From Eubacteriales Family XIII. Incertae Sedis bacterium (GTDB lineage: Bacteria; Bacillota; Clostridia; Peptostreptococcales; Anaerovoracaceae), in assembly GCA_031261345.1 (NCBI GenBank), contig JAISKC010000063.1, positions 7,490 to 71,489 of the forward strand: 64,000 nt of DNA, given 5' to 3'. Shown piece by piece: positions 1-64,000 of the stretch (its first letter is position 1; every line of letters begins with the position of its first letter). The notes below the pieces were generated by a model. That model searched no databases, was not told the DNA's origin, and saw only the letters and a list, made by a program, of their open reading frames with translations. The translations under genes were made by a program, and so were the position numbers.

Positions 1-261
1 TCGCCGCAAATATTTATAGCAAGGATCAGATTTGTAATTAGGTAAATAATGTTTTAGCCATATAATAGCAGCAGATGTATCCTTACTGAAAAACGCATCC
101 AAATCATACAACTGTTGTGCACTCAAATCTTTGGTGAGGTGCCTATCAATTCGATTGTCAAGTTCATCACTGAACTCCTGTAACAAGTCTTTTATTTCAC
201 TCTCGGAATCTCCTGTTAATTCTATTTTGTTAATCAAACTACGATTTATTCTGACATTCAC
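1..261 (-). CDS. hypothetical protein, N-terminal part only (runs off left edge)
   Basis: Open minus-strand frame from GTG 261..259 to the window edge. AGAGGA lies about 9 nt upstream and the frame is preceded by in-frame TAA TAG. It is absent from the ORF track because it is truncated. No motif recognised. Confidence 0.3.
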   Translation of the reverse strand, partial: MNVRINRSLINKIELTGDSESEIKDLLQEFSDELDNRIDRHLTKDLSAQQLYDLDAFFSKDTSAAIIWLKHYLPNYKSDPCYKYLRR

Positions 262-399
262 TATGCAAATCCTCTATTATTTATAGGTATAGCCACATAA
301 ATATGATAATTTATTAAAATATCAAAATGGAAAAACTGCTCCACATATATTTGTGAAGCAGTCCGAAAGTCTTGAAATTATTTATTGGACTATCTATCT

Positions 400-1866
400 T
401 TAGTCGTGCCTCAGAATGACTAATTGAAATTCACCGTTATCAATGAGATCATCCAGATGCTTATCATCATCGACATCTCCTCTATAACCATCTATTATTA
501 GCAACGTATCTTTCTTATGACCAAATAAAATACGCATTTTATAGCCATATAAAGCTTCCTTACTCATGTCATCCTTTAAAATACTATTTTCAACAGATAG
601 TTCTGAGACAATAGTATCCATTATTGAATCACGAAAAGGCAGCCAATAAACTGCATTGTATTTACTTCGACTATTTCTGATGTATTCCTTAAATAAATTA
701 CGTTTGACTTCATAATCGGAGGCGGGAACAATTACACATCTATTTTGTTGGAGTTTTTTCTTTATATTTATCAACTCATTTGAATGTGTTCTCTTCTTAA
801 GCGCTATAGATTCGATCTCATTACCAAAGAACTCTCTTTGCAAGCTGAGTTCATGAAGTCTACTAAACATATTAATCAGTGTATCAATATCTTGACACCG
901 ACACGAAGGTGCTGGCTCAAGTGTGGCGGATAGAATTTCTTTTACAATGCCAACGCAACGGTGATCAACATTTTCAAGATACCGATTGTCCGAACCCAAA
1001 TTCCAGTTGCCACCGGAAAACAGGATATCGTTGTTTACATCTAAATTGCGATTGGTTAAGAGCCAAAAGAAGACAGCTCCAATCGAAAACAAATCTGTGA
1101 CTTCCGTGATGTCCTTATGTCTGCCAGTTTGCCTTTGTTCAGGTGCCGCCCATTCACTAGAAAAAGAAAGAAATGCGTAGTTTCCATCTTTAATGTCGGA
1201 TACTTTCTGTATCGAATCAAAATCAAAAATGAAAACTATATTTGTGTTTTTTACTTTCAATATATTAGCTGGTTTTATATCAAGATGAACATAGTGATTG
1301 TCGGTTTTATGGTATCGCCTAATTGCCATTGATAAAGATAACATTATTTCGCTAATATCCGTTATCGTTTTAATTTCATCTCTACATTTATTGAGTGGGA
1401 TTCCCTCTGATGATTCCATGACAATATATTCTGTATTGTTACCAGAGAGTATATCTACAGGCGTTATTGTTTGATTTTGATGAACGCGCTCCATATTGGA
1501 ATGAATAATGTATCCATTGAGAAAACGTTTTCGACCTTTCTCAAAAGCGTCTCTTGCTGAATCAGCTATGGTAAGTGTGCCATCTTTCTCTCTTTTTATA
1601 GAATTAACCAGTTGAGAAGGGTAATATTCTTTTATGACCTGAATATGAGGAGCTTCAAGAACCTCATCTCGATATCGCACACTTTCAATTCGTTCTGCTT
1701 TGTAGACAATAGAACTTCCACCTTGACCAAGTACGTCGGTAATTCTGTATTTCATTTTTACTTTTGCACCATCGTCGTCAAAATCATGTAGCAACAGATT
1801 GTAATCAATAGGTAACTCTGCTTTTTCTACATTATCAAACGAGGAAAGTAAGCTATATATGTCCAT
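400..1866 (-). CDS. Hanks-type Ser/Thr protein kinase with an uncharacterised ~150-aa C-terminal domain
   Basis: Kinase motifs present: G-loop GQGGSSIVYKAE, VIKE lysine, catalytic loop HLDIKPANIL, DFD(S) in place of DFG, and AAPE. The C-terminal part (CVIVPASDYEV...TLLIIDGYRGD) looks like a P-loop-less NTPase-like remnant. Confidence 0.8.
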   Translation of the reverse strand: MDIYSLLSSFDNVEKAELPIDYNLLLHDFDDDGAKVKMKYRITDVLGQGGSSIVYKAERIESVRYRDEVLEAPHIQVIKEYYPSQLVNSIKREKDGTLTIADSARDAFEKGRKRFLNGYIIHSNMERVHQNQTITPVDILSGNNTEYIVMESSEGIPLNKCRDEIKTITDISEIMLSLSMAIRRYHKTDNHYVHLDIKPANILKVKNTNIVFIFDFDSIQKVSDIKDGNYAFLSFSSEWAAPEQRQTGRHKDITEVTDLFSIGAVFFWLLTNRNLDVNNDILFSGGNWNLGSDNRYLENVDHRCVGIVKEILSATLEPAPSCRCQDIDTLINMFSRLHELSLQREFFGNEIESIALKKRTHSNELINIKKKLQQNRCVIVPASDYEVKRNLFKEYIRNSRSKYNAVYWLPFRDSIMDTIVSELSVENSILKDDMSKEALYGYKMRILFGHKKDTLLIIDGYRGDVDDDKHLDDLIDNGEFQLVILRHD

Positions 1867-1950
1867 ACGTTTTGCTCCTTAACTAATTATACCTTACAAG
1901 CGTTGTAAATATCAGGATTTTTATAAAGTCACCCATTATTTGCACTCCTC

Positions 1951-1959
1951 TGATATAAT
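1951..1959 (+). promoter_or_regulatory. putative extended -10 promoter (TGaTATAAT) for the 389-aa gene
   Basis: TGATATAAT lies about 50 nt upstream of GTG 2011. There is no good -35 element. Confidence 0.3.
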
Positions 1960-2010
1960 ATATCTGGAAACTATATTTATTGGAAATTTCACTCCAGAGG
2001 GGGCTACGCA

Positions 2011-3180
2011 GTGCCGAATTTCAACACAATCGAAAAGGAGAAATATCTTCTACAAAATAGAGATCTTGGAACAGATGATGTAATTGCCTATATTACAGAT
2101 GAGCATAACTTCCTTTCGTTTTCAGAAAGCTTGAAACGATTGATATTAAAGGATGATCCTGCTGCCGAAGTTCTATGGAATGAAGATGTAATACATTTAC
2201 TCTTCGATAAGTTTGACAATGCAGGAATTGAGTATCTTGAGGATACTATCAGAGATTGGGTGAATAAGAACGCCAGACCAAAGAAAGAAGAAGGATATGG
2301 TATTAAACTGTGCTTTGCTTTCGATGGCTTTAAGGGGAATCCTGAGAGTGCAGATGATTTTCTACAACGAGACTGCTACCTTGATGGTCTAAGTCCTAGA
2401 GAACCAAATGAAATAATTGTTTGGCACAGTATAGCAAAATCATATACGTATGAGCAATGCGAAGAACTAATATCTCAATATAACGATGCGATATACGGAA
2501 TTACTCCTGCCGAAGCAGACAGATATGAAAGCATCCACACCAAAGTACTGGTGTCAAAATTCTTCTCAAATTCTGCCAAGAAAAACGATGATACGCTTAT
2601 CTCGGATCTTGTCGATTTTTATTCCACAGGAAAATTTGGCAGATACAGAAAGACCGCACACTATTTTTTCACGCAAGATAAAGAACAGATATTGAATGAT
2701 ATGGAAACATATGATGATAATGACAATAAAAGAGTGTCTTACCGTAAGCTGATGAATCTATTGTTTCCTCGCCCAGAAAGAAAGAAAAAGTGTGGCATTT
2801 CTGATGATCAGCAACCAAAAGGCATAGGCGAACCCCGGTCATATAAAGAATCAAAATTCCCCAAAGACATTTACAAAGGTATACCGAACAAAGGTGATCT
2901 CAGTAATTTTGAAAAAGGAAAAGTACCAGTAAGTCGCAAGGCTCTAATTCTATTGTATTTCTCCGTGTATTCTCAGCAAATTTGGACTGATAATGAAGGA
3001 TGGACTATGAAGCAGTGGTTTGATGATTTTCGTACGAAAATGAATATGCGTCTTTCACAGTCCGGAATGTACGAACTATATCATGGAAACCCCTTTGATA
3101 TGATGATCATGTTCTGCGCATACTCCGAAGAACCAGATTACTTCTTTGAAGATTTAATTCAACGTGCTTATAATTGTTGA
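2011..3180 (+). CDS. hypothetical protein (389 aa)
   Basis: Long ORF with a GTG start and AGAGGGGG 8 nt upstream. It is divergent from the kinase gene and converges on the APH-like gene with only a 3-nt gap. No motif recognised. Confidence 0.6.
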   Translation: MPNFNTIEKEKYLLQNRDLGTDDVIAYITDEHNFLSFSESLKRLILKDDPAAEVLWNEDVIHLLFDKFDNAGIEYLEDTIRDWVNKNARPKKEEGYGIKLCFAFDGFKGNPESADDFLQRDCYLDGLSPREPNEIIVWHSIAKSYTYEQCEELISQYNDAIYGITPAEADRYESIHTKVLVSKFFSNSAKKNDDTLISDLVDFYSTGKFGRYRKTAHYFFTQDKEQILNDMETYDDNDNKRVSYRKLMNLLFPRPERKKKCGISDDQQPKGIGEPRSYKESKFPKDIYKGIPNKGDLSNFEKGKVPVSRKALILLYFSVYSQQIWTDNEGWTMKQWFDDFRTKMNMRLSQSGMYELYHGNPFDMMIMFCAYSEEPDYFFEDLIQRAYNC

Positions 3181-3183
3181 GGT

Positions 3184-4023
3184 CTAATGCGCATTAAAGT
3201 AGTTTTCATAAAATTTGCGTTCTGCAGAAGACACAACCCCATTAACTGCTCTATTTAATAGGCGTATAATCAACCATCCATTAATTTTATTTACATATCC
3301 CCGTTTCGAAAGTCCCTCTGTAGCTATGTTTATCCATTCAGTTGCAGCTCCAATTTCACCATCTTCTATCATTGCACCTGCCATTGTTGCAATATCAAAT
3401 GACAACGGTCCATATCTAATGGCCTCAAGATCGATTAAGCATACACCCTTGTCGTTACTAATCAAGACATTGTTGGGTGTAAACGAACCGTGAATTAGCA
3501 CCGAAGGCTCATCCATTATCGTGCCAGTATCGATAAAGTTAATCATCTCACGTAGTGAGAATAATGATTCCGTTTCCATAATGCTACTAATAATCATTGG
3601 TATATTCGGCTTCAGAGAGAACAGATGGTCGGTTCCCGGTATTTCTTGGATATCAATTTTGCAAAGGCTAAATTGATGCAGGGAATCAGAAACCGATTGG
3701 AATGTGGTTTCATCACTTGAATTCATTTCATTCGAAGGGAAGTCCTTTGTAACTAGATAAGGGGTGCTGTCTTTTAGGGAACCTGATGCAATAATTTCAG
3801 GCACAGATGCAATACCTTGTAACTGAAAAAGGGCAGAAGCTTCTCTTTCGATACCAGCAAATACACTATGTGATTTTTCGAATTTCACCCATACATTTGA
3901 ACCATAATCCAACTCAAATTTCCAAGATTCATGCCGCTGATCAATCTCTGGACAGACTCCGTTACGGAGAAAAAACCCTTGCGTTGATAGTATCTCAACC
4001 AACTCCAAATATCTAATATCCAT
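3184..4023 (-). CDS. aminoglycoside-phosphotransferase/choline-kinase-fold protein with a substituted catalytic Asp
   Basis: APH-fold core LIHGSFTPNNVLISNDKGVCLIDLEAIRYGPLSFDIA. The Brenner motif reads HGS rather than HGD. The ATG overlaps the ATP-grasp stop (TAATG). Confidence 0.7.
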   Translation of the reverse strand: MDIRYLELVEILSTQGFFLRNGVCPEIDQRHESWKFELDYGSNVWVKFEKSHSVFAGIEREASALFQLQGIASVPEIIASGSLKDSTPYLVTKDFPSNEMNSSDETTFQSVSDSLHQFSLCKIDIQEIPGTDHLFSLKPNIPMIISSIMETESLFSLREMINFIDTGTIMDEPSVLIHGSFTPNNVLISNDKGVCLIDLEAIRYGPLSFDIATMAGAMIEDGEIGAATEWINIATEGLSKRGYVNKINGWLIIRLLNRAVNGVVSSAERKFYENYFNAH

Positions 4024-5033
4024 TAATTCTTGTTGCTACCATTGGCCAAACGTGATAGTTCAGTTGCTATTGCACAACCTATTGGTAGCCCTGCTAACTC
4101 CTCAAGCCATGCCCACTGTCCATTAGGATTTATTTCGAAGAAAACCCATTCATCATCTTGCGTTACAGCCAAGTCAACGGTTGCAAAAACTAAACCGTAG
4201 CTATTTACAAACTCAGCCAGAGCATTTCTAACTTTTTGCGGAACAATTATCGGTTCGTGCGGAACATTATCGAAATCATAATGTCTCCAATCAAGTTGCG
4301 TCTTCTCCGAAGCTTGAGAATCAATTTTGCATGCAAAAAAATTTTCTCCTACGATTACAACTCTCACTTCGAATTTTTTCGTTATTTTCTCCTGATATAT
4401 TGCCGGTGCAGATAATATCTGTTCGTCAGAGATTTTTTCTTGATTGAAATTCTGAGTGAAAATCATATATTGCTTATCGAAGCTATCGACCAATGGTGTC
4501 CCCGGAGTAATGACTTTTGTTATGAGACCATTTGGAGATGAATCTGCAAATGATTGAACCTCCTGGGGCCGACATGAACACAAAGTAGCAGGTATTTTCA
4601 AACCGTACGATAGAGCTCGATTCAGTTGTTGCACCTTTGGCTTTGCTAATGCTTGAGCATATGTGCTATTTATCCAATCAGAATGAATGAAAGATAGCCC
4701 ATTTTCAAGAAGAGCTATCTTTTGTTCACGAATGTATTGATCGGCCAATCTATCTCCAGTGCCAGTGTCAGGACTCATGGGCGATACTATTCTTCGCCTA
4801 TTCCAAACACAGCCAACTTGACTGGGCAAAACAACCTTTCCTGAATCAACTACATACTCAACATGTGTATGCTTCTCGCCGGAAGCCTCTATGATAATAT
4901 TTGTCTTTTCACCAAGCAAATCAGTCGTCAATAGCTCCCAGCTTTGACCCAGTCGGTCAAGTTGTTTTGTCACAAATGGCAAATGAGAATCTACTGCAAA
5001 AGTTACGAGTAAAACTGTTTGTGGCTCAGTCAT
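4023..5033 (-). CDS. MvdC/MvdD-type ATP-grasp peptide macrocyclase (graspetide ligase)
   Basis: 336 aa and collinear with the microviridin ligase MvdD as I recall it: VLLVTF..D at the N-terminus, CVWNRR, DWRHYD, and FFEINPNGQWAWLE near the C-terminus. The start overlaps the upstream small ORF by 8 nt. Confidence 0.8.
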   Translation of the reverse strand: MTEPQTVLLVTFAVDSHLPFVTKQLDRLGQSWELLTTDLLGEKTNIIIEASGEKHTHVEYVVDSGKVVLPSQVGCVWNRRRIVSPMSPDTGTGDRLADQYIREQKIALLENGLSFIHSDWINSTYAQALAKPKVQQLNRALSYGLKIPATLCSCRPQEVQSFADSSPNGLITKVITPGTPLVDSFDKQYMIFTQNFNQEKISDEQILSAPAIYQEKITKKFEVRVVIVGENFFACKIDSQASEKTQLDWRHYDFDNVPHEPIIVPQKVRNALAEFVNSYGLVFATVDLAVTQDDEWVFFEINPNGQWAWLEELAGLPIGCAIATELSRLANGSNKN

Positions 5034-5190
5034 CAGGTGTGAATTCTTTTACCGGACTTGTTGTCGTAGCTATGCAAGTAGTAGTTCCCTTGCACTTAAT
5101 AGACTCCACATCCGGATATTCCCTATTCTCATAGAGAAAAGGAAGTATACTTTCTGGCTCTTCTACGACAATATTTTCGTTCACATTCAT
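5026..5190 (-). CDS. 54-aa candidate graspetide precursor peptide (not in the ORF track)
   Basis: My own translation is MNVNENIVVEEPESILPFLYENREYPDVESIKCKGTTTCIATTTSPVKEFTPDD. GGGAGGG lies 7 nt before the ATG. The leader has an LPFLYE motif resembling the microviridin PFFARFL. The tail is Thr/Ser/Lys-rich and ends in acidic E..DD. The stop overlaps the ATP-grasp ATG. Confidence 0.7.
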   Translation of the reverse strand: MNVNENIVVEEPESILPFLYENREYPDVESIKCKGTTTCIATTTSPVKEFTPDD

Positions 5191-5234
5191 AATAAGACCC
5201 TCCCACTCAAAAATACTATTGCTTTAATTTTTCA

Positions 5235-5263
5235 ATTATAGAACAGATATCGTTCATTTTCAA
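5235..5263 (-). promoter_or_regulatory. sigma-A-type promoter for the precursor/ATP-grasp module
   Basis: Minus strand reads TTGAAA (5263..5258), an exact 17-nt spacer, then TATAAT (5240..5235). It sits about 45 nt upstream of the precursor ATG. Confidence 0.7.
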
Positions 5264-5299
5264 CCATCTATGCACCATACTTGTGTATGATATCTTCAA

Positions 5300-6085
5300 T
5301 TATTGATAATCCGTAATTATTCTTCTAAGTTCCGTCACCAAAAGAACTGCGGATAAGGGGTTTGGTCTGATTGACAATGCATCAGCAGGTGTATCGTCAC
5401 CCATCCCATTTAGTAGCAAATTTGCCGGATGCCCCGTGTATCTTATCACCTGATTATATACGTCTTTTTCCTTGCATATAATCATTCCGCATTCACCAAT
5501 ATCTATCTGCTTGTTGGGACCAAAACTAAATACGGCAAAATCACCAGTGGTACCACACAATTTGTTTCGATATTTGACCATAAAACTCTGCGAGCAATCT
5601 TCTATTATTTTGACATCAGGTCTATTTATTCTGCCCAATACTCTTTTAATTTTCAAGACATCCACAGGAATAGCATTGTAGTGTGTTGCCACTATAGATT
5701 TTGTTTTGGTTGAAATCAATTCTTCGATTTCATTCACGTTCACTATATTCTTTGCATTGACAGGCGCATATATAGGCTTTGCTCCAAGCGAAACAATCGC
5801 CGCCTCCGAAGCTATCCAATCCACTTCTGGGATTATTACTTCATCGTCTATCCCAACACCAGATACTTGCATGCAAACTCGAAGACCATAGGAAGCAGAA
5901 GGTATTAATCTTGCATATTGACACCCATATAGCTGACACAACAAGGATTCTGATTCCTTGACAGCTCCACTGCCCAATATTTGGCTCGTGTTTCCTAATG
6001 AGTATTCATTTTCTATTTTCAGATATTCAATATATGATTGAATCGCGCCCTCAAGCCATTTCTTATCAGGGTGATATTTATCCAT
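5300..6085 (-). CDS. DegT/DnrJ/EryC1/StrS-family PLP-dependent enzyme (short form)
   Basis: IIEDCSQSF...GDFAVFSFGPNKQIDIGECGMII matches the DegT-family active-site lysine region. I prefer ATG 6085 (4 nt after the AAA+ stop) over the track's TTG 6103. At ~261 aa it is shorter than typical family members (~370 aa). Confidence 0.65.
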   Translation of the reverse strand: MDKYHPDKKWLEGAIQSYIEYLKIENEYSLGNTSQILGSGAVKESESLLCQLYGCQYARLIPSASYGLRVCMQVSGVGIDDEVIIPEVDWIASEAAIVSLGAKPIYAPVNAKNIVNVNEIEELISTKTKSIVATHYNAIPVDVLKIKRVLGRINRPDVKIIEDCSQSFMVKYRNKLCGTTGDFAVFSFGPNKQIDIGECGMIICKEKDVYNQVIRYTGHPANLLLNGMGDDTPADALSIRPNPLSAVLLVTELRRIITDYQ

Positions 6086-6089
6086 GGAT

Positions 6090-7769
6090 TTATGCAATTG
6101 CAATTAATTCTCGAATTCTTTGTTCCAACTTGACTTGGTCAATATTGCCATAATCGTCCAATATGTTTCTGATATATTCTGCTGGAGAAGTATTTTCAAC
6201 AATCCATGGTAGATAGCGCCTAGATGATGTGTATTTCAATGCGTTTAATACTTGCAATTCCTCTCTTGGACCGAATGGGTGCAAGAAATTATCCAAGGCT
6301 TCTGTAAATTCGAATTCTGTAATAGTAGTCTTTCCCACTTCATTTGCAATAATATTTGCTTCGTCTATAATGCCAACAATTTGGCGACCCGACACTTTTT
6401 TGTTTGCTTTTGAAAAGGCATTGATTATTCCAGTCGAATCAATTTGAATATTAGCTCTTTCTGCAACCTTCTCCGCAATGCTAGCCTTCTCTTCAGGAGA
6501 ATCAGCCTCCAAAACAGGTAACACTTTCAATCTACTTCCCGCGAAAGCACTATCAATGAGCTCCGGTTTGTTGGATAGACCTATTAGCGATATTCCATTA
6601 TTGCTACCTGTGTCTCCAAGCCACTCCAGCAAAATACCTCTAAGGGCATTATCAGTTTCTGAGCTTTCAGTTCTGGAGTTCGTTCTCTCCCCAAAACCTT
6701 GGCTTTCGCACTCATCCACTATCACAAGAATTGGTGCCATACTTTCAATAATGGAAATTACTCTTCTCAGTTTCCTTTCACTTTCGCCATACCACTTGTC
6801 TTTTACTGCAGACAAAGAAACAGCCGGCACACCCATTTCCCGCGCTATTGCAACGCTTACGTAGGTTTTTCCTGTCCCGGGAGGACCTACAAGAAGAAGC
6901 CTCAAAGTTTTCCCTTTCATATCATTTACATACTTTTTGACGTTTTCCATCCCAGCAACATCTCTGTTTAAATCTGTGTCTTCTGTACGCACAAAAAGCA
7001 TTCCTTGTGCTGCCTCATTTATCAAATTCACCTTAAATTCGACAACATCACTAATTTTCAAAGGATTCTCCCTACTCGTCAATTTCCGAAGCCTAGATAT
7101 CGCATCTATTGTAAAGCCACCTGTGCTATTTGCAAGTTGATTGATATCAACTTCAGGAGAGCAGACAATTGGAGGCTTTGCAGTTGCCGCACCCATTATG
7201 GTTATCGCCTCCCTTCTCTCATCAACCCCAGGGAGTCTTAAGGATACCGACTGAATACCGATTGACTGCAAAACCGTTGAATCTATATCGTCCGTTCTGG
7301 AGATTAGTATAATTTGATGCCCCTGATTGTTCCATCTACTATCTGTAGTGGCACGACTAACAATATACTCTCGAATTGTTGAGGAGGATGGTTCATCTAT
7401 GCCACCTTGGCAAGGCATAATGTGCTCAGCAAAATCGAAGATGATTGTTGTCCTTCCTGCGCCTTCCCTCTCAAGGTTTCTAAAAATGCCAGTGATTACT
7501 TCAATTGGGCTTCTGAGATTGTCCCTATCGTCTTGTAGTTCAGAAAGCACATCCTCATTTCCAGTGACAATATTTTCAATTCCTCGCTCAAATGAATAGT
7601 AAACAGCAGGAATACCTTGAAATTCCGATTCCTCGGCGATAATCCTTCGAATCGGAACTAGGTGTCCTCCGTAAATAAACAAATCACTTGTATTGGAAGT
7701 AAAATTCAACACAGTATTTGTTTTTAATGCATCGCTGAAGCTTTTTACAATAACATCTGTTCTACTCAT
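6090..7769 (-). CDS. AAA+ ATPase (classical clade) with a degenerate N-terminal AAA-like lobe
   Basis: Walker A LLLVGPPGTGKT, Walker B ILVIVDECES, and a second-region-of-homology-like GLSNKPELIDSAF. The N-terminal ~270 aa keeps Walker-B-like TTIIFDFAE and LPGVDERREAI but has no P-loop. Confidence 0.85.
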   Translation of the reverse strand: MSRTDVIVKSFSDALKTNTVLNFTSNTSDLFIYGGHLVPIRRIIAEESEFQGIPAVYYSFERGIENIVTGNEDVLSELQDDRDNLRSPIEVITGIFRNLEREGAGRTTIIFDFAEHIMPCQGGIDEPSSSTIREYIVSRATTDSRWNNQGHQIILISRTDDIDSTVLQSIGIQSVSLRLPGVDERREAITIMGAATAKPPIVCSPEVDINQLANSTGGFTIDAISRLRKLTSRENPLKISDVVEFKVNLINEAAQGMLFVRTEDTDLNRDVAGMENVKKYVNDMKGKTLRLLLVGPPGTGKTYVSVAIAREMGVPAVSLSAVKDKWYGESERKLRRVISIIESMAPILVIVDECESQGFGERTNSRTESSETDNALRGILLEWLGDTGSNNGISLIGLSNKPELIDSAFAGSRLKVLPVLEADSPEEKASIAEKVAERANIQIDSTGIINAFSKANKKVSGRQIVGIIDEANIIANEVGKTTITEFEFTEALDNFLHPFGPREELQVLNALKYTSSRRYLPWIVENTSPAEYIRNILDDYGNIDQVKLEQRIRELIAIA

Positions 7770-7778
7770 TTTTTTCTC

Positions 7779-8444
7779 CTATACTGTGAGTTTTCCTTTT
7801 ACGGCCTTATTTTTCCCTTTTACAGTCGTCTTGCTCTTCTGCGAGACAACATCATCCGTTTTAAATTGCTTCCCCCTTGTTTCGGGAACCAAAAGAATCC
7901 CCTCTTCAAGCGAGATATTCTTTTCTCGGGCAATTGTGGCCCCTACTGCAACCAGACCTCCACCTTTAGTGTCTCTATGAGGGACATGCTTTGTTTTCTT
8001 CAGCTTGATACCGTTTTCCTCAATCTTGTCCTCAAACTCCTTTTGCTTTGCTTCACAGGAGGAGTCGGACAGACCAACCCAGTCCGTTTTTATACTTCCA
8101 GCATTCTCAACAAGAACGAAGACCGACTCGTGATTTTTCGTTGCTCCAATAACATAATTATCATTTTCATTTCTAACAATATTTGTAATGTTGAAATCGA
8201 GACTTTGCAGAGAATCCTGAACAATGAATGACGTAACCAATGATGTTACCTGCGTTGATGTCAAATCGAGACTGCCGCCATTTGATAGCAAATTACTGAC
8301 CTCCGTTTTAAGTGTTGTTGCTTCTCCTAGCAAAGTGATATTTTTGGTTTTCAAACTCTCGTTTTCTGTTGCGACTAAATTCTTTACGCAAACATCTGTC
8401 AATAGTGTGTCAAGTGAAACTGCTACTGAATCATATGTACTCAT
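7779..8444 (-). CDS. hypothetical protein (221 aa, Lys-rich C-terminal tail)
   Basis: ATG 8444 is preceded by AGGAGGAG, and the longer track start is rejected. It sits 16 nt after the upstream stop and 9 nt before the AAA+ start. No motif recognised. Confidence 0.6.
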   Translation of the reverse strand: MSTYDSVAVSLDTLLTDVCVKNLVATENESLKTKNITLLGEATTLKTEVSNLLSNGGSLDLTSTQVTSLVTSFIVQDSLQSLDFNITNIVRNENDNYVIGATKNHESVFVLVENAGSIKTDWVGLSDSSCEAKQKEFEDKIEENGIKLKKTKHVPHRDTKGGGLVAVGATIAREKNISLEEGILLVPETRGKQFKTDDVVSQKSKTTVKGKNKAVKGKLTV

Positions 8445-8460
8445 AATTTCTACTCCTCCT

Positions 8461-9723
8461 TTAATCAAATACTTCATCTCTAGGATCAACTATTAGCGGG
8501 TCTGATTCTGGCAGTGGTGGCTCTGGCTCCGGATATGATTCGACAGGTGGTGGGTCTTGAACTTGACTTTGTGCCTGCCGCCTATATAACTCCGTCAATC
8601 CAGCATCATTTATTTTACGTTCCAAGTCCGCTTGGAGATTTCGTAGGTATACATCTCTCTCATCATCTATCTCATTGACTTTGAGTGCGATATCTTCAAT
8701 GTCCGCTTTTGCATATTTAATGTTATTGAGGTGCTTGCCCTTCTTGTCCAAGATGACGCCGACGGCCTCAATAAGAATAGCCAATGTTCCGATAAAGGGG
8801 AACACCTTTTTATTTCGATCGCGTTCTTCTTCCACACCTTGTATTTCATCCTCGAATATTTTTTCAATTGCCGGAGTATATGTGCTATTTGCAATATTTA
8901 TCGTTATGCTTGCATTTATCTTGCTTAAATCACGATTGTAAATTTGTACTGCTCGGTCTGACGAAAACCAAAAGGCCGATACGATTATAATAATGAATAC
9001 GGCAACTCCTGCCACAATGCATTTGAGAAATGGGACGGTTTTCCTTTCCACAAACTCACCAACCAAGTGAAAATCATCCCATCCCACAAGAAAATAATTT
9101 GCACAACCTGCTACAGCCAACGAAACAATCAGGGAAATACCAGCGGCAAGAATCAACTGTATAGTTTGATTGTCTCCCCAGAGATTAAAGTCTTTAAAAA
9201 AAATAAATTCAAAAATGACAGTGGCAATAAACCCACCCCAATGCATCCAGGAAAGAAGCGTATTTGGGACTTTCTCAAATCTGTTTGTCTCTTTGATAAC
9301 AAGTCCGCTTGTAATCCCATGTAATTTATCCGCATCTTGGAGTCCATATATAGAATTTGATTCTCTTCCCTCAAGAAGCGCGTCTATTGCTTCTATATAG
9401 CCTTGAACGCAAACTCTTTGTGTTGCGATTTCACTTTCCAAGGTTTCATCATTGCAAAATTCCAACAGCTCATCAAAAATCGGTGGAATATAAGACAAGG
9501 TCTCTTTTTCATCTCGGAGACTATCATTGTAATTCGGACTCTCCAATAAAGTAATCCGAATCTCTTCTTGAGCCCAAAAGAGAGGATCTCTTTCCATTAG
9601 GTTTCTGTTGTTTTCCCTTGCAGCCGCAGCAGCGGCCCTGCGAAGAACATCCTGCCTTTTTTTTTCGTGCCAGTCTCTCCACCACTTCCCTGTAAAAAAA
9701 TCCACTATAATATTATCCGACAT
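8461..9723 (-). CDS. integral membrane protein (~4 TM) with coiled-coil and Pro/Glu-rich C-terminus
   Basis: RBS AGGAGAG. Hydrophobic segments WGGFIATVIFEFIFF, IQLILAAGISLIVSLAVAG, FLKCIVAGVAVFIIIIVSAFWF and VFPFIGTLAILIEAVGVIL. C-terminus reads PPPVESYPEPEPPLPE. Confidence 0.65.
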   Translation of the reverse strand: MSDNIIVDFFTGKWWRDWHEKKRQDVLRRAAAAAARENNRNLMERDPLFWAQEEIRITLLESPNYNDSLRDEKETLSYIPPIFDELLEFCNDETLESEIATQRVCVQGYIEAIDALLEGRESNSIYGLQDADKLHGITSGLVIKETNRFEKVPNTLLSWMHWGGFIATVIFEFIFFKDFNLWGDNQTIQLILAAGISLIVSLAVAGCANYFLVGWDDFHLVGEFVERKTVPFLKCIVAGVAVFIIIIVSAFWFSSDRAVQIYNRDLSKINASITINIANSTYTPAIEKIFEDEIQGVEEERDRNKKVFPFIGTLAILIEAVGVILDKKGKHLNNIKYAKADIEDIALKVNEIDDERDVYLRNLQADLERKINDAGLTELYRRQAQSQVQDPPPVESYPEPEPPLPESDPLIVDPRDEVFD

Positions 9724-9731
9724 AATCTCTC

Positions 9732-10643
9732 CTAATTAATAAATTCCGCAACCGCTACAGTAGTCTGCTCAGGATTATAGTCAATCAATCCGATGCTATA
9801 TTGCTGAAGAAATTCTTTTAGCAAAGCCAATCTTTTCTCCCCTTCACTAGCACTGTCTGGGGTGGCTAATATCAAAACAGCCTGTGCATTATCAAAAGCC
9901 CACGGTGTAATATTGTCGGGTTCGATATTATCAATCAAATCGCTTGCAATCAAAATTGACACATCTTTATTTCCTCGCAAAGCTGACAATCCAGCCTGAA
10001 TGGTATTGTAAATACCACTCCCGCCACCAACTATTTCTAGCTGTGTATTCCTTATCAGTTCGCTGGCTTCTTGTGCAGAAATTAATGCTTCCTCATAGGC
10101 TTTGTCCCAATTTTCCTTTTCAGCCTGCCAAGTTGCTGCTTCCATTGCATCATCACCTATTGGCATAGCCGCTAAAGCAGGAACACCCTTCCTGACAATA
10201 ACAACATCAGATTTATTGCCGGTTTGCTGTGGATTTGCCCCGATTGCCAGAATACGAAGCCTCAGTTCCGGAATCTCATTCACACCATCTGTAACTTGAG
10301 TCGGCTTTTCAGTAATATTAACGCTATCCGCCAAAGCCTCCTGGACACCTATATAAAAACTATAATCTGTTGAATTAGTCGTGTCGATGATTGCGAGTTT
10401 TTGTCTTACGGTTAACTCATTCGCTCCAACAGGAGTAGCCGATTCCCCAGATTCATTATTAAAGAGCGCATCTAAGTGAGTTTTTTCTAGGATTGTATCA
10501 AGCGTACTTGATGAGAACATCTTTAGGAGTACAACCACAATTGCAATTATTGCAATTATTGCAATTATCGGCTTGAAAAAGGGTCTATTTCCACGACCAT
10601 ATCGCCTTCCATTCCTTCCTCTGCTATTTCTGCCCCTACGCAT
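9732..10643 (-). CDS. N-terminally membrane-anchored protein, possible vWA-like domain
   Basis: Arg-rich N-terminus (MRRGRNSRGRNGRRYGRGNR) followed by the TM segment IIAIIAIIAIVVVLL. The vWA call rests on weak hints: the DxTxS motif AIIDTTNST and ILIASDL. Confidence 0.55.
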   Translation of the reverse strand: MRRGRNSRGRNGRRYGRGNRPFFKPIIAIIAIIAIVVVLLKMFSSSTLDTILEKTHLDALFNNESGESATPVGANELTVRQKLAIIDTTNSTDYSFYIGVQEALADSVNITEKPTQVTDGVNEIPELRLRILAIGANPQQTGNKSDVVIVRKGVPALAAMPIGDDAMEAATWQAEKENWDKAYEEALISAQEASELIRNTQLEIVGGGSGIYNTIQAGLSALRGNKDVSILIASDLIDNIEPDNITPWAFDNAQAVLILATPDSASEGEKRLALLKEFLQQYSIGLIDYNPEQTTVAVAEFIN

Positions 10644-10836
10644 AAAGATTATTCCTTTCCAATCATTAAATACAAATACCCTTTGCGGAAAGATATTGAA
10701 CTATTAGTTTCTATTTGCTAATTTTGCTATAACATTTGCATTATACACTATGCATTTCTACAATGGAATACCAAATCCACTTTATTGGCAACGCTTTTCT
10801 GCAAAATGAACTCACGAATATTCAACAAGCATTATC

Positions 10837-12858
10837 TTATGATACTCTTTTCAGTGGGAAAGAGCACGGCGATGTATCAACTGTATAGTCGCCATAGACT
10901 TGTACCCATCTGATATTATTGTTATCCTTTACAAGGATTTCAAAGTGATAATTGCTGTTTACTGCACCATATAGAGTCGTCATCATTGTGAGGATACTTG
11001 TGCCCTCAAAATTTATAGGGATAGAGTTGCCTTCTGCTTTACCAACTGTATATGTGCCTGTTTCGGCATATTCGCCCCAGTCCTCACCAAGATTCAGTGC
11101 GTATGTGAATTCTCCATTACTAAAGAATTCAAGTGTGTAATCTTGCCCTGAATCCCACTTTCCTATGAGGTTAAAGTCACCAGCATTTCTATCAGGCTCT
11201 GGTTCAGGTGTGGGCTTCTCTTCAGGGATATTCGTGTTATCCTCTTCATCATACTGTGGTGGTTCTATACGGCTACTGTTTAGATCCGTGGTGATTCCGG
11301 CTTCGGTAAATGCCTTCCTAATGTTTTCAACATCAATACTTGTCAATAGTCCATCAGACATCATGTATTCTGCCATTCGAACTGTTGCCGTTCCAAATTC
11401 ATTCATTGTGCAGTCTGAAGGAATCATATGCTCTGTGCCATACCATAACTTTGCAAACTCTGCGACTCTACCTTTTGGAGCCCCCTCAGTCCCCAAAAAT
11501 TCTACGCCAATATTATATGCAACATAGTCGATAATAAGAGAATTTGTATGCACTCCACCATTGTCTTCACTCGTCCATACGTAGTTGTCCATAGTCTTTT
11601 TGTTTGTGTAGTTGCGAATCACATTACGCCAATCGCAATGCCCGGTGACATTATGTTCAACAATCTCCCCAAAGATATCAGAGACGGCCTCATTGATTGC
11701 TCCCGACTGATCTCTGTATATCAATCCTTCGGGAGAAACGACCGTATCAGAAACTCCATGCGTAAATTCATGGGCGACAACATCCAGATTTCTTGAATAT
11801 TCCTTGCTACCTTTCTTTGACACAACAAAACTCATCCATCCCTCACCAGTATCTGAGTCGTATGAGAAGTACGCATTATCAGCTCCAAGAATATTTACAT
11901 ATATAGGCAACTTACTATTTCTATTGTCAAACTGTGTTCTATTCAAAGTATTGCTGAAAAAATCATATGTGCGAGCCATGTTGCCCATTGCATCAATTGC
12001 AGACTTGTTGTTATCCGCAGATGTAACAGGCTTGGCTGATTTAATATTTTCATATTTCTTATATTTGTTCGTATAAGTCTGGAGGTTGCGACCTTTATCG
12101 ATCATTAGTCTCTGCCCATTCTCATCTTCATAGGGAATGTCATATTCTGAGTCATCTTGTCCTCTTGCCTTCTCAAATGCACTACAGACTTCACTCAACG
12201 CATCAATAACTTTACCGGATTTCGCATCTACGAATATTGACATTGACACATATGTGTCCGAATAACCATTAGCCTTAATTTCATATGCAAGAATAGGATC
12301 CGCGCCTATAGAATATATGACTAAACCCTTTGCTGTTGAAGAAATGAAATCTTCGTTACAATCCTGCTTTTTCACAAGATATTGTTCCGCTGCATCCATT
12401 GCCTCTTGTTCTGTGACTTTAGGATTTGTTTCAATATTTGATATCGCTAGATAATTACCGCTTGCTCCTTGTGAAACACCATTGTCACCAGCAACAACTA
12501 CCATACTGCGCCCATATACTTCTATTCCATTATAAATTTGCTGAGTGTGATAATAAGTTCTTGAATCAATAGTATTATCGCCAGCCGGAATAAACACTTC
12601 GGTAGCATTCACGAATCCATAATCTTCGGAAAATACATTGAGCGAATCAATTGCACTTGCTGCATCAGTAATAAGAATATCAGTATATGTGCCATCATAC
12701 GTAACATATATTGACTCTTCTTTTTCAACATCACCTTTTGCTGAGTGTCCTTGAAAAAAAGGAATTGCAACAAACCATCCGATTGCAGCTATCGCAAGCA
12801 CAACGATAAAGGCAATAATGATACCGACTCTAACTTTTCCCGATGTAGATTTGAGCAT
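10837..12858 (-). CDS. M4 (thermolysin-family) zinc metalloprotease, N-terminal membrane anchor, extra C-terminal domain
   Basis: HEXXH motif in VVAHEFTHGV and the third zinc ligand in GAINEAVSDIFGE. TM segment VGIIIAFIVVLAIAAIGWFVAI. I use ATG 12858 (GGAGGG 7 nt upstream) rather than the track's 12921. Confidence 0.85.
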   Translation of the reverse strand: MLKSTSGKVRVGIIIAFIVVLAIAAIGWFVAIPFFQGHSAKGDVEKEESIYVTYDGTYTDILITDAASAIDSLNVFSEDYGFVNATEVFIPAGDNTIDSRTYYHTQQIYNGIEVYGRSMVVVAGDNGVSQGASGNYLAISNIETNPKVTEQEAMDAAEQYLVKKQDCNEDFISSTAKGLVIYSIGADPILAYEIKANGYSDTYVSMSIFVDAKSGKVIDALSEVCSAFEKARGQDDSEYDIPYEDENGQRLMIDKGRNLQTYTNKYKKYENIKSAKPVTSADNNKSAIDAMGNMARTYDFFSNTLNRTQFDNRNSKLPIYVNILGADNAYFSYDSDTGEGWMSFVVSKKGSKEYSRNLDVVAHEFTHGVSDTVVSPEGLIYRDQSGAINEAVSDIFGEIVEHNVTGHCDWRNVIRNYTNKKTMDNYVWTSEDNGGVHTNSLIIDYVAYNIGVEFLGTEGAPKGRVAEFAKLWYGTEHMIPSDCTMNEFGTATVRMAEYMMSDGLLTSIDVENIRKAFTEAGITTDLNSSRIEPPQYDEEDNTNIPEEKPTPEPEPDRNAGDFNLIGKWDSGQDYTLEFFSNGEFTYALNLGEDWGEYAETGTYTVGKAEGNSIPINFEGTSILTMMTTLYGAVNSNYHFEILVKDNNNIRWVQVYGDYTVDTSPCSFPLKRVS

Positions 12859-13023
12859 ATATTCGTTCCCTCCATATTGGTATATAATTAACTTACACCA
12901 ATTATATATGATGGAATTCACGAATGGAAAATAAGCTCCACCTTACCCGCCGACCTATTACATGATAAAATGGTCAATAGTAAGAACTAGGGAAACCAAT
13001 AAGTTGCAAAATCCACAATATGA

Positions 13024-13860
13024 TTAAATGTGATTCAATACGCTACACATATCATCATATCCCATCTTCGCACAGACCTCTAATTTGCTTTGATTTGCAG
13101 TAGTTCTTTTGACCATTTTTGACATATCACTTGGATGACATACCAATACCTTACTTTTATCGGCTTTGTTTTGTAAATAGTCCATCATAATATTTGATTC
13201 TCCATTTCTTTCAATAATTTCCTCAACTAATGCATCATTATATTTTGACAAAAATAACTTATATGCCTTTCGCATTAAGAACCCCATTTCCTTAGGTCTG
13301 GCACAAATATCTTTTGTCAGAATAACAATTGTCAAATCATATTCTTCGATTAATTCATCTTGAAAAGGAATTGGAGTGGCAACACCACCATCCACATAGC
13401 CTTCTCCCTCTATGTCAACAATTTTGCCATACAGAAGAGGGAGAGCCGAGGTTGCCCGTATAAGCTCATAAATATCAGCTTTTCCATCATTACGATATTG
13501 AAAAGGAGCTCCTGTTTCTGCATCAGTTAGCATAATATCAAATACAATTTTTGATTTTTCCAACAAATCTATTTCTAGCGGATTCTTAGCTTTTAATGTG
13601 TCAACCATAAAATCAATATCTACAATTTTTTTTAATCTGAGAAAATTTACAAAATCCTTATTACTCAAATATCTAACATAAAAATCCACTGCCTGCTTCG
13701 TCCTCTTTGAAATGTAATAAGAAGCATTAATTGCTCCAGCCGATGAACCCACTATATATTTTATGTCATCAGCATATTTTGATTCCGCTAAAGCATCTAA
13801 TGCTGCCATTGAATAAACACCACGCATTCCGCCTCCTTGAACAACAACCGCTATTTTCAC
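13024..13860 (-). CDS. patatin-like phospholipase (copy 1)
   Basis: QGGGMRG oxyanion motif, GSSAG nucleophile elbow and VDGGV catalytic Asp. GTG start with GAGAGGTG upstream, 1 nt after the stop of copy 2. Confidence 0.85.
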   Translation of the reverse strand: MKIAVVVQGGGMRGVYSMAALDALAESKYADDIKYIVGSSAGAINASYYISKRTKQAVDFYVRYLSNKDFVNFLRLKKIVDIDFMVDTLKAKNPLEIDLLEKSKIVFDIMLTDAETGAPFQYRNDGKADIYELIRATSALPLLYGKIVDIEGEGYVDGGVATPIPFQDELIEEYDLTIVILTKDICARPKEMGFLMRKAYKLFLSKYNDALVEEIIERNGESNIMMDYLQNKADKSKVLVCHPSDMSKMVKRTTANQSKLEVCAKMGYDDMCSVLNHI

Positions 13861-13861
13861 C

Positions 13862-14737
13862 TTAGCACCTCTCTTTGCTTTGAATATACAATAAATATTT
13901 TTTTATTTCTTTTATAACATTTTGCATATCAATATGCCCCAATGCTGAACATTTCTCTAGTTTCTCTTTATTTGAAGTAACTATCGAAGCCCTATCCTTT
14001 AAATTGGATGGAAAACACACGAAAACATTACTATTACTAATTTTGTATTGTAAAAAATCCATCGTAGCATTGTATTCAACGTTCTCACCAACAAGTTTTT
14101 CTACAACATTATCCGAATACTTCGATAAAAACACTTTGAAAACATTTTTTAAAAACCTACCCATCTTTTTTTTTCGATCATTTATATCACAAGTCAAAAT
14201 CACAATAACTAGATCTGAATGTTCTATCAATTCATTATTTAATGGTAAAGGCGATGCAATTCCACCATCACAGTATAATTCACCTTCTATAGAAACAAAC
14301 CTATTGTAAAAAAATGGAAGAGCAGCTGTAGCTCTTATTAACTCATAAATGTCAACACTGCCATCATATGTAAAAAGTTCCGGGTTAGCGGTTTTCTCTT
14401 CAGTTAATGCCACATCTAATTTGATGTTTGAAGTTCTCAACAACTCTATGTTTAAAGGATTTTCCAACTTCAGGGTGTCAACCATGAAATCAATGTCTAC
14501 TATCTTATTAAATCTATGTAAATTAATAAAATTCTTATTACTGAGATAATTAATATAGAAATCCACAGCCTCCTTTGTCCTTTTAGAAACAAAATATGAC
14601 GCATTAATAGCTCCAGCAGAACTTCCGACAATATACTCAACATCTTTCGCCAATTCCGAGTTTGCCAATGCATCTAAAGCTGCCATAGAATACACACCAG
14701 CCATACCTCCACCCTGAACAACAACAGAAATTTTCAA
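13862..14737 (-). CDS. patatin-like phospholipase (copy 2, Arg of the oxyanion motif replaced)
   Basis: QGGGMAG, GSSAG and CDGGI. It is clearly paralogous to copy 1 over its full length. The TTG start overlaps the NTPase stop (TTGA). Confidence 0.85.
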   Translation of the reverse strand: MKISVVVQGGGMAGVYSMAALDALANSELAKDVEYIVGSSAGAINASYFVSKRTKEAVDFYINYLSNKNFINLHRFNKIVDIDFMVDTLKLENPLNIELLRTSNIKLDVALTEEKTANPELFTYDGSVDIYELIRATAALPFFYNRFVSIEGELYCDGGIASPLPLNNELIEHSDLVIVILTCDINDRKKKMGRFLKNVFKVFLSKYSDNVVEKLVGENVEYNATMDFLQYKISNSNVFVCFPSNLKDRASIVTSNKEKLEKCSALGHIDMQNVIKEIKKYLLYIQSKERC

Positions 14738-16719
14738 TTTACTTTCTCCTTTTTATTTCGCTGCAGATTGTAATTGCTCAGATTAGAGAGAACAATCTCT
14801 GATTTATGAATATAGGAATTCATCCCTGAAATATGCATGTGCCTTACAGCAATGGCGAAAAAAATGAGAACAACATAACATATAAGATTTATTATATCTA
14901 AATCTAAATGAAAATAGGATAACGGTAAAAAATATGGTGGTAATATCTCATAACAATATGCAATTCCGAGAGCTAAAACAAAAGGCAGTAAGCATACTGT
15001 TAAGGCACCAATGTCATGAATTTTTGGACATTTATGTTTTTTAAAAGGACGTTCTTGAAAAAAACACAATCTAATACCTAAGGACAAACCGCCAATAGCA
15101 ATGGATATAATAAAAAATCTTTCCGAGACAAAAATTGCTGTTAAAAAAACGCAAATCGACATTATAGCTACTGTAAATAAGGAGCCTAAATTGTTATTTA
15201 AAGAATTTGTTTGATGAAGCAAAATCTCTTTGAAAAAACTATAAATATATAGTGTGAATAGTATATGAGTCATAGCCGCGCCTATATATTCACTGTGAAG
15301 ACCTAGGGATAGATTAAAGCTAAAATGATTACATTCAAATACGAATAATCTAAGGATAATCAATCCCAAAGTAACTACTTTGATAACGGTCGCAACGTTC
15401 AAAAGGTTTTTCAAAAGGTTTTCTGTTTTACTAGTATTTTGCTCGTCCAGAACTTTACTTTTCGCAATGCTTTGCATAGAATAAAATACTGATGAATCAG
15501 TATACCTTTTTGAAAATTCAGCCATTTTCAAAGAAACAAAATCATGAAACAACCTGTAATGGTATGTCCTGTCATTGATATTCATTTTCCTTTTAATAAT
15601 ACTAATTTCGGGGCTCAGCAAATAATCTAGCGTAGCTTTCAAATCGTCCGTCACCACAGTACTAGAAAAATCCAACTTGCACGAAGCATTAATCTGGCGA
15701 GGTGATAATTCACTTGCTATACTCTCACCTGAACTGAGTGCGCAAAGTACCTTTCTAGTTAAATTTCTATTCGGTGAAGCCTCAATAATTCTTTCAAAAT
15801 AGCGAACGAATGCGTCATTAGTATCTGTAAATACTATTTTTACACCCTGATTTTTTTCGAATTGAAATTGTGCGAAAGATACATTAGTTTCGATAAACAA
15901 TAAATTATCATCTTTTCCTATTATATCTATAAATACCCCTTTTTCGTCTTCATCGTCTTCCGAATTTTCTTCAGTTAAAAATGTAGATGTCCGAAAGTAA
16001 CTATCGATTAGAGTTTTATCAATCTCTGATCCCTCATTAATTAACGGCACAATTACTAAATTGTTATGCGTAAACACTAGATTAGTAATTCGTTTATCAA
16101 TCCATTGAATAATATCAAAAATTTTATCATCCCTAATGCAAAAAATTTTGAAAATTTTATCATTCTTATTATTAATAAATTTATTCAATTCATTATGGGC
16201 ACCATCTGCCTCGAGAAAATACCTTTCAAATTGGTCGAAAATAACGACTTGTTTCCCTGCAAACTTATTTTGTTCGATATCATTATAATAAACCGACTCT
16301 GTCATAAATGTTAACGGTCCACCATTTTCCCCTTTTATTTTATTATTATTGAAAATTTCTTTAACTAGGCTAGATTTACCAGAACCACTTTTCCCTGTAA
16401 CAATCGCAAAAGGCATTCCACTATTATATTTTTCTTGCAATTCATTTATAATATCGTTAAAGCATCTCCTTTCAATAAAATTTGCATTGAATGGATTAAA
16501 GGATTCGGAATTCTTTTCATTAAAATTTTTTGCACCGCCCTTTTTCCAAATAATTACAAGACCTATTCCTAATATTAGAAAAATTATGGGGTAAATAATC
16601 CATCTGATTCTAGTAGGTAATTCCTGACAAATTGAAGCCACTGGAAAAGTAAAAATCAAAATTAAAACAGTTTCTTGCTTCTGCATATTATCAATAATAG
16701 AACTCACTATTCTTTTCAT
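14734..16719 (-). CDS. transmembrane P-loop NTPase (STAND-like Walker B)
   Basis: Walker A TGKSGSGKSSLVKE and Walker B VVIFDQFERYF. There are two N-terminal TM segments and about 6 C-terminal TM segments. I prefer ATG 16719 (AAGGGAAA upstream) over the track's 16788. Confidence 0.75.
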   Translation of the reverse strand: MKRIVSSIIDNMQKQETVLILIFTFPVASICQELPTRIRWIIYPIIFLILGIGLVIIWKKGGAKNFNEKNSESFNPFNANFIERRCFNDIINELQEKYNSGMPFAIVTGKSGSGKSSLVKEIFNNNKIKGENGGPLTFMTESVYYNDIEQNKFAGKQVVIFDQFERYFLEADGAHNELNKFINNKNDKIFKIFCIRDDKIFDIIQWIDKRITNLVFTHNNLVIVPLINEGSEIDKTLIDSYFRTSTFLTEENSEDDEDEKGVFIDIIGKDDNLLFIETNVSFAQFQFEKNQGVKIVFTDTNDAFVRYFERIIEASPNRNLTRKVLCALSSGESIASELSPRQINASCKLDFSSTVVTDDLKATLDYLLSPEISIIKRKMNINDRTYHYRLFHDFVSLKMAEFSKRYTDSSVFYSMQSIAKSKVLDEQNTSKTENLLKNLLNVATVIKVVTLGLIILRLFVFECNHFSFNLSLGLHSEYIGAAMTHILFTLYIYSFFKEILLHQTNSLNNNLGSLFTVAIMSICVFLTAIFVSERFFIISIAIGGLSLGIRLCFFQERPFKKHKCPKIHDIGALTVCLLPFVLALGIAYCYEILPPYFLPLSYFHLDLDIINLICYVVLIFFAIAVRHMHISGMNSYIHKSEIVLSNLSNYNLQRNKKEKVN

Positions 16720-17147
16720 AGTATTTCCCTTATTATGGAATAGCATTATATATTTTTTTCCTTTGCTATTCTCTTTTAGCTTTAACATATAGTATATAAT
16801 AGATACATTGGATTAGCATTTTCCACTATCTCTTTGATGATTTCAGTAAAGCTCTAGCCACCAATCTTCCCAAGTCATTTGAAAAAAATCCGGCTAAGAA
16901 ACCTTTTCTTCATACACTGATACACACCTCCCTTGTTACGCGATGGATTATATGCTATCACACGCCCTTGTAATACAATAATGTTTACAGAAACAACACG
17001 CATTGCATTATGCTGTTTCAATGCTTAAATTGAAATTCTGATATTCAACATACATTCAAACCGATTCTGCTTATTATATCAAAATGTTCATATAAATAAA
17101 ATACGAAAAAATCCGTTCTTCAACCAGTGCTAATCTTGATTATACAA

Positions 17148-17173
17148 TGACTTCCATAAAGCCACGGAAATAC
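17148..17173 (+). repeat. partial copy of the GACTTATAGCCACGGAAA motif, at the composition step
   Basis: atgacttccataaagccacggaaata here versus atgacttatagccacggaaata at 19641-19662. Confidence 0.4.
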
Positions 17174-17207
17174 TACTCCAGAAAAAGCAATTATGTATTA
17201 AGATTTT

Positions 17208-18367
17208 TCAATCTTTCAGGCACCCAATCGGAACAACCCATACACCATTTTCCATTTGGAACGCAGACTCTGTGAAAGTCAATACCATCAGAAAGGATGG
17301 CTCTTGCATCTTCTTCGTGTCAATATTCTCCTTGAATTTAATCAGATTGTCTGAAGCAGCCTCAATGTAACCTGCGCCTATCTTCACTTCTACAGCACCT
17401 CAACGTCCGTCGTTGAGTTGGATAATGGCATCTACTTCTGCTCCGGTAACATCTCTGTAATAATACACATTACCATCAATACTGCTCGCATAGATGCGCA
17501 AATCGCGAATGCAAAGTGCCTCAAATAATAGACCAAAGGTATTGAAGTCTTTAAAAAGCCGCTCAGATGTTGCTCCAAATGCCGCAGATCCTCATAATTA
17601 ATACAACCGTAAGAGTACCATTGCCCCTGCAAATTCATTATAAGAATATACTCGTCTGCGAGATATTCGTTAAAAGGTTCCACCTTGCAAACTTAAGCAT
17701 GTGCAGTCTTATTTCTATATTTCAAGTAAATATATCACCACGTGAAGTTTATCACAGGAACTTGTAAAGCAAGTTTTTCATAATCACATTCTGTTCTTGT
17801 ACTTGGAACCATCATAGTAAATTCCTTTATATAAAAGGCACGAAATAAGTCCCGATTGCAGAGTACCGCCACTTTTATAAAATTGCGCACCCATTTTTCA
17901 CCTAAATCGAGATTTGGAGAATCGGCAAGGTTCTTAAGATATGGCACAGACTCAGGTCTCGATAAAAACCCCAAAGCTTGAACGAGCGATAATCTGGAGG
18001 CGGCGTCCACTTGATTCAAGCGACGATGCAATACTGAAAGTGAAGTGGCTGTGATCTTAGTCGGGTCACCAATTGAAAGTTTCCGAATGAAATCTGATGC
18101 ATAAAGATTTGCATCCTGTTCTGAAGCTTCTAAATCTTGAAGTGCATCCGTTAAATCATCAATAAGAACCCTATGTGTTTCACCCTCTAACAGAAGGGAT
18201 GGCTTTGTCTTAGCTTTCATCATATTTTCTTCACTGGTATCGGGGGCTTGCATATACAGAACGCTTTCGGCAACATGCTCGGCGGTGCTGGTCTTGCCAC
18301 ACCACTTCGATCCCTCTGTTAAAACAGCACCCATTGCCCTAAGAACCAATGTCAATTTCTCAGCCAT
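17208..18367 (-). pseudogene. decayed DUF4143-type AAA ATPase gene
   Basis: The N-terminus GAVLTEGSKWCGKTSTAEHVAESVLYM and the C-terminus KDFNTFGLLFEALCIRDLRIYASSIDGNVYYYRDVTGAEVDAIIQLNDGR*GAVEVKIGAG...VWVVPIGCLKD are typical of this family. There is an in-frame TGA at 17400-17402 where Trp is expected. At least one frameshift lies around 17.55-17.75 kb, which splits the gene into track ORFs 17432..17683 and 17735..18367. Confidence 0.7.
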
Positions 18368-18370
18368 GAG

Positions 18371-19510
18371 TCACTGCAAGGTGAATGTCATTCGCACGGG
18401 ATTGTGGTCCGACCCTAGGAAATCGCCGTCAACATTGTGCGATGTAGCCTTTACATTATCCGACACCATGAAACCGTCGAGCGTTACTTCATAGTTGACG
18501 CCCTTCTCGTATGTTATGCTGCTATCCCTGTCGGTCATAACTTCGTCGGCGTTGTCAGCTGTGAGCATGGTGAACCCGTCCGGCAGCATTTTCTCGTCGA
18601 ACGGTTGCACCCAATCAGGCCTCTTCATTCCGTTCAGATTACTGTCCTCCGTTCCTGCCAATGCGTGGTTGAAATCGCCGCCCACGATGACGTAATTCCC
18701 CTTCTCATATTCCTCAGCCATGAGCCCCGTCAGCATTTCCATTTGAGCCTTCCTGATCGTGCCGCCCTCGTCATATGCGGACATATGCGTGTTGATTAGC
18801 ACCAGAGTCTTGCTCTCGCCGGCAGCATTTTCCACAGGCAACCTGTTCACGACAAAGCAGCGATCGAGGTCAAAAAACTTCGTCGGAAACGCATCGCTGA
18901 CAGGATAACTCCGCCGCACAGCACTGTCTATTTTGTAATTGCTCACGGTGAGCAGACCCGAATCCTTGATATATCCGATGGGTTTTGTCGGTGGGTAAAA
19001 GAGGTAAGACGTGTGGAAATTCGTTCCGTAAGTCCAGTTCAACCCGTTATACAATCCGAGCCCTCCAAGCACCGGAAGCACCTGATTCACATTATGGCTA
19101 CGGTCCGCATCCACGTCCACTTCCTGAAATAGAGCGATGTCGGGCTTCTCCGCCAAGGTCTGCTCAACTATGACATCTGTGGCCTCATCGACGGACTTCT
19201 CGCTAGCCGCTCTGCTCATCGCGCCGACTGTCTCGCTCCCATCTGCCATATATCCCTCGTCCATGAAGAACGAAAAGTCGTGATTGTAGGCACCGAAACC
19301 TATGTTGAATGTGAGCATATCATACTCTTCGCCGGCCACAAGATTGTCCACCCTGTCGCTCGTCAGGCCGCCTTCCTGCACATACAAATCCTCATTGTCC
19401 GGTATGCGCTCGTAGTTCGACACGACGTAGATAACGTATCCGCCGACCACGGCCACCGCCAAAATGACGATCCCGATAACAACCTTCAATACAATTTTCA
19501 AAACATTCAT
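18371..19510 (-). CDS. endonuclease/exonuclease/phosphatase (EEP) family protein with N-terminal TM anchor
   Basis: LINTHMSAY, GGDFNH and GSDHNPVRM motifs. TM segment IVILAVAVVGGYVIYVV. ATG 19510 is preceded by GAGGTG. Confidence 0.8.
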   Translation of the reverse strand: MNVLKIVLKVVIGIVILAVAVVGGYVIYVVSNYERIPDNEDLYVQEGGLTSDRVDNLVAGEEYDMLTFNIGFGAYNHDFSFFMDEGYMADGSETVGAMSRAASEKSVDEATDVIVEQTLAEKPDIALFQEVDVDADRSHNVNQVLPVLGGLGLYNGLNWTYGTNFHTSYLFYPPTKPIGYIKDSGLLTVSNYKIDSAVRRSYPVSDAFPTKFFDLDRCFVVNRLPVENAAGESKTLVLINTHMSAYDEGGTIRKAQMEMLTGLMAEEYEKGNYVIVGGDFNHALAGTEDSNLNGMKRPDWVQPFDEKMLPDGFTMLTADNADEVMTDRDSSITYEKGVNYEVTLDGFMVSDNVKATSHNVDGDFLGSDHNPVRMTFTLQ

Positions 19511-19620
19511 ATAATCACCTCGCTGTACTTCTCGCCAGTTCACCAATGCTAAAACAATTATATCAGTAATCTCCACCGTTTATTTAAATTTCACCTGTGA
19601 TTTTGATTCGCCGCATAATT

Positions 19621-19660
19621 GGCTATAAGTGCTCAAAATAATGACTTATAGCCACGGAAA
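19621..19660 (+). repeat. hairpin repeat, copy 1 (GGCTATAAGT-13 nt-ACTTATAGCC-ACGGAAA)
   Basis: Perfect 10-bp stem between 19621-19630 and 19644-19653. Confidence 0.7.
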
Positions 19661-19735
19661 TATCATTTCTTTAGTTGAATTCCTTCAAATTACAGTATAT
19701 AATTCAATTCACAAAGGCCAAAGGGAATTTTATCT

Positions 19736-19775
19736 GGCTTTAAGTGTTCCAAAAAGTGACTTATAGCCACGGAAA
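19736..19775 (+). repeat. hairpin repeat, copy 2 (GGCTTTAAGT-13 nt-ACTTATAGCC-ACGGAAA), abutting the RBS of the ATPase gene
   Basis: About 33/40 identical to copy 1 and located 115 bp downstream of it. It ends 10 nt before ATG 19785. Confidence 0.7.
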
Positions 19776-19784
19776 GGAAAGTTT

Positions 19785-21197
19785 ATGAAAATTATTGGCC
19801 GCAATAGAGAAAAAGCTTTATTGAAATCATATTATGAGTCACAACATCCGGAGTTCGTCGCTGTATATGGCAGAAGGCGTACGGGCAAGACGTTTTTGAT
19901 CAAAGAATTCTTTGACAATGACTTTTTCTTCTTCTGTACAGGTCTTGCCAATGGAACTAAGCACCAGCAATTACAAGTCTTCAATGTCGCCATGAACAAA
20001 TATGGTTCCGGCGAATATTTGCCGCAGGACAACTGGCTCGACGCCTTCATTCAGCTATCAACTATGATTGAAAACAGTCCAAATGGGGACAAAAAGGTGA
20101 TTTTCCTAGACGAAATGCCGTGGATGGATACGCCGAGATCGAATTTTTTGATCGGCCTTGAGTACTTCTGGAACAGCTTTGCGTCCTCTCGTCCTGATGT
20201 ACTGCTGATTGTCTGCGGCTCATCTACCTCATGGATTGTGAACAAACTTTTCAGAAACACGGGGGGACTGTACAATCGAGTGACAAAACAGATGTCTATC
20301 AAACCATTCACGTTAGGGGAAACCGAGGAATTTTTTCAGGACCGCGGTATCACATTCAATAGATACCAAATGATTGAAAGCTATATGATTTTTGGTGGAA
20401 TACCCTACTATCTCGACTATTTTGATAATGAATACAGCCTTGCTCAGAATGTCGATATGCTCTGTTTTGGTGACACCGCATTACTGAGAAATGAATATTT
20501 CAGCCTATACTCAACTCTATTCAATGATTATGAAAATCATCACAAAGTTGTGGAAGCTTTATCGCTGAAGTCAATGGGGCTGACGCGAGAAGAATTGATT
20601 ACTGCCACAGGCCTCAGCAATGGCGGTGGATTCTCCCGAATATTGAAGGAGTTGGAACAGAGTGGCTTCATCAATACATATGCACCATTTTCGCGAAAAA
20701 GCAGAGGCTCGCTATATCAGCTCACGGATTCTTTCACGCTCTTCTACCACAAGTTTATGAAGAAAGGAAATAGAGATGCTCACTTCTGGACAAGCAACAT
20801 CGATGCATCCTCGCACAGGGCATGGAGCGGCTACGCATTTGAGCAAGTATGTTTCTCACATATTGAGCAGATAAAAGAGGCTCTGAAGATTGCGATAGTA
20901 GCGTCGAATGTGTCCGCATGGCGTAGCACGTCAGCGACCAAAGGCACTCAGATTGATTTGGTAATAGACAGGCGGGACCAAGTGATAAATCTCTGCGAAA
21001 TAAAGTATTCGATGTCTGAGTACTCAATTACAAAAGCGTACGATCAAATTCTCAGAGAAAGGCGAGCCACTTTCAGAGAAGAGACGAAGACAAAAAAAGC
21101 TTTGCATACAACGATGATCACGCCATATGGAGTGAAGCACAATGAATATTGGAACTCAATTCAGTCCGAGGTGACTATGGAGGATTTGTTCAAGTAA
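19785..21197 (+). CDS. ATP-binding protein, Arch-ATPase (AAA) + DUF234-type
   Basis: N-terminus IIGRNREKALLKSYYESQHPEFVAVYGRRRTGKTFLIKEF, Walker B VIFLDEMPW, and a C-terminal restriction-endonuclease-like segment. Confidence 0.75.
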   Translation: MKIIGRNREKALLKSYYESQHPEFVAVYGRRRTGKTFLIKEFFDNDFFFFCTGLANGTKHQQLQVFNVAMNKYGSGEYLPQDNWLDAFIQLSTMIENSPNGDKKVIFLDEMPWMDTPRSNFLIGLEYFWNSFASSRPDVLLIVCGSSTSWIVNKLFRNTGGLYNRVTKQMSIKPFTLGETEEFFQDRGITFNRYQMIESYMIFGGIPYYLDYFDNEYSLAQNVDMLCFGDTALLRNEYFSLYSTLFNDYENHHKVVEALSLKSMGLTREELITATGLSNGGGFSRILKELEQSGFINTYAPFSRKSRGSLYQLTDSFTLFYHKFMKKGNRDAHFWTSNIDASSHRAWSGYAFEQVCFSHIEQIKEALKIAIVASNVSAWRSTSATKGTQIDLVIDRRDQVINLCEIKYSMSEYSITKAYDQILRERRATFREETKTKKALHTTMITPYGVKHNEYWNSIQSEVTMEDLFK

Positions 21198-21230
21198 ATG
21201 CGGATTTCGAGCTGAACCGCTGAGCCTTTC

Positions 21231-22304
21231 CTAGCAGATGCGGGGGAGGCCCTCGCCGTATAGCATATCCACTCTTACCTTGCCGCCTATCTTTGTGCGC
21301 ATGTAGACCGGTGGAAGTTTGCCCGACGACTTTCCTTGCGCGGCACCCACTGATGTAGCGTCCTTTGCCACTCCGATGATTGCTGCGTCTTTCCCCACAC
21401 CTGTGCTTCGGACGATTTCGAGCGTTTCCTCCGCTTTTTCGGGGGAGACGACGAGAACCATCTTGCCTTCGTTTCCCATGTATTTTGGGTCGAGCCCCAT
21501 GATGCCGCAGAATGCCCTCACCGACGCGTCAACGGGGATTGCCGTTTCGCCCAATTCTATGCTGACGCCCGAGGAGGCCGCGAGCTCGTTCAGTACGGTT
21601 GCGAGCCCCCCTCTCGTTACGTCTCGCATCGCCTTTATGCCTATCCCTGCCTCGCGGACTTTGCTTGGGATTTCTGCGAGTATCGCGCAGTCGCTTTTTA
21701 TGTCGTTTTGTATGTTCATGCGCGCGCTGAGTATGCAGGCGTGATGGTCGCCGAGATTTCCCGATACGATAATGACGTCGCCAGCTTCAATATTTGCTGC
21801 CGATGGTCCAGTAACAGTAACAGGGCCGGTGCTCGAATCCCTTACCTGTTCGGGATACATGCCGATGCAGGTAGTATTGACGAAGAGCCCACCACTTCCC
21901 TCTATCACCTTAGTGTCTCCGGCTACGATGATGACTCCCGCTTCTTTCGCGGTCTTTGCCATCGACCCGCAAATTTGGTCGAGTAGTTCGATTTCAAGTC
22001 CGGTCTCGAGCACGAAGCCGCAGGTCAAATATTTCGGCGTGGCACCCATCATGAGCACATCGTTGACACTGCCGCAAACCGCCAGCTTCCCAATATCCCC
22101 GCCGGAAAAAACAAGCGGAGTTACTACGAAGGTGTCCGTACTCACAGCAATTTGCGGTGATTTCAAATCGAGCACGGCCCCGTCCTCCATTCGGTTAAGC
22201 ACCTCATTTGAAAAATGCTCGGCAAAGACATCACGCATCAAAACATGCGAGTCCATTCCACCGGCGCCATGTGCCATAGTTATCTTTGTGTTTAAATCAT
22301 TCAT
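21231..22304 (-). CDS. hypE: hydrogenase maturation protein HypE
   Basis: AIR-synthase-like fold sequence with the diagnostic C-terminus ...GEGLPRIC. Confidence 0.9.
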   Translation of the reverse strand: MNDLNTKITMAHGAGGMDSHVLMRDVFAEHFSNEVLNRMEDGAVLDLKSPQIAVSTDTFVVTPLVFSGGDIGKLAVCGSVNDVLMMGATPKYLTCGFVLETGLEIELLDQICGSMAKTAKEAGVIIVAGDTKVIEGSGGLFVNTTCIGMYPEQVRDSSTGPVTVTGPSAANIEAGDVIIVSGNLGDHHACILSARMNIQNDIKSDCAILAEIPSKVREAGIGIKAMRDVTRGGLATVLNELAASSGVSIELGETAIPVDASVRAFCGIMGLDPKYMGNEGKMVLVVSPEKAEETLEIVRSTGVGKDAAIIGVAKDATSVGAAQGKSSGKLPPVYMRTKIGGKVRVDMLYGEGLPRIC

Positions 22305-22379
22305 TCTATCAGTATATCAGTTATTCAACATGCCCAAAACACAGTTCAGTAATGAAGGAGCGTATTTGTAAGATTTGCT

Positions 22380-22928
22380 TCATAGGTAGATGATGTCAGC
22401 TGGCGAAGGCTTCGGCCGATCGTCCACCCGAATATCCGAGAGGACAACATCGACTCCATCTCTTTGGCAGTTCCTGTTCACTCCGGCAATCAAACTCGGG
22501 CGAAACGATTCGAGTATGGAGGCAACAAGCGAGTCGAGCTCCTCCGCCGACATGGAATCGCATATCCCCTTTATCAGCCTCGCGCTGCAATCACCCCTGT
22601 CGAGAACGCCAAAAATGGCTGCATACTGCGGGGTTTTCTTGTCCGCCTCAGGTATCATACCGTAGAGATATGTCAACACCGAAGCGTGATCGATTTTGGC
22701 AATCTCCACCCTCACCTCCAAAGGTGTAGGCAATGAAATATTATCAACGGTAATGCCAACATCATTTTCCGAAAGATACGAATTTGCCTTGTTTACAAAT
22801 AGACGATTTCCTGAAACGGCATTTGCGAGAGATTGCGGCAAGGAGCTATTCGCGATAATAGCCGGCACGCCCATCATGCGGGCGACGCTTCCCAAATCCA
22901 GTCTATGAAAAATTGCAGTCAAAATCAT
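22380..22928 (-). CDS. hypothetical protein (182 aa)
   Basis: ATG 22928 is preceded by GGTGAGGTG. No motif recognised. Confidence 0.5.
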   Translation of the reverse strand: MILTAIFHRLDLGSVARMMGVPAIIANSSLPQSLANAVSGNRLFVNKANSYLSENDVGITVDNISLPTPLEVRVEIAKIDHASVLTYLYGMIPEADKKTPQYAAIFGVLDRGDCSARLIKGICDSMSAEELDSLVASILESFRPSLIAGVNRNCQRDGVDVVLSDIRVDDRPKPSPADIIYL

Positions 22929-23004
22929 ACTTTCACACCTCACCAATTAAGTATACCAGTTATCCGCCATTCCCAGTAGTAGTGCCATCGAAATTTCGGC
23001 ACAC

Positions 23005-23070
23005 CTCGGAAAACTGGCAAATCCCGTAGTTTTTTAGCCATATTTCTACGCAAATCACCAATTTCCCGAG
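23005..23070. repeat. 66-bp palindromic intergenic repeat, copy X
   Basis: ctcggaaaactg...ccgtag...ctacgcaaat...tttcccgag. It shares both termini and the inner stem with 40367-40432, at about 76% identity in inverted orientation. Confidence 0.65.
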
Positions 23071-23172
23071 GTTTTAGGAAAATAGACGTTATTCTTGGGT
23101 GCTATTTTGCGGGCAACATCAAAATGCCCCGACCTAAGCCGAGGCACTTGATAAAAAAATGAAAAGGAAAGG

Positions 23173-23862
23173 CTACTGACCGTAGTAGGCGTCTTTGCCG
23201 TGTTTGCGTAGAAAATGCTTGTCCAGAAGTTCACGCGCAATCGGGCCGAGCGCGGGATCAGCAAGCTCGTTGTGCCACGCCATAAAAGCCACTTCCTCAA
23301 GCACGACCGCATTGTGAACGGATTCTTTTGCGTCCCTGCCCCAAGTGAAGGGACCGTGGCTAGCAACCAACACCGCGGGGATATCTAAGGGGTTGATCTG
23401 CGTGAAAGTTTCCACTATTACCTTACCCGTGAAGAGCTCATATTTTCCCTCAATCTCTTCTTTTGTCAGGAGCCTCGTGCAAGGTATTGGCCCGTAAAAA
23501 TGGTCGCCGTGCGTCGTTCCGAAAGGTGGAATCGACCGTTTTGCCTGTGCATAAATAGTCGCCCACCTGCTGTGAGTGTGAGTAATGCCTCCGACTTCCG
23601 GAAAATTGCGATAAATCTCCAGATGAGTTTCTGTATCTGAGGATGGCTTCAGGTGGCCGGAGACAACCTCGCCATTGGAAATATCAACAACAACCATGTC
23701 CTCCGGCGTCATGGCGTCGTATTCCACCCCGCTCGGCTTGATGACCACGAGCCCGAGTTCCCTGCTTATGCCGCTGACATTTCCCCATGTGAATGTAACG
23801 AGCTGATGCAAAGGGAGCTGCATGTTTGCCTTATAGACTTCTTCTTTCAATTGCTCAAGCAT
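23173..23862 (-). CDS. araD: L-ribulose-5-phosphate 4-epimerase
   Basis: [31 protein letters not shown]... ATG 23862 is preceded by GAGGTG and lies 4 nt after the araA stop. The track's N-terminal extension is rejected. Confidence 0.9.
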
Positions 23863-23866
23863 CGTT

Positions 23867-25342
23867 TCACCTCGCAAGTTTCCAAGCCAAATCGGAGAGA
23901 AAGAGTTCCTGTTCAAGCTGCACGGGATCGGTATCCTTATGAATGTGAACAAACTCTATATCCAGTATCCGCGCCCAATCGCGCATGATTTCAGCGTCAA
24001 GATCGTAGCTCAAGACGGTGTGATGTGAACCACCCGCGAGTATCCATGCCTCAGCTCCAACAGCCAAATCCGGCTGTGGTCTCCACATGACGCGAGCCAC
24101 GGGGAGATTGGGCATAGTCTGCGTCGGCAGTACGCACTCAATATCCTGAACGATGAGGCGCAGACGGCCGCCTATATCTATTAGTGAAGCGACGATTGCA
24201 CTTCCTGCTTTGCCGTCAAATACAAGACGCGCCGGCGGCTCTTTCCCACCTATTCCAAGCGGGTGAACCTCAATACGCGGTTTCTCATTCGCGATGCTCG
24301 GACATATCTCGAGCATGTGGGCTCCAAGCGACAGACCATTTTTCAAATCGTAAGTATAGTCTTCCATGAAGACTGTGCCGCCGCCGAGTCCGCGTCCCAT
24401 CTCCTTCATGATTGCAGTAAGAGCCGCAGTTTTCCAGTCGCCCTCACCCGCATAGCCGTAGCCTTTGAGCAGCAAATCCTGCGATGCGAGTCCTGGAAGC
24501 TGCCTCAAACCGTACAAATCCTGAAAGGTGTTCGAATATGCAATGCAGCCCTCGGCATCGAGCATCTGTTTCATAGCAATCTCTTCCCGTGCCTGATAGC
24601 GCACGGTTTCAAGATCGTCCGTCGCAAACTCGTAACGCTCCCTGTATTCCTCAATTTGAGCATCAATCTGCTCGTCCGTAACCGCGTCCACGGCTTCAGC
24701 AAGCTCCCCGACAGCCCACGTATTGACCTGCCAACCGAGCTTGATTTGGACCTCAACTTTGTCGCCCTCCGTTACAGCGACCTCGCGCATATTGTCGCCA
24801 AATCGCATGACCTTCGTGTTGCGGCTTACCGCCACGCCGATAGCGGATCGCATCCACCGCCCGATTTTCTTCTGCACAGCTTCATCTTTCCAGTAACCAA
24901 CGACAACCTTTCTGGGCACCCTCATTCGAGCCGCGATGAAACCGTGCTCCCTGTCCCCATGGGCACTTTGATGAAGATTCATATAATCCATGTCGATTTC
25001 TTCGTTCGGAATCTCTTCGTTGAATTGCGTATGGAAATGGAGCATCGGCTTCTGCAGTAGTGAGAGCCCGCCAATCCACATCTTACTCGGTGAAAACGTG
25101 TGGCAGAAAGTGATGATGCCGGCACACTTTGCGTCGCCGTTCGCAGCGCGGGAAAGCTGAACGAAATCATCCGCAGTCTTGACCGTATCCTTATAGACGA
25201 GCTCATAGGGAAGTAATTTTTTTGCATTGAGCCCCTCTACTATAGCACGGCTATCCTTTTCAACCTGCACGAGCGTTTCCGGCCCGTACAGAACTTGGCT
25301 ACCGACTATAAACCAAAATTCGTATTTTTCTTTCGCCATCAT
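23867..25342 (-). CDS. araA: L-arabinose isomerase
   Basis: 491 aa. N-terminus [19 protein letters not shown] is typical of AraA, and it sits between the kinase and araD. Confidence 0.9.
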
Positions 25343-25349
25343 GTCCTCC

Positions 25350-26984
25350 TTAATTACTCAAATGTTTTATGGCCGCGCGCTCTATTTCAAGCCCTGACCT
25401 ATATCTTTCAATAAATTTTTCAAATCCCTCTACATCTTCCCGCGAAGGTTCCACCTGCGTTCCTATATTCTCCGAAAAGACCCGCTCCCCAAGAAATTCC
25501 TCAAGGGAAAGATTGTCCGCACCGAAGAGCCGATACATTGCCAGAAGCGCTATCCCATAGGCTCCGCCCTCACCCGCCGAAGACATCACGGAAACGGAGA
25601 CAGAAAGCACCGCCGCCAGAAGCCTTTGCGCTACGAGAGGCGTTTTGAACAATCCGCCATGTGCATACAGCCTGTCAACACGGACATGCTCCTGCGAAAA
25701 GAGTATATCCATTCCCAATTTCAGAGTCGCCATCGCAGAATAGATGGTAGCGCGCATGAAGTTTGACAGGGTGAAACGGCTATCGGGCTGACGCGCAAAA
25801 ATCGGCCTACCCTCAAGAACCTCCGCAATGGGCTCGCCGGAAAAGTAGTTGTATGAAAGAAGTCCGCCACAATCGGGATCGCCCTCAAGTGCTATTTCAA
25901 ACAAACGCCCAAATAGCTCACCCCTCTCAGGCCGCCCGCCGAAAGCCTCAAGCGTCTCGCCAAAGAGATTCACCCACGCGTCCAAATCCGAACTTCCGTT
26001 GTTGCAGTGAACCATCGCCACGGGCTTCCCCGTAGGAGTCGCCACTACATCTATCTCCCTGTAGACGCCGCGAAGCTCCTCTTCGAGCACAAGCATGGCA
26101 AATATCGATGTGCCTGCCGATACGTTTCCCGTACGTGAAGCAACGCTGTTCGTAGCCACCATACCCGTTCCGGCGTCGCCCTCAGCAGGACAAAAAACTG
26201 CTCCCGCAGAAAGCGTCCCCGTCGGGTCGAGCAATTTTGCACCTTCCTCAGTCAGCATACCGGCATCGTCTCCAGCCACCAATACTTTGGGAAGGATACT
26301 CGGCAAAACCCAAGGAAGATTTCGCTCGCTGGCGAGCTCAAAAAACTTGTCCAGCATCGTTTCACTATACGTATTTGTTTTGCTATCTATCGGAAACATT
26401 CCGGCCGCATCGCCGACACCGAGTGCATTCACACCCGTCAAAAGACGGTGTACATAACCTGCCAAGGTGGTCAAGGATGCGATGTCCGCTACGTGTTCCT
26501 CTTCATCGAGTATGGCCTGATAAAGATGGGCAATGCTCCAACGCTGCGGAATATTGAAAGAAAATTTTTCGCTCAAAATTTCCGCCGCTTCTTCCGTCGA
26601 TGTATTTCTCCACGTGCGGAAGGGGACGAGAAGTTCACCCGCCGCGTCAAAGGCCAGATACCCGTGCATCATTGCGGACACACCGATGGCACCGACCGTA
26701 GAAAGCTTCACCTCGTAGCGGCCCAAAACGTCAGAGGCAAGCTGCGCATAGGCAGCCTGAAGCCCCAAGAGTACATCGTCCAGCGAATATGTCCAAACGC
26801 CGTCCTCAAGCCTGTTCTCCCACTCGTGGTCGCCCGAAGCGATAGGGCAAAACTCCTCGTCAATCAGCACCGCCTTGATTCGCGTGGAGCCAAACTCAAT
26901 GCCGAGACTCGTCTTCCCCTCAATAATACTCTGAATGTTGCTTCGATTTGCTCGCAATGACAACACCGCTCCCTTCATTACCAA
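25350..26984 (-). CDS. araB: FGGY-family carbohydrate kinase, probable L-ribulokinase
   Basis: FGGY N-terminal motif [16 protein letters not shown]. The function is assigned from operon context with araA and araD. The exact start is uncertain (TTG 26984, ATG 26978 or TTG 26963). Confidence 0.7.
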
Positions 26985-26985
26985 A

Positions 26986-27219
26986 TCACTGTTGTTTCGC
27001 CCGTTTCTCCTTGAAATATGCCGGCCAAAGTTTGAACGCCTGATATCCGGTCCACGCAGCGATTACCAAAACGCACACACACTGTATGGCAATGGGAACG
27101 ATATCCCTAGCCAGCTCCCCAGCAAGATAGGCGCTACGCACACTGGTAATACCCCAGATGAGCGACCCACCAAATACCAATAAGTAGAGTATTCTTGCGT
27201 ATCTGTGCTTCTCGACCAT
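26986..27219 (-). CDS. small 2-TM membrane protein
   Basis: 77 aa with two hydrophobic helices, packed between the permease and kinase genes. Confidence 0.5.
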
Positions 27220-27228
27220 CAGATGATA

Positions 27229-28512
27229 CTAGCCCCTTTTCTTTTTGCTGATGATATCTATGGCGACTGCGAACAATAATACCAAACCTTTGATTGTCTT
27301 CACCCATGCAGATGAAACGCCCATGAGCGATAGCCCTTGATTGAGCACACCCATAACCAACGCACCAATCATGACTCCGGGCACAGTTCCCTTACCACCT
27401 GTAACAGCAGTGCCTCCGATGAAACATGCTGCGATAGCATCTAGCTCAAACTCTTGCCCTGCAACAGCTGTAGCAGACGCAGACCTTGAAAGCATGACAA
27501 CGGACGCTGTCGATACGAGAAGCCCCATATATACATAAATCTTGAAATCAACAAGCTTCGTGTTGATACCGGAAAGTATTGCAGCCTTTCTATTGCCACC
27601 TACTGCGTAGATGTGCCGACCAAACGTTGTGGACGTGGTGATGAATGTCGATAAGGCAAATAGTATTCCTACTATGACAAGCGTGATAGGGATACCACCT
27701 TGTTCAGCATTTCCTGAGGAAGCGAGCAGATATGTAACAAATGCGATGAGCGCGCAACCTATGATCATCGTAAGTAATTTCCACGTCTTAGCACTTGCAG
27801 GTATATAGATACCCGCTTTTGTCTGTGCTGCCATTCCTCTGAAAGTCATCACAATGACTACCACGATAAGAAATGCACCGACCAATAAAGTGAGCAAATC
27901 AAACGGCCCGACCCAACCAAAGATATTTGGGAGGAACCCTTTCGCTATGTGTCTATACGCTTCCACCTTGATTGGGATAGACTCACCGACAAGCAAGGTT
28001 GCCAGACCTCGGAAGAGAAGCATACCCGCGAGTGTTGTGATGAATCCCGGAATGCCAACATATGCAATCCAAAATCCATGCCACGCACCGATAATCAGAC
28101 CTATAGCCACAGCGGCAAGTATCGCCCAGTACCAAGGAATACCCATTTTTTGCATCATGATAGCAAGACAGCCACCGATGAATGCGACTTGCGAGCCAAC
28201 GGACAAATCTATGTGGGTGGCTATGATGACCATCACCATACCCATTGACAGTATGAGCACATACGCATTTTGCTGTATCAAAGCTACGAATGAGTTTGGA
28301 AGTAGCAGCAAGCCATTCGTAGACACTTGGAAGAATATAACCAGCAAAATCAATGCGCCCACGATACCGTATTGTCTCAGATTTTGAGAGAGCAATTTCT
28401 TGAGCGTTAATTCTCCTTCTACAGTAGCTTCCGCCGCCACCTTCTGTGAATGCTCTTCATTCGCTTTCTTCACGTCGTCGGACATTTTCTTGAAAATACT
28501 CAATTTATTCAC
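27229..28512 (-). CDS. sugar ABC transporter permease (MglC/GguB/XylH-like)
   Basis: 427 aa and polytopic. It overlaps the ATPase gene by 8 nt. Confidence 0.85.
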   Translation of the reverse strand: MNKLSIFKKMSDDVKKANEEHSQKVAAEATVEGELTLKKLLSQNLRQYGIVGALILLVIFFQVSTNGLLLLPNSFVALIQQNAYVLILSMGMVMVIIATHIDLSVGSQVAFIGGCLAIMMQKMGIPWYWAILAAVAIGLIIGAWHGFWIAYVGIPGFITTLAGMLLFRGLATLLVGESIPIKVEAYRHIAKGFLPNIFGWVGPFDLLTLLVGAFLIVVVIVMTFRGMAAQTKAGIYIPASAKTWKLLTMIIGCALIAFVTYLLASSGNAEQGGIPITLVIVGILFALSTFITTSTTFGRHIYAVGGNRKAAILSGINTKLVDFKIYVYMGLLVSTASVVMLSRSASATAVAGQEFELDAIAACFIGGTAVTGGKGTVPGVMIGALVMGVLNQGLSLMGVSSAWVKTIKGLVLLFAVAIDIISKKKRG

Positions 28513-30103
28513 CTCTCTTTTTCGTCATGTATTTCATCAGAGACTCCTGCGTAGATTCACCAATGTCAAAGCAACCCGTGACTCTACCAAAACTGATTGT
28601 ATATATACGGTCGCAAATACCAAGTATCTCCGGAAGTTCGGAGGAGATGACTATGATGGCTTTCCCTTCGTCTGCCAGCGCATTTATTGTTTCATAAATC
28701 TCATACTTTGCACCGACATCAATACCTCTTGTGGGCTCGTCTAAAATCAATATCTCAGGCTTTGTGAATAGCCATTTCGAGAACACCACTTTTTGTTGAT
28801 TGCCACCGGAAAGTGTACCCACGTTTGCTTCTATAGATGGGGTCTTTGTGCGCATCAATTTGCGCAAACGCTCAGACTCTACTATCTCCACATTCTTATT
28901 CATGACACCGTGCCTTGAAATAAGATTGAGACCCGCCAATGCCGTATTTTCACGAATATTTTGTAACAGATTTAGACCATATACTTTTCTATCTTCTGAA
29001 ACATATCCTATACCGTGTTTGATAGCGCTTCCTGTAGTGCCAAGTTCAACCTTCTCACCGTCGATGAACACATCTCCACTGATATCTACACCGTAGCTTT
29101 TGCCGAAAAGACTCATAGCAAATTCTGTTCGTCCACTACCCATCAGACCGGCAAGACCTACTATTTCTCCGGCGCGCACTTCGATACTTACATCATCAAC
29201 TATCTTTCTTGATTTATTTTCCGGATGATATGCATTCCAATTCTTCACTTCGAGTTTCACCTTACCCGGATGTGACTCGTGAACAGGATACCTATTATCT
29301 AAAGGTCTACCGACCATCCTTGATATCAGCGCATCTTCATCCAAAGGGTGCTCTTCGTCAACACTTATTTCGTCGCCAACGCTCTCACCATCCCTGATGA
29401 CAGTCACATCATCCGTAATAATGCCTATTTCGTTGAGTTTATGTGAAATGATGATTGAGCTGATGCCCTCTTCATCTCTTAAATTCTCTATTAATTGCAA
29501 CAAATGAAGACTGTCGTCGTCATTCAGTGCAGATGTCGGCTCATCGAGTATCAGCAATTTAACATTCTTGCTCATCGCCTTTGCAATCTCTACCAACTGC
29601 TGTTTGCCAACACCTATTTGGTTGATTGGTGTATCGGGATTTTCATCGAGACCCACCTTTTTCATTATTTCCAATGCCTTCCTTCTGGTAAGATTCCAGT
29701 CAATTTTCAGACCGGATTTTTGCTCATTACCAAGGAAGATATTTTCGGCTATAGACAGGAATGGAGATAATGCAAGTTCTTGGTGAATGATGACAATGCC
29801 ATCTTTCTCACTATCTCTAAGCGAGTGAAACTTCACCAGCTCACCCTCAAAAAATATCTCCCCATCATATGACCCATATGGGTATACTCCGGAAAGGATA
29901 TTCACAAGAGTTGATTTACCTGCACCATTTTCACCGACAATACCATGGATATTGCCCTTTTTCACCTTGATACTTACATCTTTCAAAGCCACTACAGAAC
30001 CGAATGTCTTATTGATGTTTTTCATTTCCAAAAGAATTTCATCTGAGATAGGTGGTCTCTTAGATTTGTCTATTAAAGGTTTCATAATCTTCAATTCTTT
30101 CAC
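28505..30103 (-). CDS. sugar ABC transporter ATP-binding protein (duplicated ABC domains)
   Basis: Walker A GENGAGKST, signature LSGGNQQKV and Walker B ILILDEPT. It has the two ABC cassettes typical of the MglA/GguA/AraG type. Confidence 0.9.
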   Translation of the reverse strand: MKELKIMKPLIDKSKRPPISDEILLEMKNINKTFGSVVALKDVSIKVKKGNIHGIVGENGAGKSTLVNILSGVYPYGSYDGEIFFEGELVKFHSLRDSEKDGIVIIHQELALSPFLSIAENIFLGNEQKSGLKIDWNLTRRKALEIMKKVGLDENPDTPINQIGVGKQQLVEIAKAMSKNVKLLILDEPTSALNDDDSLHLLQLIENLRDEEGISSIIISHKLNEIGIITDDVTVIRDGESVGDEISVDEEHPLDEDALISRMVGRPLDNRYPVHESHPGKVKLEVKNWNAYHPENKSRKIVDDVSIEVRAGEIVGLAGLMGSGRTEFAMSLFGKSYGVDISGDVFIDGEKVELGTTGSAIKHGIGYVSEDRKVYGLNLLQNIRENTALAGLNLISRHGVMNKNVEIVESERLRKLMRTKTPSIEANVGTLSGGNQQKVVFSKWLFTKPEILILDEPTRGIDVGAKYEIYETINALADEGKAIIVISSELPEILGICDRIYTISFGRVTGCFDIGESTQESLMKYMTKKRGE

Positions 30104-30120
30104 TTATCATTATAATAATT

Positions 30121-30148
30121 GTCCAGCACCCATAATAGGATGCTGGAC
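30121..30148 (-). promoter_or_regulatory. intercistronic stem-loop between the binding-protein and ATPase genes
   Basis: GTCCAGCA-12 nt-TGCTGGAC with no clear U-run. This is typical of an mRNA-stabilising or attenuating hairpin after an SBP gene. Confidence 0.4.
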
Positions 30149-30169
30149 AAAATCTGTTAAGCTAAATCC

Positions 30170-31333
30170 TTATTCAGGCTTGATAGCATCAGCTGTTGTG
30201 TAACCGCTGTCTACAACATCCTGCACAGAAACCGTACCCTTGGCATCGCTTTCACCATTCTTTGTTACGGATACTGAATCCAAGAGGATTGATGGTACAT
30301 CAATGTTGTTGTTGTCCATTGTAGCATCTGTTGCGACTGTCTCGCCATTGAGAAGAGAAACGCAAACTTCTGCAACTTTCTTTGCAAGAACTCTTGTGTC
30401 CTTCCAAACTGTCTCGCCTTGTGTGCCTTGATTGATGTTGTAAAGTGCATAATTCGTTGCATCCTGACCTGTTATCCATGGCCAAGTCTCTGTTCCGACC
30501 TTCCAAGGCATTCCGTTTTGCTCGATAGAATTGATGACACCCTGTGAGATACCATCATATGGAGAGAGGACTGCATTGAGCTGGATTGCGCCACCGTTGT
30601 ATTTTGCAAGTCTGCTGTCCATTTCCTTCTGAGCATTTTCCATCTTCCAAGAGTCGATTGAGATGTCCTGCCAATCGTCAACTGTGAAGTCCTTAGTAAC
30701 TCTGCCGGAAGGTGATGTCAAAACGCCACTTTCAAAGTAAGGCTGTAGCAGTTCCCAAGCACCCTTAAAGAAGAACTTCGCATTGTTATCATCTGCACTG
30801 CCTGTGAACAATTCGATGTTGAACGGACCTGTGGCTCCATCTTCGAGTCCTAGATTCTCGATGACATACTCTGCTTCAAGCACTCCGACCTTCTCAAGTT
30901 GGAATGTTACATAGTAATCAACTGCATCTGTATCCATGATGAGTCTGTCATATGCGATGACCTTGATACCTGCTTCTCTTGCTTTTTCTACAGCAGGGCC
31001 TACAGCTGAACCATCTTTAGCTCCAATAACGATTATTTTTGCGCCCTTGTTGATTGCGTTCTCGATATCTGAGTTTTGCTGCTCAATCTTGTCCTGTGCA
31101 TATGTGAGCTCTGCCTTATATCCAGCTGCCTCGATACCTGCTTTAAGTTCTTCGCCATCCTTAATCCAACGTTCTTCACCCTGTGTTGGCATAGAGATGA
31201 AGACCAAATCATCGCTTGAGGCCGCCGCGTCTCCGCTACCCTCGTCGCTGCTTCTGCTACCACTACATGCTGATAGCGACAATGACAATACCATAACCAT
31301 TGCCAAACATATTAACAATAACCTCTTTTTCAT
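30170..31333 (-). CDS. sugar ABC transporter substrate-binding lipoprotein
   Basis: Lipobox in MKKRLLLICLAMVMVLSLSLSAC/SG, followed by periplasmic-binding-protein type I sequence. First gene of the ara operon. Confidence 0.85.
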   Translation of the reverse strand: MKKRLLLICLAMVMVLSLSLSACSGSRSSDEGSGDAAASSDDLVFISMPTQGEERWIKDGEELKAGIEAAGYKAELTYAQDKIEQQNSDIENAINKGAKIIVIGAKDGSAVGPAVEKAREAGIKVIAYDRLIMDTDAVDYYVTFQLEKVGVLEAEYVIENLGLEDGATGPFNIELFTGSADDNNAKFFFKGAWELLQPYFESGVLTSPSGRVTKDFTVDDWQDISIDSWKMENAQKEMDSRLAKYNGGAIQLNAVLSPYDGISQGVINSIEQNGMPWKVGTETWPWITGQDATNYALYNINQGTQGETVWKDTRVLAKKVAEVCVSLLNGETVATDATMDNNNIDVPSILLDSVSVTKNGESDAKGTVSVQDVVDSGYTTADAIKPE

Positions 31334-31366
31334 TTTACCATCCTCCTTAACACTACTTATACGAAT

Positions 31367-31418
31367 ACATTTGTCCGTATCATTGTGTCATAAATATAAG
31401 TTTTATACGGACAAATGT
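31367..31418. promoter_or_regulatory. candidate AraR operator pair 1 (ara transporter operon side)
   Basis: Perfect 14-bp inverted pair: ACATTTGTCCGTAT (31367-31380) and ATACGGACAAATGT (31405-31418), separated by 24 bp. Each resembles the Bacillus/Clostridia AraR box core ATTTGTACGTA. Confidence 0.55.
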
Positions 31419-31440
31419 CAACAATTATTTTTATTAATTC

Positions 31441-31510
31441 GTCATTGCGAGCGTAGCGCGGCAATCCACTGCACAATTCGGCTGGATTGCTTCGCAGTGC
31501 TCGCAATGAC
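31441..31510. repeat. 70-bp imperfect palindrome (REP-like element)
   Basis: The outer arms GTCATTGCGAGC and GCTCGCAATGAC are perfect. The inner arms GGCAATCCA and TGGATTGCT match 8/9. Confidence 0.6.
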
Positions 31511-31540
31511 AGTATGCCAGTATTGACCGCAATCCATCAA

Positions 31541-31588
31541 AATTTGTATGGACATATATCGCGATATGGGTTAAAATCATACAAATGT
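31541..31588. promoter_or_regulatory. candidate AraR operator pair 2 (araR side, autoregulation)
   Basis: ATTTGTATGGACA (31541-31553) and CATACAAATG (31579-31588) form inverted half-sites about 25 bp apart, 30-80 nt upstream of the araR ATG. Confidence 0.45.
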
Positions 31589-31620
31589 TGTCTGCAATCC
31601 ATATGAATTAGGAGCAAGAA

Positions 31621-32715
31621 ATGAGCCACACACCCAAATATATACAAATCTGTGATGAGATACGCGGAAAAATTCTTTCCGGTGAATATGCCATCGACGA
31701 ACAAATACCTACAGAAAGCAGTTTTCAGGATTTATGTAATGTCAGTCGCCACACGGTCAGACACGCGATTTCACTTCTGGTTCAGGACGGATATTTGCGA
31801 AGCGAAAAGGGAAGCGGCACCTACGTCAGCAATGAGTATACTCAGAAACTATCCACGGACAACAATCAAAAGAAGATTGGCATCATCACCACATATTTCT
31901 CTGATTACATATTCCCTTCCATTATCAGGGGAGTTGAGCCCGTCATCAGCGCTGAAGGTTATTCATTGACTATCGCCAGCACTGAAAACAAATTTCGACT
32001 GGAAAAGCAGTCTTTGGAAAATATGTTTCTCGCGGGCGTTGACGGCCTCATCGTGGAGCCGACCCAAAGTAGCAGTCTCAATCCAAATCTTTCATATTAT
32101 ATGCAGCTCAAGGAACTGGATATCCCGCTACTGATGATCAACGCATTTTATGAGGAACTGGAAACGCCATGCCTCAGGATAGATGATGAACTCGCAGGGT
32201 ATAAAGCCACAAATTATCTGATAGCGAAGGGTCATACGGACATCGGGGTCATCTCGAAGACGGATGATATACAGGGGAAGTACAGGCTTCGCGGCTATCT
32301 CAAATCCATAAGTGAACACAGGTTGAATTACAAACCCGATTTGACGCTCTACTACGACACCGCCACGAAGGAATCTTTGCAACTCAGAATCACGGAGTAC
32401 CTATTTGAAAACAGGGAGAAACTCACTGCCGTCGTATGCTACAACGACGAGGTTGCCCTTATCGTCATTTCCGCTTGCTGGAACATAGGCATAAAAATAC
32501 CGGAGGAACTGTCCATCATCGGAACGGACAACGCCAAGCTCATGGGAACGATGGGCGTCAATCTGACCACCCTGACTCATCCTCAGGAAAAGCTCGGCGA
32601 AGATGCGGCCCGCTGGATCATAAACAAGATAAAGAACAAGAAGGCTGATAATCGCTTGCCCCTATACGATCCCGAACTCATCGAAGGCGACAGCGTCAAA
32701 ATCATCAGGAAGTGA
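31621..32715 (+). CDS. araR: AraR-type repressor (GntR HTH + LacI/GalR-like sugar-binding domain)
   Basis: GntR-type N-terminus IPTESSFQDLCNVSRHTVRHAISLLVQDGYLRSEKGSGTYV with a periplasmic-binding-fold C-terminus. It is divergent from the ara operon. Confidence 0.85.
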   Translation: MSHTPKYIQICDEIRGKILSGEYAIDEQIPTESSFQDLCNVSRHTVRHAISLLVQDGYLRSEKGSGTYVSNEYTQKLSTDNNQKKIGIITTYFSDYIFPSIIRGVEPVISAEGYSLTIASTENKFRLEKQSLENMFLAGVDGLIVEPTQSSSLNPNLSYYMQLKELDIPLLMINAFYEELETPCLRIDDELAGYKATNYLIAKGHTDIGVISKTDDIQGKYRLRGYLKSISEHRLNYKPDLTLYYDTATKESLQLRITEYLFENREKLTAVVCYNDEVALIVISACWNIGIKIPEELSIIGTDNAKLMGTMGVNLTTLTHPQEKLGEDAARWIINKIKNKKADNRLPLYDPELIEGDSVKIIRK

Positions 32716-32722
32716 GCGTTTA

Positions 32723-33715
32723 TTACGCAAGCTCGGCGAGGGCTACCGGACGATGTTCCTTTATTGAGAGTTCCAATGCCAATGTCAATTTGAAGGTTTC
32801 CAGTGCGTCCCTGTAATCAGAGCGGATACTCGAGGTGTCTTTCGTCTTGACCGCCTCGATGAAGGTGTTCATAGCCGAATCGTGGGTGCTCAATTTGATT
32901 GGAAATTCCTTTGCCGTGCCCGCGGCTTCGCAGATGACCTTATCGTTTTGGACGAAGGAAACGCTTAGGTCCTTTGCGCTGATGTGTATACCTATTTCAG
33001 ATGACTGAGCCTCAGAAAGATAGCAACCGGAAGTCAGGCTACCGACTGTGCCGTTCTTGAATTTGATAGTACTCAGCGAGGCGCTGTCCGTCTTGACGGT
33101 GGGGTCTTCAAACACGTATGAATTTCCGGAAAAAGCATAGACCTCTTCGGCCTCGCCCGCAAAATAGCGAAGCAGGTCGATGATGTGTGTGCTCTGTTCC
33201 ACGATTTGCCCGCCGGACTTTTCCTTGTCGCGCCACCAAGGAGCCGCCGGCATATGGTCTATCCACCAGCCGGATATAGCACCAATCGGCTTGCCAGCCA
33301 GCGCTGCCCGACTCTCCGCGATTCCTTCCGCATAACGTTCCTGATAATCCACGGCGCAGACGATACCGCTCGCCTCTATTATCGCCAAATTTTCCTTAGC
33401 CTTTTCAAGGGATAGGCCGAGTGGCTTTTCGACAAACAGATGAAGCCCCCTTTTTGCCGCATCCTGCTCGATATTGCCGTGCCGGTGTGGCTGAACGCAG
33501 ACGACAAGCGCATCAAGGTCGTCTCTTTCGGCCACCATCTCCTCGTACGATCTATAAAGACCGGCCTCGGGAACCTTCCTCCCGATATTTCGCAAAGCCT
33601 CCTCGCCGCCGTTGACAACAGCAACTACTTTGACATCATCTCTTTTGATTAGCCGATCAACATGCTCGTTTCCGAACCAGCCCGCGCCGACGACGCCTAT
33701 TCTTATCTTTTCCAT
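32723..33715 (-). CDS. Gfo/Idh/MocA-family NAD(P)-dependent oxidoreductase
   Basis: MEKIRIGVVGAGWFGNEH Rossmann motif. ATG 33715 is preceded by AGGAGG, and the track extension is rejected. Confidence 0.85.
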   Translation of the reverse strand: MEKIRIGVVGAGWFGNEHVDRLIKRDDVKVVAVVNGGEEALRNIGRKVPEAGLYRSYEEMVAERDDLDALVVCVQPHRHGNIEQDAAKRGLHLFVEKPLGLSLEKAKENLAIIEASGIVCAVDYQERYAEGIAESRAALAGKPIGAISGWWIDHMPAAPWWRDKEKSGGQIVEQSTHIIDLLRYFAGEAEEVYAFSGNSYVFEDPTVKTDSASLSTIKFKNGTVGSLTSGCYLSEAQSSEIGIHISAKDLSVSFVQNDKVICEAAGTAKEFPIKLSTHDSAMNTFIEAVKTKDTSSIRSDYRDALETFKLTLALELSIKEHRPVALAELA

Positions 33716-33881
33716 AATTGCCTCCTGAGCCATTTCCGTGATGATTAATTTTACTATATGTCCTCGGTAATGTGGAGTAATAATAAAGCCGCCGGACGAA
33801 ATTGCCACCATCGGCTTTATTATTGTGTCTTTATTATTGTATACTGTACACTAATCAAGGAAATTTAGGAAATCGGAGGGA

Positions 33882-34877
33882 ATGATGAGCATACTTATAC
33901 TGGGTGGAGCGGGATATATTGGGTCGCATACGGTGCGGCAGCTCGTTCTCGCGGGAGAAGAAACCGTAGTCGCCGACAACCTCATCACCGGTCATAAGCA
34001 AGCAATCTCTTCCGGCGCAAAGTTCTACGAAGGGGACATAAGGGATACCGTTTTCCTCGATGAAATATTCACGAAGGAGAAGATTGACACCGTCGTGCAC
34101 TTTGCGGCGAGTTCACTCGTGTCGGAGAGCGTTTCGAATCCTTTAAAGTATTACGATAACAATTTGGGCGGCGCGATAAGCCTCGTGAAGGCGATGGCAA
34201 AGCATGATATCCACTCCATCGTGTTTTCCTCGACGGCCGCTACCTATGGTGAACCGGAGAGAATACCGATACTCGAGAGCGACCGCACGGAGCCGACCAA
34301 CCCGTACGGAGAGACGAAACTCGCGATGGAAAAACTCTTCAAATGGGCGGATAAGGCCTACGGAATGAGGTATGTGTCGCTTCGCTACTTCAATGCTGCC
34401 GGTGCCGACGAGAGCGGAGATATCGGCGAGGATCACAATCCCGAAAGCCATCTCATTCCGCTGATTTTGCAGGTTCCGAACGGGAAACGCAAATCGATTT
34501 CCATATTTGGCACCGACTATCCAACGAAGGACGGCACCTGCATAAGGGACTATATACACGTAACGGATTTGGCCGACGCTCATCTGAAGGCTGTGAAATA
34601 TCTGAGAGATGGCGGTGCGAGCGACATCTTCAATCTCGGCACCGGAAACGGTTTCAGTGTCAGGGAAACAATCGATATTGCCCGTCAAGTAACAGGCAGG
34701 GAAATTGCGGCAATAGACGAGGCGAGGCGTGCCGGAGACCCTGCAGTGCTTGTCGCATCGGGCGCGAAAGCGAAGGAAATCCTCGGGTGGACACCACAGA
34801 GGGCGGCTTTGAGCGAAATCATCGAATCCGCTTGGAAATGGCACAGCACACACCCCAACGGTTACGAAGATGAATAG
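33882..34877 (+). CDS. galE: UDP-glucose 4-epimerase
   Basis: ILILGGAGYIGSH and the YGETK catalytic motif. 331 aa. Confidence 0.9.
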   Translation: MMSILILGGAGYIGSHTVRQLVLAGEETVVADNLITGHKQAISSGAKFYEGDIRDTVFLDEIFTKEKIDTVVHFAASSLVSESVSNPLKYYDNNLGGAISLVKAMAKHDIHSIVFSSTAATYGEPERIPILESDRTEPTNPYGETKLAMEKLFKWADKAYGMRYVSLRYFNAAGADESGDIGEDHNPESHLIPLILQVPNGKRKSISIFGTDYPTKDGTCIRDYIHVTDLADAHLKAVKYLRDGGASDIFNLGTGNGFSVRETIDIARQVTGREIAAIDEARRAGDPAVLVASGAKAKEILGWTPQRAALSEIIESAWKWHSTHPNGYEDE

Positions 34878-36090
34878 GGCTAAGGACATGGAGGCAGTAA
34901 CCAAAGACAGAATTCAATATATCAAGACTCGACTTGAGAAGGAATTTTCGAATGATAGCACAATGTCCCCCATTATCATAAGTTCTCCCGGGCGCATCGA
35001 GATTCTCGGCAATCACACGGATCACCAACACGGCTACGTGCTCACATCAGCAATTAATCTGGACAATTTGGGCATCGCGCGAAAGAACGGCCGGAATGAA
35101 ATAAATTTGTGGACCGAAGGCTATTCGCCCTGCAACGTCGATCTCGCAAGCATCAAAATAGATGAGGCTGAATACAATTCGGCAAATTCCCTTATTCGCG
35201 GTATCGTAGATGGCTTTCGCAAGAGGGGGGTTGATGTTGGCGGCTTTGATGCTTTTCTTGTCTCGAATGTCCTGAACGGCTCCGGTCTTTCGTCTTCCGC
35301 GTCGTTTGAAGTCTGGGTCGCGACCGCGATAAACGATTTGTTTTGCGGCGGCGAAGTATCCGCCGTGGAAATTGCGAAGATTGGACAGTATTCGGAAAAT
35401 GTCTTCTTTGGAAAGCCCAGCGGCCTACAAGATCAGATGGCCTGTGCGATGGGCGGCATCCTCTTCATCGACTTCCTCGACGCGGCCGAGCCCATCACCC
35501 AAAAATTCGACGTGGACTTCTCTGGTTATTCCATCTGCATCGTTGACTCCGGCGCGGATCACGCAAATTTGACGGATAAGTATGCCTCCATCCCGAAGGA
35601 ACTGACTGAAATATCCTCCCACTTCTCTAAGAGTTGGCTTCGGGAAATACCCAAATCGGATTTCATTACTGAAATTCCGAAATTGCGCGAATCATTCGGC
35701 GACCGTGCCGTGCTCAGGGCCTTCCATATCTATGAGGAAAACGAGCGCGTGCTTCGGGCGAAGGCAGCTCTTGAGCGAGATGATATTCGGGAATTCTTCA
35801 AATGCGTCAGAGCGTCCGGAGAATCCTCGTTCATGTATCTTCAAAACGTTTCGATAGCAGGCTCGGTGTCAAATCAACCTCTCGCGATAGCACTTGCTCT
35901 TGCCGGAGACGTACTCGGGGACGAGGGAGCCTTCCGCATTCAGGGAGGCGGCTTCGCGGGAACGATCGAGGCCTTCGTACCCGACAGAAAATTGGAAGAA
36001 TTCAAAGAAGTAATTGAAGGGGCATTGGGTGTGGGCAGTTGCCATATCCTATCCATCAGGACATCCGGTGCAAGTAAAGTAGAGGAGTGA
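34870..36090 (+). CDS. galK: GHMP-family sugar 1-kinase, galactokinase-like
   Basis: Galactokinase-signature-like PGRIEILGNHTDHQHG and the GHMP motif GSGLSSSAS. It overlaps the galE stop. Confidence 0.65.
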   Translation: MNRAKDMEAVTKDRIQYIKTRLEKEFSNDSTMSPIIISSPGRIEILGNHTDHQHGYVLTSAINLDNLGIARKNGRNEINLWTEGYSPCNVDLASIKIDEAEYNSANSLIRGIVDGFRKRGVDVGGFDAFLVSNVLNGSGLSSSASFEVWVATAINDLFCGGEVSAVEIAKIGQYSENVFFGKPSGLQDQMACAMGGILFIDFLDAAEPITQKFDVDFSGYSICIVDSGADHANLTDKYASIPKELTEISSHFSKSWLREIPKSDFITEIPKLRESFGDRAVLRAFHIYEENERVLRAKAALERDDIREFFKCVRASGESSFMYLQNVSIAGSVSNQPLAIALALAGDVLGDEGAFRIQGGGFAGTIEAFVPDRKLEEFKEVIEGALGVGSCHILSIRTSGASKVEE

Positions 36091-36094
36091 AGTC

Positions 36095-37231
36095 ATGCAA
36101 TACAGAACCTTTGAAAAAACAGGCGAAAAAATATCAGCCCTCGGGTTTGGAGCCATGAGGCTTCCGACAATTACTGATAACTCACCGAAAATTGATGTGG
36201 ACGCGGCGGTCAAAATGGTTCGATCTGCCATCGATGCAGGCGTGAATTATATAGACACGGCCTACGTCTATCACGCGGGCGAGAGCGAGGTGCTCCTGAA
36301 AGCGGCCTTGGCGGACGGCTACAGGGAGAAGGTCTTTATCGCCGACAAATTCCCACTTTGGGAACTGACATCTGTGGGCGACTTGGAGCGCGTCTTTTCA
36401 GAACAGCTCGCGCGGCTCGGCACGGATCACATAGATTTCTATCTGGTACACAACATCGACGAGGGCAATTCCGCGAATTTCTACAAATACAGTGTATACG
36501 ACTTTGTCAAGCAAAAGCAGGCCGAAGGCAAAATCAAGCATGTAGGATTTTCGACACACGGAGAAACCTTCGAGTTCTTCAAGAATATCATCGATGAGTT
36601 CCCTTGGGAATTCGTCCAGATACAGCTCAACTACATGGACAAGGAATATCAAGCCGGTGTGAAGGGACTCCACTATGCGGGCGAAAAAAACATACCGGTC
36701 ATCATCATGGAGCCTCTCAAAGGCGGCAAGTTAACGGACAATATCCCGCCCACCATCCAAAAACTCTGGGCCGAGGCTGACGTGAAACGCTCACCAGCCG
36801 ATTGGGCTTTCAGATGGGCCGGCAATTTTCCCGAAGTCCTGACCATTTTGAGCGGCATGTCAACGCAGGCGCAGGTCGATGAAAACGTTGCCATTTTCTC
36901 GGATATAGAAGCATTCGGACTTTCGGACTCTGAGGCCTCCTTGATTGACAGGGTTTCCTTTGAATACAACAAGCTGATCCCCTATTCATGCACTGCCTGC
37001 AAATACTGCCTCCCCTGTCCAGCTTCTCTGAGCATACCCGACCTCATATCTATCAGAAACAGCTGGTCGCTCTATGCGGAAAATCCTAAAATGAGGGCTG
37101 ATTACTACTTCAATTTTGAGTCCGGTGCCAGAGCATCCGACTGTGTTCACTGCAAAGAGTGCGAAGCCAAATGTCCGCAACATCTACCAATTTCGGACAT
37201 AATGACCGAGGTTCAGGAGATCTTCGAGTAG
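36095..37231 (+). CDS. aldo/keto reductase with C-terminal 4Fe-4S ferredoxin-like Cys clusters
   Basis: AKR N-terminal region (LGFGAMRLP, IDTAYVYH) plus CTACKYCLPCP and CVHCKECEAKCP. Confidence 0.85.
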   Translation: MQYRTFEKTGEKISALGFGAMRLPTITDNSPKIDVDAAVKMVRSAIDAGVNYIDTAYVYHAGESEVLLKAALADGYREKVFIADKFPLWELTSVGDLERVFSEQLARLGTDHIDFYLVHNIDEGNSANFYKYSVYDFVKQKQAEGKIKHVGFSTHGETFEFFKNIIDEFPWEFVQIQLNYMDKEYQAGVKGLHYAGEKNIPVIIMEPLKGGKLTDNIPPTIQKLWAEADVKRSPADWAFRWAGNFPEVLTILSGMSTQAQVDENVAIFSDIEAFGLSDSEASLIDRVSFEYNKLIPYSCTACKYCLPCPASLSIPDLISIRNSWSLYAENPKMRADYYFNFESGARASDCVHCKECEAKCPQHLPISDIMTEVQEIFE

Positions 37232-37238
37232 CGACACT

Positions 37239-37313
37239 CCCCTATTTTTAATGATAGGGGACAGGTCCGCTGTCTTACTTTTTTCCAGAAAACAGGACAG
37301 CGGACCTGTCCCC
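37239..37313. terminator. two stacked hairpins; the second is an 18-bp perfect inverted repeat
   Basis: CCCCTAT-8 nt-ATAGGGG (37239-37260). GGGGACAGGTCCGCTGTC (37257-37274) pairs with GACAGCGGACCTGTCCCC (37296-37313). The loop carries a T-run on the plus strand. Confidence 0.6.
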
Positions 37314-37430
37314 TACTCCGTCAATATCCTTGTGCTGAAAAGTCGAGGTCTGATAAATCGGTGTAGCGATAGCCCTTGCCGAATTGTCAATACCACTCTC
37401 TGGATGAATACATAAAGTCTCAATTTTCAT
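37269..37430 (-). pseudogene. 5' stub of a Cys/Met-metabolism PLP enzyme gene (MetB/MetC/MetY family)
   Basis: My own translation is MKIETLCIHPESGIDNSARAIATPIYQTSTFQHKDID, which is the family N-terminus, with AGAGGAG as RBS. Homology then ends and the frame runs into the 18-bp inverted repeat and stops after 53 aa. Confidence 0.6.
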
Positions 37431-37496
37431 TAAATTACTCCTCTAACTAACATGCCATTAAATAGTAACGCATAGCAGTGAAAAAAAAGGAAATAT

Positions 37497-37856
37497 CTAC
37501 CGCAGAGTTCTTATGGATTCAACAATGCGCATAACTGCTGCCAACTGATTGTCGGACAAGTTGTCGAGCATATTGTTCAGTTCCGTGATGTATTCTTCGT
37601 GATATCGGTTGATGCTCTCTGTTTTTGCCGGAATTATGTCATTTGCAGTAATGCCAAAATAGTCAATCACTTCGATGGTTTTGTTCAAGCCAAGTTGACG
37701 TTCGCCCCTCTCACACATACCAAGATAGCCGGTGTCGAGACCGATAGCCTCCGCGAGCTGTTCGCGTGTAAGATGCCGCGCCTCACGATACTTTCTGATG
37801 TTCTTGCCAATAGTTGCAGATGCATTAGTATTCATTTCTTCTCCAGTATGATTCAT
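37497..37856 (-). CDS. XRE-family helix-turn-helix transcriptional regulator
   Basis: IGKNIRKYREARHLTREQLAEAIGLDTGYLGMCERGERQLGLNK. Confidence 0.85.
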   Translation of the reverse strand: MNHTGEEMNTNASATIGKNIRKYREARHLTREQLAEAIGLDTGYLGMCERGERQLGLNKTIEVIDYFGITANDIIPAKTESINRYHEEYITELNNMLDNLSDNQLAAVMRIVESIRTLR

Positions 37857-38040
37857 TTAGTAAAATACACCGAAAGTCTATGCTAAATATACATATAGTA
37901 GAAGTAACTATATGCTTATATAACTATTGCAAATTGTATAAGTAGGTGCTAATATGAATAAAAAAAGAAGTTAAGTGAGGAATTATTTGATTTTAATAAT
38001 TGAATAATTTGTACGCACTAATAGTAAGGGGGAAAATACT

Positions 38041-38598
38041 ATGGAAGATTATAAAAAGGCAAAACTGTTTGTTGGTACTGAAAAGCTGGGAACCGTTACG
38101 GAGGTTGCAAACTTTCTAACGGATTTATCAAGAACCTATAATCGTATATTGGCATACGAAATCCTTAATGAACAGAAGTTGGATGCCAGAGAATATCTTT
38201 TGGCTCTATCAAACATTGAAAAAGGGTATACGAGTAAATATCTTAATTTCGAGACGAAACTCGAATTTCTCGGGGCTGAGTTTCTTTCTTCTGGGAAATT
38301 TATATTTTCCGGTGTCGCATCTGTAATTGCAGAAATCAGAAAATGCATTGAGAATAAGCACGATACAGAAAAGGATCGTGCTTATCGGTCACGGCAAGAG
38401 GAAGAACGAGGCGATTTAATCAATCAAAAGGAGAGAATTACTTTGCTTGAGAAAGAAATACAAATTATGAAGGAAAATGGCTTTACGGATTCAGAAATAC
38501 AAACAAAAGTAAAGTCGGTATTCGAAGTCGAAACCTCAAAGCGTTTGCTAAAGTATATTGGAACAGGCTACATCAATGTTCTTGATTACGAAGAATAA
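38041..38598 (+). CDS. hypothetical protein (185 aa, predicted coiled-coil C-terminus)
   Basis: GGGGGAAAA RBS. It is divergent from the XRE gene. No motif recognised. Confidence 0.55.
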   Translation: MEDYKKAKLFVGTEKLGTVTEVANFLTDLSRTYNRILAYEILNEQKLDAREYLLALSNIEKGYTSKYLNFETKLEFLGAEFLSSGKFIFSGVASVIAEIRKCIENKHDTEKDRAYRSRQEEERGDLINQKERITLLEKEIQIMKENGFTDSEIQTKVKSVFEVETSKRLLKYIGTGYINVLDYEE

Positions 38599-38641
38599 AA
38601 GAACATTATGAATCTTCTATTTTGAAAACACGGTGGGGTAA

Positions 38642-40198
38642 ATGAGGGATCCGTACGAAATATTAGGAATACATAGGACTGCGACTCTTGATGAAATCAA
38701 GGCTGCTTACAAGAAGTTGGCTAAAGAGTTTCACCCTGATAAGCATCAGGATAATCCTTTGAAGTATTTGGCAGAGGAACAGATGAGGGAGATCAATGAA
38801 GCCTATCAGTATTTGACTGGCAAGAGTCAGAATTTTAATTATAAGAAAAGCTATACTCACAAAAGTAGCACAAGTACCAATAACAAAGCTAATACTGGCA
38901 ACAATACCAACACAAATTCTAATTCAAAATCCAAGGAGAGCCACAAATCTTCATCGTCATATGACAAGGATGGTTACGACAAAAGTGGCTATGACAGAGC
39001 TGGATACAACAAAGCAGGTTATGATAAAACTGGCTTCGACAGGTCAGGGCAAGATAAAGACGGCTATAACAAAACTGGCTTTCGCGATGGATATAATCGC
39101 GCAGGTTATGATAGTGACGGATACAATAGAAAAGGATATGACTCCTTAGGCTTTGACCGTTCGGGATATGATAAAGACGGATATGATAAACGAGGTTATA
39201 ACAAGAAAGGGTATGACCGCGCAGATTTTGACATAGATGGATATGATAGAAATGGTTACAATCGATCCGGATATGATAAAAGCGGGTTTAATAAAAATGG
39301 TTACAATCGCGAAGGCTACAATAGGGACGGCTATAATTGGAGCGGATTTGACCGAGATGGATATGACAAAGAAGGCTTCGGGCATAATGGAATAAATCGA
39401 CAGGGAGAAAGCATTGAGGATGTCGCCAAACGCATAAAAAAGAAACGGCTTCAGATGATTATTATTGCAGGGATGTGTGCAGCCACCATTTTTGCAGGGG
39501 TAAACATCAAACCTATTCTTGACTATAAAATCGCGGTTGGTTTGCTTGATGCGGAGAAGTATCAGAAGGCAATCACAAAGTTTGAGGCTATGGGTGATTA
39601 TAAGGATAGCAAAGTAAAAGCACAAGAAGCATTAAAGACCGCATTTAGCATAACTGACGTGCACGTGAGAGGTTTTGGAATTGGCGATACGATCAAATTT
39701 GGAACTTTTGGCAATCGTGTGATTGAATGGGAAGTACTATTGGTTGAAGAAAATAGAGCACTATTGGTTTCTAAAGATTGCGTATCTCAACTGGCATATA
39801 ATCAAGAGTATAAAAGAGTAACATGGGAGCAATGCTCCGTAAGGCAATGGTTGAATAATTACTTCTATAATAGATTAGAATCACATCAAAAGAACTTGAT
39901 TATTGAATCTGAGATTGAAAATGAAGACAATGAAGAATCCAGAGGTGGCAATAACACGAAGGATAAGATATTTCTGTTGAGTTTAGAAGATGTAAAGACA
40001 TACTTTAAAGACAATGAATCACGAAAAACATATTATCATGGAATTTCAGCCAATTGGTGGCTTCGGTCTCCTGGCTACGGAAGTCGTGACAATTATGCCT
40101 CAATAGTTGACATGAACGGCATCTTTAACAACTCCGGCTTCCCTGTCAGCTATGGACTTGTCGGTGTTCGCCCAGCGTTGTGGTTGAGTTTGGTGTGA
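38642..40198 (+). CDS. J-domain membrane protein with pentapeptide-repeat array and DUF6273-like C-terminal domain
   Basis: J domain [32 protein letters not shown]. About 29 G-[YF]-[DN]-[KR]-x repeats. TM segment [17 protein letters not shown]-terminus contains WWLRSPG...GVRPALWL. Confidence 0.8.
38960..39400 (+). repeat. in-frame 15-nt tandem repeat array (~29 units) encoding GYDKS-like pentapeptides
   Basis: [41 protein letters not shown]...[21 protein letters not shown]. Confidence 0.85.
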
Positions 40199-40366
40199 AC
40201 AGCTTTTTTGATAGTTTTCAGTTATAGGGTGAAAAATAAAATATAGCAATACAACAAGCATAGGATTTTTACTTGTAGACAACCAATATTATATATAATA
40301 AACTCAGCGTAAATATCTATTTTCATCTGTGTTTGCGCTGAGTTTGACTCTGAGTTTATTAAGAAT

Positions 40367-40432
40367 CTCGGAAAACTGTCGATTTCCGTAGAAAAACAGG
40401 CGAAAATCTACGCAAATTGCCAGTTTCCCGAG
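40367..40432. repeat. 66-bp palindromic intergenic repeat, copy Y
   Basis: ctcggaaaactgtcgatttccgtag...ctacgcaaattgccagtttcccgag. See copy X at 23005-23070. Confidence 0.65.
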
Positions 40433-40437
40433 CTGCA

Positions 40438-40471
40438 ACAAAAAGGCACGGCCCCATTAAGAAGCCGTGCC
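40438..40471 (-). terminator. rho-independent terminator of surface-protein gene A
   Basis: On the minus strand, GGCACGGC-11 nt-GCCGTGCC is followed by TTTTTGTTG. It lies 60 nt after the stop at 40531. Confidence 0.7.
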
Positions 40472-40530
40472 CATTGCGGACATAACCCGCAATCCATCAG
40501 TTATAACTGAAATTGTTGCAATCCGTCTCG

Positions 40531-43500
40531 CTAGTTTGCCATCGCGCCGCTGTAGTCTATCTTCTCGTTGTCGTCATCCACCTTGTTTCTTAGCTTGTAG
40601 ACGATGAACGTTACGATATGGGCGATGAACACGATGCCGACAAAGAGCGTCCACTTGTTGATCCAAACCATCGGAAGGCTCAGGTCGTCGAAGACGAAGA
40701 AGGTTATCGGCGTCAGTATACCGAAGACAATCGTCAGGACTCTCGCGATGAACGCATTCCTTTCCTTTCTCACCACTTCGGTGCCCGCGTATCTCTCGAT
40801 GTCATTGTCCTCAAATCTGCGCTTCGCAATCTGCCAGACGACCATAAGTATCGAGATGATGATGGCAGCCATCGACATGATCAGCGACAGTAGGCTCCAC
40901 GCACCCTTTCCAAGGAAATTGCCGAGCGGCACATTGCCGTTTGCAAGGTCCGAGAAGAGGTTGCCGGTCTGCGACTCAAGCTTCTGCTGAGTAACCGCAT
41001 TGAAGCCCTCAAAAGCGGTGGCCGTGTTCGTAGGTGTCTCTGAAACGTTCGCATTCGGGCTATTGCCCGCTGATGGGTTCACCGGCGGATTGGTCTCGGG
41101 CTCGGGAGTCTCAGCAATGACTTCATCCCACTGTGCAGTCAGTGTCAAATCCCCTGCCGGCATGGTCAGGGCAGCACCCGATTGATACGTTCTGCCATTT
41201 GAGCCGTTCCAAGAAACAAACTCCCAACCCGTGCGTGCGGGTACCTGCGAAGATACCGTATATGAAGCACCCTCAAGCAGGTCTGAAGTTCCGCTCGGAA
41301 GTCCGGTCACGCCCGTTCCACCCGAAACGTAGCTGACCGTATAGGTATCGGGCTGCGGCGGCTCCACTATCACCTCATTCTGTTTCCAGACAGCGTAGAG
41401 ATTCACATTTTCAGTAATGGTAAGGCTTTCTCCGCCGGTATAAGTCGCCGACGTAGCTGTCGCGCTCTTCGACCAACCAAGGAACTCATGTCCATCACGA
41501 GCAAGTGTATTCACACCCGCCACGGTAGCTTTGCCGCCGTGAATATACGTCTCCGCCTTAGGTGCCTCACCCGACGTGTGAGCGTTTCCATCATACGTTA
41601 CGGTATGACTATCAAGTCCATAGACCGCGTAGAGTGTCGTATTATCCGTGATGGTGAACTCCTTCGTTCCGTCCACTTTGTAATTCGGTGTAGTAGCATT
41701 GGCTTTTGTCGCCCAGCCGGTGAACACACGGTGACTCTTCGTCGGCAGTGGCGTGAACAGCACACTCACCTTATCGCCGTGGTGATAATCCACCTTGCTA
41801 TCTGTAGGTACAGAGCCAGTGCCCCCATTAGCCTTGTATGTTACTGAGTAATTGTCGATTTTCCATTGTGCCACCAAAGTGATGTTGTCTTCGACCGATG
41901 TGATTGTAGCCTTGTTCGCGTAATTGCCCGTGCCATAGCTCGCGCCACCGTCTGTGTATGTCGCCAGCCAACCGTTGAAGTGATAGCCGACCTTCTCGAA
42001 AACATTCGCGGGAATCTTATAGCTCTTGCTGTGTTCTACATTGAGTGCAGAAGTCATAGTGCCGGCTGTCTTCCCATTTCCATCGAATGCAACGGTGTAT
42101 TTGTGCGGAATCCACTTCGCATAAAGCGATAGAGTCGGATCCCCATTTGCACCTTGAACTCCATTCGCGATATTGAGCACAGTACCGATGTTCGCTGCAC
42201 CAAATTCCCATTCAGTGCCGGCAGGACTATTTACATGCCAACCGTCAAATGTATAACCGGTGCGCGTCGGCTCAATGTCCGGAGCACCAGTAATGGTGGC
42301 ATCATATTCGGCACTTTCCTCCTTGGTAGCAAGAAGAGAATCGTCGTTTTGGTCGGTGTAGAGCGTTTCGCCGAGATAATGATAACTGATTTCTACATCC
42401 TTTGCTTCCCACTGAGCTGTGAGCGTCACAGAACCAACCGTGTCAGCTCCTGCAAGCGTTGAATAGGTCGGGTTCAATTCAGATGTATAAACGTTTCCGT
42501 CAAAGTCCGTATCACCGCGATTCGTGAGCTTCCATCCCTTGAAATCATACCCTGGCTTGGTGATCTGAGTTGCTGACGGGAGGAAAACCGTATCGCCCCA
42601 ATGTACAAACGGCACGGGATTGGTGACAGAGCCATCAAACGTTCCGCCATCTGGCAGATACCACACGGTGTATGAATATTGCGACAGCGAAGCCGTAAAT
42701 GTCACAGCCTCGGTGATCTTTGCCTGTAGCAACTGCGTACGATTCATCGGTGTTCCTGCATTGATAACGGTATTGCTACCATCGTTCAGCGTGACTGCCT
42801 TATTCGCCGTCCACACTACTGTTGCCGGATTGTATCCAGTGATAGTGTTTACACCTTGGAATATCGGCGCAATGGTAGGTGACGGCTGTTGATTGTAATT
42901 TTTGTATTCACTTGTCTGAGGAAATGTTGCACCTGTGCCCGCTTTATATGTCACCTCAGAAGCTGCCTTGAGACCTACTCCTGCAAGCTGAGTCTGAGGT
43001 GAGCTGGAGCCTACCGTAAATTCATAAGTGGCACTCGCATGACTTGTAGAGATATTCGACTGAAGAATATCCATATGCCAATCATAATCGGGGCTTGAGC
43101 CTGAAGACCTGTCACTCGGTGTATTTGGAGTAAAACCTCTCTGTACATCGTCGTTGTATATTGTCAAGGTGTAGTCTCCCGCCTTGAGATAATATGGAGT
43201 GCCGCCGGAGGTGAGGGAGGCAAAGTCGCCATTGTCTTCCACATCTATATTGAGCAGACTGATGGTATCTCCCGCAAGAGTTGCACTCACACCGCTCAAT
43301 CCTGTGAATGATTCTCCGGCATCTTTAATTCCATCCACGTCGAGATCGTTGAAGACGTTGCCTATTACACCAGCGGTAGCCGGCTCTGCGGCAAGTATCG
43401 AACCAAAGGTCCATACGCTTGAATCGCCGTCAGCTTGTTGCCATCCTTTCTGGTAACTGCGCCAATAGTTGGGCTCTCCCATAGGTGCGTTGTTGTCAAC

Positions 43501-46500
43501 TGCCATTTCAAAGGTTGTAAAGCCTTTTGATCCCGATTCTCCGACTTTAGCAATCTGTCTGTTTGCCACGAACTTGACCATCGTTACATTTTCATATGTG
43601 TCAACCAGTCCTTCTATAGCACTTGCATCTACCCATGGTCCGTCATATGGGACCCAGTCCTTATCTACATTCCCTCCATAATTGGTTGTGCTTGATGTAC
43701 TAGTACTATAGTATGTATCAAAGCCGTCAAGACTTATCGGTCCAGTAAGATTGCCGGTCCATTGCGGCTCAGAAACCACCACATTCCCTGATGGATTTGT
43801 GATTTCCTTATTGTTGAAATAGTGATCGTAATTTATGCCTTCCTTGGGGATGGACAGATAGATTTCAGATCCCTCATAATAACTTCCCGTAGATGTATTT
43901 TCATACTGTAGCCAGATCTCTGCATTGGCATCGGGTGTAACCGGTGCCACGGTTGCAGCAGTACCATTATATGTATAATAAGGACCTGTATCGCCTACGG
44001 TGCGAATACCCAAAGAGATGGTCAACCCTTGTTTCTGCAATACGGCGATATTTTGGCTGCTGGTCGCCGCTGCCAATTTGTATGCAGTGCCTTTCCCTGC
44101 CCAATTATTGGCATCTGCAACCGATGTGCCACCGCCATCAGCTGTTGCAGACTTTCCAAGGTCATATAATACAATATCTTTGGCAAACAACTCCGGATAT
44201 TTCGCTACTGCACTCGATACATTGGCGGAAAATTTGAGAGTGAAGACATTGCTGACAAATCCATTACCGGCCATGTTACTACTGGCATTGGCGATAATGT
44301 CATTTGGATTATATACAGCCAAATGATACGTAGTCCACGGGACACTATTGACCAATTTGGTTTCTGAACCTTTTAATTGTAATTTGAAAGGCGTATCAAC
44401 ATGATTGCCCGCTTTTGAAACTACCCGAATGCTATCCACATCCAAATCAAGTCCTTCAGGAAGTGAAATATAGACATCCGGATCTTTAATGTCCTGACTG
44501 GTTCCGACATATCTATCGGTAGCGTTATATACGCTGGTAAAATACATCGTATCATCAGGGAAAAATGTTCCGTTTTCGGTCGTTGAGCTTTCACTGTGGC
44601 TGGCAACCGTAGTGGTATCGCCAGCGCGAACATTGTCCCACCTTATAACCGGAGTCCCTGTTGATGTGTAGGTGTTACCCAATGCATCAGTAATGGTCAG
44701 TGTCACAGGACCACTTTTGCCGTTTTGGAAACGACCGTAAAAGAATCCGCCCATGCTGACATAAGTGTTGTTATACCTGCCAGGACCTAATTGTGGCTGC
44801 GTAAATGTCATATCAAGAAGGTATTCATCTGCTGCGAGCCCAAGGAACTCCGCCCGAATCATGCTGGCACCCAATCCGGAGTTTATTGCACCCACCGGCA
44901 GTGTGCTGGTTCCTGACTTCGTTATTGTCCTCCCTTTGTTTGTATGTGCAACCAAATCTTTGATTCGATTGTTGTTCGCAAGGCCATTATTCGTGGAATA
45001 GGGAATGCTGATTGCTCGGATTGCCAGATTTGGGCTGAATGTATATTCATAGACGGCATTGGGTGCAGCAATTGAGCCCCAATTTTCAATATAAAATTGA
45101 CCTAAGGCATAGTCATATGGATAGTCTCCATTTTCGTTCAAATCACGACGTGCATTATTTAGCAGCCCCCAAATGCCAAGTTTAACATTTGGCGTTGACG
45201 GCGTGACAGTATAACTTGTATTGCGCAAAGGATGTACCTGTGGGTCGCCCCCTAAGGTTCCCGATGTTTCCACATATGTACCATTGAAGACAATGCCCTG
45301 GCCCCATTTAAATTGAGAGTTATCAATGGTTACGCCGTCCCAGTACAATCTGAATTGCGTATCTGCTGCGATAGTTGTCTTGTCCATTGTAAAGGTTATC
45401 GTGCGATTTGATGCATCATGTACAACTGAAAGGTGTGAGCCATATGTTGCACTTGTTGTATCGGTTGGATGATTGAATCCATCGATATAAAATCCCTTAT
45501 ATGTCACGCCTTCCGGATAGGTTATTGTCATGACGGAGTGATCGGAAAAGTGTCTTCCAACAGCCCCGTGACCTAATTTAAATACGGTTGAGAATGCGGC
45601 AATCGTGCCCTTGGTTGCATCCTCTGTATTTACAGTTCCCGCAAGAGATAGAGTATCGCCGGTAAAAGGTGTCACAGGAATTCCTGTTACAGTTGTACTC
45701 AAATGATCGCTAAAGTTTTTATCGCCGCTCTTCATGGTGACGGTAATGTCATTCATGGAAGCAGTTGTAGCGTTATGGGGGAGAAGCATTTCGTCCAATT
45801 CGAGGGTGAGCACCATGGCAACTTGGGTTACATTGGAATTGAACGTATAGACAACTTTCCCATCGTAATTTCGATATGATTCTTCGGTGTTATAATAAGG
45901 CTTGTTATACCCTGTTATGAGTTGAGATGCCCAAGCGGAGCCATCAAAAGCGGTTAGATCCGCACTTGCTATCATGGCATCGTCCTGAGCTGATAGACCC
46001 AGTTTGCCAACGCCATCAATATCCGCCGTAGTTTCTTTTGCCGTGTACTCGGTGATTTTATATCCCTTTGGAATTATTATTTCAACTTTTCTTTCCTTGT
46101 CTGAACCCTGCCCAGAAAACTTGGCTGTGATTTCTATCTGCTTTTGTCCGAAAGTTAATGGCCAAGTAATGGCATTATTAATGCCGGAGTCATCCACATC
46201 TACAAATTCTGGAGTGGAAACCTTTAGTGTTAGACTGTCATCAGAATCACCCTGAGAGAGTGAGCCAATCTCACCCTGTGTGGATTCCGGCTCGGAGCCC
46301 ACGTTCGCGCCTGTGCCCTCACTGTCATTGCGGGCTATGTGCCCCAACGGGGTATGACCCGCAATCCATTGTTCGTTTGGAAGCGCGTCCTCCGGCAGGT
46401 TTGTCTCCGTTTGATTTTCGGGTATTGCTACCTCTACCGTCTTAGTGACCTCATCATTTACCGAGGGGTCTACAGAATACCCCCCCCCCATTGGAAGAAT

Positions 46501-46603
46501 CTGCCATTACAAACTGTGGCATCACAGCTACGAATAGCATAATTACGGTCAAAATTACCGCCAGTACCCTCTTTTGATTTCTAATACTCCCTAAATTAGA
46601 CAT
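40531..46603 (-). CDS. giant surface protein A (InlB-B/Listeria-Bacteroides-repeat protein), reading frame broken at a G10 tract as sequenced
   Basis: - Track ORF 46454..46636 supplies the RBS (GGGGAGGA), ATG 46603 and a signal peptide (KRVLAVILTVIMLFVAVMPQFVMA/DSS).
- The 1986-aa ORF 40531..46491 has no signal peptide, and the two frames meet inside the G10 tract.
- Domains: SdrD-B-like VIGNVFNDLDVDGIKDAGE and 6 Flg_new-type repeats (GYDFKGW, GYTFDGW, GYHFNGW, VFTGW, HEFLGW, WEFVSW).
- It has three C-terminal TM segments and no LPXTG. Confidence 0.8.
46480..46489 (-). repeat. homopolymeric G10 (coding strand) in gene A
   Basis: Counted directly: 10 consecutive C on the plus strand. Confidence 0.95.
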
Positions 46604-46791
46604 TTTCTTGTCCTCCCCTGTTTCGTCGCAAAACACGACAATTACATAAAATTAATTTTTATTGGATTTTATTCGACATCAAAATGTAGAACGAATCCCC
46701 AAGTTCTATATATACAGACACTCCTCTCTCAAAAAACACGTCCATGTAATCGCACTTTCAATAAAGAAAATTTATTTTGATTACTATAATT

Positions 46792-46820
46792 AATATACCC
46801 AAAAAAACGCGTTTGAAACA
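46792..46820 (-). promoter_or_regulatory. putative promoter of gene A (motif shared with gene B)
   Basis: Minus strand reads TGTTTC-17 nt-TATATT with GGG directly upstream of the -10. The same geometry and flanks occur at 57667-57695. It lies about 190 nt upstream of the ATG. Confidence 0.45.
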
Positions 46821-46964
46821 TGAAAACACAAATTTGTCAAAAAAATTACAAAATCTTTACAATCACGTAGCTCCGCAATTATTGGAGGGGGTGCTCTACT
46901 CGCAAATAGATATTTCCGAAATAGGTTGACTTTTCACTATATTACAGTTAAGGTTAGAGACATA

Positions 46965-47042
46965 AGCAGTGACGTGTTCACTGTCTGGGCTGGTCGAAAG
47001 ACCCTGGTCCACCCCATGGCGGAGAATGTCTCCGCCTTTTTT
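46965..47042 (+). ncRNA. candidate structured leader or small RNA upstream of a DUF3800 gene stub
   Basis: Possible promoter TTGACT (46926) with a 17-nt spacer to TAAGGT. Hairpins CAGTGA-cgtgt-TCACTG (46967-46983) and GGTC-GAAA-GACC (46992-47003). It ends in the terminator hairpin GGCGGAG-aatgt-CTCCGCC followed by T6 (47018-47042). Confidence 0.3.
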
Positions 47043-47060
47043 ATTGAAAGCGTGTAAATC

Positions 47061-47140
47061 ATGAAAGAACTAAGCATATTCGTCGACGAGTCCGGTGACT
47101 ATGGAGAATATGATTTTAAGTCTCCCTATTACATCGTTTG
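47061..47140 (+). pseudogene. 5' stub of a DUF3800-family gene
   Basis: MKELSIFVDESGDYGEYDFKSPYYIV matches the DUF3800 N-terminal IF(I/V)DESG motif. The similarity is lost after about 27 aa and the HD-GYP gene's 3' end follows at 47191. Confidence 0.5.
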
Positions 47141-47190
47141 TCCCGTTTCAACGGTTCGATTTAGGAATATCCAAGCAAACAGTCAGCGCA

Positions 47191-47877
47191 CTATGCGGTT
47201 CGCAAAAGGGGAGCTGTGTGGACGGCCTCGAACGCGTCCGCCACGCTGGCGAAAACCGACACCAGTTTCGGGTCGAAATGGGTGCCCGAGCCATCTATGA
47301 TGATGCTCTTCGCTCTCTCAGCAGACATCGGCTCCTTGTAGGGACGCTTTGAAATCAGAGCATCGTAGACATCTGCTATAGCCATGATCCTGCCGAGCAA
47401 TGGGATTTCATCTCCGGAGAGCCCGGCGGGATAGCCGCTGCCGTCCCACTTTTCATGGTGAGTGGCGGCGAAAACCTTCGCATTTTTGAGAAAGTCGCTC
47501 TCACTCGTTTGCTCCTCAATCCGCTCAATCACCTCAACGCCGATAGTCGGGTGCTTCTTCATCACATTGAATTCCTCTTCCGTCAACTTCCCCGGCTTCT
47601 TGAGAATCGTATCGCTGATGGCGATCTTGCCCACATCGTGAAGTTGCGCCGATGGCAGGAGAAACTGCGAATCCCAACAGCTGATTTCATCGCAGTACAC
47701 GCCTTGCCTCTTCATTCCATCCAGCAGCACTTCAAGATATTTCACGGTTGCACAACTGTGATCGCCCGTATTGCTATCACGGAATTCCACCATCTCCACC
47801 AGCGTAGTTATTATTGCCTTCTGCAGTTCCATCACCTGTGCCTTCAATTTCTTTTCCGTAATATTCATAGTGTTCAT
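47191..47877 (-). CDS. stand-alone HD-GYP domain protein (cyclic-di-GMP phosphodiesterase family)
   Basis: HDVGKIAI and HHEKWDGSGYPAGL motifs. GGGGG RBS. Confidence 0.85.
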   Translation of the reverse strand: MNTMNITEKKLKAQVMELQKAIITTLVEMVEFRDSNTGDHSCATVKYLEVLLDGMKRQGVYCDEISCWDSQFLLPSAQLHDVGKIAISDTILKKPGKLTEEEFNVMKKHPTIGVEVIERIEEQTSESDFLKNAKVFAATHHEKWDGSGYPAGLSGDEIPLLGRIMAIADVYDALISKRPYKEPMSAERAKSIIIDGSGTHFDPKLVSVFASVADAFEAVHTAPLLRTA

Positions 47878-48024
47878 AGCATTACCCCCATGTTTCTTGA
47901 CGTTGTTCCTGTTCTGTTTCTGTGATTTAATAAATTTATATCAAAACGAATTGTCGCGGACTACACCCCAAGATTTTTTTTTAAATAAGTAATTTTGGGG
48001 TGATGTTTGCGACAGACATAGCGG

Positions 48025-48030
48025 TATAAT
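48025..48030 (+). promoter_or_regulatory. TATAAT box 6 nt upstream of the LuxR-family ATG (possible leaderless mRNA)
   Basis: cggTATAATaaaaacATG with no Shine-Dalgarno sequence. Confidence 0.35.
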
Positions 48031-48036
48031 AAAAAC

Positions 48037-50592
48037 ATGGTTACACAATCGACAATAAATGTGCCGGTAATTCCGGACAATAGCCTTGTTTTGCTCGACA
48101 GGCCACGCATAGACGGCCTCTTGTCTTCCGTGCTCAGTAGCCCCGTGGCGACCATCGTTGCAGGATCGGGCTATGGCAAAACTGAGGCGGTCTACTCATT
48201 TCTACGGAAACAGGATCTCACGATCATCTGGGTGCAGGTATCGGAGCACGACAACGAAATGACAAGATTTTGGGGCGATTTCTCCGGTGCCATTTTTTCG
48301 GCTAACAAAGATCTCTCAAAGCAAATGTTAGATATGGGCTTTCCGTATGACGGCATATCGTACAACAAATATGCCGACGCTGTATCGGACGCCTTGACCG
48401 TTACGAGAAATTACGCCCTCGTGATTGACGACTTTCACAATATTCACAATCCCGATATTTTGAAGTTTTTCGAGAGGGGTCTTCAGATGCCTCTTGCAAA
48501 TATGCACCGCATATTCATATCGAGGGAAAACCCGAGTATCGTAACTGCAAACTACCTACTTACGGATCATTTCGCCCATCTAAACGAGGATGATTTGCGG
48601 TTCACAAGAGATGAAATGAAACAGCTTTTTGCCCTTCAAGGGTTGAAACTTTCGCCAGATACAATAGAGAAAATCTATTCCGACACTGACGGCTGGGTCT
48701 TTGCCATACAGCTCATCGGCTTGTTTTTCAAAAGGAATCCCGGGCAGATAGGCTATGCAGTCGATGCGATGAAGTCGAATGTATCCAAGCTGATCGACAC
48801 GGAAATCTTCTCTGAGATTCCCGAAAAATTACAGCATTTTCTGATCAAAATGTCTCTGATAAACCACCTTTATCCCGATTTGCTCCGTGGGCTTGATGAC
48901 GGCGAGGCATGCATGAACGAGCTCCGCAAAATGGACTCCTTTGTCAGGTATGACGACTATTTGAACACCTATCGTATCCATCAGCTGTTCCTTGACTACC
49001 TGAAGGATAAGCAGCGGCTTTTGTCCGAGCAGGAGAAACGCAGCACGCTGGATGTTGCGGCAAACTGGTGTCTTCTTCAAGACGACATTTCCGAGGCCAT
49101 TCACTACTACGAAGAGCTCGGCGACTATGACCGGATTGTGGAACTCGCATACAAGCAGTCGATGCTCTTGCCGCAGGGTGTCGGCTCCTACATATTGAAC
49201 ATTTTTCGTAATGCGCCTGCCGAAGCGTTTGAGCGAAACGGAACGATGACGGTCGTATTCGCCAGGCTTTTGATAGCTCTCGGTCACATCAAAGAAGGCG
49301 AAAACTTTATCACATCTACGATAGAAAGGTATGAAAAATTGCCTGAATCTGGCCACAAGGATCGCATCCTCTGTGGGCTATACAACAACCTCGGGTTTCT
49401 CGGTTTGATAAAGAGTCCGACCACGTCGGAATATGATTTTGCGGCTCACTTTATGCGTGGCGATGAATACTTCAGAAAATGCGACATCAAGGTGCTCGGG
49501 GCGGTTCGGTCTGTAAATCTCAGCCCTTACATTACTAGGGTCGGGAAACCGGAGGCGGGCGGACCGGAAAAATTCATCGAAGCGGTCTCGGAATCAATCC
49601 CATATATCTCACATTCCATGAATGGCTGCATGTACGGCATGGACGATCTGGCACGCGCCGAGCTGTCGTTTTTCCGAGGTGAGCTTGAAAATTGCGAGCA
49701 GTTTTCGTTCAGTGCCCTCTACAAGGCGAGGGAACGCAGTCAATACGAAATCGAAAATCGCGCCCTGTTTTTCCTCCTGAGAACAAATCTGGCGAACGGA
49801 AAATATGAGAAGGTCCGCTCCATTCTCTATCAAATCGAGGCTCAACCGGAGATGTCCGACTACGCGACAAAGTATTTCATGAAGGATATACTGACGAGCT
49901 GGTTTTATGCACAGATTGGTCACACCGAGCGTATGGCCGACTGGATTACTAAGGACTTTGAGGAGTCAGAGGACAACTATCTGACGCGCGGACTGGAATT
50001 TTTCACAAAAAACAAATTCTACATGGTCGAAAAACGTTACCACAGACTGCTCGCAATTCTGGAAAGTCAAGACACCGAATTGGGCATCGGCTCACTCCTC
50101 TACGGAAAAATCGGAATCATGACGATGAAGGCAATCTGCCTCTATCACCTCAAGGAGCGCAAGGCGGCACTCAGGGCCTTCGAGGAAGCCTACACGCTGG
50201 CGATTCCAAACGCCCTCGACATGATTTTCATTTCAATGGGCAACGACATGCGCGTCTTGAGTGGGTACGCGCTGAAGAACGCCTGCAACATTCCTAGGGA
50301 CTGGCTGGAGACGATAGGGCGAAAATCATCCACCTGCGCAAAGCGGTATGCTCACATCAGATCCAACTTTGACAGGGACGAGGAACTGAGTAATGAAGTG
50401 AACCTATCGAGTAAGGAACTCGAGGTTCTCACGGATTTGGCGCACGGACTGTCCAGATCGGAAATCGCAACCGCACGAAACATTTCCATCAACACGGTCA
50501 AGACCATGCTGCCCCTCATCTTCCGGAAACTCGACGCGAACAGCACAATAGACGCCATACGAATAGCGGTCAAAAGCGGAATTGTGAAGTGA
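48037..50592 (+). CDS. MalT-like large ATP-binding LuxR-family regulator
   Basis: N-terminal P-loop AGSGYGKTEAV and Walker B ALVIDDFH. Central helical/TPR-like region. C-terminal LuxR HTH LSSKELEVLTDLAHGLSRSEIATARNISINTVKTM. Confidence 0.85.
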   Translation: MVTQSTINVPVIPDNSLVLLDRPRIDGLLSSVLSSPVATIVAGSGYGKTEAVYSFLRKQDLTIIWVQVSEHDNEMTRFWGDFSGAIFSANKDLSKQMLDMGFPYDGISYNKYADAVSDALTVTRNYALVIDDFHNIHNPDILKFFERGLQMPLANMHRIFISRENPSIVTANYLLTDHFAHLNEDDLRFTRDEMKQLFALQGLKLSPDTIEKIYSDTDGWVFAIQLIGLFFKRNPGQIGYAVDAMKSNVSKLIDTEIFSEIPEKLQHFLIKMSLINHLYPDLLRGLDDGEACMNELRKMDSFVRYDDYLNTYRIHQLFLDYLKDKQRLLSEQEKRSTLDVAANWCLLQDDISEAIHYYEELGDYDRIVELAYKQSMLLPQGVGSYILNIFRNAPAEAFERNGTMTVVFARLLIALGHIKEGENFITSTIERYEKLPESGHKDRILCGLYNNLGFLGLIKSPTTSEYDFAAHFMRGDEYFRKCDIKVLGAVRSVNLSPYITRVGKPEAGGPEKFIEAVSESIPYISHSMNGCMYGMDDLARAELSFFRGELENCEQFSFSALYKARERSQYEIENRALFFLLRTNLANGKYEKVRSILYQIEAQPEMSDYATKYFMKDILTSWFYAQIGHTERMADWITKDFEESEDNYLTRGLEFFTKNKFYMVEKRYHRLLAILESQDTELGIGSLLYGKIGIMTMKAICLYHLKERKAALRAFEEAYTLAIPNALDMIFISMGNDMRVLSGYALKNACNIPRDWLETIGRKSSTCAKRYAHIRSNFDRDEELSNEVNLSSKELEVLTDLAHGLSRSEIATARNISINTVKTMLPLIFRKLDANSTIDAIRIAVKSGIVK

Positions 50593-50617
50593 AGCCATTG
50601 GATAGTCGTTTTCTCCA

Positions 50618-51787
50618 TTAGGCGTCGCCGGAATAGTTGCCTATCACAAATGACCTTTCCAGAATGACGGACTTATCGTCCCTGTTTGGAAGCGTACACC
50701 TTAGGAGATATTCCCCATCATGTTTCTGACCGACAAGCCTGTCCAGCTCAGTGCTCACAGTGGCTTCGTCGCCTGAAAAAACCACGGCACCATCCGCCTC
50801 GGTTACTATTTCCCAAACCTGCGTCCCATCACCTTCCAGAAGATTCACAGCTTCAAATCCCTGTGGATTGATATGACCACATTCACAATCATCGGAGATA
50901 AGGAGAATTTCACGCCCGCCCGAATCAACCAAAATTCCAGTCGCAGCGTCCTCTGAATTACTGAGTGATAGACCCGCAAATGCGATGCCGGAGACAACGA
51001 CCATTGTCGCTATCAAACCAACTACGAAATTCCATATCCGCGGCTTCCCTGCGGCAGGCAACGCCTTACCATCGATTGCGCCCATCCATTTCTGCGCAAA
51101 CAAATCCATACTTTCGTCCGGCAGGCTGTTCATCGCCTTGAGCCGTAGCGACTTGCCCATGACCGTGGACGTGGCAGGAAGACCAGCTCCCGCGCCGCCC
51201 AGACCCACGCCGAGCAATGTGCCGATATTTTCACCTTCCTGTGTAAGTTTTTTCTTCAACATCATTCTCGCCTTCGTAATATTTGAGGAAACTGACTTTT
51301 CCGAGATTTTCTGAACTTCCGCGATTTCTTTGTAACTCAACCCCTCATAGTAATACATGATGATGGCATCACGCTTCGCCGCGGAAAGCGAAGACACATA
51401 TCCGTATAGCTTTTCACTCAAGGCAGAATCCTGTGCATACGCTTCAGGCAGAAATTCCCGATTTTCCTCTTCGAGGACGATGTCTTCATCTTCTATGTCA
51501 ATTTCCTTCTGTTTGCGCGCGTGCGTCCTGAATATCGCATAGCACTCATTTCTGACAATCCGTTCAATCCAGACATTGATAGCAACCGGATCCTTGAGCC
51601 TCCGAATGTTCTTGTGCATCTTCAAGATGGCCTCTTGTGCAGCATCTTCAGCGTCCGGATAATTTCCCATGACAGACAGCGACACGAACATCATGTCGCG
51701 CTGCTTCGCAAGGCACAGATCCTCAAATGCCTTCAAATCACCCTTGATGGCCTTCCTTGCCAATTCAACGATTTCCGCTTTAACCAA
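50618..51787 (-). CDS. sigma-70-family (ECF-like) sigma factor fused to a TM segment and extracytoplasmic C-terminal domain
   Basis: Region 2 DAEDAAQEAILKMHKNIRRLKDPVAINVWIERIVRNEC. Region 4 AIIMYYYEGLSYKEIAEVQKISEKSVSSNITKARMMLKKKL. TM segment IWNFVVGLIATMVVVSGIAFAGL followed by about 110 aa. TTG start. Confidence 0.75.
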   Translation of the reverse strand: MVKAEIVELARKAIKGDLKAFEDLCLAKQRDMMFVSLSVMGNYPDAEDAAQEAILKMHKNIRRLKDPVAINVWIERIVRNECYAIFRTHARKQKEIDIEDEDIVLEEENREFLPEAYAQDSALSEKLYGYVSSLSAAKRDAIIMYYYEGLSYKEIAEVQKISEKSVSSNITKARMMLKKKLTQEGENIGTLLGVGLGGAGAGLPATSTVMGKSLRLKAMNSLPDESMDLFAQKWMGAIDGKALPAAGKPRIWNFVVGLIATMVVVSGIAFAGLSLSNSEDAATGILVDSGGREILLISDDCECGHINPQGFEAVNLLEGDGTQVWEIVTEADGAVVFSGDEATVSTELDRLVGQKHDGEYLLRCTLPNRDDKSVILERSFVIGNYSGDA

Positions 51788-51861
51788 TTTCCCCTCTATT
51801 CCCCTTTACTACCTTAGATGCAACCAAGCAAGATTACCCTGCCATTTTCCTCAACTTTCAC

Positions 51862-51890
51862 GTGGCTACCAGTGGCTACCAATAGCTACC
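51862..51890. repeat. three direct repeats with exact 10-bp period (GTGGCTACCA GTGGCTACCA ATAGCTACC)
   Basis: Read directly from the sequence. They lie 75-100 nt upstream of the sigma-factor start and just after the stop of gene B. Confidence 0.8.
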
Positions 51891-51918
51891 TAGGAGCAAG
51901 CTACACAGCACGCTATTC

Positions 51919-54900
51919 TCATGCAATCGCTCTATTTCCCTCTTCTTCGTCCTCCGCGTATTCATGTTTCCTGACTTTGTAAACAACGAGCACTACGATA
52001 TGCAAGATGAAGACTATGCCGACGAAGAGCGTCCACTTGTTGATCCACGCCATCGGCAGGCTCAGGTCGTCTAGGATAAGCCAAACAATCGGTGTCAATA
52101 TGCCGAGGATAATAGTGGCAACCTTCAGCATCTTTCCACGCCTGCGACGTTCTTCCTCCTCATCGCGAACCCCGCCATCCCGTGCGTAGCCCGTGAGCTC
52201 ATCTTCATTATCTTCACGCCTCTTGCGGGCGATAGCTCCAACAATCAACAGTATCGAAATAACGACAGCCACCAGGGACATGATGAGGCTGAGTAGACTC
52301 CAAGCATTACTGGAGAAGAAATTCCCGAGCGGAACGTTGCCGTTTGCGAGGTCGTTAAATATATTGCCCGTCTGTGCGTCATACTTCGCCTGATCCGATG
52401 TAACAGGTGAAATCTCATTAGTAACCGTTGGAGGATTCGCCGGTGGGTTCGCTTCAGGCTCCTTTGGCTCCACAATGACCTCTTCAGGTTCGGGAGTGAT
52501 ATCCATAACACGATTCACAATCGGAGGATTGACGACCGGCGGCTCCACTATCACCTCATCCTTCTGCCAAACGGCATAGAGCTCAACATCCCGCGTCAGC
52601 GTGACGACATTTCCCTTCGGGTGGCTCACAACGCCGGAGACTGCACCCTCAGCCCAACCGAGGAATGAGTAACCATCCCTTGCGAGCGTGTTCTGCCCAT
52701 TCACTATGACTTGACTTCCGTGACTGAGAGTAACAGCGTCCGGAGCCTCACCTGATGTATGTCCATTGCCATGATAAGTCAGGCTGTGGCTATCGGGCCC
52801 ATAAACCGCATAGAGTATCGCATTTCCAGTAATATTGAAGCTTTTCGTCCCCTCCACCGTGTAGGTCGGCGCAGTAGCTGCCGCAGTCTTCGCCCAACCG
52901 AGGAACACGCCATGATCCTTCACAGGCAGTGGCGAGAACTGAACCTCCACATTATCGCCATTATGGTAGTCAACCTTGCTATCCGTAGGCACAGAACCCG
53001 TGCCCCCATTGACCTTGTAGACAACACTGTAATTGTTGATTGCCCACTGCGCAGTCAATGTGATATTCTGTGTTATCCCATTTATCGTCCCAATCGTGCC
53101 ATATGCGCTAGGCTCACATGGCGATCCGCTATCTGTAAAGGTAGCTATCCAACCCGTCAAATGATGATTTTGTAATGAAAACCCGTTTGCCGGTATATTG
53201 TAGTTTTTCCCATAGGCCACATCGCCGGGAAGCATATATCCAAATCCACCATTACCCTCAAAAGTAACTACATAGCGCAGCGGCTCAAGACTTGCAGTGA
53301 ACGTGATATTCTCCGTGATCTTCGCCTGAAGCACCTGATCGCGGGTCAATACAGAGCCTGCACCTTTGACCGTATTATTGCCATCGTTAAGCGTTACAGC
53401 CTTATTTGCTTTCCAAACAACCGTGGTATAGTCATAACCCACTTCTACTCCTTGAGCTACGTTGACTACAGGAACGACGGATGCCGTAGGCTGCTGATTG
53501 TGATTTCGATATTCACTTTCGGTAGCAAACGAAGCTCCCGTTCCGGCCTTATACGTAGCGAGTGCAGCATCATGCAAGCCGACGCCCACGAGTTCCGTAG
53601 ACAATGTAGTGTTGGAAACCGTGAAATTGAACGTGGCGGAAACATGAGTATTGGACACATTTCCCTGCGGCACATCCATGTACCAGTGATCCACAGCACT
53701 TCCTCCTACGCCGGTGGTATTTGACCTCGTTCCCGATGTTGTAGTCGTGAAGCCCCTCTGTATACTCTCATCAAAAATCGTGAGCGTATACTCCCCCACT
53801 TTGAGATAGTAAGGTGTCAGCCCGTTTGAGCTAAGCGAGGCAAAACTGCCATCTGGATTCACAACAATATTCAAGAGCGAAATCGTCCCTGTTTGGGAAG
53901 TGAGCGTCGCACTCACATGGTCAAGATTTGTAAAGTTCTCTCCTGCATCTAGGATTCCATCAGAGTCCTTATCATTGAAGATTTTGCCCTTGACGCCAGC
54001 CATAGCAGGCTCCGCCGCCAAGACAGAACCGTAAACCCAACTACCTTCGCCGGCAGCCGTCCTCCAACCCTTCTGATAACTCCGCCAGTAATCAGTCTGC
54101 CCAAGCTGCGCATCGGAAGCAACCGCGACATCAAATGTAGTTTCGCCCGAGGACCCCTCTAGCCCTGACGCCGCTATTGTTTGATTCGCCACAAACTTGA
54201 CCATCGTTACATTGGCGAAATCGCCTGAAAGGTCGGAAACCTGCGCGGCTGTAAGCCATTCGCCCGCGTAGGGTTTCCATGCATTGATTACTTCTTCCGC
54301 CGAGCCACTTTCGGGAGCAGGATTCGTCGTTCCCGAAGTGCTCACGCTATAGGTCGCCGTGAAGCCCGGAAGAGTGAGCGGACCGGTCAGCAAGGCTGTC
54401 CAAGCCGGTGCTTCATTCGTCTCGACTCCATATGGATTCGTCGTCTCAATATTGTTGAATATTCGATTGTAGCTCACGTTCTTCTTGGGAATAGGCAAAT
54501 AAATTTCCGTGCCTGGATAGTATGTATCGCCAGAGGTGTTTTCATACTTTAGCCAAACCTCGGCCGGCCGGTCGGGAGTAACAGGAGCCACTGTGGCATC
54601 ACTGCCATTGTATGTGTAATATGGATCAGTGTCGCCTGCCGCACGAATGCCGAGGTAAACATTGAGCCCGGGCTTTTGAACCACGGCGATGTTGTTGGAA
54701 TATTTCGCACCAACCAGATTGTAGCCGGTGCCATGCCCAGCCCAATCGTGGGTATCCAGCAAAACGCAATCCTCTGAACCATATGTTGCATTCACGGCAG
54801 ATGTTCCCAAATCAAGTAGGACGATATCCTCTGGGTCCAGCTCGGGAAAAGCGGTGGCGGCACTTGATACCTTAGCGGTGAAATATAGTGCTGATTCACC

Positions 54901-57483
54901 CGGGTTCCCTGTCATGTTCTCGGCTTCAGATATAATATCCTGATGTGCAGGTGCCCTAAAGTGATATGCTATCCATTCAACACCATTTATCAGTTTCGGC
55001 TCAGAAGAGCCAAGAAGTGTCAGCGGAAATTCTGCATCGCCATGATTGCCGGCAGACGAAACGGCTCTTGCACTATTCACATCCAAGTCAATCCCTCTTG
55101 GTAGTGCAACATAAATATCGGGGTCAACTATGTCAGCACTGTCACCATTCCACGTACGACCGCCATAAAACCATGAATTAATATACATCGTGTCGCCCGG
55201 ATAAAATGATCCCGTATTTGTGCCATCTGGATTATGACTGGCTACGGTATACATAGAACCGGCACCCTTGTTTGATGTAGCTTTGCTCGTCGTTGCATAA
55301 CCGGTTGCAAGCACACCTTCATCCTTGTCCTTGATGGTTAGATTGACGGTTCCGGCCTGACCGTTTTGAAGCCTTCCATAATACGTTCCGGCACCATAAG
55401 TCCAATATTCATCGTTGCCGCTTGCATAGACCGATAGACGGTCCTGTGTAATAGTAAGGTCGGTCAAGAATTCATCTTCGGCTAGCCCCAAATCTTCCGG
55501 CGTGAGTGCGTAAGCATAGTTGGTCCAAGGTAGTGTGAAAGACGTTGAATACGTTATTGTTCGTGTTGCACCGGATTTCGTCTTCGCATGTGCAACGACA
55601 TTTCTGAAGTGAGAGTCATTATACCCTCCCGGAATCCTAATCCCACGTACGGCAAGTGCATCATCAAAAGTATAGAAGTATGTGATATCCTCAGCAATAC
55701 TCGGGCCATCGTTCATGACAACGAGCTGCCCCAGACCATAGTCGTGAGGATAATCCCCGTTCCAGTTGAGATCGCGCCTTGTTCCATCGCCAGATTCTAT
55801 TCGTATGTTGACATTCGGTTTCTGAACGGTCACCCAAGTTACCACCGGACCATAATTTTGGACTACTGGATGACCTGACTCAAAGCCAGAGTTGGCGACA
55901 TATTCGGCAGGAAAAACCAAAGTATCATTCCATTTTATTAGGTCGTTATCTACTGAGCCAGTCCAATATAAGACAAAAGTATTTCCGTAACCAATAAGGA
56001 CGTTTGTATAAGAGAAAGTCACAGTTCGTGCCGTGGGATTGTCCTCTACAAGTAGATGTCCGTTGGCGTAGCTGCCGGTCGTTCCGCCTTGTTCGTTTAT
56101 TCCTTCCCAAAATCCCTTGAACTCAAGACCCTCAGGATAGTGAAATGTAAATGTTGCCGAATCTGATAAGAAATCATCAGAAGACCAATTCTGATTGATT
56201 ACAGTAAATCTTATGGAAAATTGCGGTATTTCACCTTTATCCTCATCCACATCCACAATCCCAGCTACGGTCGGGGTCTGGTCCTCATTGAATTGATTCA
56301 CCATCTGAAACTGCATCATATTTGTAGAAGTTGCCACCAGTTCATCTGACAAATTTGCGGCTCCACTCACAAGATCCACTGTAATGGCATCCAGTACGGC
56401 GGTATCGGTAGCTCTCGAAAGCATAGCGTACTGAAGATCGAGGGTAAGTGTCAACACGATGTGATCGCAGTTTGAATTGAAAGTGTAAGTCACTTTTCCA
56501 TCGGAATTATGAGGCTGCAAATCATTCGGGCCATATCCTGCATACCCCAAAACCACTTGATCTGCCCAAGATCCGCCATCAAGCGCTGTAAGAGATGCAC
56601 TTGCAACCTTGGACTCCGACTCCGAAGACAAATTTATCTTAGATACCCCTTCGATTTCAGGAGTACTCTCCTTCGCCGTGTATTCGATTATCTTGTATCC
56701 ACGTGGCACATTGACAGTGATGATTCGATCCTTATCCGTGCCCTGCTCCGAAAAGTCAGCTGTGATACGAATCTGCTTATTGCCACTTTTCCATGGCCAG
56801 TCGATTGCGTTTGATATACTACCGACTTCAACAAAAGCCGGATTGGAAACCTCGAATGTAAGATTATTACCATTACCATCGGTTTGACTCAAAGGGGCAA
56901 CATCATCACCAAGCACATCAATGTCCAGTTCCTGCACTATGGATTGGTCTTTATCATTGTCATACTGCACTTCACCCACTGGAATAAGGTCTTCAAATGC
57001 CGCTTCAAACGTGGTGTCCCTCGATACGACAAATTCACCGATAGGAGCATAGCCCTCTGTTACTGCCAGCCTTTCGTCAGCCGTGTACATAGTTTTGCTT
57101 TCATCTTGGGTATCTATCCAGCCAAGGAATCGGCTGTTTTGGGATTCGGGGATGAAGTCCAAAATGACTGTTTCTTCATCGCTTTCAGATTGCGAATCTT
57201 GGTCCGCAATGACGGATTTTACCTCTTCATCTGTCGGGAGAATGTCCATCGGCAAGTTTACTTCTACTTGTCCTTCAGGTATCGCAACTGCCTCCGTCTT
57301 AATAATATTGTCATTTACTGTAAATCTTAGAGAATATACCCCCCCCCCATTGGAATTATTTTCCAGTTCGTTATCTGTTGCCATAGCAAACTGTGGTAAC
57401 ACAATGCCTAGCAACATTACTATTGTCATTGTGATAGCCAGCCACCGTTTGTGACCCAAAGTACGATTTGTATTAGTATTCAT
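51919..57483 (-). CDS. giant surface protein B (paralog of A), intact
   Basis: - ATG 57483 is preceded by GGGGGGAA, and the signal peptide is KRWLAITMTIVMLLGIVLPQFAMA/TDN.
- The N-terminal ~1000 aa are collinear with A.
- Domains: SdrD-B-like GKIFNDKDSDGILDAGE and 4 Flg_new-type repeats.
- It has the same C-terminal 3-TM anchor (NVPLGNFF..AWSLLSLIMS). Confidence 0.85.
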   Translation of the reverse strand: MNTNTNRTLGHKRWLAITMTIVMLLGIVLPQFAMATDNELENNSNGGGVYSLRFTVNDNIIKTEAVAIPEGQVEVNLPMDILPTDEEVKSVIADQDSQSESDEETVILDFIPESQNSRFLGWIDTQDESKTMYTADERLAVTEGYAPIGEFVVSRDTTFEAAFEDLIPVGEVQYDNDKDQSIVQELDIDVLGDDVAPLSQTDGNGNNLTFEVSNPAFVEVGSISNAIDWPWKSGNKQIRITADFSEQGTDKDRIITVNVPRGYKIIEYTAKESTPEIEGVSKINLSSESESKVASASLTALDGGSWADQVVLGYAGYGPNDLQPHNSDGKVTYTFNSNCDHIVLTLTLDLQYAMLSRATDTAVLDAITVDLVSGAANLSDELVATSTNMMQFQMVNQFNEDQTPTVAGIVDVDEDKGEIPQFSIRFTVINQNWSSDDFLSDSATFTFHYPEGLEFKGFWEGINEQGGTTGSYANGHLLVEDNPTARTVTFSYTNVLIGYGNTFVLYWTGSVDNDLIKWNDTLVFPAEYVANSGFESGHPVVQNYGPVVTWVTVQKPNVNIRIESGDGTRRDLNWNGDYPHDYGLGQLVVMNDGPSIAEDITYFYTFDDALAVRGIRIPGGYNDSHFRNVVAHAKTKSGATRTITYSTSFTLPWTNYAYALTPEDLGLAEDEFLTDLTITQDRLSVYASGNDEYWTYGAGTYYGRLQNGQAGTVNLTIKDKDEGVLATGYATTSKATSNKGAGSMYTVASHNPDGTNTGSFYPGDTMYINSWFYGGRTWNGDSADIVDPDIYVALPRGIDLDVNSARAVSSAGNHGDAEFPLTLLGSSEPKLINGVEWIAYHFRAPAHQDIISEAENMTGNPGESALYFTAKVSSAATAFPELDPEDIVLLDLGTSAVNATYGSEDCVLLDTHDWAGHGTGYNLVGAKYSNNIAVVQKPGLNVYLGIRAAGDTDPYYTYNGSDATVAPVTPDRPAEVWLKYENTSGDTYYPGTEIYLPIPKKNVSYNRIFNNIETTNPYGVETNEAPAWTALLTGPLTLPGFTATYSVSTSGTTNPAPESGSAEEVINAWKPYAGEWLTAAQVSDLSGDFANVTMVKFVANQTIAASGLEGSSGETTFDVAVASDAQLGQTDYWRSYQKGWRTAAGEGSWVYGSVLAAEPAMAGVKGKIFNDKDSDGILDAGENFTNLDHVSATLTSQTGTISLLNIVVNPDGSFASLSSNGLTPYYLKVGEYTLTIFDESIQRGFTTTTSGTRSNTTGVGGSAVDHWYMDVPQGNVSNTHVSATFNFTVSNTTLSTELVGVGLHDAALATYKAGTGASFATESEYRNHNQQPTASVVPVVNVAQGVEVGYDYTTVVWKANKAVTLNDGNNTVKGAGSVLTRDQVLQAKITENITFTASLEPLRYVVTFEGNGGFGYMLPGDVAYGKNYNIPANGFSLQNHHLTGWIATFTDSGSPCEPSAYGTIGTINGITQNITLTAQWAINNYSVVYKVNGGTGSVPTDSKVDYHNGDNVEVQFSPLPVKDHGVFLGWAKTAAATAPTYTVEGTKSFNITGNAILYAVYGPDSHSLTYHGNGHTSGEAPDAVTLSHGSQVIVNGQNTLARDGYSFLGWAEGAVSGVVSHPKGNVVTLTRDVELYAVWQKDEVIVEPPVVNPPIVNRVMDITPEPEEVIVEPKEPEANPPANPPTVTNEISPVTSDQAKYDAQTGNIFNDLANGNVPLGNFFSSNAWSLLSLIMSLVAVVISILLIVGAIARKRREDNEDELTGYARDGGVRDEEEERRRRGKMLKVATIILGILTPIVWLILDDLSLPMAWINKWTLFVGIVFILHIVVLVVYKVRKHEYAEDEEEGNRAIA
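57339..57348 (-). repeat. homopolymeric G10 (coding strand) in gene B, in frame
   Basis: Counted directly: 10 consecutive C on the plus strand. It encodes GGG plus the first base of the Val codon. Confidence 0.95.
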
Positions 57484-57666
57484 TTGATTCCCCCCGTATA
57501 TAAAGAGTAGTATTGTTCTACAAACGCACAAAAACCTGTGTCATTTGCCCCCGTCGGCGAATCCGACAGTTCTATGATGTCAGAGGCCACAAATTCCCTG
57601 CCATTATCGGAAAAAAATTTGAGCCAACAACATCCTCAAGCATTACAACCCAATTGTCGTACTTAA

Positions 57667-57695
57667 TATATACCCAAAAATCAGGGCTTTAAACA
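57667..57695 (-). promoter_or_regulatory. putative promoter of gene B (motif shared with gene A)
   Basis: Minus strand reads TGTTTA-17 nt-TATATA with GGG upstream of the -10. It lies about 185 nt upstream of the ATG. Confidence 0.45.
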
Positions 57696-57749
57696 TAAAA
57701 TCCAATATTTTTACGAAAAATTTACTGTACTATACAAAAAGTTTGCTCT

Positions 57750-58829
57750 CTACAGGATATTTCTGTGCCAGATGCCGCAGGCTCCTTCGGAGGAGACCAT
57801 GCAGGGACCGATTGGATTGTTCGGCGTGCAAGCGGTAGCAAAGAGCGGGCAGTCCATTGGGTCAATTCGGCCAGTAATGATGTCAGAGCAACGGCAACCT
57901 TCGGCCTCGCCCGCCATGCCCGCGGCGGCAGATGCATCTATGGCTTTGCGCAGATGATCCGGTAGCTCGGGACTGATGTCATACTCGGCAAACTCCGGAC
58001 GTAGCCTGAATCCCGAATTTGGAATAGTGCCCAGCCCTCGCCAAGCAGCGTCATAAGGCTCAAAGTATTCGGCAAGTTTTGCCTGTGCCTTGAGATTTCC
58101 CTCACCCGAAACGACCTCTTCATATTGATTCACCACCGCGCCAGTAGGAGTTCCCAACGCCAACTTCACGAGCGTATATATCGCCCGCACAATCTGCTCC
58201 TCTTCAAACCCCGCTACGACAAACGGGCGACCATATTTTTTGGAAAGAGACACAAACGCATCAGCGCCCGTGATGACACTGACATGCCCCGGCGCGATGA
58301 AACCGGAAATCTCAGGCTCATTTTCGCAAATCCATTCAATCGCCGAAACGGTATTTTTCAAGGCGGTCAAGAGCTTTATGTTCACAAGTCCGCGGCTACG
58401 TATCTCATCGATGAGGAGTGCAAACGCCGGTGCCGTGGTCTCAAACCCAACGGCAGCCACGACAAAAGTTTCATCGGGGAATTCTTCCGCAAAGTCAATC
58501 GCCTCGAAGGGAGAATATATCATCTTGATTTCGCTGCCCATAGCAATAGCGGAAGAGAGCGTTTCACTTTCTCCCGGCACCTTCATCATATCGCCGAAGG
58601 AAAGAAGAGTGTGCCGCGGCGTATCCGAAATCTCAACACAGGCATCTATGAAAGCGGGGGGCGTTACGCAAACAGGACACCCCGGCCCCGAAACGAGCCG
58701 GATTCCCTCCGGCAAAATCGAACGAATTCCACTCTTGAAAATACTCGCGGTATGAGTCCCGCAAACCTCCATAAGCTTCAGAGGCTCCCCCTCATAATCC
58801 TCAAGAAAATCTATCATATCCATTATCAT
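57750..58829 (-). CDS. hypD: hydrogenase maturation protein HypD
   Basis: MEVCGTHT and GPGCPVCV motifs. It overlaps the hypC stop (ATGA). Confidence 0.9.
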   Translation of the reverse strand: MIMDMIDFLEDYEGEPLKLMEVCGTHTASIFKSGIRSILPEGIRLVSGPGCPVCVTPPAFIDACVEISDTPRHTLLSFGDMMKVPGESETLSSAIAMGSEIKMIYSPFEAIDFAEEFPDETFVVAAVGFETTAPAFALLIDEIRSRGLVNIKLLTALKNTVSAIEWICENEPEISGFIAPGHVSVITGADAFVSLSKKYGRPFVVAGFEEEQIVRAIYTLVKLALGTPTGAVVNQYEEVVSGEGNLKAQAKLAEYFEPYDAAWRGLGTIPNSGFRLRPEFAEYDISPELPDHLRKAIDASAAAGMAGEAEGCRCSDIITGRIDPMDCPLFATACTPNNPIGPCMVSSEGACGIWHRNIL

Positions 58830-59041
58830 ATCAAGTCCTCGATTTCTCCGAAAATTTTGAGTATCTCCGAAGCCTTCTCCTCGTTCATAGCCTCAATCGC
58901 CATGCCCGCATGGACGAGCACATAGTCTCCCACGCGGACGTCCACAACTCCGATGTTCACGCCGACAACATTACCTCGAAAATCAACCTTCGCGGTCCTC
59001 TCATCTATCTCCATCACCCTGCCGGGATAAGCCACGCACAT
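58826..59041 (-). CDS. hypC: hydrogenase maturation chaperone HypC
   Basis: 71 aa with the N-terminal MCVAYPGRV motif. Confidence 0.9.
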   Translation of the reverse strand: MCVAYPGRVMEIDERTAKVDFRGNVVGVNIGVVDVRVGDYVLVHAGMAIEAMNEEKASEILKIFGEIEDLI

Positions 59042-59058
59042 AAAATCACTCCTATTTT

Positions 59059-59868
59059 CTACACATAAATTATCGTAAGTCCTGAGAAACTCGTGTTGCC
59101 AGTAATGTTGACCGAGGGTGAATTCTCATCGAGCCTGCACCTATTTTTCTCCTCGATGCCCGAAAAGCTGCGACCGATATTGTCTGTCAGCCTCCACTCT
59201 CTGGGAATGTATATCTCCATCGCCCCAAACGAAAGATCCACGAAAATCTCCGCACCCTCAGGCGCCGGCTTAGCATTGTCAAAATACACTTTCATAGCAC
59301 CGAACGAACACTCGAGAATAGCCTTCTTCATATTCTCCGAATTGACGTACTTTATCGTCGAGCCAAAACTCGCTCTTGTATAAATTTCATCTCCATCGGG
59401 GCCATCTATCACATCCTCAAACCTTTCGTGGCCTTTTTGCTCCCTACGCTCGCCATCTCCCAGCCCCTCGCCATCAGCGTCGTATGAGACCTTCGAATAA
59501 CCACCGCCCACATATTTGCTTTTGTGAAGCGGGCGGAATAATATAGTCAATCCGACGCTCAAAAGAATCGCCGCGCCCATTATGCTCCACCATGTGATTT
59601 CCGCGGGAATTCCTATGATGTCCCTATAGAGCAGCGCCCCACCGGCGAGCGGCAAGATGATGCCGAACCAAAATCTGTTCATCAAACTTTGTATCAATAT
59701 AGCAAGCAGCAAAAGTGAAATCAGTATCGTCCAGAAATTCAATTTTGCGGCACCGATCAGGCCCACTTGATTGAGCACCAACGCGGCACCTGCCACCAAA
59801 AATCCCACGCCCCAAAACACCCTCTGGAAGTAGTTTTTTCCTCTTATATTATTCTCACCATTATCCAT
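59059..59868 (-). CDS. LiaF/YvqF-like membrane protein (4 TM + DUF2154-like C-terminal domain)
   Basis: Four N-terminal TM helices. The C-terminus carries the repeated SFGAMKVYF and SFGAMEIYIPREW pattern. Confidence 0.65.
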   Translation of the reverse strand: MDNGENNIRGKNYFQRVFWGVGFLVAGAALVLNQVGLIGAAKLNFWTILISLLLLAILIQSLMNRFWFGIILPLAGGALLYRDIIGIPAEITWWSIMGAAILLSVGLTILFRPLHKSKYVGGGYSKVSYDADGEGLGDGERREQKGHERFEDVIDGPDGDEIYTRASFGSTIKYVNSENMKKAILECSFGAMKVYFDNAKPAPEGAEIFVDLSFGAMEIYIPREWRLTDNIGRSFSGIEEKNRCRLDENSPSVNITGNTSFSGLTIIYV

Positions 59869-60325
59869 AATGCCCTCCCAATTTGTCCTGTAATATCTTG
59901 TAATACTGCCTGCTCACGCTGAGCCTCTTGTGGCTGTTTCGGAACCCGACCATGCTCGGCCCGACCGGATTTTTCTCAATGGAGAGAATCTCCTTCACGC
60001 CGATAATCGCCGATTTCGAGACCCTGATGAAGCTACTCGGCAGGATTTCCTCAAGCTCATAAAGCCGCATCTTCACCTCAAAAACATCGCCCGCTGTGTG
60101 TGCAAACGTCTTGCCACCGTCCGACTCGAAGAAAATTATATCCGTTACCGGCAGATAGAAATCCTTCTCGCCCTTGGTCAGCCGGAGTTTTGCCTTCTCG
60201 GCCAAGCCGGACAGCGCCTTGAGCACCGCGTTCTGCACCTCAAGCGCATCGTCGTTCACGCTCGGTGTGCGGATCACCACCTCAACCTCCGAAAGCTTAT
60301 CATCAATGTCAATTCGAATATTCAT
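59861..60325 (-). CDS. LytTR-domain DNA-binding protein
   Basis: RLYELEEILPSSFIRVSKSAIIGVKEI is typical of the LytTR domain. It overlaps the downstream LiaF-like gene by 8 nt. Confidence 0.75.
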   Translation of the reverse strand: MNIRIDIDDKLSEVEVVIRTPSVNDDALEVQNAVLKALSGLAEKAKLRLTKGEKDFYLPVTDIIFFESDGGKTFAHTAGDVFEVKMRLYELEEILPSSFIRVSKSAIIGVKEILSIEKNPVGPSMVGFRNSHKRLSVSRQYYKILQDKLGGHYG

Positions 60326-60416
60326 TGTGTCTATAATCTACCCTGCGAATCAATCTTTGTCCACCCACTTTCGCCATCAGGTGAAATTTCCGCGGCAAGT
60401 GGTAGGCAATCCTTCA

Positions 60417-62906
60417 TCATGCGTGCATTGCTATGTAATTTTGGCCGAAGGCGATACCTCCGTCGTTTGGCGGGACGATGATGTTGCGATAGACAGAAAA
60501 TCCTGCTTCGGAGAGAAGTCTCTCAGTCTGGTCAAGCAATATGCGGTTTTGAAACACACCCCCACTAAGGCAGACCTTGTCTATCCCGTAATTTTGCCTT
60601 GCCAACGTGCATTCATCCAAAACTTTCTCGGCAACCCTGCGGTGAAACAATAGCGCCAACTGATCAGCATCACTGGTGGCTTCGTTTGTAGCTCCATCGA
60701 GTGCCCGCTGTGCCGCGTTCTCAAGCATGATTGCGCACTCCCCCTCGTATCTGTTCACATGATGGATACCGAGAAGTGAAGCTACGGCATCGAAGAGCCG
60801 ACCGACACTAGAAGTTTCCACAAGCCCGATGCCGGAACGAATAGCGGCTTCGGCAGCAGCAATACTCCCACTTCCAGTGCCAAGCTCCAAATCCCCGTCA
60901 TTGTGAGCGCAGCAAGCGTGAGCATACTCAAATATCTCAGTCAAGTCTATCTCAAAAGTTCTCTCGGCGTATTCACTGCGGCAGACGTCCACAGCCCCGC
61001 TTGCCAACTTGTGAGACAAAGCCGACTTCCAGCCCTCCCTCATCGAGTCATCACCGCCGAGCATCTTCACATATTTCAAATGAGAAAATCTCTCAAACTC
61101 CGCCCCCTCACAGATAAGAATTTCCCCACCCCAAATCTTCCCATCAATCCCATAGCCGGTCCCATCAAAAGCAACCCCAATGACAGGCTCTTCCAAACTA
61201 TGCTCCGCCATCACCGAGGCAATATGTGCATGGTGATGCTGCACCGGAACAAGCACAACATTCCCCTCCACATAATTCTTAGCAAACCGAGTAGGAAAAT
61301 AATTCGGGTGCAAATCATACGCAACAATCTGAGGCTCAATATCAAAAAAAGTCTTCATCCGAAAAAAGGCGGACTCATACATCTGCTCAGACTCAAAGCT
61401 GCCCAAATCGCCAAAATGCTGACTAAGATAAACAGCCGGCCCCTTGCTGAGAGAAAACACAGACTTGAGATGTGCCCCTGCAGAAAATATCATCTGAGGC
61501 TTTGCAGCCACATCAGCACTTGCACCAAACCCTGACTGTACCATAATGGCCGCAGGAACATATCCCTTAGCACGACGTATCATCTGCGGCTTCCCAGAAA
61601 TCACACAGGCGACAGAATCGTCCATAGGAGTCATTATCCGGCGAGTATTATAGAGCGAGCCAGCAATCAAAGGCGCACGTCGCATCAAATCCTCCATCTC
61701 AGCCTCCTCAAAAATGATAGGAAGCCCCGAAACATTGGCACTGGTCATAACTAGCGGCCCAAGCTCATTCACAAGCAAATACTGCAGCCCCATAGAAGGA
61801 AGCATAGCCCCCACAAACCGGCTATCATTGCAAACCCCGTCAGCGAACTCCGCTTGAGAGCAGCTGCAGGCTCCCGATAATGCGGAACCTTGACGAATGC
61901 TTGAATTTACAAATCGCGCAGCTGTGATTTTCGCGAAATTTTGGCACTGTCTGAGCGAAGCGAGTTTGCCAAAATTCGAAAATCGCAACTGTGGCGATTT
62001 AAAGTAAATTCCCATTCGTTGTTGGGCCGCAGTATCGGGAGCCGGTAGCTGCTCAACCAAAACTATTGGCCGCTCAGGAGAAGCAAGCAATTCAGCCTCA
62101 AGCTCATCAACAAGACAATACTCTCGCAAAGACGAAACCGACCCAAACATCACTGCAAAAGGCTTCTGCTCCCGTTGCTTGATCAACCGAAGACGCGAAA
62201 CAGCCCCCTCATCAAAAGGCGAGCAAACCAAATAATATCCCCCAACCCCCTTCAAAGCAATCACCCCGCCGCCCCGTATAGCCTCAATAGCAACTTCAAT
62301 AGGAGTAACCGAGCGACTGCGACCCAAGTGTCCGTCCAACCAAAGAGCCTGAGGTCCACAAGCGTAGCAGGAAACGGTCTGCGCATGATACCGCCGATCC
62401 AAAGGATCGAAGTACTCCGATGAACAAGTAGAGCACATAGGAAAGTCCGACATAGTGGTAGTATCCCGATCGTAAGGAAGCGACGACATGATAGAAAACC
62501 GCGGCCCGCAATTCGCACAACTGATAAAAGGATGCCGATAACGAGGATTGGCAGGGTCAAGAAACTCCAACAAACAATCATCACACATGGCAATATCCGC
62601 AGGAATTACTGCAATTTCGTTCTCCGAACGCCGACTATTCTCAATACTGAACATAGTGAAAGGCACGAAAGAAGAAGCCGCACGATCGATGCTGTCAATC
62701 CGAGCCATAGGCGGTTTCCTCCGCCGTATCTCATCGATGAAGGCCGAAATTCGCTCCGGCGTGTCCGTCACAACGATGCGAACGACCCCGCCCTCATTGC
62801 GAACCTGCCCCTTCATCTCAAGGCCTGTAGCAATCCGAAAAACAGTAGGCCGAAACCCGACCCCCTGCACAACGCCCCGTATAGTAACGACTTCGGTTTT
62901 ATTCAT
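60417..62906 (-). CDS. hypF: carbamoyltransferase HypF
   Basis: Acylphosphatase domain GVVQGVGFRP. Two zinc-finger pairs (CDDC...CANCGPRFS and CSTC...CYACGP). YrdC-like and Kae1-like parts. At 829 aa it is long for the family. Confidence 0.9.
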   Translation of the reverse strand: MNKTEVVTIRGVVQGVGFRPTVFRIATGLEMKGQVRNEGGVVRIVVTDTPERISAFIDEIRRRKPPMARIDSIDRAASSFVPFTMFSIENSRRSENEIAVIPADIAMCDDCLLEFLDPANPRYRHPFISCANCGPRFSIMSSLPYDRDTTTMSDFPMCSTCSSEYFDPLDRRYHAQTVSCYACGPQALWLDGHLGRSRSVTPIEVAIEAIRGGGVIALKGVGGYYLVCSPFDEGAVSRLRLIKQREQKPFAVMFGSVSSLREYCLVDELEAELLASPERPIVLVEQLPAPDTAAQQRMGIYFKSPQLRFSNFGKLASLRQCQNFAKITAARFVNSSIRQGSALSGACSCSQAEFADGVCNDSRFVGAMLPSMGLQYLLVNELGPLVMTSANVSGLPIIFEEAEMEDLMRRAPLIAGSLYNTRRIMTPMDDSVACVISGKPQMIRRAKGYVPAAIMVQSGFGASADVAAKPQMIFSAGAHLKSVFSLSKGPAVYLSQHFGDLGSFESEQMYESAFFRMKTFFDIEPQIVAYDLHPNYFPTRFAKNYVEGNVVLVPVQHHHAHIASVMAEHSLEEPVIGVAFDGTGYGIDGKIWGGEILICEGAEFERFSHLKYVKMLGGDDSMREGWKSALSHKLASGAVDVCRSEYAERTFEIDLTEIFEYAHACCAHNDGDLELGTGSGSIAAAEAAIRSGIGLVETSSVGRLFDAVASLLGIHHVNRYEGECAIMLENAAQRALDGATNEATSDADQLALLFHRRVAEKVLDECTLARQNYGIDKVCLSGGVFQNRILLDQTERLLSEAGFSVYRNIIVPPNDGGIAFGQNYIAMHA
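61911..62000. repeat. 90-bp near-perfect palindromic element inside the hypF reading frame
   Basis: aaatcgcGCAGCTGTGATTTTCGcGAAATTTTGGCA...TGCCAAAATTCGAAAATCGCAACTGTGgcgattt. It encodes residues ~303-333 (SPQLRFSNFGKLASLRQCQNFAKITAARFVN). Confidence 0.7.
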
Positions 62907-63615
62907 GCGAATGCGAATGTGAATGTGAATGCGAAGATAAAGCCACGGATTTCATGTCAAGCAATACCTCCGCGACCTCCGAAAACCCCTCACCCGTCTT
63001 CCCCGAGACCTTTATCACAGGAGCCGACTTGTTCAGGGCACGAACACCCTTCATGAAAAACTCCTCGTCAAAATCCAGATGCGGAGCGAGATCAACCTTG
63101 TTCAGCAATATCAGGCCCGCCTTCTCAAACGCCAACGGGTATTTATAAGGCTTGTCGCTACCCTCCGTGACTGAACAGATGAGCAATTTCACATGTTCCC
63201 CGATGCTGAACTCCGCAGGGCAGACGAGGTTTCCGACATTCTCAATGAAGAGTATCGAGCCCCCAACGGAAGAAAAATCGATGTTGTTCACTGCGTTGTG
63301 TATCTGAGGCGCGTCGAGATGACAGGCTCCAAAAGTATTTATCTGCGAGGCGGCAATGCCCAGCGAGCGGAAGGTCTGCGTATCTATGTCGGACGCAATA
63401 TCGCCCTCGATTACTAAAGGCTTCACCTCGGGAGCAAGCACAGCGAGCCTCTCGATGATATTCAGCAAAACCGTAGTCTTGCCGATACCGGGCGCGCCCA
63501 TCACATTCACAGCAAACGCCGACTTGTGCGTGAGAGAGTGATTGACCTCAGCGGCAATACGCCCATTCTCCCCATGTATATCCTCCATCACCGAAATTCT
63601 ATTTACATCATGCAT
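62899..63615 (-). CDS. hypB: hydrogenase nickel-insertion GTPase HypB with C-terminal alternating Ser-His tail
   Basis: P-loop VMGAPGIGKTTVL. The tail ...SSHSHSHSH..HE is encoded by at least 5 tandem hexanucleotides (62905-62934). It overlaps the hypF start by 8 nt. Confidence 0.9.
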   Translation of the reverse strand: MHDVNRISVMEDIHGENGRIAAEVNHSLTHKSAFAVNVMGAPGIGKTTVLLNIIERLAVLAPEVKPLVIEGDIASDIDTQTFRSLGIAASQINTFGACHLDAPQIHNAVNNIDFSSVGGSILFIENVGNLVCPAEFSIGEHVKLLICSVTEGSDKPYKYPLAFEKAGLILLNKVDLAPHLDFDEEFFMKGVRALNKSAPVIKVSGKTGEGFSEVAEVLLDMKSVALSSHSHSHSHSHE

Positions 63616-63643
63616 GACAAATCTCCAATCAACATATTAAAAC

Positions 63644-63985
63644 CTATATTACCTCTATACTCTCAATGTAAAATTCCTTGCCTATTTCCGTTGGTGCTCC
63701 GTCTGTGCCGCATTTGGGGCAGGCGAACGACATGGGTTTTCTTTCAAACAGCGTACCGCATGACGGACACGAAAGCTTCGGGCGCACGGACTTGATGTCG
63801 AGCCTTGCACCCTCGCACAGCGTTCCCTCACTTATTATATCAAAATACATCTGAATGGACTCGCCGATATAGCCGCTCTGCTCGCCGACGACCAAGTGTA
63901 TCACCGAAACCTCAGAAGCACGGGCGTCCAACCCGTGCTTCGTAGCAATTCCTATTATCTGTTCAGTAACCGGATACTCATGCAT
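63644..63985 (-). CDS. hypA: hydrogenase nickel-incorporation protein HypA
   Basis: 113 aa with MHEYPVTEQI at the N-terminus and the CPSCG...CPKCG zinc site. Confidence 0.9.
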   Translation of the reverse strand: MHEYPVTEQIIGIATKHGLDARASEVSVIHLVVGEQSGYIGESIQMYFDIISEGTLCEGARLDIKSVRPKLSCPSCGTLFERKPMSFACPKCGTDGAPTEIGKEFYIESIEVI

Positions 63986-64000
63986 TATAGATTGCTTCGC

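Follow-up and report, generated by a model that had tools for sequence, protein, structure and literature searches.

A candidate three-gene graspetide operon with a kinase-fold protein that lacks the canonical catalytic aspartate

The three genes and their expression signals

The window (the whole 64-kb stretch of DNA that we analyzed) carries on its minus strand a compact cassette of about 2.1 kb, in which a gene for a putative precursor peptide, the gene for the only ATP-grasp protein of the window, and a gene for a protein with an APH/choline-kinase fold follow each other in one operon (Table 1). The ATP-grasp start overlaps the stop of the small ORF by 8 nt, inside GATGACTGA, and the ATG of the APH-like gene overlaps the ATP-grasp stop (TAATG), so that the two genes are translationally coupled. 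A stop/start overlap between ligase and APH-like gene is also found elsewhere, as ATGA in the related loci L003 and L088. An earlier note on this DNA had described the small ORF with its ribosome-binding site and its overlap with the ATP-grasp gene, and all of these can be read in the sequence. The ORF translates as had been proposed, giving MNVNENIVVEEPESILPFLYENREYPDVESIKCKGTTTCIATTTSPVKEFTPDD. It had been called unannotated, which is not the case: GenBank has an entry for it, “hypothetical protein LBN34_07245,” from a Clostridiales Family XIII MAG. The note had also presented the module as a precursor plus an ATP-grasp protein. Both are there, but the APH-like gene (3184-4023), which lies in the interval that the note covered, had been missed, and it is the most unusual feature of the conserved module.

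The promoter that had been proposed upstream of the small ORF matches 11 of the 12 consensus positions and is the top-scoring site between positions 2800 and 5600. The scan of this region returned 14 sites, against 8.9 ± 3.2 in shuffled sequences, and we therefore call the site promoter-like, on a consensus match only. The G+C content shows nothing anomalous that would mark the cassette as recently acquired.

Table 1. Positions of the genes, expression signals, and sequence motifs of the cassette, counted from the first letter of the window.
Feature	Position	Strand	Description
Precursor gene	5026..5190	-	54 aa plus stop; first gene of the operon
ATP-grasp gene	4023..5033	-	336 aa; MvdC/MvdD-type macrocyclase, by sequence profiles
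APH/choline-kinase-fold gene	3184..4023	-	279 aa; third gene of the operon
Sigma-70-type promoter-like site	5235..5263	-	TTGAAA (5263-5258), 17-nt spacer, TATAAT (5240-5235)
Ribosome-binding site GGGAGGG	5198..5204	-	7 nt upstream of the precursor ATG; read from the sequence
Leader motif P17-F-L-Y-E-N-R23-E24	5119..5142	-	family consensus P-[LF]-[LV]-[YF]-x-[RK]-R-E
Predicted core G35-D54 (GTTTCIATTTSPVKEFTPDD)	5029..5088	-	from column conservation in 60 precursors
Catalytic loop H178-G179-S180-F-T-P-N-N185	3469..3492	-	aligned to APH(3')-IIIa HGDLGDSN
D198-L-E200 of the APH-like protein	3424..3432	-	Mg-binding Asp (= APH(3')-IIIa D208) and invariant Glu
D248-W249-R250 of the ATP-grasp protein	4284..4292	-	invariant columns in the clade

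The ligase, the precursor family, and their distribution

Graspetides are a fast-growing class of RiPPs, with rigid, protease-resistant, and often protease-inhibiting scaffolds. By profile comparison, the ATP-grasp protein is of the microviridin MvdC/MvdD type and not of the RimK type. The earlier note had suggested this assignment from shared motifs (VLLVTF, CVWNRR, DWRHYD, and EINPNGQWAWLE), all of which are found in the translation, and the profile searches agree with it: the best NCBIfam model is TIGR04187 (SAV_5884 type; 9e-56), followed by MvdC (6e-51) and MvdD (2e-44), all over their full length, versus 3e-6 for the RimK model. When the profile of the ligase family was compared with solved structures, it matched MdnC (5ig9, 2e-64) and MdnB (7e-64), with RimK at about 2e-5, and full-length matches were obtained to the macrocyclases MdnC, MdnB, AMdnB, CdnC, and PsnB. 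Still, the protein falls short of the curated cut-off of every NCBIfam graspetide subfamily (189 versus 350 bits). Hence, these scores place it as a divergent member of the superfamily, outside any one named graspetide subfamily. Its matches to Pfam are weak. By position and sequence, the D248-W249-R250 motif may be the equivalent of the “DFR” motif reported to be critical in graspetide synthetases (PMC13097080).

Profile searches with the precursor retrieved 59 clusters, and the family amounts to about 60 distinct relatives overall, from Bacillota, Actinomycetota, Pseudomonadota, and Verrucomicrobiota. The ORF is kept beside homologous ligases in genomes spanning 35 to 68% G+C, which indicates that it is more than a chance frame. 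The opposite reading, in which a chance ORF precedes a RimK-like or glutathione-synthetase-like housekeeping ligase, could appeal to the shortness of the ORF and to the weak Pfam matches of the ligase. It is refuted by the graspetide maturase profile scores and by the conservation of some 60 precursors, and we give it practically no weight.

Two parts of the peptide are conserved across the 60 precursors. In the leader, the Pro and the Arg of the motif are present in 60/60 sequences and the Glu in 51/60. The motif corresponds in type to the “Phh...aromatic” motif of graspetide leaders (PMC8939145), and PFLYENRE is a candidate recognition site for the ligase. The predicted core is unusually conserved, reading TTSCQKTSNPxDYGPDD in most family members, usually with a small residue (Gly or Ala) two positions before the TT (58/60). 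Its conserved nucleophiles in the window precursor are T36, T37, C39, and T42/T44, in columns occupied by Thr (54), Thr/Ser (60), Cys/Ser/Thr (60, of which 54 Cys), and Thr/Ser (58). Its conserved acids are E49, D53, and D54, the latter being the C terminus, and the C-terminal columns hold Asp/Glu (60), Pro (58), Asp (60), and Asp (60). The leader/core boundary and the linkages of the rings are predicted from these patterns.

The residue counts that the earlier note gave for the tail (7 Thr, 1 Ser, 3 Lys, 2 Cys) are accurate, and so is its remark that the core departs from the microviridin consensus; the core matched none of the family models. Its two other ideas on the core were borne out in part. 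Both Cys are present, but they are not conserved as a pair: the column of C39 is always Cys, Ser, or Thr, whereas C33 is not conserved, and we rejected the idea that both are functional. As for the proposed omega-ester/omega-amide layout, the core does have donors and acceptors, but Lys is not conserved in the family, so lactam rings are not supported and were rejected.

How consistently do the three genes occur together? The precursor is adjacent to and co-directional with the ligase in every close ligase relative with an available flank, and none of about 140 more distantly related ATP-grasp loci has a small ORF of this type. Hence, the LPFLY...T-rich...DD pattern, which the earlier note suggested looking for at homologous loci, is a constant of the close clade. 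The APH-like gene is found in 18 of the 20 nonredundant related loci with readable downstream DNA, and these come from four phyla. Conversely, look-ups that started from the kinase led in 4/4 cases to a gene that immediately follows an ATP-grasp gene of this kind; the contig of L176 holds the C terminus of the ligase only. In one of the two loci without the kinase, a gene for a peptide-binding chaperone-like protein (TY-Chap1) occupies the same slot behind the ligase. The column of T36 is Thr in all 18 kinase-bearing loci and Ile or Asp in the two kinase-less ones, a correlation that may go back to a single evolutionary event, since the leaders of these two loci are nearly identical. The comparison covers loci whose contigs extend beyond the ligase. 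The cassette spans Gram-positive and Gram-negative phyla and is present in the cultivable Gordonia phosphorivorans.

Neither a protease nor an exporter is conserved with the cassette, among the neighbors in the window or in the related loci, and the same neighborhoods contain no gene for a HopA1-like lyase or cyclase. There is also no GNAT among the window neighbors, in agreement with the earlier note, which had reported neither GNAT nor exporter. The gene for an M4 protease at 10.8-12.9 kb does exist, but the role in leader removal that the note had raised as speculation was rejected, since other loci of the module do not keep this gene. The cassette repeatedly lies among genes of defense or mobile types: in the window these include (a PD-T4-6-like kinase, an IetA-like AAA ATPase, patatins, and a STAND NTPase), and elsewhere there are NERD-kinase, RelA/SpoT-RyR, and type III CRISPR-Cas genes as well as transposases. 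The models of PADLOC recognized neither the ligase nor the kinase as a defense protein.

The kinase-fold protein and the proposed pathway

The third protein matches PF01636 with 38.4 bits (cut-off 23.2). Its AlphaFold2 model, built from an alignment of 43 sequences, has a pLDDT of 91 and a pTM of 0.90, and the top Foldseek matches of this model are APH(3')-IIIa, APH(4)-Ia, APH(9), and Mph, with a probability of 1.00 for APH(3')-IIIa, APH(4)-Ia, Mph, and others. At the level of the model, it is confirmed as a bilobal protein of the APH/choline-kinase fold. The closest solved sequence is that of viomycin kinase (1e-7), and capreomycin and corramycin phosphotransferases were also matched.

The active site is peculiar. 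In the HGDxxxxN motif, Ser (S180) stands in the place of the catalytic Asp, and the Mg-ligand Asn is kept. Both S180 and N185 are invariant in an alignment of 10 sequences and in that of 43. All the top library matches have HGS, and HGD appears only among those weaker than about 1e-8. Across the 43 sequences, which are 16 to 30% identical to the window protein, the invariant residues are K47, E61, S180, N185, D198, E200, R203, G205, and D210, and we conclude that the active site is under selection. They include the ATP-binding Lys/Glu pair (K47 and E61) and the Mg ligands (N185 and D198). Since Ser takes the place of the catalytic Asp in 43/43 sequences, the protein is, as far as its sequence tells, a structural member of the APH fold and not a canonical enzyme of the PF01636 family. 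In Cph001, a related peptide phosphotransferase, D189A and D189N abolish activity (PMC10730852), and an engineered FN3K D217S was crystallized with ATP bound. These data argue that a Ser in this position is unfavorable to efficient O-phosphoryl transfer.

We think it likely that the cassette is a self-contained three-gene RiPP operon for a graspetide (an omega-ester peptide), with a kinase-fold accessory dedicated to that peptide. It would represent a new, uncharacterized family of graspetides whose kinase-like accessory is non-canonical, with rings and any phosphorylation as predictions. The scheme that follows, from leader binding through ring number and topology to any phosphorylation and the biological role, is inferred from sequence patterns. 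Once the 54-residue precursor is made, its PFLYENRE leader would dock onto the ATP-grasp protein, which would use ATP to convert the side-chain carboxylates of E49, D53, and D54 to acyl phosphates. Rings would then be closed with the hydroxyl or thiol side chains of T36/T37, C39, and T42-T44. The result would be a compact, polycyclic C-terminal peptide held together by as many as three omega-ester (possibly thioester) bonds. The third protein, with its ATP/Mg2+ site kept and its catalytic Asp changed to Ser, would be a dedicated accessory acting on this peptide. Because the cassette has neither protease nor exporter, leader removal and export, if any, would depend on unlinked functions, or the product could act inside the cell. 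A more specific version of the latter, which we regard as unlikely, is that of a mobile three-gene system, instead of an ordinary cluster for a secreted natural product, whose peptide acts in the cell and whose Asp-to-Ser kinase-fold enzyme performs new peptide chemistry, e.g., carboxylate activation for a fourth link (possibly a Cys thioester) or an unusual modification of Thr. It is suggested by the unusually conserved core, by the lack of protease and exporter, and by the repeated presence of defense and mobile genes nearby, all of which would suit a role in signaling or in conflicts.

The finding of such a protein raises a question of enzymology: how does an ATP-binding, “kinase-dead-looking” APH-fold protein act on a ribosomal peptide? 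Among the possible answers, the one we rank as most likely, and hold tentatively, is that of a Thr kinase that uses ATP, is non-canonical and probably slow, and acts on T36, the first Thr of the TT. This target is suggested by the association of Thr at that position with the presence of the kinase across the 20 loci. The second in rank, which we see as somewhat unlikely, is a pseudokinase, i.e., a catalytically silent, ATP-binding partner that stabilizes the ligase in a complex or presents the leader or the core to it, leaving only ester rings in the product. The loss of the catalytic Asp with nucleotide and Mg ligands kept, as seen here in every member, is typical of ATP-binding pseudokinases, and the same substitutions have been used experimentally to kill related kinases. 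Translational coupling with the ligase suggests a matched stoichiometry, the TY-Chap1 gene occupies the position of the kinase gene in one locus, and graspetide synthetases that depend on a partner are known (PMC13097080). However, a strict Ser and both Mg ligands across very divergent sequences seem to exceed what a scaffold needs, and two loci do without the APH-fold protein.

The remaining alternatives to a slow Thr kinase assign the protein a different chemistry or a different purpose. It could catalyze another ATP-dependent reaction that needs no general base, such as the activation of a carboxylate for an extra ester or thioester. The target could be, for example, the C-terminal alpha-carboxylate or an Asp side chain, with Ser avoiding the repulsion of an anionic substrate. 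This would fit the number of nucleophiles (four columns, against three acidic side chains plus an invariant free C terminus), the invariant Ser at the substrate-facing position together with an intact ATP/Mg site, and the strongly anionic D-Y-G-P-D-D tail of the substrate. Kinase-fold enzymes that adenylate carboxylates exist, e.g., SidJ. Nevertheless, we consider this distinctly unlikely, since it is pure inference, none of the APH family is known to activate carboxylates in this way, and ATP-grasp enzymes account by themselves for multiple rings in other graspetides. The similarity to viomycin kinase and to the capreomycin and corramycin enzymes, which are peptide phosphotransferases serving self-resistance (PMC10730852), could instead suggest that the mature peptide is phosphorylated for protection of the producer. 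This is improbable: the catalytic Asp essential in those enzymes is missing, no exporter is linked to the cassette, and the core is highly conserved, unlike those of antibiotic RiPPs, which usually diversify. Most improbable among these readings is a lanthipeptide-like product, in which Thr36 would be phosphorylated, the phosphate eliminated, and the resulting dehydrobutyrine attacked by Cys39 (Thr at i, Cys at i+3). APH-like kinases do so in class V lanthipeptides and thioamitides (PMC9486802), and the T-x-x-C spacing is kept in 54/60 precursors. But the HopA1-like lyase or cyclase is absent from every locus, the catalytic Asp is missing, and 6/60 precursors have Ser or Thr in place of the Cys, including those of loci L003, L008, and L012, which keep the kinase.

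These results may have several implications. The family would add to the graspetides a group with a C-terminally anchored and highly conserved core, in which the conserved Cys/Ser/Thr position could give a natural thioester. It would also be, as far as our searches went, the first graspetide pathway to include as a constant member a kinase-fold protein whose catalytic Asp is missing.

Comparison with known systems

The locus has an MvdC/MvdD-type ligase, a conserved adjacent precursor, a Pro-hydrophobic leader motif, and a core of donors and acceptors (across 60 precursors, four nucleophile columns conserved at 90 to 100% and three acid columns at 100%), which are sequence features of a graspetide cluster. 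With the microviridins (MdnA with MdnB/MdnC or MvdC/MvdD) it shares the ATP-grasp fold and domain order, a Pro-hydrophobic-aromatic leader motif, and a core with Thr donors and Asp/Glu acceptors, where a Thr...Pro...Asp segment resembles the microviridin TxKYPSD. Yet microviridin clusters have two ATP-grasp ligases and a GNAT, whereas here there is one ligase, no GNAT, and a kinase-fold accessory. The leader motif is PLL[FY]x[KR]RE (PFLYENRE in the window) instead of PFFARFL, and the C-terminal core reads TTx[C/S]...T...[D/E]-Y-G-P-D-D instead of TxKxPSDx(E/D)(E/D), with no conserved Lys and thus no expected lactam. Given these differences in core and leader, and scores under the MvdC/MvdD equivalog cut-offs, membership in the microviridins was rejected.

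A graspetide synthetase co-occurring with a PF01636 protein has been predicted before, in the uncharacterized BGCs of graspetide “group 37” (Carter et al. 2026, PMC13097080), where the phosphotransferase is found in 62% of 29 BGCs. The fit of the window ligase to TIGR04187 (SAV_5884 type) as its best NCBIfam model is a further point of resemblance. Group 37 was reported from Actinomycetota alone, whereas the family described here is found in four phyla. Compared with the single published representative of group 37 precursors (Embleya hyalina, ...NYTSTQDQGGVRRKDDPK), the window family appears unrelated (hhalign probability of 0.4%), and the TIGR04186 model, which matches 65% of group 37 precursors, matches 0/12 of ours. 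Neither a precursor ending in xPDD nor the host genera were found in the searchable parts of the supplementary text of Carter 2026 and Makarova 2022, and the papers that could be searched by text contain no DYGPDD or TTSCQ, and YGPDD only in two unrelated papers. By sequence, the precursor matches none of the described graspetide groups that could be checked, including group 37.

An APH-family protein dedicated to a ribosomal peptide is also part of the LanK/LanY dehydratases that serve class V lanthipeptides and thioamitides (CaoK, LxmK, TvaC), where it recognizes the leader (PMC9486802). These kinases keep their catalytic residues and come with a HopA1-like lyase, in contrast with the Asp-to-Ser change and the lack of a lyase here. 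Vph and Cph, the closest solved sequences, share the fold of the third protein and take cyclic peptides as substrates, but these substrates are non-ribosomal, the enzymes depend on the catalytic Asp, and they are not linked to an ATP-grasp enzyme.

A parallel in layout is the rosaritide pathway (MirA/MirB/MirC), which also has a precursor, a ligase, and an enzyme-like third protein from which a catalytic feature that one would expect is missing. Strict co-conservation of the third gene is likewise common to both. The rosaritide synthetase MirB was shown to need MirC (PMC13097080), and a comparable dependence is hypothesized for our cassette. The partners themselves are of different kinds, a SurA/PpiC-like chaperone fold in the rosaritide pathway and, in this cassette, a kinase fold whose ATP site is intact.

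Operon layout, ligase and surroundings

The minus strand at 3184-5263 holds three tightly packed ORFs, encoding a precursor peptide, an ATP-grasp ligase and a kinase-fold protein resembling aminoglycoside phosphotransferases (APH-like). We place the end of the operon at 3184 because the next downstream gene is convergent to it. No G+C anomaly was found at this cassette. On re-reading the sequence, the motifs and residue counts of an earlier note on this DNA were all correct. Identical proteins are already in GenBank from a "Clostridiales Family XIII bacterium" MAG, where the peptide and the ligase are hypothetical proteins (LBN34_07245 and LBN34_07240) and the third is named aminoglycoside phosphotransferase family protein. 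Hence, the description "unannotated" given to the small ORF in that note does not hold for the public record.

Features of the cassette and its neighbourhood in the window
Feature	Position	Strand	Remarks
Ser/Thr protein kinase	400-1866	minus	PADLOC PD-T4-6 and mad6 models, 1e-15
Next downstream gene	2011-3180	plus	convergent to operon
Third ORF, 279 aa	4023-3184	minus	TAATG: one base common to its ATG and the ligase stop
Ligase ORF, 336 aa	5033-4023	minus	ATG within final codons of precursor ORF (GATGACTGA), 8-nt overlap
Precursor ORF, 54 aa	5190-5026	minus	translation MNVNENIVVEEPESILPFLYENREYPDVESIKCKGTTTCIATTTSPVKEFTPDD
GGGAGGG	7 nt 5' of precursor ATG	minus	
Promoter-like site TTGAAA-17-TATAAT	5263-5235	minus	11/12 positions matched, best in region; consensus match only
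DegT/DnrJ/EryC1-type aminotransferase ORF, 267 aa	5300-6103	minus	profile positions 25-200 of 360, C-terminally truncated
AAA ATPase	6090-7769	minus	weak IetA match, 3e-11
M4 metalloprotease (thermolysin-like)	10837-12921	minus	PepSY/FTP propeptide motifs
Two tandem patatin-like phospholipases	13024-14737	minus	
STAND-like NTPase, 684 aa	14734-16788	minus	weak STAND/AAA_16 hits
Pair of very long ORFs (1986 and 1870 aa)	40531-46491 and 51919-57531	both minus	

The ligase had been read as an ATP-grasp enzyme of the MvdC/MvdD kind, and model searches bear this out, with E-values of 6e-51 (MvdC) and 2e-44 (MvdD) against 3e-6 for the RimK family model. It also matched TIGR04187, the ATP-grasp ribosomal peptide maturase (9e-56), and the grasp-with-spasm model (9e-29). 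The MvdC, MvdD and TIGR04187 matches are full-length, and every score lies under the curated subfamily cut-offs. A profile of the ligase clade matched the MdnC structure 5ig9 (2e-64), MdnB (7e-64), AMdnB (7e-63), CdnC (4e-52), PsnB (8e-24) and RimK structures (about 2e-5), and both D248-W249-R250 and the segment NPNGQW-W-EE are invariant across the clade. In a large protein database, the nearest relatives stand apart as a set with 39-50% identity, the next ones reaching at most 37%; the window enzyme shares 32% identity with SAV_5884 over 216 residues. Judged by these sequence comparisons, the window ligase is a graspetide (omega-ester/omega-amide RiPP) synthetase that belongs to none of the named subfamilies.

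Mobile or defence-type genes frequently neighbour the cassette. Those of the window are the PD-T4-6-like kinase, the weakly IetA-like ATPase, the two patatins and the STAND-like NTPase, and the first two, which flank the cassette, suggest a defence-island-like neighbourhood; at other loci we found IS110 and DDE transposases, NERD-kinase, RelA/SpoT-RyR and type III CRISPR-Cas genes. No PADLOC model matches the ligase or the APH-like kinase, and four ORFs of 236-420 aa (2011-3180, plus strand; 7779-10643, minus strand) gave no Pfam, NCBIfam or PADLOC match. The truncated aminotransferase ORF overlaps the AAA ATPase gene, and its end lies 110 nt 5' of the precursor gene; this place may be a rearrangement or insertion point of the cassette. 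Neighbours differ in each of the loci compared, and the cassette has no conserved protease, exporter, GNAT, methyltransferase or lyase beside it. The M4 protease, for which a role in leader removal had been floated, is a real gene but falls outside the conserved set; like the patatins and the 684-aa protein, it is not kept beside the cassette in other genomes.

The precursor family

We scanned by script the DNA around near and far ligase relatives (2 + 4 loci via exact-protein look-up, 80 in species-representative genomes and 80 in metagenomes). The ligase reaches about 183 bits or more against that of the window in 25 of the loci fetched, representing 15 distinct cassettes. Apart from L095 (185 bits), which has another precursor type, these have a small co-directional ORF with the ending (G/T/S/N)(P/S)DD immediately upstream; only L088, with a truncated upstream flank, does not allow it to be seen. 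No such small ORF was found at the roughly 140 more distant ATP-grasp loci scanned. A profile of 12 precursors retrieved 59 clusters (90% identity) from the protein database. Kept upstream of close ligase relatives and present in so many clusters, the small ORF is a real precursor, as had been proposed. Cassette hosts, with G+C contents of 43-68%, include a Propionibacteriaceae MAG, the cultured Gordonia phosphorivorans CCUG 61533, Sulfurirhabdus and Haloferula.

In an alignment of 60 precursors, the leader carries, in order, P (60/60), [L/F], [L/V], [Y/F], x, [R/K] (55/60), R (60/60), E (51/60) and Y (48/60), a motif of the same type as the "Pro, two hydrophobic residues, aromatic" motif described as general in graspetides (PMC8939145). 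G or A occupies the boundary column, two positions ahead of TT, in 58/60. The donor columns of the core are T (54/60), T/S (60/60), S/T (54/60), C/S/T (60/60, Cys in 54) and T/S (58/60); those of the tail are P (53/60), D/E (60/60), Y/W/F (57/60), G (51/60), P (58/60), D (60/60) and D (60/60). The final DD is the C-terminus in the aligned precursors, one sequence having an extra E. The majority core reads TTSCQ(K/T)T(S/R)NPxDYGPDD, and the window precursor falls in a minority subclade, TTx(C/S)...TxP(V/A/I)x-E-(F/Y/S)-x-PDD. Numbered as in the window precursor, T36, T37, C39 and T42/T44 are the conserved donors, with E49, D53 and D54 as acceptors; C33 and all three Lys lack conservation in this alignment. 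The pattern is that of a graspetide precursor with up to three ester rings, ring number and topology being predictions, and the column restricted to C/S/T suggests a fourth nucleophile. In a variant precursor at L177 (68-915; core ...GTETSCETTFPKGTLDYGPDD), Glu replaces the first Thr and a DUF6624 gene precedes; Carter et al. 2026 (PMC13097080) report DUF6624 as common among several further graspetide groups.

The kinase-fold protein and its possible role

Of the 20 non-redundant loci with enough downstream DNA, 18 have an APH-like homologue 3' of the ligase, frequently with an ATGA or TAATG overlap; these 18 are the window, L001, L088, L007, L003, L008, L009, L089, L090, L094, L097, L010, L091/L171, L012, L167, L168, L173 and L175. 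None was found at the roughly 140 loci whose ATP-grasp genes are more distant. When sampling started from the kinase, four of four family members were directly 3' of an MvdD-type ligase. The APH-like gene belongs to the cassette system. L095 (1044-2783), from a neighbouring ATP-grasp clade whose ligase scores 185 bits against that of the window, has a different precursor (...TATQTMTAGGRDFDGDSDWVELPG) and, in place of the kinase gene, a downstream gene of 166 aa; hence, the accessory sharply tracks precursor type.

The kinase gene is absent from L170 and L172, two related loci from one study. At L170 (8001-16162; core GTISSTQKTWNPPDYGPDD) its position is taken by a gene resembling the peptide-binding chaperone TY-Chap1, followed by AAA_2 genes resembling ClpB and by a type III CRISPR-Cas locus (Cmr2/Cmr3/RAMP). 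The cassette found in two independent assemblies (L091, 2292-4126; L171, 8001-9832) has a fragmented ATP-grasp gene, missing residues about 80-154, and a frameshifted kinase, and is probably a decaying copy. In Gordonia phosphorivorans CCUG 61533 (L008, 4675-5740), the APH-like gene consists of two ORFs in separate frames, through either a frameshift or a sequencing error; apart from this, the strain is the most accessible cassette host.

The 279-aa protein scores 38.4 bits against PF01636 (cut-off 23.2), and its family profile matches solved structures of viomycin kinase (1e-7), APH(3')-IIIa (1e-6) and macrolide, corramycin and capreomycin phosphotransferases. An AlphaFold2 model built from a 43-sequence alignment (pLDDT 91.2, pTM 0.90) has APH(3')-IIIa, APH(4)-Ia, APH(9)-Ia, macrolide phosphotransferases and choline kinases as Foldseek neighbours, and is also placed with the FN3K D217S mutant crystallised with ATP. 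In the alignment to APH(3')-IIIa, K47, E61, N185 and D198 correspond to K44, E60, N195 and D208, and the catalytic D190 (HGDLGDSN) is replaced by S180 (HGSFTPNN). K47, E61, G179, S180, N185, D198, E200, R203, G205 and D210 are invariant in 43 sequences with 16-30% identity to the window protein. An exhaustive search covered 1.84 billion representatives; down to about E = 1e-8, all hits whose motif could be located carry (H/L/Q)GS, HGD occurring only among weaker hits. The "HGN" of the PDB viomycin kinase sequence is presumably an engineered mutant, going by the D189N structures of the peptide phosphotransferase Cph001. In Cph001, both D189A and D189N abolished activity (PMC10730852). With Ser for the catalytic Asp and the ATP/Mg residues kept, the protein thus has an entire kinase fold and an ATP/Mg site under selection, and lacks the general base on which canonical relatives depend.

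Such a protein could be a slow or non-canonical Thr/Ser kinase. It could also be a re-purposed enzyme with an anionic group as its target, or an ATP-binding pseudokinase partnering the ligase, a role with a precedent in the MirB-MirC complex of rosaritide; all of these fit. The first Thr of the TT pair, the T36 column, is Thr in 18/18 kinase-bearing loci and Ile (GTISSTQ...) or Asp (ATDTSCQ...) in the two kinase-less ones. An Asp at this site, or the Glu of precursor P0182, would be in keeping with a phosphomimetic replacement. The two kinase-less loci may represent a single loss, since their leaders are nearly identical, and the link between Thr and kinase covers 20 loci, further column variants sitting on contigs too short to read. 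On this thin basis, we slightly favour an action on T36, probably a phosphoryl transfer, over a silent partner.

Comparison with known graspetides

Graspetides are a well-known class, of which the latest census counts 43 groups (Carter et al. 2026, PMC13097080). According to that census, phosphotransferases are a frequent component of groups 29 and 37, "found only in Actinomycetota"; in its table, the group 29 partner is a phosphatase or a histidine-kinase-like ATPase, and for the 29 BGCs of group 37 PF01636 is given in 62% and TIGR04186 precursors in 65% (PMC13097080). The representative group 37 precursor printed there has no relation to this family (hhalign probability 0.4%), none of 12 precursors of the family matches TIGR04186, and the window precursor resembles none of those printed as representatives of groups 25-41. 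In the accessible text of Makarova et al. 2022, APH is not among the listed frequent neighbours, and its supplementary text, in the part available, contains no matching precursor. Hence, as far as these sources extend, we treat the family as not described in the searchable open literature, subscription literature being outside this scope.

The graspetide-like RiPP interpretation of the earlier note holds. To it, the sequences add a co-conserved kinase-fold accessory with an Asp-to-Ser change, and a far larger family that crosses phyla and in which the C-terminal ...P-D-D is invariant. Graspetide groups are now found by the dozen, and the chemistry of the accessory is a clean, directly testable question for RiPP enzymology. 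Among the known groups, it is group 37 to which this family is related in logic.

Follow-up and report, generated by a model that had tools for sequence, protein, structure and literature searches.

The window analyzed in this work, i.e., the whole stretch of 64 kb, embeds on its minus strand five genes, hereinafter referred to as A to E (Table 1). The first-pass annotation had regarded them as a single coupled unit. All five ORFs are present, and the gaps separating A, B, C, D, and E, calculated from the ATG starts, are 8, 16, 9, and 4 nt, exactly as it had reported. The same starts and the same five protein lengths were obtained by an independent gene call on the same contig (L008), including the length that had been given for C. 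Alternative starts exist for C (an upstream TTG at 8489, yielding 236 aa) and for E (a TTG at 6103, yielding 267 aa). GGAG-type ribosome-binding sites are located upstream of B, C, and D, and the gene order is maintained elsewhere (see below); genes A–E are one coupled unit. The region preceding A presumably represents the promoter and the 5' UTR of the cassette; a weak promoter-like match (9/12) lies near it, at 10860-10831, with nothing stronger nearby.

Table 1. Position of the cassette genes and of the upstream region within the window
Feature	Positions	Strand	Description
Gene A	9732-10643	minus	ORF, 303 aa
Gene B	8461-9723	minus	ORF, 420 aa
Gene C	7779-8444	minus	ORF, 221 aa from ATG
Gene D	6090-7769	minus	ORF, 559 aa
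Gene E	5300-6085	minus	ORF, 261 aa from ATG
Intergenic region 5' of gene A	10644-10836	minus	193 nt

The product of gene A exhibits a poly-Arg N-terminus, one TM segment (residues 22-40), and a MIDAS-like motif (D87-x-T89-x-S91-T92, in IIDTTNST), all of which had been recognized previously, plus S234-D235-L236. The poly-Arg stretch and the TM segment are a signal anchor, and the remainder is an extracytoplasmic vWA-fold domain. Even though A has no match in Pfam, NCBIfam, or PADLOC, a Foldseek search of the PDB with its AF2 model (pLDDT 62.8, with much of residues 79-200 at 73-91) retrieved nearly exclusively vWA domains among the top matches (E 3.6e-5 to 1e-3), such as those of TFIIH p44, vWF A3, and the CD11b I-domain; the AF2 models used here were built from 3-4 sequences and have a pLDDT of about 61-63. 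The homologues of A possess lipoboxes (LAGC, LTGC, MSGC, FTGC) and also a D-x-S-G-S-T motif. Of the “vWA-like anchor” initially proposed, the vWA fold was retained and the role of mere anchor was not, as A is an extracytoplasmic component, and a lipoprotein in its homologues.

Concerning gene B, hydropathy revealed three strong hydrophobic segments and one weaker, in agreement with the 4-TM protein with a Pro/Glu-rich tail suggested earlier. The layout predicted from the hydropathy and the loop charges of 10 homologues includes a charged cytoplasmic N-terminal region, 3-4 TM segments, the last two of which are separated by a loop of ~55-69 aa, and a long, acidic, Pro-rich C-terminal tail, which is present also in the window copy; its aromatic/acidic terminus (...EVFD) is conserved in the alignment. 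B does not belong to any family of Pfam, NCBIfam, or PADLOC; nevertheless, the family HMM detected a homologue at the equivalent position in each complete locus.

The soluble product of gene C has MSTY as its conserved N-terminus and carries the Lys-rich tail noticed before; the window protein has no Pfam match. Its family comprises 318 clusters at E<=1e-3 in a full HMMER search. A 76-sequence profile of C matches the DUF2997-like neighbors of a related AAA+ (hhalign, probability 95%, E 3.9e-8); this DUF2997-like core corresponds approximately to residues 108-154, where Cys130 is invariant, and the segment preceding it weakly resembles (35%) the C-terminal end of DUF1257-like proteins. The AF2 core (residues 62-188, pLDDT mostly about 80-90) has no fold match in the PDB or BFVD.

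The classical-clade AAA+ assignment of D, together with its GPPGTGKT and VDECES motifs, was borne out (PF00004 at 1.1e-20). The first of its two domains (about residues 1-270) is a degenerate AAA+ without a P-loop; its profile matches classical AAA+ domains of the PDB (VCP-like ATPase, 7.9e-8), which supports the previous guess of a P-loop-less AAA-like lobe. Domain 2 harbors Walker A (G295-T302, with K301), Walker B (D352-E353), a pore loop (W326-Y327-G328), the sensor-1 N400, and the Arg R413. Both Walker motifs and the KW[YV]G pore loop are invariant throughout the family, which also possesses a specific LLEWLGD motif and a C-terminal extension with YLPW; in the PDB, D is best matched by VCP-like and Cdc48 D2. 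On the basis of these residues, domain 2 is predicted to be an active classical-clade AAA+ with an intact pore loop. A pattern-based scan of low sensitivity found gene D in none of the IMG/VR viral contigs.

Lastly, E belongs to the DegT/DnrJ/EryC1 family of PLP enzymes but retains only the large, PLP-binding domain. Indeed, the match with PF01041 (3.9e-35) spans just profile positions 25-200 of 360, as expected for the short enzyme with an active-site Lys (FSFGPNKQ) described at first, and the scores against the NCBIfam equivalogs are far below every cut-off. The Schiff-base Lys K192 (FSFGPNK) and the pyridine-nitrogen-binding Asp D163 (IEDC) are conserved, alongside a family-specific SIRP(H/N)P motif, and the family profile matches ArnB (1MDO, 9.2e-41), whose SFHAIK lysine aligns with that of E; the pyridine-nitrogen Asp aligns with ArnB likewise.

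As for the distribution of the cassette, the initial proposal was to be checked by the conservation of the gene order and by the mapping of the proteins onto known systems. The order A-B-C-D-E was found in at least 10 further distinct loci from Clostridia and Coriobacteriia MAGs and metagenomes, either complete (L002, L003/L039, L004, L007, L013, L040, L041, and L043) or as partial copies interrupted by contig ends (L012 and L042), and C followed by D occurs in three more short contigs. D is just 32-40% identical to the window copy in these loci, so that the order of the cassette has outlived a deep divergence. A–E map to no described system: nothing of this kind is described in PADLOC, Pfam, NCBIfam, or the searched literature, and of the five proteins only D gave any PADLOC match.

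The analysis of the flanking genes revealed that, in 5 of the 11 distinct loci, the cassette is immediately next to CRISPR-Cas genes of type III (mostly III-D), in different arrangements. In L001, a Csx10-like gene, Cas7, Csx19, a TIGR03986 RAMP, and a Csx20-like gene (Csx19 and the RAMP scoring above cut-off) lie directly 5' of D, and in L002 a Cas10-like gene, two RAMPs, and Csx19 come after E. The cassette of L013 is flanked on one side by RT-Cas1-Cas2 and an array and on the opposite side by a second, co-directional array of four repeats (38 nt, ending ATTGAAAC); a TIGR03986 RAMP lies upstream of the cassette in L040. In L042, the neighbors are a divergently transcribed TM1812/DxTHG protein, which we take to be of a CARF-type family, a Cas10-like gene, and a RAMP. 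These loci represent a small, non-random sample, and several of them share a series of JGI record identifiers, and the samples might hence be related; however, given the differing arrangements and a D identity of just 35-45% among them, chance is hard to credit. The remaining six loci (the window, L003, L004, L007, L041, and L043) contain no CRISPR genes within the short contigs at hand, and the window has neither a cas gene nor a CRISPR array within its 64 kb.

The closest relative of the cassette is an uncharacterized one (L009 and L010) formed by a membrane protein, DUF1257 (Ycf35-like), DUF2997, and a Ycf46-like AAA+, for which the literature search gave incidental mentions only. D aligns with its AAA+ (P0090; hhalign, 99.7%) over residues 136-495, a region that covers the LLEWLGD motif and a portion of the N-lobe; the core of C corresponds to its DUF2997-like protein, as reported above; and a multi-TM membrane protein is encoded 5' of these genes in both cassettes. 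Moreover, the segment of C with the weak DUF1257 resemblance precedes the DUF2997-like core, in the order of the separate genes of L009/L010. The two parts are instead fused in C, with N- and C-terminal extras, B has no detectable homology to the L009/L010 membrane protein, A and E are additions, and L009/L010 have housekeeping surroundings (GatB, PPDK, etc.) rather than cas genes. A different similarity concerns the ancillary membrane effectors of type III CRISPR-Cas (CorA with NrN or SAM-AMP lyase, Cam1, and Csx23), which also adjoin type III genes, include a membrane protein, and are variable add-ons, movable relative to the cas genes; those of the CorA type pair a membrane protein with a small-molecule-processing enzyme (PMC13294483, PMC10600005, PMC10808066, PMC11014256). 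These, however, consist of one or two genes instead of five, whereas the A–E cassette adds an ATP-driven unfoldase, an extracytoplasmic vWA protein, and a PLP enzyme, and does not contain a CorA-type sensor domain or any CARF, SAVED, or other signal-sensor domain recognized by Pfam, NCBIfam, or PADLOC. The cassette is absent from the searchable surveys of type III accessory genes.

Different explanations might account for this gene set. It is hardly credible that it is a diverged member of IetAS (IetA AAA+ plus IetS subtilase) or of the MoxR-vWA (vWA-MoxR-VMAP) ternary systems, membership being contradicted by the features tested. It is true that D weakly matches PADLOC IetA (2.7e-11) and NCBIfam IteA (2.4e-7), but the latter score (30 bits against a cut-off of 510) is far too low and covers the generic AAA core alone, no IetS-type subtilase or other protease partner is present, and A, B, C, and E lack counterparts there. 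Similarly, an AAA+ ATPase and a MIDAS-bearing vWA protein in a conflict-type neighborhood recall the MoxR-vWA pairs, with vWA-related systems having been reported near CRISPR loci (PMC10910872); yet D, a tandem AAA+ whose pore loop is of the substrate-threading kind, is most similar to the classical clade (Cdc48/VCP, FtsH, PAN) and not to MoxR-clade chaperones, a VMAP-like gene is missing, and A, being exported or lipid-anchored, would not directly contact the ATPase. Very unlikely, too, is that the cassette is part of the graspetide (RiPP) cluster next to it, serving the maturation or export of, or immunity to, the peptide encoded at 5026-5190. The cassette lies directly upstream of this precursor gene, on the same strand and 109 nt away, with no predicted terminator in between and hence a possible read-through. 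Nonetheless, the precursor has its own strong, near-consensus promoter-like site (TTGAAA-17-TATAAT, 5263-5235, minus strand), the graspetide genes overlap each other and are separated from E, and in none of the 10 other loci does an ATP-grasp, precursor, or kinase gene adjoin the cassette, nor does an M4 protease. This renders an export role unlikely and the cassette autonomous, and the position between a protease and a RiPP module, once taken as a clue, has no functional meaning.

Another reading, also improbable, is that the cassette serves the envelope in a housekeeping or niche-specific way, e.g., in the quality control of proteins or in the modification of surface polymers by a membrane-tethered AAA+ and an amino-sugar-forming DegT enzyme, its proximity to CRISPR and defence genes reflecting hitch-hiking on islands. 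It would fit the E family, which normally makes amino sugars for cell-surface glycans, the surroundings of L009 and L010, and a lipoprotein and a membrane protein suited to envelope biogenesis. However, although the fold-type I PLP domain is common to E and to ArnB, WecE, and PseC, E differs from these enzymes in that its C-terminal domain is shortened or lost (absent in three loci), SIRPHP is specific to the E family, and E is always 3' of the AAA+ gene; in none of the loci is the cassette joined by a keto-sugar-forming partner, a sugar-nucleotide dehydratase, a glycosyltransferase, or a flippase. Against this function are also the varied type III linkages described above, a patchy spread (only 4-5 clusters by word-indexed search), and the location of the window copy in a low-GC island (the operon has a GC of 0.405, window positions 1-20000 of 0.381, and the rest of 0.478), so that the “AT-rich island” noted at first is true in relative terms. 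This 20-kb island is of a defence type and carries further defence-like genes; two patatins, a STAND NTPase, PDC-S27 (E 3.6e-199), and a PD-T4-6-like kinase are encoded there. We consider rather unlikely, finally, that A–E are an envelope sensor or signal-transduction device without an effector role, in which A would detect a surface event (e.g., phage adsorption or cell-wall damage), the signal would cross the membrane via B, and D would unfold or release C, a regulator switching on neighboring immunity genes, type III CRISPR-Cas included. The extracellular location of A and its ligand-binding MIDAS motif agree with this idea, as does the placement of the cassette upstream, downstream, or divergent relative to the cas genes; further hints of signaling are a PP2C/SpoIIE-type phosphatase directly after E in L007 and L043 and the Ser/Thr kinase of the window island. 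No toxic domain and no nuclease, protease, or pore-forming domain was recognized in A–E, which also suits a sensor and makes any “effector” activity a conjecture. Conversely, C has no recognizable DNA-binding or sigma/anti-sigma domain, copies free of cas genes exist (as far as visible, in the six loci listed above), and the PLP enzyme would be left without an obvious role.

The interpretation that we favor, with a probability of about 0.55, is that A–E represent an autonomous, horizontally mobile cassette encoding an envelope-spanning machine, which probably acts as an accessory module of conflict or immunity, possibly through AAA+ remodeling; the “accessory conflict function” originally suggested is the best reading. 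In the relatives this module is repeatedly found within or beside type III-D CRISPR-Cas loci, and in the window it stands by itself in the low-GC island. In such a machine, the vWA/MIDAS protein A would be located outside the membrane and B within it, with its long, disordered acidic tail on the cytoplasmic side, while C, D, and E would reside in the cytoplasm. D might be a hexamer-type unfoldase with two ATPase rings, of which one is live and the other dead, and C its adaptor or regulatory partner, after the related DUF1257/DUF2997/Ycf46-like cassettes. Once activated, D would grip and pull with its pore loops an unstructured segment, most plausibly the conserved-ended tail of B, and the remodeling of the B/A envelope complex might lead to membrane collapse (abortive infection or growth arrest) or to a block of entry; E might make or destroy an amine-bearing, nucleotide-linked small molecule tuning the response. 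We infer in this way the action of D on B or C, the role of E, and the details of the topology; a defence role of the cassette as such is likely. Based on the recurrent gene order, the lack of a match to any described system, and the adjacency to type III CRISPR-Cas genes in about half of the loci, we suggest that the cassette is probably a new immunity-associated, membrane-spanning machine.

The five minus-strand genes of the cassette, encoding a putative vWA-fold protein (A), a polytopic membrane protein (B), a putatively DUF2997-like protein (C), an AAA+ ATPase (D) and a DegT-type PLP enzyme (E), form one coupled unit. Their ATG starts, which were also chosen when genes were called independently on another assembly of this sequence (L008), leave intergenic gaps of 8, 16, 9 and 4 nt, and B, C and D are each preceded by a GGAG-type ribosome-binding site. 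E is separated by 109 nt from the 54-aa precursor of the adjacent graspetide module, and this gap embeds a near-consensus promoter (TTGAAA-17-TATAAT, 5263-5235). The motifs quoted for the five proteins in the first-pass annotation are all present and its domain calls were judged good; its description of the region as an AT-rich island holds in relative terms, because the GC content is 0.405 in the operon and 0.381 over positions 1-20000, against 0.478 in the remainder of the window.

Features of the window, ordered by position, followed by the type III CRISPR-Cas surroundings of cassette loci outside it
Feature	Location	Strand	Remarks
Ser/Thr protein kinase, PD-T4-6-like	400-1866	-	PADLOC 1e-15; at the edge of the low-GC island
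APH/choline-kinase-like phosphotransferase	3184-4023	-	PF01636, 1.6e-9
ATP-grasp maturase	4023-5033	-	TIGR04187, 9e-56
Graspetide precursor, 54 aa	5026-5190	-	graspetide module
Gene E	5300-6085	-	261 aa ORF
Gene D	6090-7769	-	559 aa ORF
Gene C	7779-8444	-	221 aa ORF
Gene B	8461-9723	-	420 aa ORF
Gene A	9732-10643	-	303 aa ORF
Two tandem patatin-like phospholipases and a 684-aa STAND-type NTPase	13024-16788	-	one operon
PADLOC candidate defence protein PDC-S27	19785-21197	+	full-length match, E 3.6e-199; ATPase_2 plus DUF234
Rfam DUF3800-XI RNA motif	46986-47033	+	59.5 bits against a gathering score of 37.8
CRISPR-linked locus	L001		Csx10-like, Cas7, Csx19 (TIGR03984, above cut-off), TIGR03986 RAMP (above cut-off), Csx20-like gene, then D
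CRISPR-linked locus	L002		after E: two unknown genes, Cas10-like protein, two RAMPs, Csx19
CRISPR-linked locus	L013		cassette between array + Cas2 + Cas1 + RT and a second, co-directional array; 38-nt repeats ending ATTGAAAC
CRISPR-linked locus	L040		before A: TIGR03986 RAMP and two unknown genes
CRISPR-linked locus	L042		divergent from A: TM1812/DxTHG protein, Cas10-like protein, RAMP

A word-indexed search retrieved only four other full-length clusters of D (32-40% identity), and such searches with A and C returned only 3-4 clusters, which understates the size of the families: when 1.84 billion representative proteins were searched in full with HMMER, 318 clusters were assigned to the C family at E<=1e-3, 115 of them at E<=1e-10. 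Homologous loci were gathered from the contigs of the D clusters, via C, by a pattern scan of GTDB genomes and from JGI metagenomes, and family membership was confirmed by BLASTP and by our own family HMMs. The order A-B-C-D-E recurs in L002, L003/L039, L004, L007, L013, L040, L041 and L043; hence the outcome that would have spoken against the operon in the first-pass annotation, a gene order conserved in no other genome, is not what was found. Copies in L012 and L042 are cut by contig ends, D lies at the contig end in L001, and C is again followed by D in three more short contigs reached from distant members of the C family. The named sources of the cassette are MAGs of Gracilibacteraceae, Eubacteriales Family XIII, ‘Firmicutes HGW-4’ and Coriobacteriales, and L007 harbors an additional B paralogue. 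A gene for a PP2C/SpoIIE-type phosphatase directly follows E in two independent loci (L007, 8911-9636; L043, 7018-7734), and some versions of the cassette may be under phosphorylation control; L043 also carries a Gln_amidase-domain gene upstream. The small genes located upstream of A in different loci turned out not to be homologous to each other, and a search of viral contigs with the C-terminal alignment of D found nothing.

None of the 10 other loci contains an ATP-grasp gene, a RiPP precursor or an M4 protease, and the cassette is therefore independent of its neighbors in the window. The same absence led to the rejection of a link with the M4 protease and, together with the separate promoter of the precursor, of a graspetide accessory role; the guess of graspetide export, which had been made from the gene neighborhood, has to be abandoned.

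Five of the 11 distinct loci, on contigs of only 8-35 kb, are linked to type III CRISPR-Cas genes or CRISPR arrays (L001, L002, L013, L040 and L042). The arrangements differ from one locus to another, and the Cas proteins are about 27-31% identical between loci, D 35-45%. According to a rough estimate, far fewer than 1% of random genes would have a type III module within a few kb; the comparison with five of 11, a small and non-random sample, argues for a functional link rather than for chance. No effector complex was seen in the 17 kb of L013, so that the cassette sits where effector genes usually are. The TM1812/DxTHG protein of L042 belongs to a family that we take to be of the CARF type. 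As regards the details of these loci, L013 has two oppositely oriented arrays (1321-1502 and 12015-12270) that, with Cas2, Cas1 and RT, flank the cassette; their 38-nt repeat is GTTGCGCAAACCTTATTCCCCGCAAGGGGATTGAAAC, and the C-terminal part of the RT weakly matches a CRISPR-associated primase-polymerase (NF040561, 5.9e-17). The Csx20-like gene and the D homologue of L001 are separated by two tandem 62-nt repeats (6530-6653, 87% identical), in each of which a GC-rich hairpin is present; the pair does not constitute a CRISPR array and may represent a regulatory or terminator element. The 64 kb of the window contain neither a CRISPR array nor a cas gene. On the whole, we have little doubt about either the cassette or its CRISPR linkage: it is a conserved, previously undescribed module linked to type III CRISPR-Cas.

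Protein D matches PF00004 (1.1e-20, 74.8 bits against a cut-off of 21.2), and its closest solved relatives are the VCP-like and Cdc48 D2 domains, as expected for a classical-clade AAA+ protein. The Walker A motif GPPGTGK(T) with K301, the Walker B residues D352-E353, the sensor-1 N400 and R413 of the second region of homology occur family-wide, and the pore-loop motif KW[YV]G is conserved across the family; D is thus predicted to be an ATPase with all the catalytic and pore-loop residues. In the N-terminal half, the P-loop position is occupied by ‘TGNTSD’. An internal comparison of the N- and C-lobes by hhalign is weak (16.8%), and the question of a tandem architecture was settled by a PDB profile search, in which the profile of the N-terminal 270 residues matched a VCP-like ATPase at 7.9e-8, followed by NVL, Rix7 and spastin, the alignment spanning the helix before Walker B into the lid. 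The AAA+ homology of the N-lobe without a P-loop and the conserved C-terminal motifs thus point to a tandem AAA+ protein with a dead first ring and a live, predicted threading-competent second ring. The D homologue of a Coriobacteriales MAG (L007, 6254-7969) reads GPPGTGKN in Walker A, against GKT in the others, which may reflect either a sequencing error or an ATPase variant of weakened or regulatory function.

The C protein of the window has no Pfam match, and its model gave no significant structural match in PDB or BFVD (Foldseek), its core (62-188) being modeled mostly at pLDDT of about 80-90. Sequence-profile searches of PDB with A and with C also found nothing. Within the family Cys130, Gly145 and Gly161 are invariant, and M1, S2, A101, D121, G124, H156, G162 and A168 nearly so; no informative fusion was found with Pfam in 76 family members or in 10 unusually long ones. 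A possible link to DUF2997 (PF11211) is suggested by one of the 76 members, which matches this model at 0.0021, and by comparison of the 76-sequence profile with the DUF2997-like proteins of two further loci, L009 and L010 (95% probability, E 3.9e-8, residues 108-154), but the PF11211 match of the latter proteins (0.0023) itself stays below the cut-off. The segment preceding residues 108-154 weakly matches (35%) the end of a DUF1257-like protein, with the order kept.

These two loci (L009, 4110-7686; L010, 4227-7545) harbor a conserved operon in which a Ycf46-like AAA+ gene stands directly behind genes for a multi-TM protein, a DUF1257-like protein (PF06868, 2e-4), a DUF2997-like protein (PF11211, 2e-3) and a protein of 41-49 aa. 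The AAA+ proteins of these operons, the distant D homologues P0090 and P0054, align to D with an hhalign probability of 99.7% over residues 136-495, including the LLEWLGD motif. By profile comparison, the L009/L010 operon appears to be the nearest relative of the C-D pair. Because both D and C match proteins of this type and the order is kept, the B-C-D core looks like a derived form of a membrane protein/DUF1257/DUF2997/AAA+ cassette to which A and E would have been added; no homology was found between B and the L009/L010 membrane protein.

Protein A gave no match in PADLOC and, even at relaxed thresholds, none in Pfam, NCBIfam or PDB sequences. Its homologues start with lipoprotein signal peptides (lipoboxes LAGC, LTGC, MSGC and FTGC), in place of which the protein of the window has a poly-Arg stretch and one TM segment; on account of these signals most of A is expected to be extracytoplasmic. 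An AF2 model built from three sequences (pLDDT 62.8, with much of 79-200 at 73-91) retrieved from PDB by Foldseek almost only vWA domains (E 3.6e-5 to 1e-3), namely those of TFIIH p44, vWF A1/A3, integrin I-domains, RPN10 and ITIH1, with target-normalized TM scores of about 0.5 against isolated single-domain targets. The residues D87, S91, T92 and S234-D235-L236 are invariant across the family and would fit a putative MIDAS site, the motif being D-T-T-N-S-T (D-x-T-x-S) in the window and D-x-S-G-S-T in the relatives. A is, therefore, a candidate vWA domain on the basis of fold and motif.

No database match was obtained for B, whose plan is uniform over ten homologues. The homologues usually begin with an N-terminal TM segment, which is lacking in the window; about 120 charged residues then lead to a TM hairpin, which a short Lys/Arg-rich loop connects to a further TM segment. 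Next come a loop of about 55-69 residues, another TM segment of weaker character and an acidic tail of 95-260 residues with a conserved aromatic/acidic terminus (EVFD, YYQD, FIVD, FFVD or FDL).

Protein E matches PF01041 (3.9e-35, 122 bits against a cut-off of 19.8) over the PLP-binding domain only (profile positions 25-200 of 360) and falls short of the complete architecture of two domains and about 370 aa; in the window, L004 and L007 the C-terminal domain is missing, and in the other loci it is short. Aligned to ArnB through the family profile, K192 falls on the Schiff-base lysine of SFHAIK and D163 on the cofactor-binding Asp of IEDAAH, and both are invariant in seven sequences, so the PLP site appears intact. 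Dehydratases of the DegT family carry His in place of the catalytic Lys; since E retains the Lys, its chemistry is probably of the aminotransferase type. None of the NCBIfam equivalogs scores above about 100 bits, where the cut-offs are 375-650, indicating no specific sugar aminotransferase. E is not a specific anchor for related loci, because a search with its alignment retrieved only generic viral DegT genes (19-32% identity). The idea that E acts on SAM-AMP, which comes from the III-D2/CorA literature, was kept only as a hypothesis; the Csx20-like gene of L001 would suggest cyclic oligoadenylate signaling instead, Csx20 being, as we assume, a predicted ring nuclease, which would fit such signaling.

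The cassette was also compared with known systems. In agreement with the first-pass annotation, which had placed the combination in no described system, PADLOC returned no match for A, B, C or E, and for D only generic AAA-core matches to IetA. Membership in IetAS was rejected: the NCBIfam model for IteA (NF042959) reaches 30 bits where 510 are required, the IetA matches are confined to the AAA core, and the cassette contains no subtilase. The MoxR-vWA and vWA-MoxR-VMAP systems differ from the cassette in ATPase clade, vWA location and partners, and were also discarded, since D best matches Cdc48, FtsH and PAN (AAA_5 only at 0.022) and A is exported or lipid-anchored. A general remark on vWA-related systems near CRISPR loci is found in PMC10910872, the supplements of which contain no relevant match to the cassette. 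The surveys of type III accessory genes that were searched (10.1101/270033, PMC6546367 and PMC11229360) name no aminotransferase, vWA or such AAA+ as accessory, and literature and supplement searches for the gene combination gave nothing relevant. The cassette thus matches none of the catalogues and surveys queried, and we know of no other system that unites a threading AAA+ motor and a PLP enzyme with a membrane protein and an exported vWA protein.

Other defence-like genes lie in the low-GC 20-kb segment of the window, which carries PDC-S27, the PD-T4-6-like kinase, the two patatin phospholipases and the STAND NTPase. The patatin/STAND operon lies where the window is richest in AT (GC about 0.31-0.33) and may be a separate defence module; the patatins weakly match PADLOC phospholipase ‘Effector’ models (1e-9 to 1e-10) and the NTPase weakly matches nSTAND1 and mad8. 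Two copies of a 41-nt repeat (88% identical, 115 nt apart) are located just upstream of PDC-S27 (19620-19775). In the graspetide module the start and stop codons of the three genes overlap; it is, to our knowledge, unusual for a graspetide maturase to be translationally coupled to a kinase-like gene, and such a pairing might mark a phosphorylated graspetide. The DUF3800-XI motif adjoins an HD-domain gene (47191-47877, minus strand), and a periodic repeat with a 15-nt unit (38951-39306, spacings in multiples of 15 nt) falls within a DnaJ + DUF6273 gene (38642-40198).

As to function, the parts of the cassette are predicted to be distributed over the outside of the cell, the membrane and the inside of the cell. 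Type III CRISPR-Cas acts largely via ancillary effectors, such as the Csm6 RNases, the CalpL protease cascade, CorA with SAM-AMP and Cam1, and each new class has brought a new signaling chemistry or mode of cell arrest. We consider it possible, with a probability of about 0.3, that the cassette is a new kind of type III (III-D) ancillary effector, also able to act self-sufficiently: an ATP-driven, envelope-spanning machine in which an AAA+ unfoldase, via a DUF2997-like adaptor, would remodel a membrane protein and its extracellular vWA partner and so stop infection, the PLP enzyme acting on a nucleotide-linked second messenger or a related metabolite. D would assemble into a ring and C would partner it, as its DUF2997-type relatives may do; the ring would then grip an unstructured segment, most obviously the long, conserved-ended tail of B or, alternatively, the MSTY N-terminus that is conserved in C. 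The force might be passed on to a B/A envelope complex, so that either entry is blocked or the membrane is compromised, with growth arrest of the kind caused by other type III membrane effectors. Such pulling by a D ring on the tail of B or on C, exerted on a B/A envelope complex, is rather improbable in this specific form.

A defence role in a broader sense is somewhat favored, and its main rivals are a role as an envelope sensor and an envelope function unrelated to immunity. The latter would fit the predicted envelope location of A and B and the housekeeping genes (GatB, DUF92 and PPDK) that adjoin the related L009/L010 operon; on the other side stands the recurrence of the cassette beside type III genes. 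No CARF, SAVED or CorA-type sensor domain was detected in A-E with Pfam, NCBIfam or PADLOC.

The cassette warrants experiments. If it is an immune effector, CRISPR biology would gain a mechanical, ATP-consuming membrane effector and possibly an immune-signaling role for a PLP enzyme, together with an experimental handle on the DUF2997/DUF1257/Ycf46-like AAA+ clusters of cyanobacteria, plastids and archaea; were the III-D ancillary effector reading true, it would provide the first function for these widespread DUF2997/DUF1257/Ycf46-type AAA+ cassettes. If it is not, it would still be a well-defined conserved operon with clear mutational targets.

Follow-up and report, generated by a model that had tools for sequence, protein, structure and literature searches.

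NTPases of the STAND type typically, if not obligatorily, carry superstructure-forming repeats (TPR, WD40, LRR) at their C-termini as the sensor. KAP and Tmn proteins have their P-loop domain interrupted by transmembrane (TM) helices, and Tmn is a single-gene system. KAP and Tmn are P-loop NTPases with TM helices and with defence-linked members [see Gao et al. 2020]. The Avs and bNACHT proteins have the domain order nucleotide-binding, helical, winged-helix and work by the logic of sensor, nucleotide switch and cell-killing effector; as a rule they are soluble and combine an N-terminal effector and a large TPR or WD40 sensor in one polypeptide [see Lee et al. Nature 2026, PMC13581612]. The clustering in that paper was restricted to sensors of ≥400 aa, and the words “patatin” and “phospholipase” are absent from its main text. 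The nSTAND1 clade of conflict-system NTPases (Pfam PF20703) was described by Kaur, Iyer, Burroughs and Aravind [eLife 2021, PMC8195603]; where that paper names nSTAND1, the effectors it gives for these systems include TIR, caspase, trypsin and kinase domains, and the word “patatin” is absent from it. The passages on these systems in that paper and in its 2020 companion describe neither a membrane-embedded form nor a partner of the patatin type.

Patatins are used as effectors elsewhere. In fungal allorecognition, cell death caused by PLP-1, an NLR composed of patatin, NB-ARC and TPR regions, requires both the patatin domain and the nucleotide-binding motif of NB-ARC [see PMC12881547]. Patatin effectors are also in use in CBASS [see PMC13069673]; in type I CBASS the cytosolic patatin CapV, activated by cyclic nucleotides, is expected to degrade the membrane. 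DS-2 is a system of cGAS, DAC and phospholipase.

The locus described here lies in a 64,000-nucleotide stretch of DNA (the window) from a Clostridiales MAG. An initial annotation had proposed three tightly coupled genes, an NTPase and two tandem patatins, and this arrangement is confirmed on the minus strand by the ORFs and by the positions of their stops and starts, as are all of the motif positions it had claimed for the three proteins (Table 1). The TGA stop of the NTPase and the TTG start of patatin 2 share the bases TTGA, with AGGAG located 8 nt upstream of that start; patatin 2 ends with TAA and, 1 nt further on, patatin 1 starts. The true start of the NTPase is likely to be Met24 (16719), giving 661 aa rather than 684, because there is a GGGAAA ribosome-binding site, the homologues begin there in the alignment, and NCBI calls a hypothetical protein of 661 aa. 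No ORF was found in the AT-rich region 5′ of the cassette, and a promoter scan upstream of the cassette gave matches at chance level only. The GC content of the cassette is 0.30–0.34, compared with 0.39–0.51 in the neighbouring genes.

Table 1. Coordinates, in the window, of the three genes, their domains and motifs, and the flanking region
Feature	Position	Strand	Remarks
AT-rich intergenic region 5′ of cassette	16789..17208	-	presumed to hold promoter
STAND-type NTPase, membrane-embedded	14734..16788	-	longest ORF, 684 aa
NTPase, N-terminal 2-TM hairpin	16543..16671	-	residues ~40-82, hydropathy; model helices 38-54 and 59-81
NTPase, STAND core (nucleotide-binding domain, helical domain, winged helix)	15499..16500	-	residues ~97-430
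NTPase, Walker A GKSGSGKS	16372..16395	-	residues 132-139, read from sequence
NTPase, Walker B VVIFDQFE	16225..16248	-	residues 181-188, read from sequence
NTPase, His415-Asp416, MHD-like, end of winged-helix domain	15541..15546	-	alignments A1 and A4
NTPase, conserved C-terminal 6-TM domain	14809..15435	-	residues ~452-660
Patatin 2 (NTPase-proximal copy)	13862..14737	-	ORF, 291 aa, TTG start
Patatin 2, GGGMAG oxyanion motif	14696-14713	-	Arg-to-Ala (R13A)
Patatin 1	13024..13860	-	ORF, 278 aa, GTG start
Patatin 1, GGGMRG oxyanion motif	13819-13836	-	canonical
Patatin 1, GSSAG	13735-13749	-	GxSxG nucleophile motif
Patatin 1, DGG	13384-13392	-	aspartate motif

The NTPase was first annotated as “STAND-like”, and this has held: it falls with the nSTAND1 clade, not with KAP or NACHT, as judged by the Pfam profile scores of its homologues. 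The window protein itself scores 24.0 bits on PF20703, below the gathering threshold of 27.1 bits, and matches over residues 112–143 (the P-loop) only; it is thus a divergent relative of the clade rather than a Pfam-defined member. On NB-ARC it scores 17.5 bits against a cut-off of 23.5, and it has no KAP_NTPase match in Pfam or PADLOC. Its homologues score 42–60 bits on PF20703 over profile positions ~20–345, including 60.5 bits for one protein (P0122) which phmmer links to the window NTPase over residues 126–652 (E=9.5e-9), and 54–55 bits for the NTPases of two loci (L012 and L013). The same phmmer search gave 20 distant full-length relatives, and BLASTP links residues 111–555 to the protein of a further locus, L002 (E=3e-11). 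The window protein is a very divergent member of its family (~20% identity), and its place in the nSTAND1 clade depends on transitive homology at that level.

The region between the TM segments had been described as a helical middle region of ~300 aa. This description does not stand: the alignment and the AlphaFold model give an α/β nucleotide-binding domain and, after it, first a helical domain and then a winged helix. In the family alignment of 19 sequences (A1), G132, S134, G135, G137 and K138 of Walker A, D185, Q186 and E188 of Walker B, and the sensor-1 arginine R219 are invariant, as is H415-D416, also in alignment A4; the GxLPLE motif of the helical domain is degenerate in the window protein. 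The core is modelled with helices at 255–391 and a β-hairpin at 397–413, after which His415-Asp416 follows, and pLDDT is 80–87 in most 10-residue blocks, with some weaker stretches. The best matches of the model in Foldseek are SAMD9, Orc1/Cdc6, EfAvs5, AVAST5 and Avs4, and the family profile matches the NTPase domain of Avs4 (E=8e-5).

The two N-terminal and about six C-terminal TM segments of the initial annotation are borne out by hydropathy (two and five to six, respectively) and by the AlphaFold model, which has six C-terminal TM helices; modelled alone, the 6-TM domain has a pLDDT of 81 and six long helices. This number of TM segments puts the N-terminus, the ATPase core and the C-terminus on the same side of the membrane. 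The 2-TM hairpin has the lowest conservation of all regions of the NTPase (0.34) and is probably a mere membrane anchor. The 6-TM domain has a conservation of 0.50, equal to that of the NTPase core, with 26 columns at ≥0.8, including those of R480, Y501, H508, Y514, G566-G567, T597, G608 and H652. A structure search found no fold match for it in the PDB at E<0.001. Being conserved like the catalytic core, and having a fold that is not found in the PDB, the 6-TM domain would appear to be more than an anchor. The 6-TM bundle (the C-terminal 230 residues) sits where STANDs normally carry their repeat sensor, and Pfam profiles of repeat domains (TPR, WD40, LRR) have no match in the window NTPase.

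Both patatins match Pfam Patatin (PF01734, cut-off 27.7 bits) well, patatin 2 with 89.4 bits and patatin 1 with 94.0 bits, and they are 58% identical to each other without gaps. The GxSxG serine (Ser40) and the DGG aspartate (Asp157), which had been reported for both copies, are indeed there in each, and all 120 homologues have them too. The loss of the basic oxyanion residue from patatin 2, reported likewise, proves to be unique: the arginine is found in 119 of the 120 family members, patatin 2 being the sole exception. Patatin 1 is closer than patatin 2 to 103 of 118 homologues, so that by sequence comparison patatin 1 is the conservative copy and patatin 2 the faster-evolving one. Patatin 1 is 37–42% identical to the NTPase-linked patatins found elsewhere. 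Among the family loci compared, the patatin is duplicated at the window locus only; the tandem pair is a lineage-specific duplication, not a feature of the family. Patatin 2, lacking the oxyanion arginine, is probably a weakened or regulatory partner of patatin 1.

The linkage of the NTPase to patatins in other genomes, which the initial annotation had put forward for checking, was seen at every locus examined. A patatin lies immediately downstream of the NTPase in all 14 distinct loci of the family, including the window; with the pair side by side at 13 further distinct loci, the arrangement is more than chance. Searching from NTPase homologues, a patatin was linked in 5/5; searching from patatin homologues, 8/10 were paired with the NTPase, the two exceptions being the most distant (8/8 paired at 34–42% identity, 0/2 at 30–31%). 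In most loci the two genes have overlapping start and stop or a gap of ≤20 nt. Loci of named source include those from Actinomycetota, a Coriobacteriia MAG and a Bacteroidota MAG in addition to the window's. Clusters of the NTPase family have 1–3 members each, the members of named source are all labelled “hypothetical”, and none was found in the viral contigs searched. The module is thus rare, with an extremely patchy distribution over phyla, and the low GC content and tiny clusters are signs of horizontal transfer and rarity. One member of the family has an N-terminal Ser/Thr kinase fusion, which is the signature of an effector swap.

The expected defence-island context was also found, in a sample of about 10 loci from which enrichment was judged informally. 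PADLOC, run on 79 neighbour proteins (E<1e-10), gave RmrA (two), PD-Lambda-1, SduA, HamB, PDC-M23B and PDC-S09; by system, the neighbours include Shedu, PD-Lambda-1, RosmerTA and a Hachiman-like (HamB-like) helicase. Within the window, PADLOC places PDC-S27 3 kb from the cassette. Other neighbours of the loci are integrases, transposases, PemK and HigB-like toxins and a T4SS coupling protein, and toxin–antitoxin pairs adjoin some loci.

Compared with the systems described above, the window NTPase shares its domain order with Avs and bNACHT; Avs4 and Avs5 are structural matches to its core, both families are found among defence genes, and the logic proposed here is the same. The differences are that the window NTPase is an integral membrane protein with eight TM segments, that its “sensor” is a 6-TM domain of ~210 aa, and that the effector has a gene of its own; the Avs models in PADLOC have no match to the window proteins. 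The effector differs likewise, in being a patatin, from those named for the nSTAND1 systems. The likeness to PLP-1 lies in a STAND switch whose death effector is a patatin, as is proposed for the window module, whereas PLP-1 is a soluble fusion of its patatin to NB-ARC and a TPR sensor, and the window has a separate patatin, an nSTAND1-like NTPase and a TM domain at the sensor position. The window patatins are presumed to act on the membrane as CapV does, but would be activated by protein–protein contact. CBASS was ruled out because a profile search of the window proteins detected no CD-NTase or cyclase among the neighbours of the cassette, in agreement with the initial annotation, and because the patatins score 32–34 bits on the CapV equivalog NF041079 (cut-off 200); on the CBASS phospholipase models of PADLOC they score weakly, 34–38 bits. 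The phospholipase of DS-2/CBASS-DAC (NF053870) was rejected at 18–33 bits against an equivalog cut-off of 400, and a KAP or Tmn identity was rejected on the lack of any KAP_NTPase or Tmn match in Pfam and PADLOC and because the STAND core is intact, with TM segments on either side of it and none inside. There is no model for the NTPase family in PADLOC 2.0 or NCBIfam, and a literature search found no paper; to the extent that this can be tested, then, no named system matches, as the initial annotation had it, and the module is a predicted, uncharacterised NLR-like system with a separately encoded lipase effector.

The reading we prefer, with a probability of about 0.6, is that of an NLR/STAND-type conflict module, most likely anti-phage and acting by abortive infection, whose effector is encoded apart from the NTPase. 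The structure of the genes, their motifs, the homology that defines the family, the membrane topology, the shared synteny and the content of the neighbourhoods are observed; the role in defence, the abortive-infection logic, the trigger, the oligomerisation step and the hetero-oligomer idea are what we infer, as follows. The NTPase would be an nSTAND1-clade STAND in the cytoplasmic membrane, with a 2-TM anchor, a core facing the cytoplasm and a 6-TM bundle replacing the TPR/WD40 sensor, and the patatin-like phospholipase or phospholipases encoded downstream, in which the Ser-Asp dyad is intact, would be cytosolic. At rest, the ADP-bound STAND would be monomeric, and the lipase inactive or held away from its substrate. 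A trigger in or at the membrane, perceived by the 6-TM domain, would lead to nucleotide exchange and oligomerisation; the oligomer would recruit or activate the patatin at the inner leaflet, and hydrolysis of phospholipids would collapse the membrane before the invader's cycle is complete. The infected cell would then be killed by degradation of its own membrane. Perhaps, and this is tentative, the 6-TM domain does its sensing within the membrane itself, and the protein then assembles into a membrane-bound, resistosome-like oligomer that turns on the partner lipase. If so, this would be the first NLR-like receptor to detect, from inside the lipid bilayer, an invader or damage to the membrane, the candidate triggers being phage genome injection, holin or superinfection proteins, and depolarisation.

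It is unlikely that the module serves housekeeping or stress-related lipid remodelling, with an ATP-gated membrane protein recruiting the patatin for phospholipid turnover or repair and no role in conflict. The two stand-alone patatin relatives, one near acyl-AMP ligase and acyl-carrier genes and one near a TetR regulator, show that a metabolic ancestry is real. Bacterial patatins that stand alone and have no known function commonly carry DUF6363, which matches patatin 2 with 27 bits; furthermore, two loci (L034 and L038) have ordinary metabolic neighbours. However, neither the patchy distribution in tiny clusters nor the atypically low GC content of the cassette fits with housekeeping, nor do the repeated islands, bounded by integrases or transposases, with Shedu, RosmerTA, PD-Lambda-1 and toxin–antitoxin genes, and a STAND NTPase is a switch that oligomerises on a signal rather than a metabolic ATPase. 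Settings in islands and mobile elements, with integrases, transposases and a T4SS coupling protein, and toxin–antitoxin pairs as neighbours, together with the tight coupling of the genes and the upstream position of the putative regulator, would suit an addiction or toxin–immunity module, in which the membrane NTPase restrains a patatin toxin and so stabilises a mobile element or excludes competitors rather than phages. We consider this improbable: known antitoxins are far simpler than a STAND of 660–730 aa that includes a conserved 6-TM domain, and the intact ATPase motifs of this STAND imply a regulated switch. There is also much overlap between this reading and that of defence, a function in which many toxin–antitoxin systems act.

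A different division of labour is conceivable within the protein pair itself. The 6-TM domain could be a transporter rather than a sensor, or it could be the real effector, forming a resistosome-like pore or channel upon oligomerisation of the STAND, with the patatin as an auxiliary or second effector. Its core-like conservation and the conserved polar residues inside its helices (R480, H508, Y514, T597, H652) would be in keeping with such a pore, as would its best geometric match, the bacterial TMEM175 K+ channel (TM-score 0.50/0.63, probability 0.96). The E-value of this match is 0.54, however, and helical bundles commonly reach a TM-score of 0.5. An effector role for the 6-TM domain is thus very doubtful, and the strictly conserved patatin partner argues for an essential lipase.

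The NTPase and patatin genes of the window belong to a module that is real, conserved, rare and unnamed, and that falls within the STAND-based conflict systems rather than in a category apart. The main reading, held at a probability of roughly 0.6, is that a membrane-resident NLR-like switch governs a patatin effector encoded by a gene of its own, probably as part of abortive infection. The analysis shows the operon structure and motifs of the module, its homology and topology, its synteny and the content of its neighbourhoods. In the proposed mechanism, a trigger would act on the NTPase, which would oligomerise in an ATP-dependent manner; the patatin lipase would then be recruited or activated, and would degrade the membrane. 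To our knowledge, the STAND/NLR receptors of bacteria, plants, fungi and animals are soluble and sense their ligands by large repeat domains. Replacement of that sensor by a polytopic membrane domain, conserved across a family, would extend NLR-like pattern recognition to the membrane, and the separate patatin partner would provide a second bacterial route for the control of a suicidal phospholipase, besides CapV, which is activated by cyclic nucleotides.

The genes of the cassette are tightly coupled, as the initial annotation had described: the stop codon of the NTPase gene overlaps the start codon of patatin 2 (TTGA, preceded by the ribosome-binding site AGGAG), and patatin 1 starts one base past the stop of patatin 2. 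The motifs of the NTPase were also read correctly (Walker A, GKSGSGKS, at residues 132-139; VVIFDQFE at 181-188), as were its transmembrane (TM) segments, of which hydropathy gives two at the N-terminus and five to six at the C-terminus. The supposed helical middle region is, from the alignment and a structural model, instead a nucleotide-binding domain followed by a helical domain and a winged helix. The true start of the NTPase is probably Met24 rather than the start of the longest ORF, because NCBI calls a 661-aa protein, a GGGAAA ribosome-binding site is present, and homologues begin there in the alignment. The GC content of the cassette is 30-34%, compared with 39-51% in neighbouring genes. 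Neither tRNA genes nor convincing flanking repeats were found as island boundaries, and a scan for promoters and terminators gave matches only at the level expected by chance in AT-rich DNA. The module is compact (two to three genes, about 3-3.8 kb), hence directly clonable.

Features of the window, with positions and strands
Feature	Position	Strand	Remarks
NTPase ORF	14734-16788	-	684 aa, longest ORF
Probable NTPase start (Met24)	16719	-
NTPase C-terminal 6-TM domain	14809-15435	-	residues ~452-660
Patatin 2 (NTPase-proximal)	13862-14737	-	291 aa, TTG start
Patatin 1 (distal)	13024-13860	-	278 aa, GTG start
Decayed AAA_14/DUF4143-type ATPase gene	17150-18367	-	C-terminal part ends near 17209
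Its intact N-terminal P-loop fragment	17735-18367	-	ORF
PDC-S27 homologue	19785-21197	+	full length
41-nt palindromic repeat, copy	19620-19660
41-nt palindromic repeat, copy	19735-19775
41-nt palindromic repeat, partial copy	17157-17172
Co-directional gene run	6090-12921	-
Ser/Thr kinase	400-1866
Giant ORF	40531-46491	-	1986 aa
Giant ORF	51919-57531	-	1870 aa

Taken alone, the window NTPase matches nSTAND1 (a STAND clade, Pfam PF20703), ATPase_2, AAA_16 and NB-ARC only in P-loop segments and always under the cut-off (24.0 bits against 27.1 for nSTAND1). KAP/Tmn, NB-ARC/NACHT and MADS mad8 were rejected as identities, each being under the cut-off or a P-loop match only. When 1.84 billion cluster representatives were scanned in full with HMMER, 20 relatives besides the window protein came out at E<1e-3, the best at E=9.5e-9 and 23% identity; 14 have 647-706 aa, five are shorter (417-582 aa) and the remaining one is a fusion of 1,168 aa. 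In most of them the best-aligned stretches span either the C-terminal half or almost the entire protein. The less divergent members clear PF20703 with 42-60 bits over profile positions ~20-345, and the NTPase of metagenome contig L002 matches that of the window at E=3e-11 over residues 111-555, i.e., from the P-loop into the TM domain. All source-named members are labelled "hypothetical protein", in clusters of one to three sequences. A word-indexed search with the window NTPase, an AT-rich and very divergent query, found only the query itself, and one with the family alignment found only unrelated nSTAND1 proteins. With eight closer sequences, scans found at least two full-length family loci in genomes, and in metagenomes at least one, together with a near-complete match on a 1.8-kb contig; no family loci were found in viral contigs.

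The layout is conserved across an alignment of 19 sequences: a poorly conserved 2-TM hairpin is followed by a juxtamembrane FQPF...WPR, Walker A, hhhhDQFE, an invariant Arg219 at the sensor-1 position, GxLPLExQ, KVLCALS, an invariant His415-Asp416 and six TM helices. GxLPLExQ, in the helical domain, is reminiscent in sequence of the GLPL of NB-ARC and is degenerate in the window protein; His415-Asp416, after a β-hairpin, is an MHD-like motif. An AlphaFold2 model from 21 sequences has a mean pLDDT of 69, and most blocks of the NTPase core reach 80-87. Foldseek matches this model best to SAMD9, Orc1/Cdc6, EfAvs5, AVAST5 and Avs4, at TM-scores that are low, as is expected when domain orientations differ. 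The family profile also matches the Avs4 NTPase domain among PDB sequences (E=8e-5). On the strength of the relatives, the conserved layout, and the Foldseek and Avs4 matches, the window NTPase is read as belonging, though divergent, to a membrane-embedded branch of nSTAND1.

The suggested linkage of the NTPase to patatins holds well beyond the window: the pair is present in 14 of 14 distinct loci, window included, in hosts from several phyla, with the genes in most cases overlapping or separated by at most 20 nt. Among ten relatives of patatin 2 outside the window whose context was checked, the nearest of which have at most 42% identity to it, eight (P0004, P0012, P0013, P0014, P0015, P0029, P0059 and P0099; 34-42%) have immediately upstream an NTPase gene of 660-730 aa with an nSTAND1 match, split in two in locus L001. 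Conversely, a patatin lies directly downstream in all five loci found from NTPase homologues: Umezawaea (L012), Nocardioides (L013), a metagenome (L020), Coriobacteriia (L038/L039) and L037. At L037, a Ser/Thr protein kinase domain is fused N-terminally to the TM-nSTAND1 protein (P0128, L037:5001-8507) and the downstream patatin is kept, which fits the usual swapping of N-terminal effectors or adaptors in STAND proteins. The flanks of L037 encode a DDE transposase, an 881-aa protein, a ThiF/E1-like protein and a ClpB-like AAA protein.

The 6-TM domain is as conserved as the ATPase core: the mean frequency of the major residue is 0.50, compared with 0.50-0.54 in the core and 0.34 in the N-terminal hairpin, and polar residues are kept inside its helices (R480, Y501, H508, Y514, T597 and H652). 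Judging from the 2+6 TM helices, the N-terminus, the ATPase core and the C-terminus would lie on one side of the membrane, presumably the cytoplasm. That the NTPase is an NLR which senses within the membrane is a tentative idea, on balance doubtful. The domain might also be a pore-forming effector in its own right, which is the least probable of the alternatives. Modelled alone it has a pLDDT of 81 and a pTM of 0.75, and a fold search of this model against the PDB gave no match at E<0.001; the sole geometrically decent match, to a K+ channel of the TMEM175 type from bacteria (5vre_A), has a TM-score of 0.50/0.63 and a probability of 0.96 at E=0.54 and is a weak lead. Matches to BAR-domain proteins and GPCRs were discarded as long-helix noise.

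The remaining alternatives concern what the module is for, and here the neighbours of the pair bear on the matter. A module for lipid housekeeping is unlikely. Two of the ten patatin 2 relatives stand alone, P0111 (30%) beside a TetR regulator and P0098 (31%) beside acyl-AMP ligase and carrier-protein genes; these nearest NTPase-less patatins are at loci L036 and L040, and their neighbours suggest that the STAND-linked clade derived from stand-alone, probably metabolic, patatins. The pair itself has metabolic neighbours at L034 and L038. At several other loci defence and mobile genes lie beside it, in keeping with the proposed defence context, as judged by neighbour content rather than against a genome background. 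PD-Lambda-1 directly adjoins the pair at L006-L009 (375 bits), Shedu SduA is present at L010 (219 bits), and among 79 neighbour proteins from ten loci RosmerTA RmrA (two), a HamB-like helicase, PDC-M23B and PDC-S09 (PDC denoting PADLOC candidate defence families) also match at E<1e-10. Other neighbours are integrases, transposases, PemK and HigB-like toxins, an MNT-like nucleotidyltransferase and a T4SS coupling protein; an addiction module of mobile elements is less probable again than housekeeping. The metagenome contigs L002 and L010 carry a common integrase-bounded island type. It encodes a DEAD-box helicase, which resembles HamB in L010 (the one of the two that was scanned), together with RosmerTA RmrA and the NTPase-patatin pair. 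The cargo that comes next varies: L002 has a NOV_C protein and DUF7662, L010 has Shedu. One island type with differing cargo looks like a defence hotspot.

The control of a separately encoded patatin by an NLR-like NTPase, the preferred reading, has its closest functional analogue in fungal PLP-1 (patatin-NB-ARC-TPR), an NLR that depends for killing on its lipase domain as well as on its nucleotide-binding motif (PMC12881547); the NTPase with its separate patatin parallels this. As the initial annotation had supposed, the system is unnamed: neither PADLOC 2.0 nor NCBIfam (June 2026) has a model for the NTPase family, as tested with the window protein and central members, and full-text literature searches found no published description of the pair. 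The name nSTAND1 comes from Kaur et al. 2021 (PMC8195603), a paper that does not mention patatin and in whose consulted passages no membrane-embedded nSTAND1 was found; among the membrane-proximal systems treated in the companion paper of 2020, this module does not appear. Lee et al. (Nature 2026, PMC13581612) defined 589 STAND clades, with sensors of at least 400 aa clustered; neither patatin nor phospholipase is mentioned in the main text, and the family may be listed in the tables without description.

Both lipases are patatins, as proposed (89 and 94 bits on Pfam Patatin, cut-off 27.7), and are 58% identical without gaps. CapV of CBASS, the phospholipase of DS-2 (a cGAS-DAC-phospholipase CBASS variant) and RssA were rejected as identities, since the window patatins score far under their cut-offs. 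A second patatin occurs in the window only (0 of 13 other loci); an extra gene after the pair in L013 proved unrelated to patatin. By sequence the duplication is lineage-specific, because patatins 1 and 2 are mutual closest relatives (58% versus at most 42%), and the more conservative of the two is the distal patatin 1, which is closer than patatin 2 to 103 of 118 homologues. The catalytic Ser40 and Asp157 are invariant in all 120 sequences, and the reported loss in the oxyanion motif is real: Arg13 of GGGxRG is Ala in patatin 2 and Arg in all 119 other members. Sub-functionalisation, as the initial annotation suggested, would be a reasonable interpretation of this change, and the unique duplicate offers a natural experiment in effector sub-functionalisation.

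Directly upstream of the cassette lies the decayed ATPase gene, in which the intact N-terminal fragment is followed by frameshifted pieces and an in-frame stop; its only PADLOC match is a weak one to PDC-S01. About 3 kb upstream of the cassette is the PDC-S27 homologue (660 bits; ATPase_2, AAA_14 and DUF234). Between genes, a palindromic repeat of 41 nt (TGGCTATAAGT...ACTTATAGCCACGGAAA) occurs twice ahead of the PDC-S27 gene, and a partial copy lies just past the decayed ATPase gene; the repeat may be a REP-like or terminator element. The co-directional gene run, which may be a separate system, encodes a weakly IetA-like AAA ATPase (559 aa), three proteins without family match (of 236, 420 and 303 aa, the 420-aa one with TM segments) and an M4 (thermolysin-type) peptidase that is anchored in the membrane and extended at length beyond its C-terminal side. 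Elsewhere in the window are two giant ORFs and a Ser/Thr kinase that matches PD-T4-6 at the level of the kinase domain.
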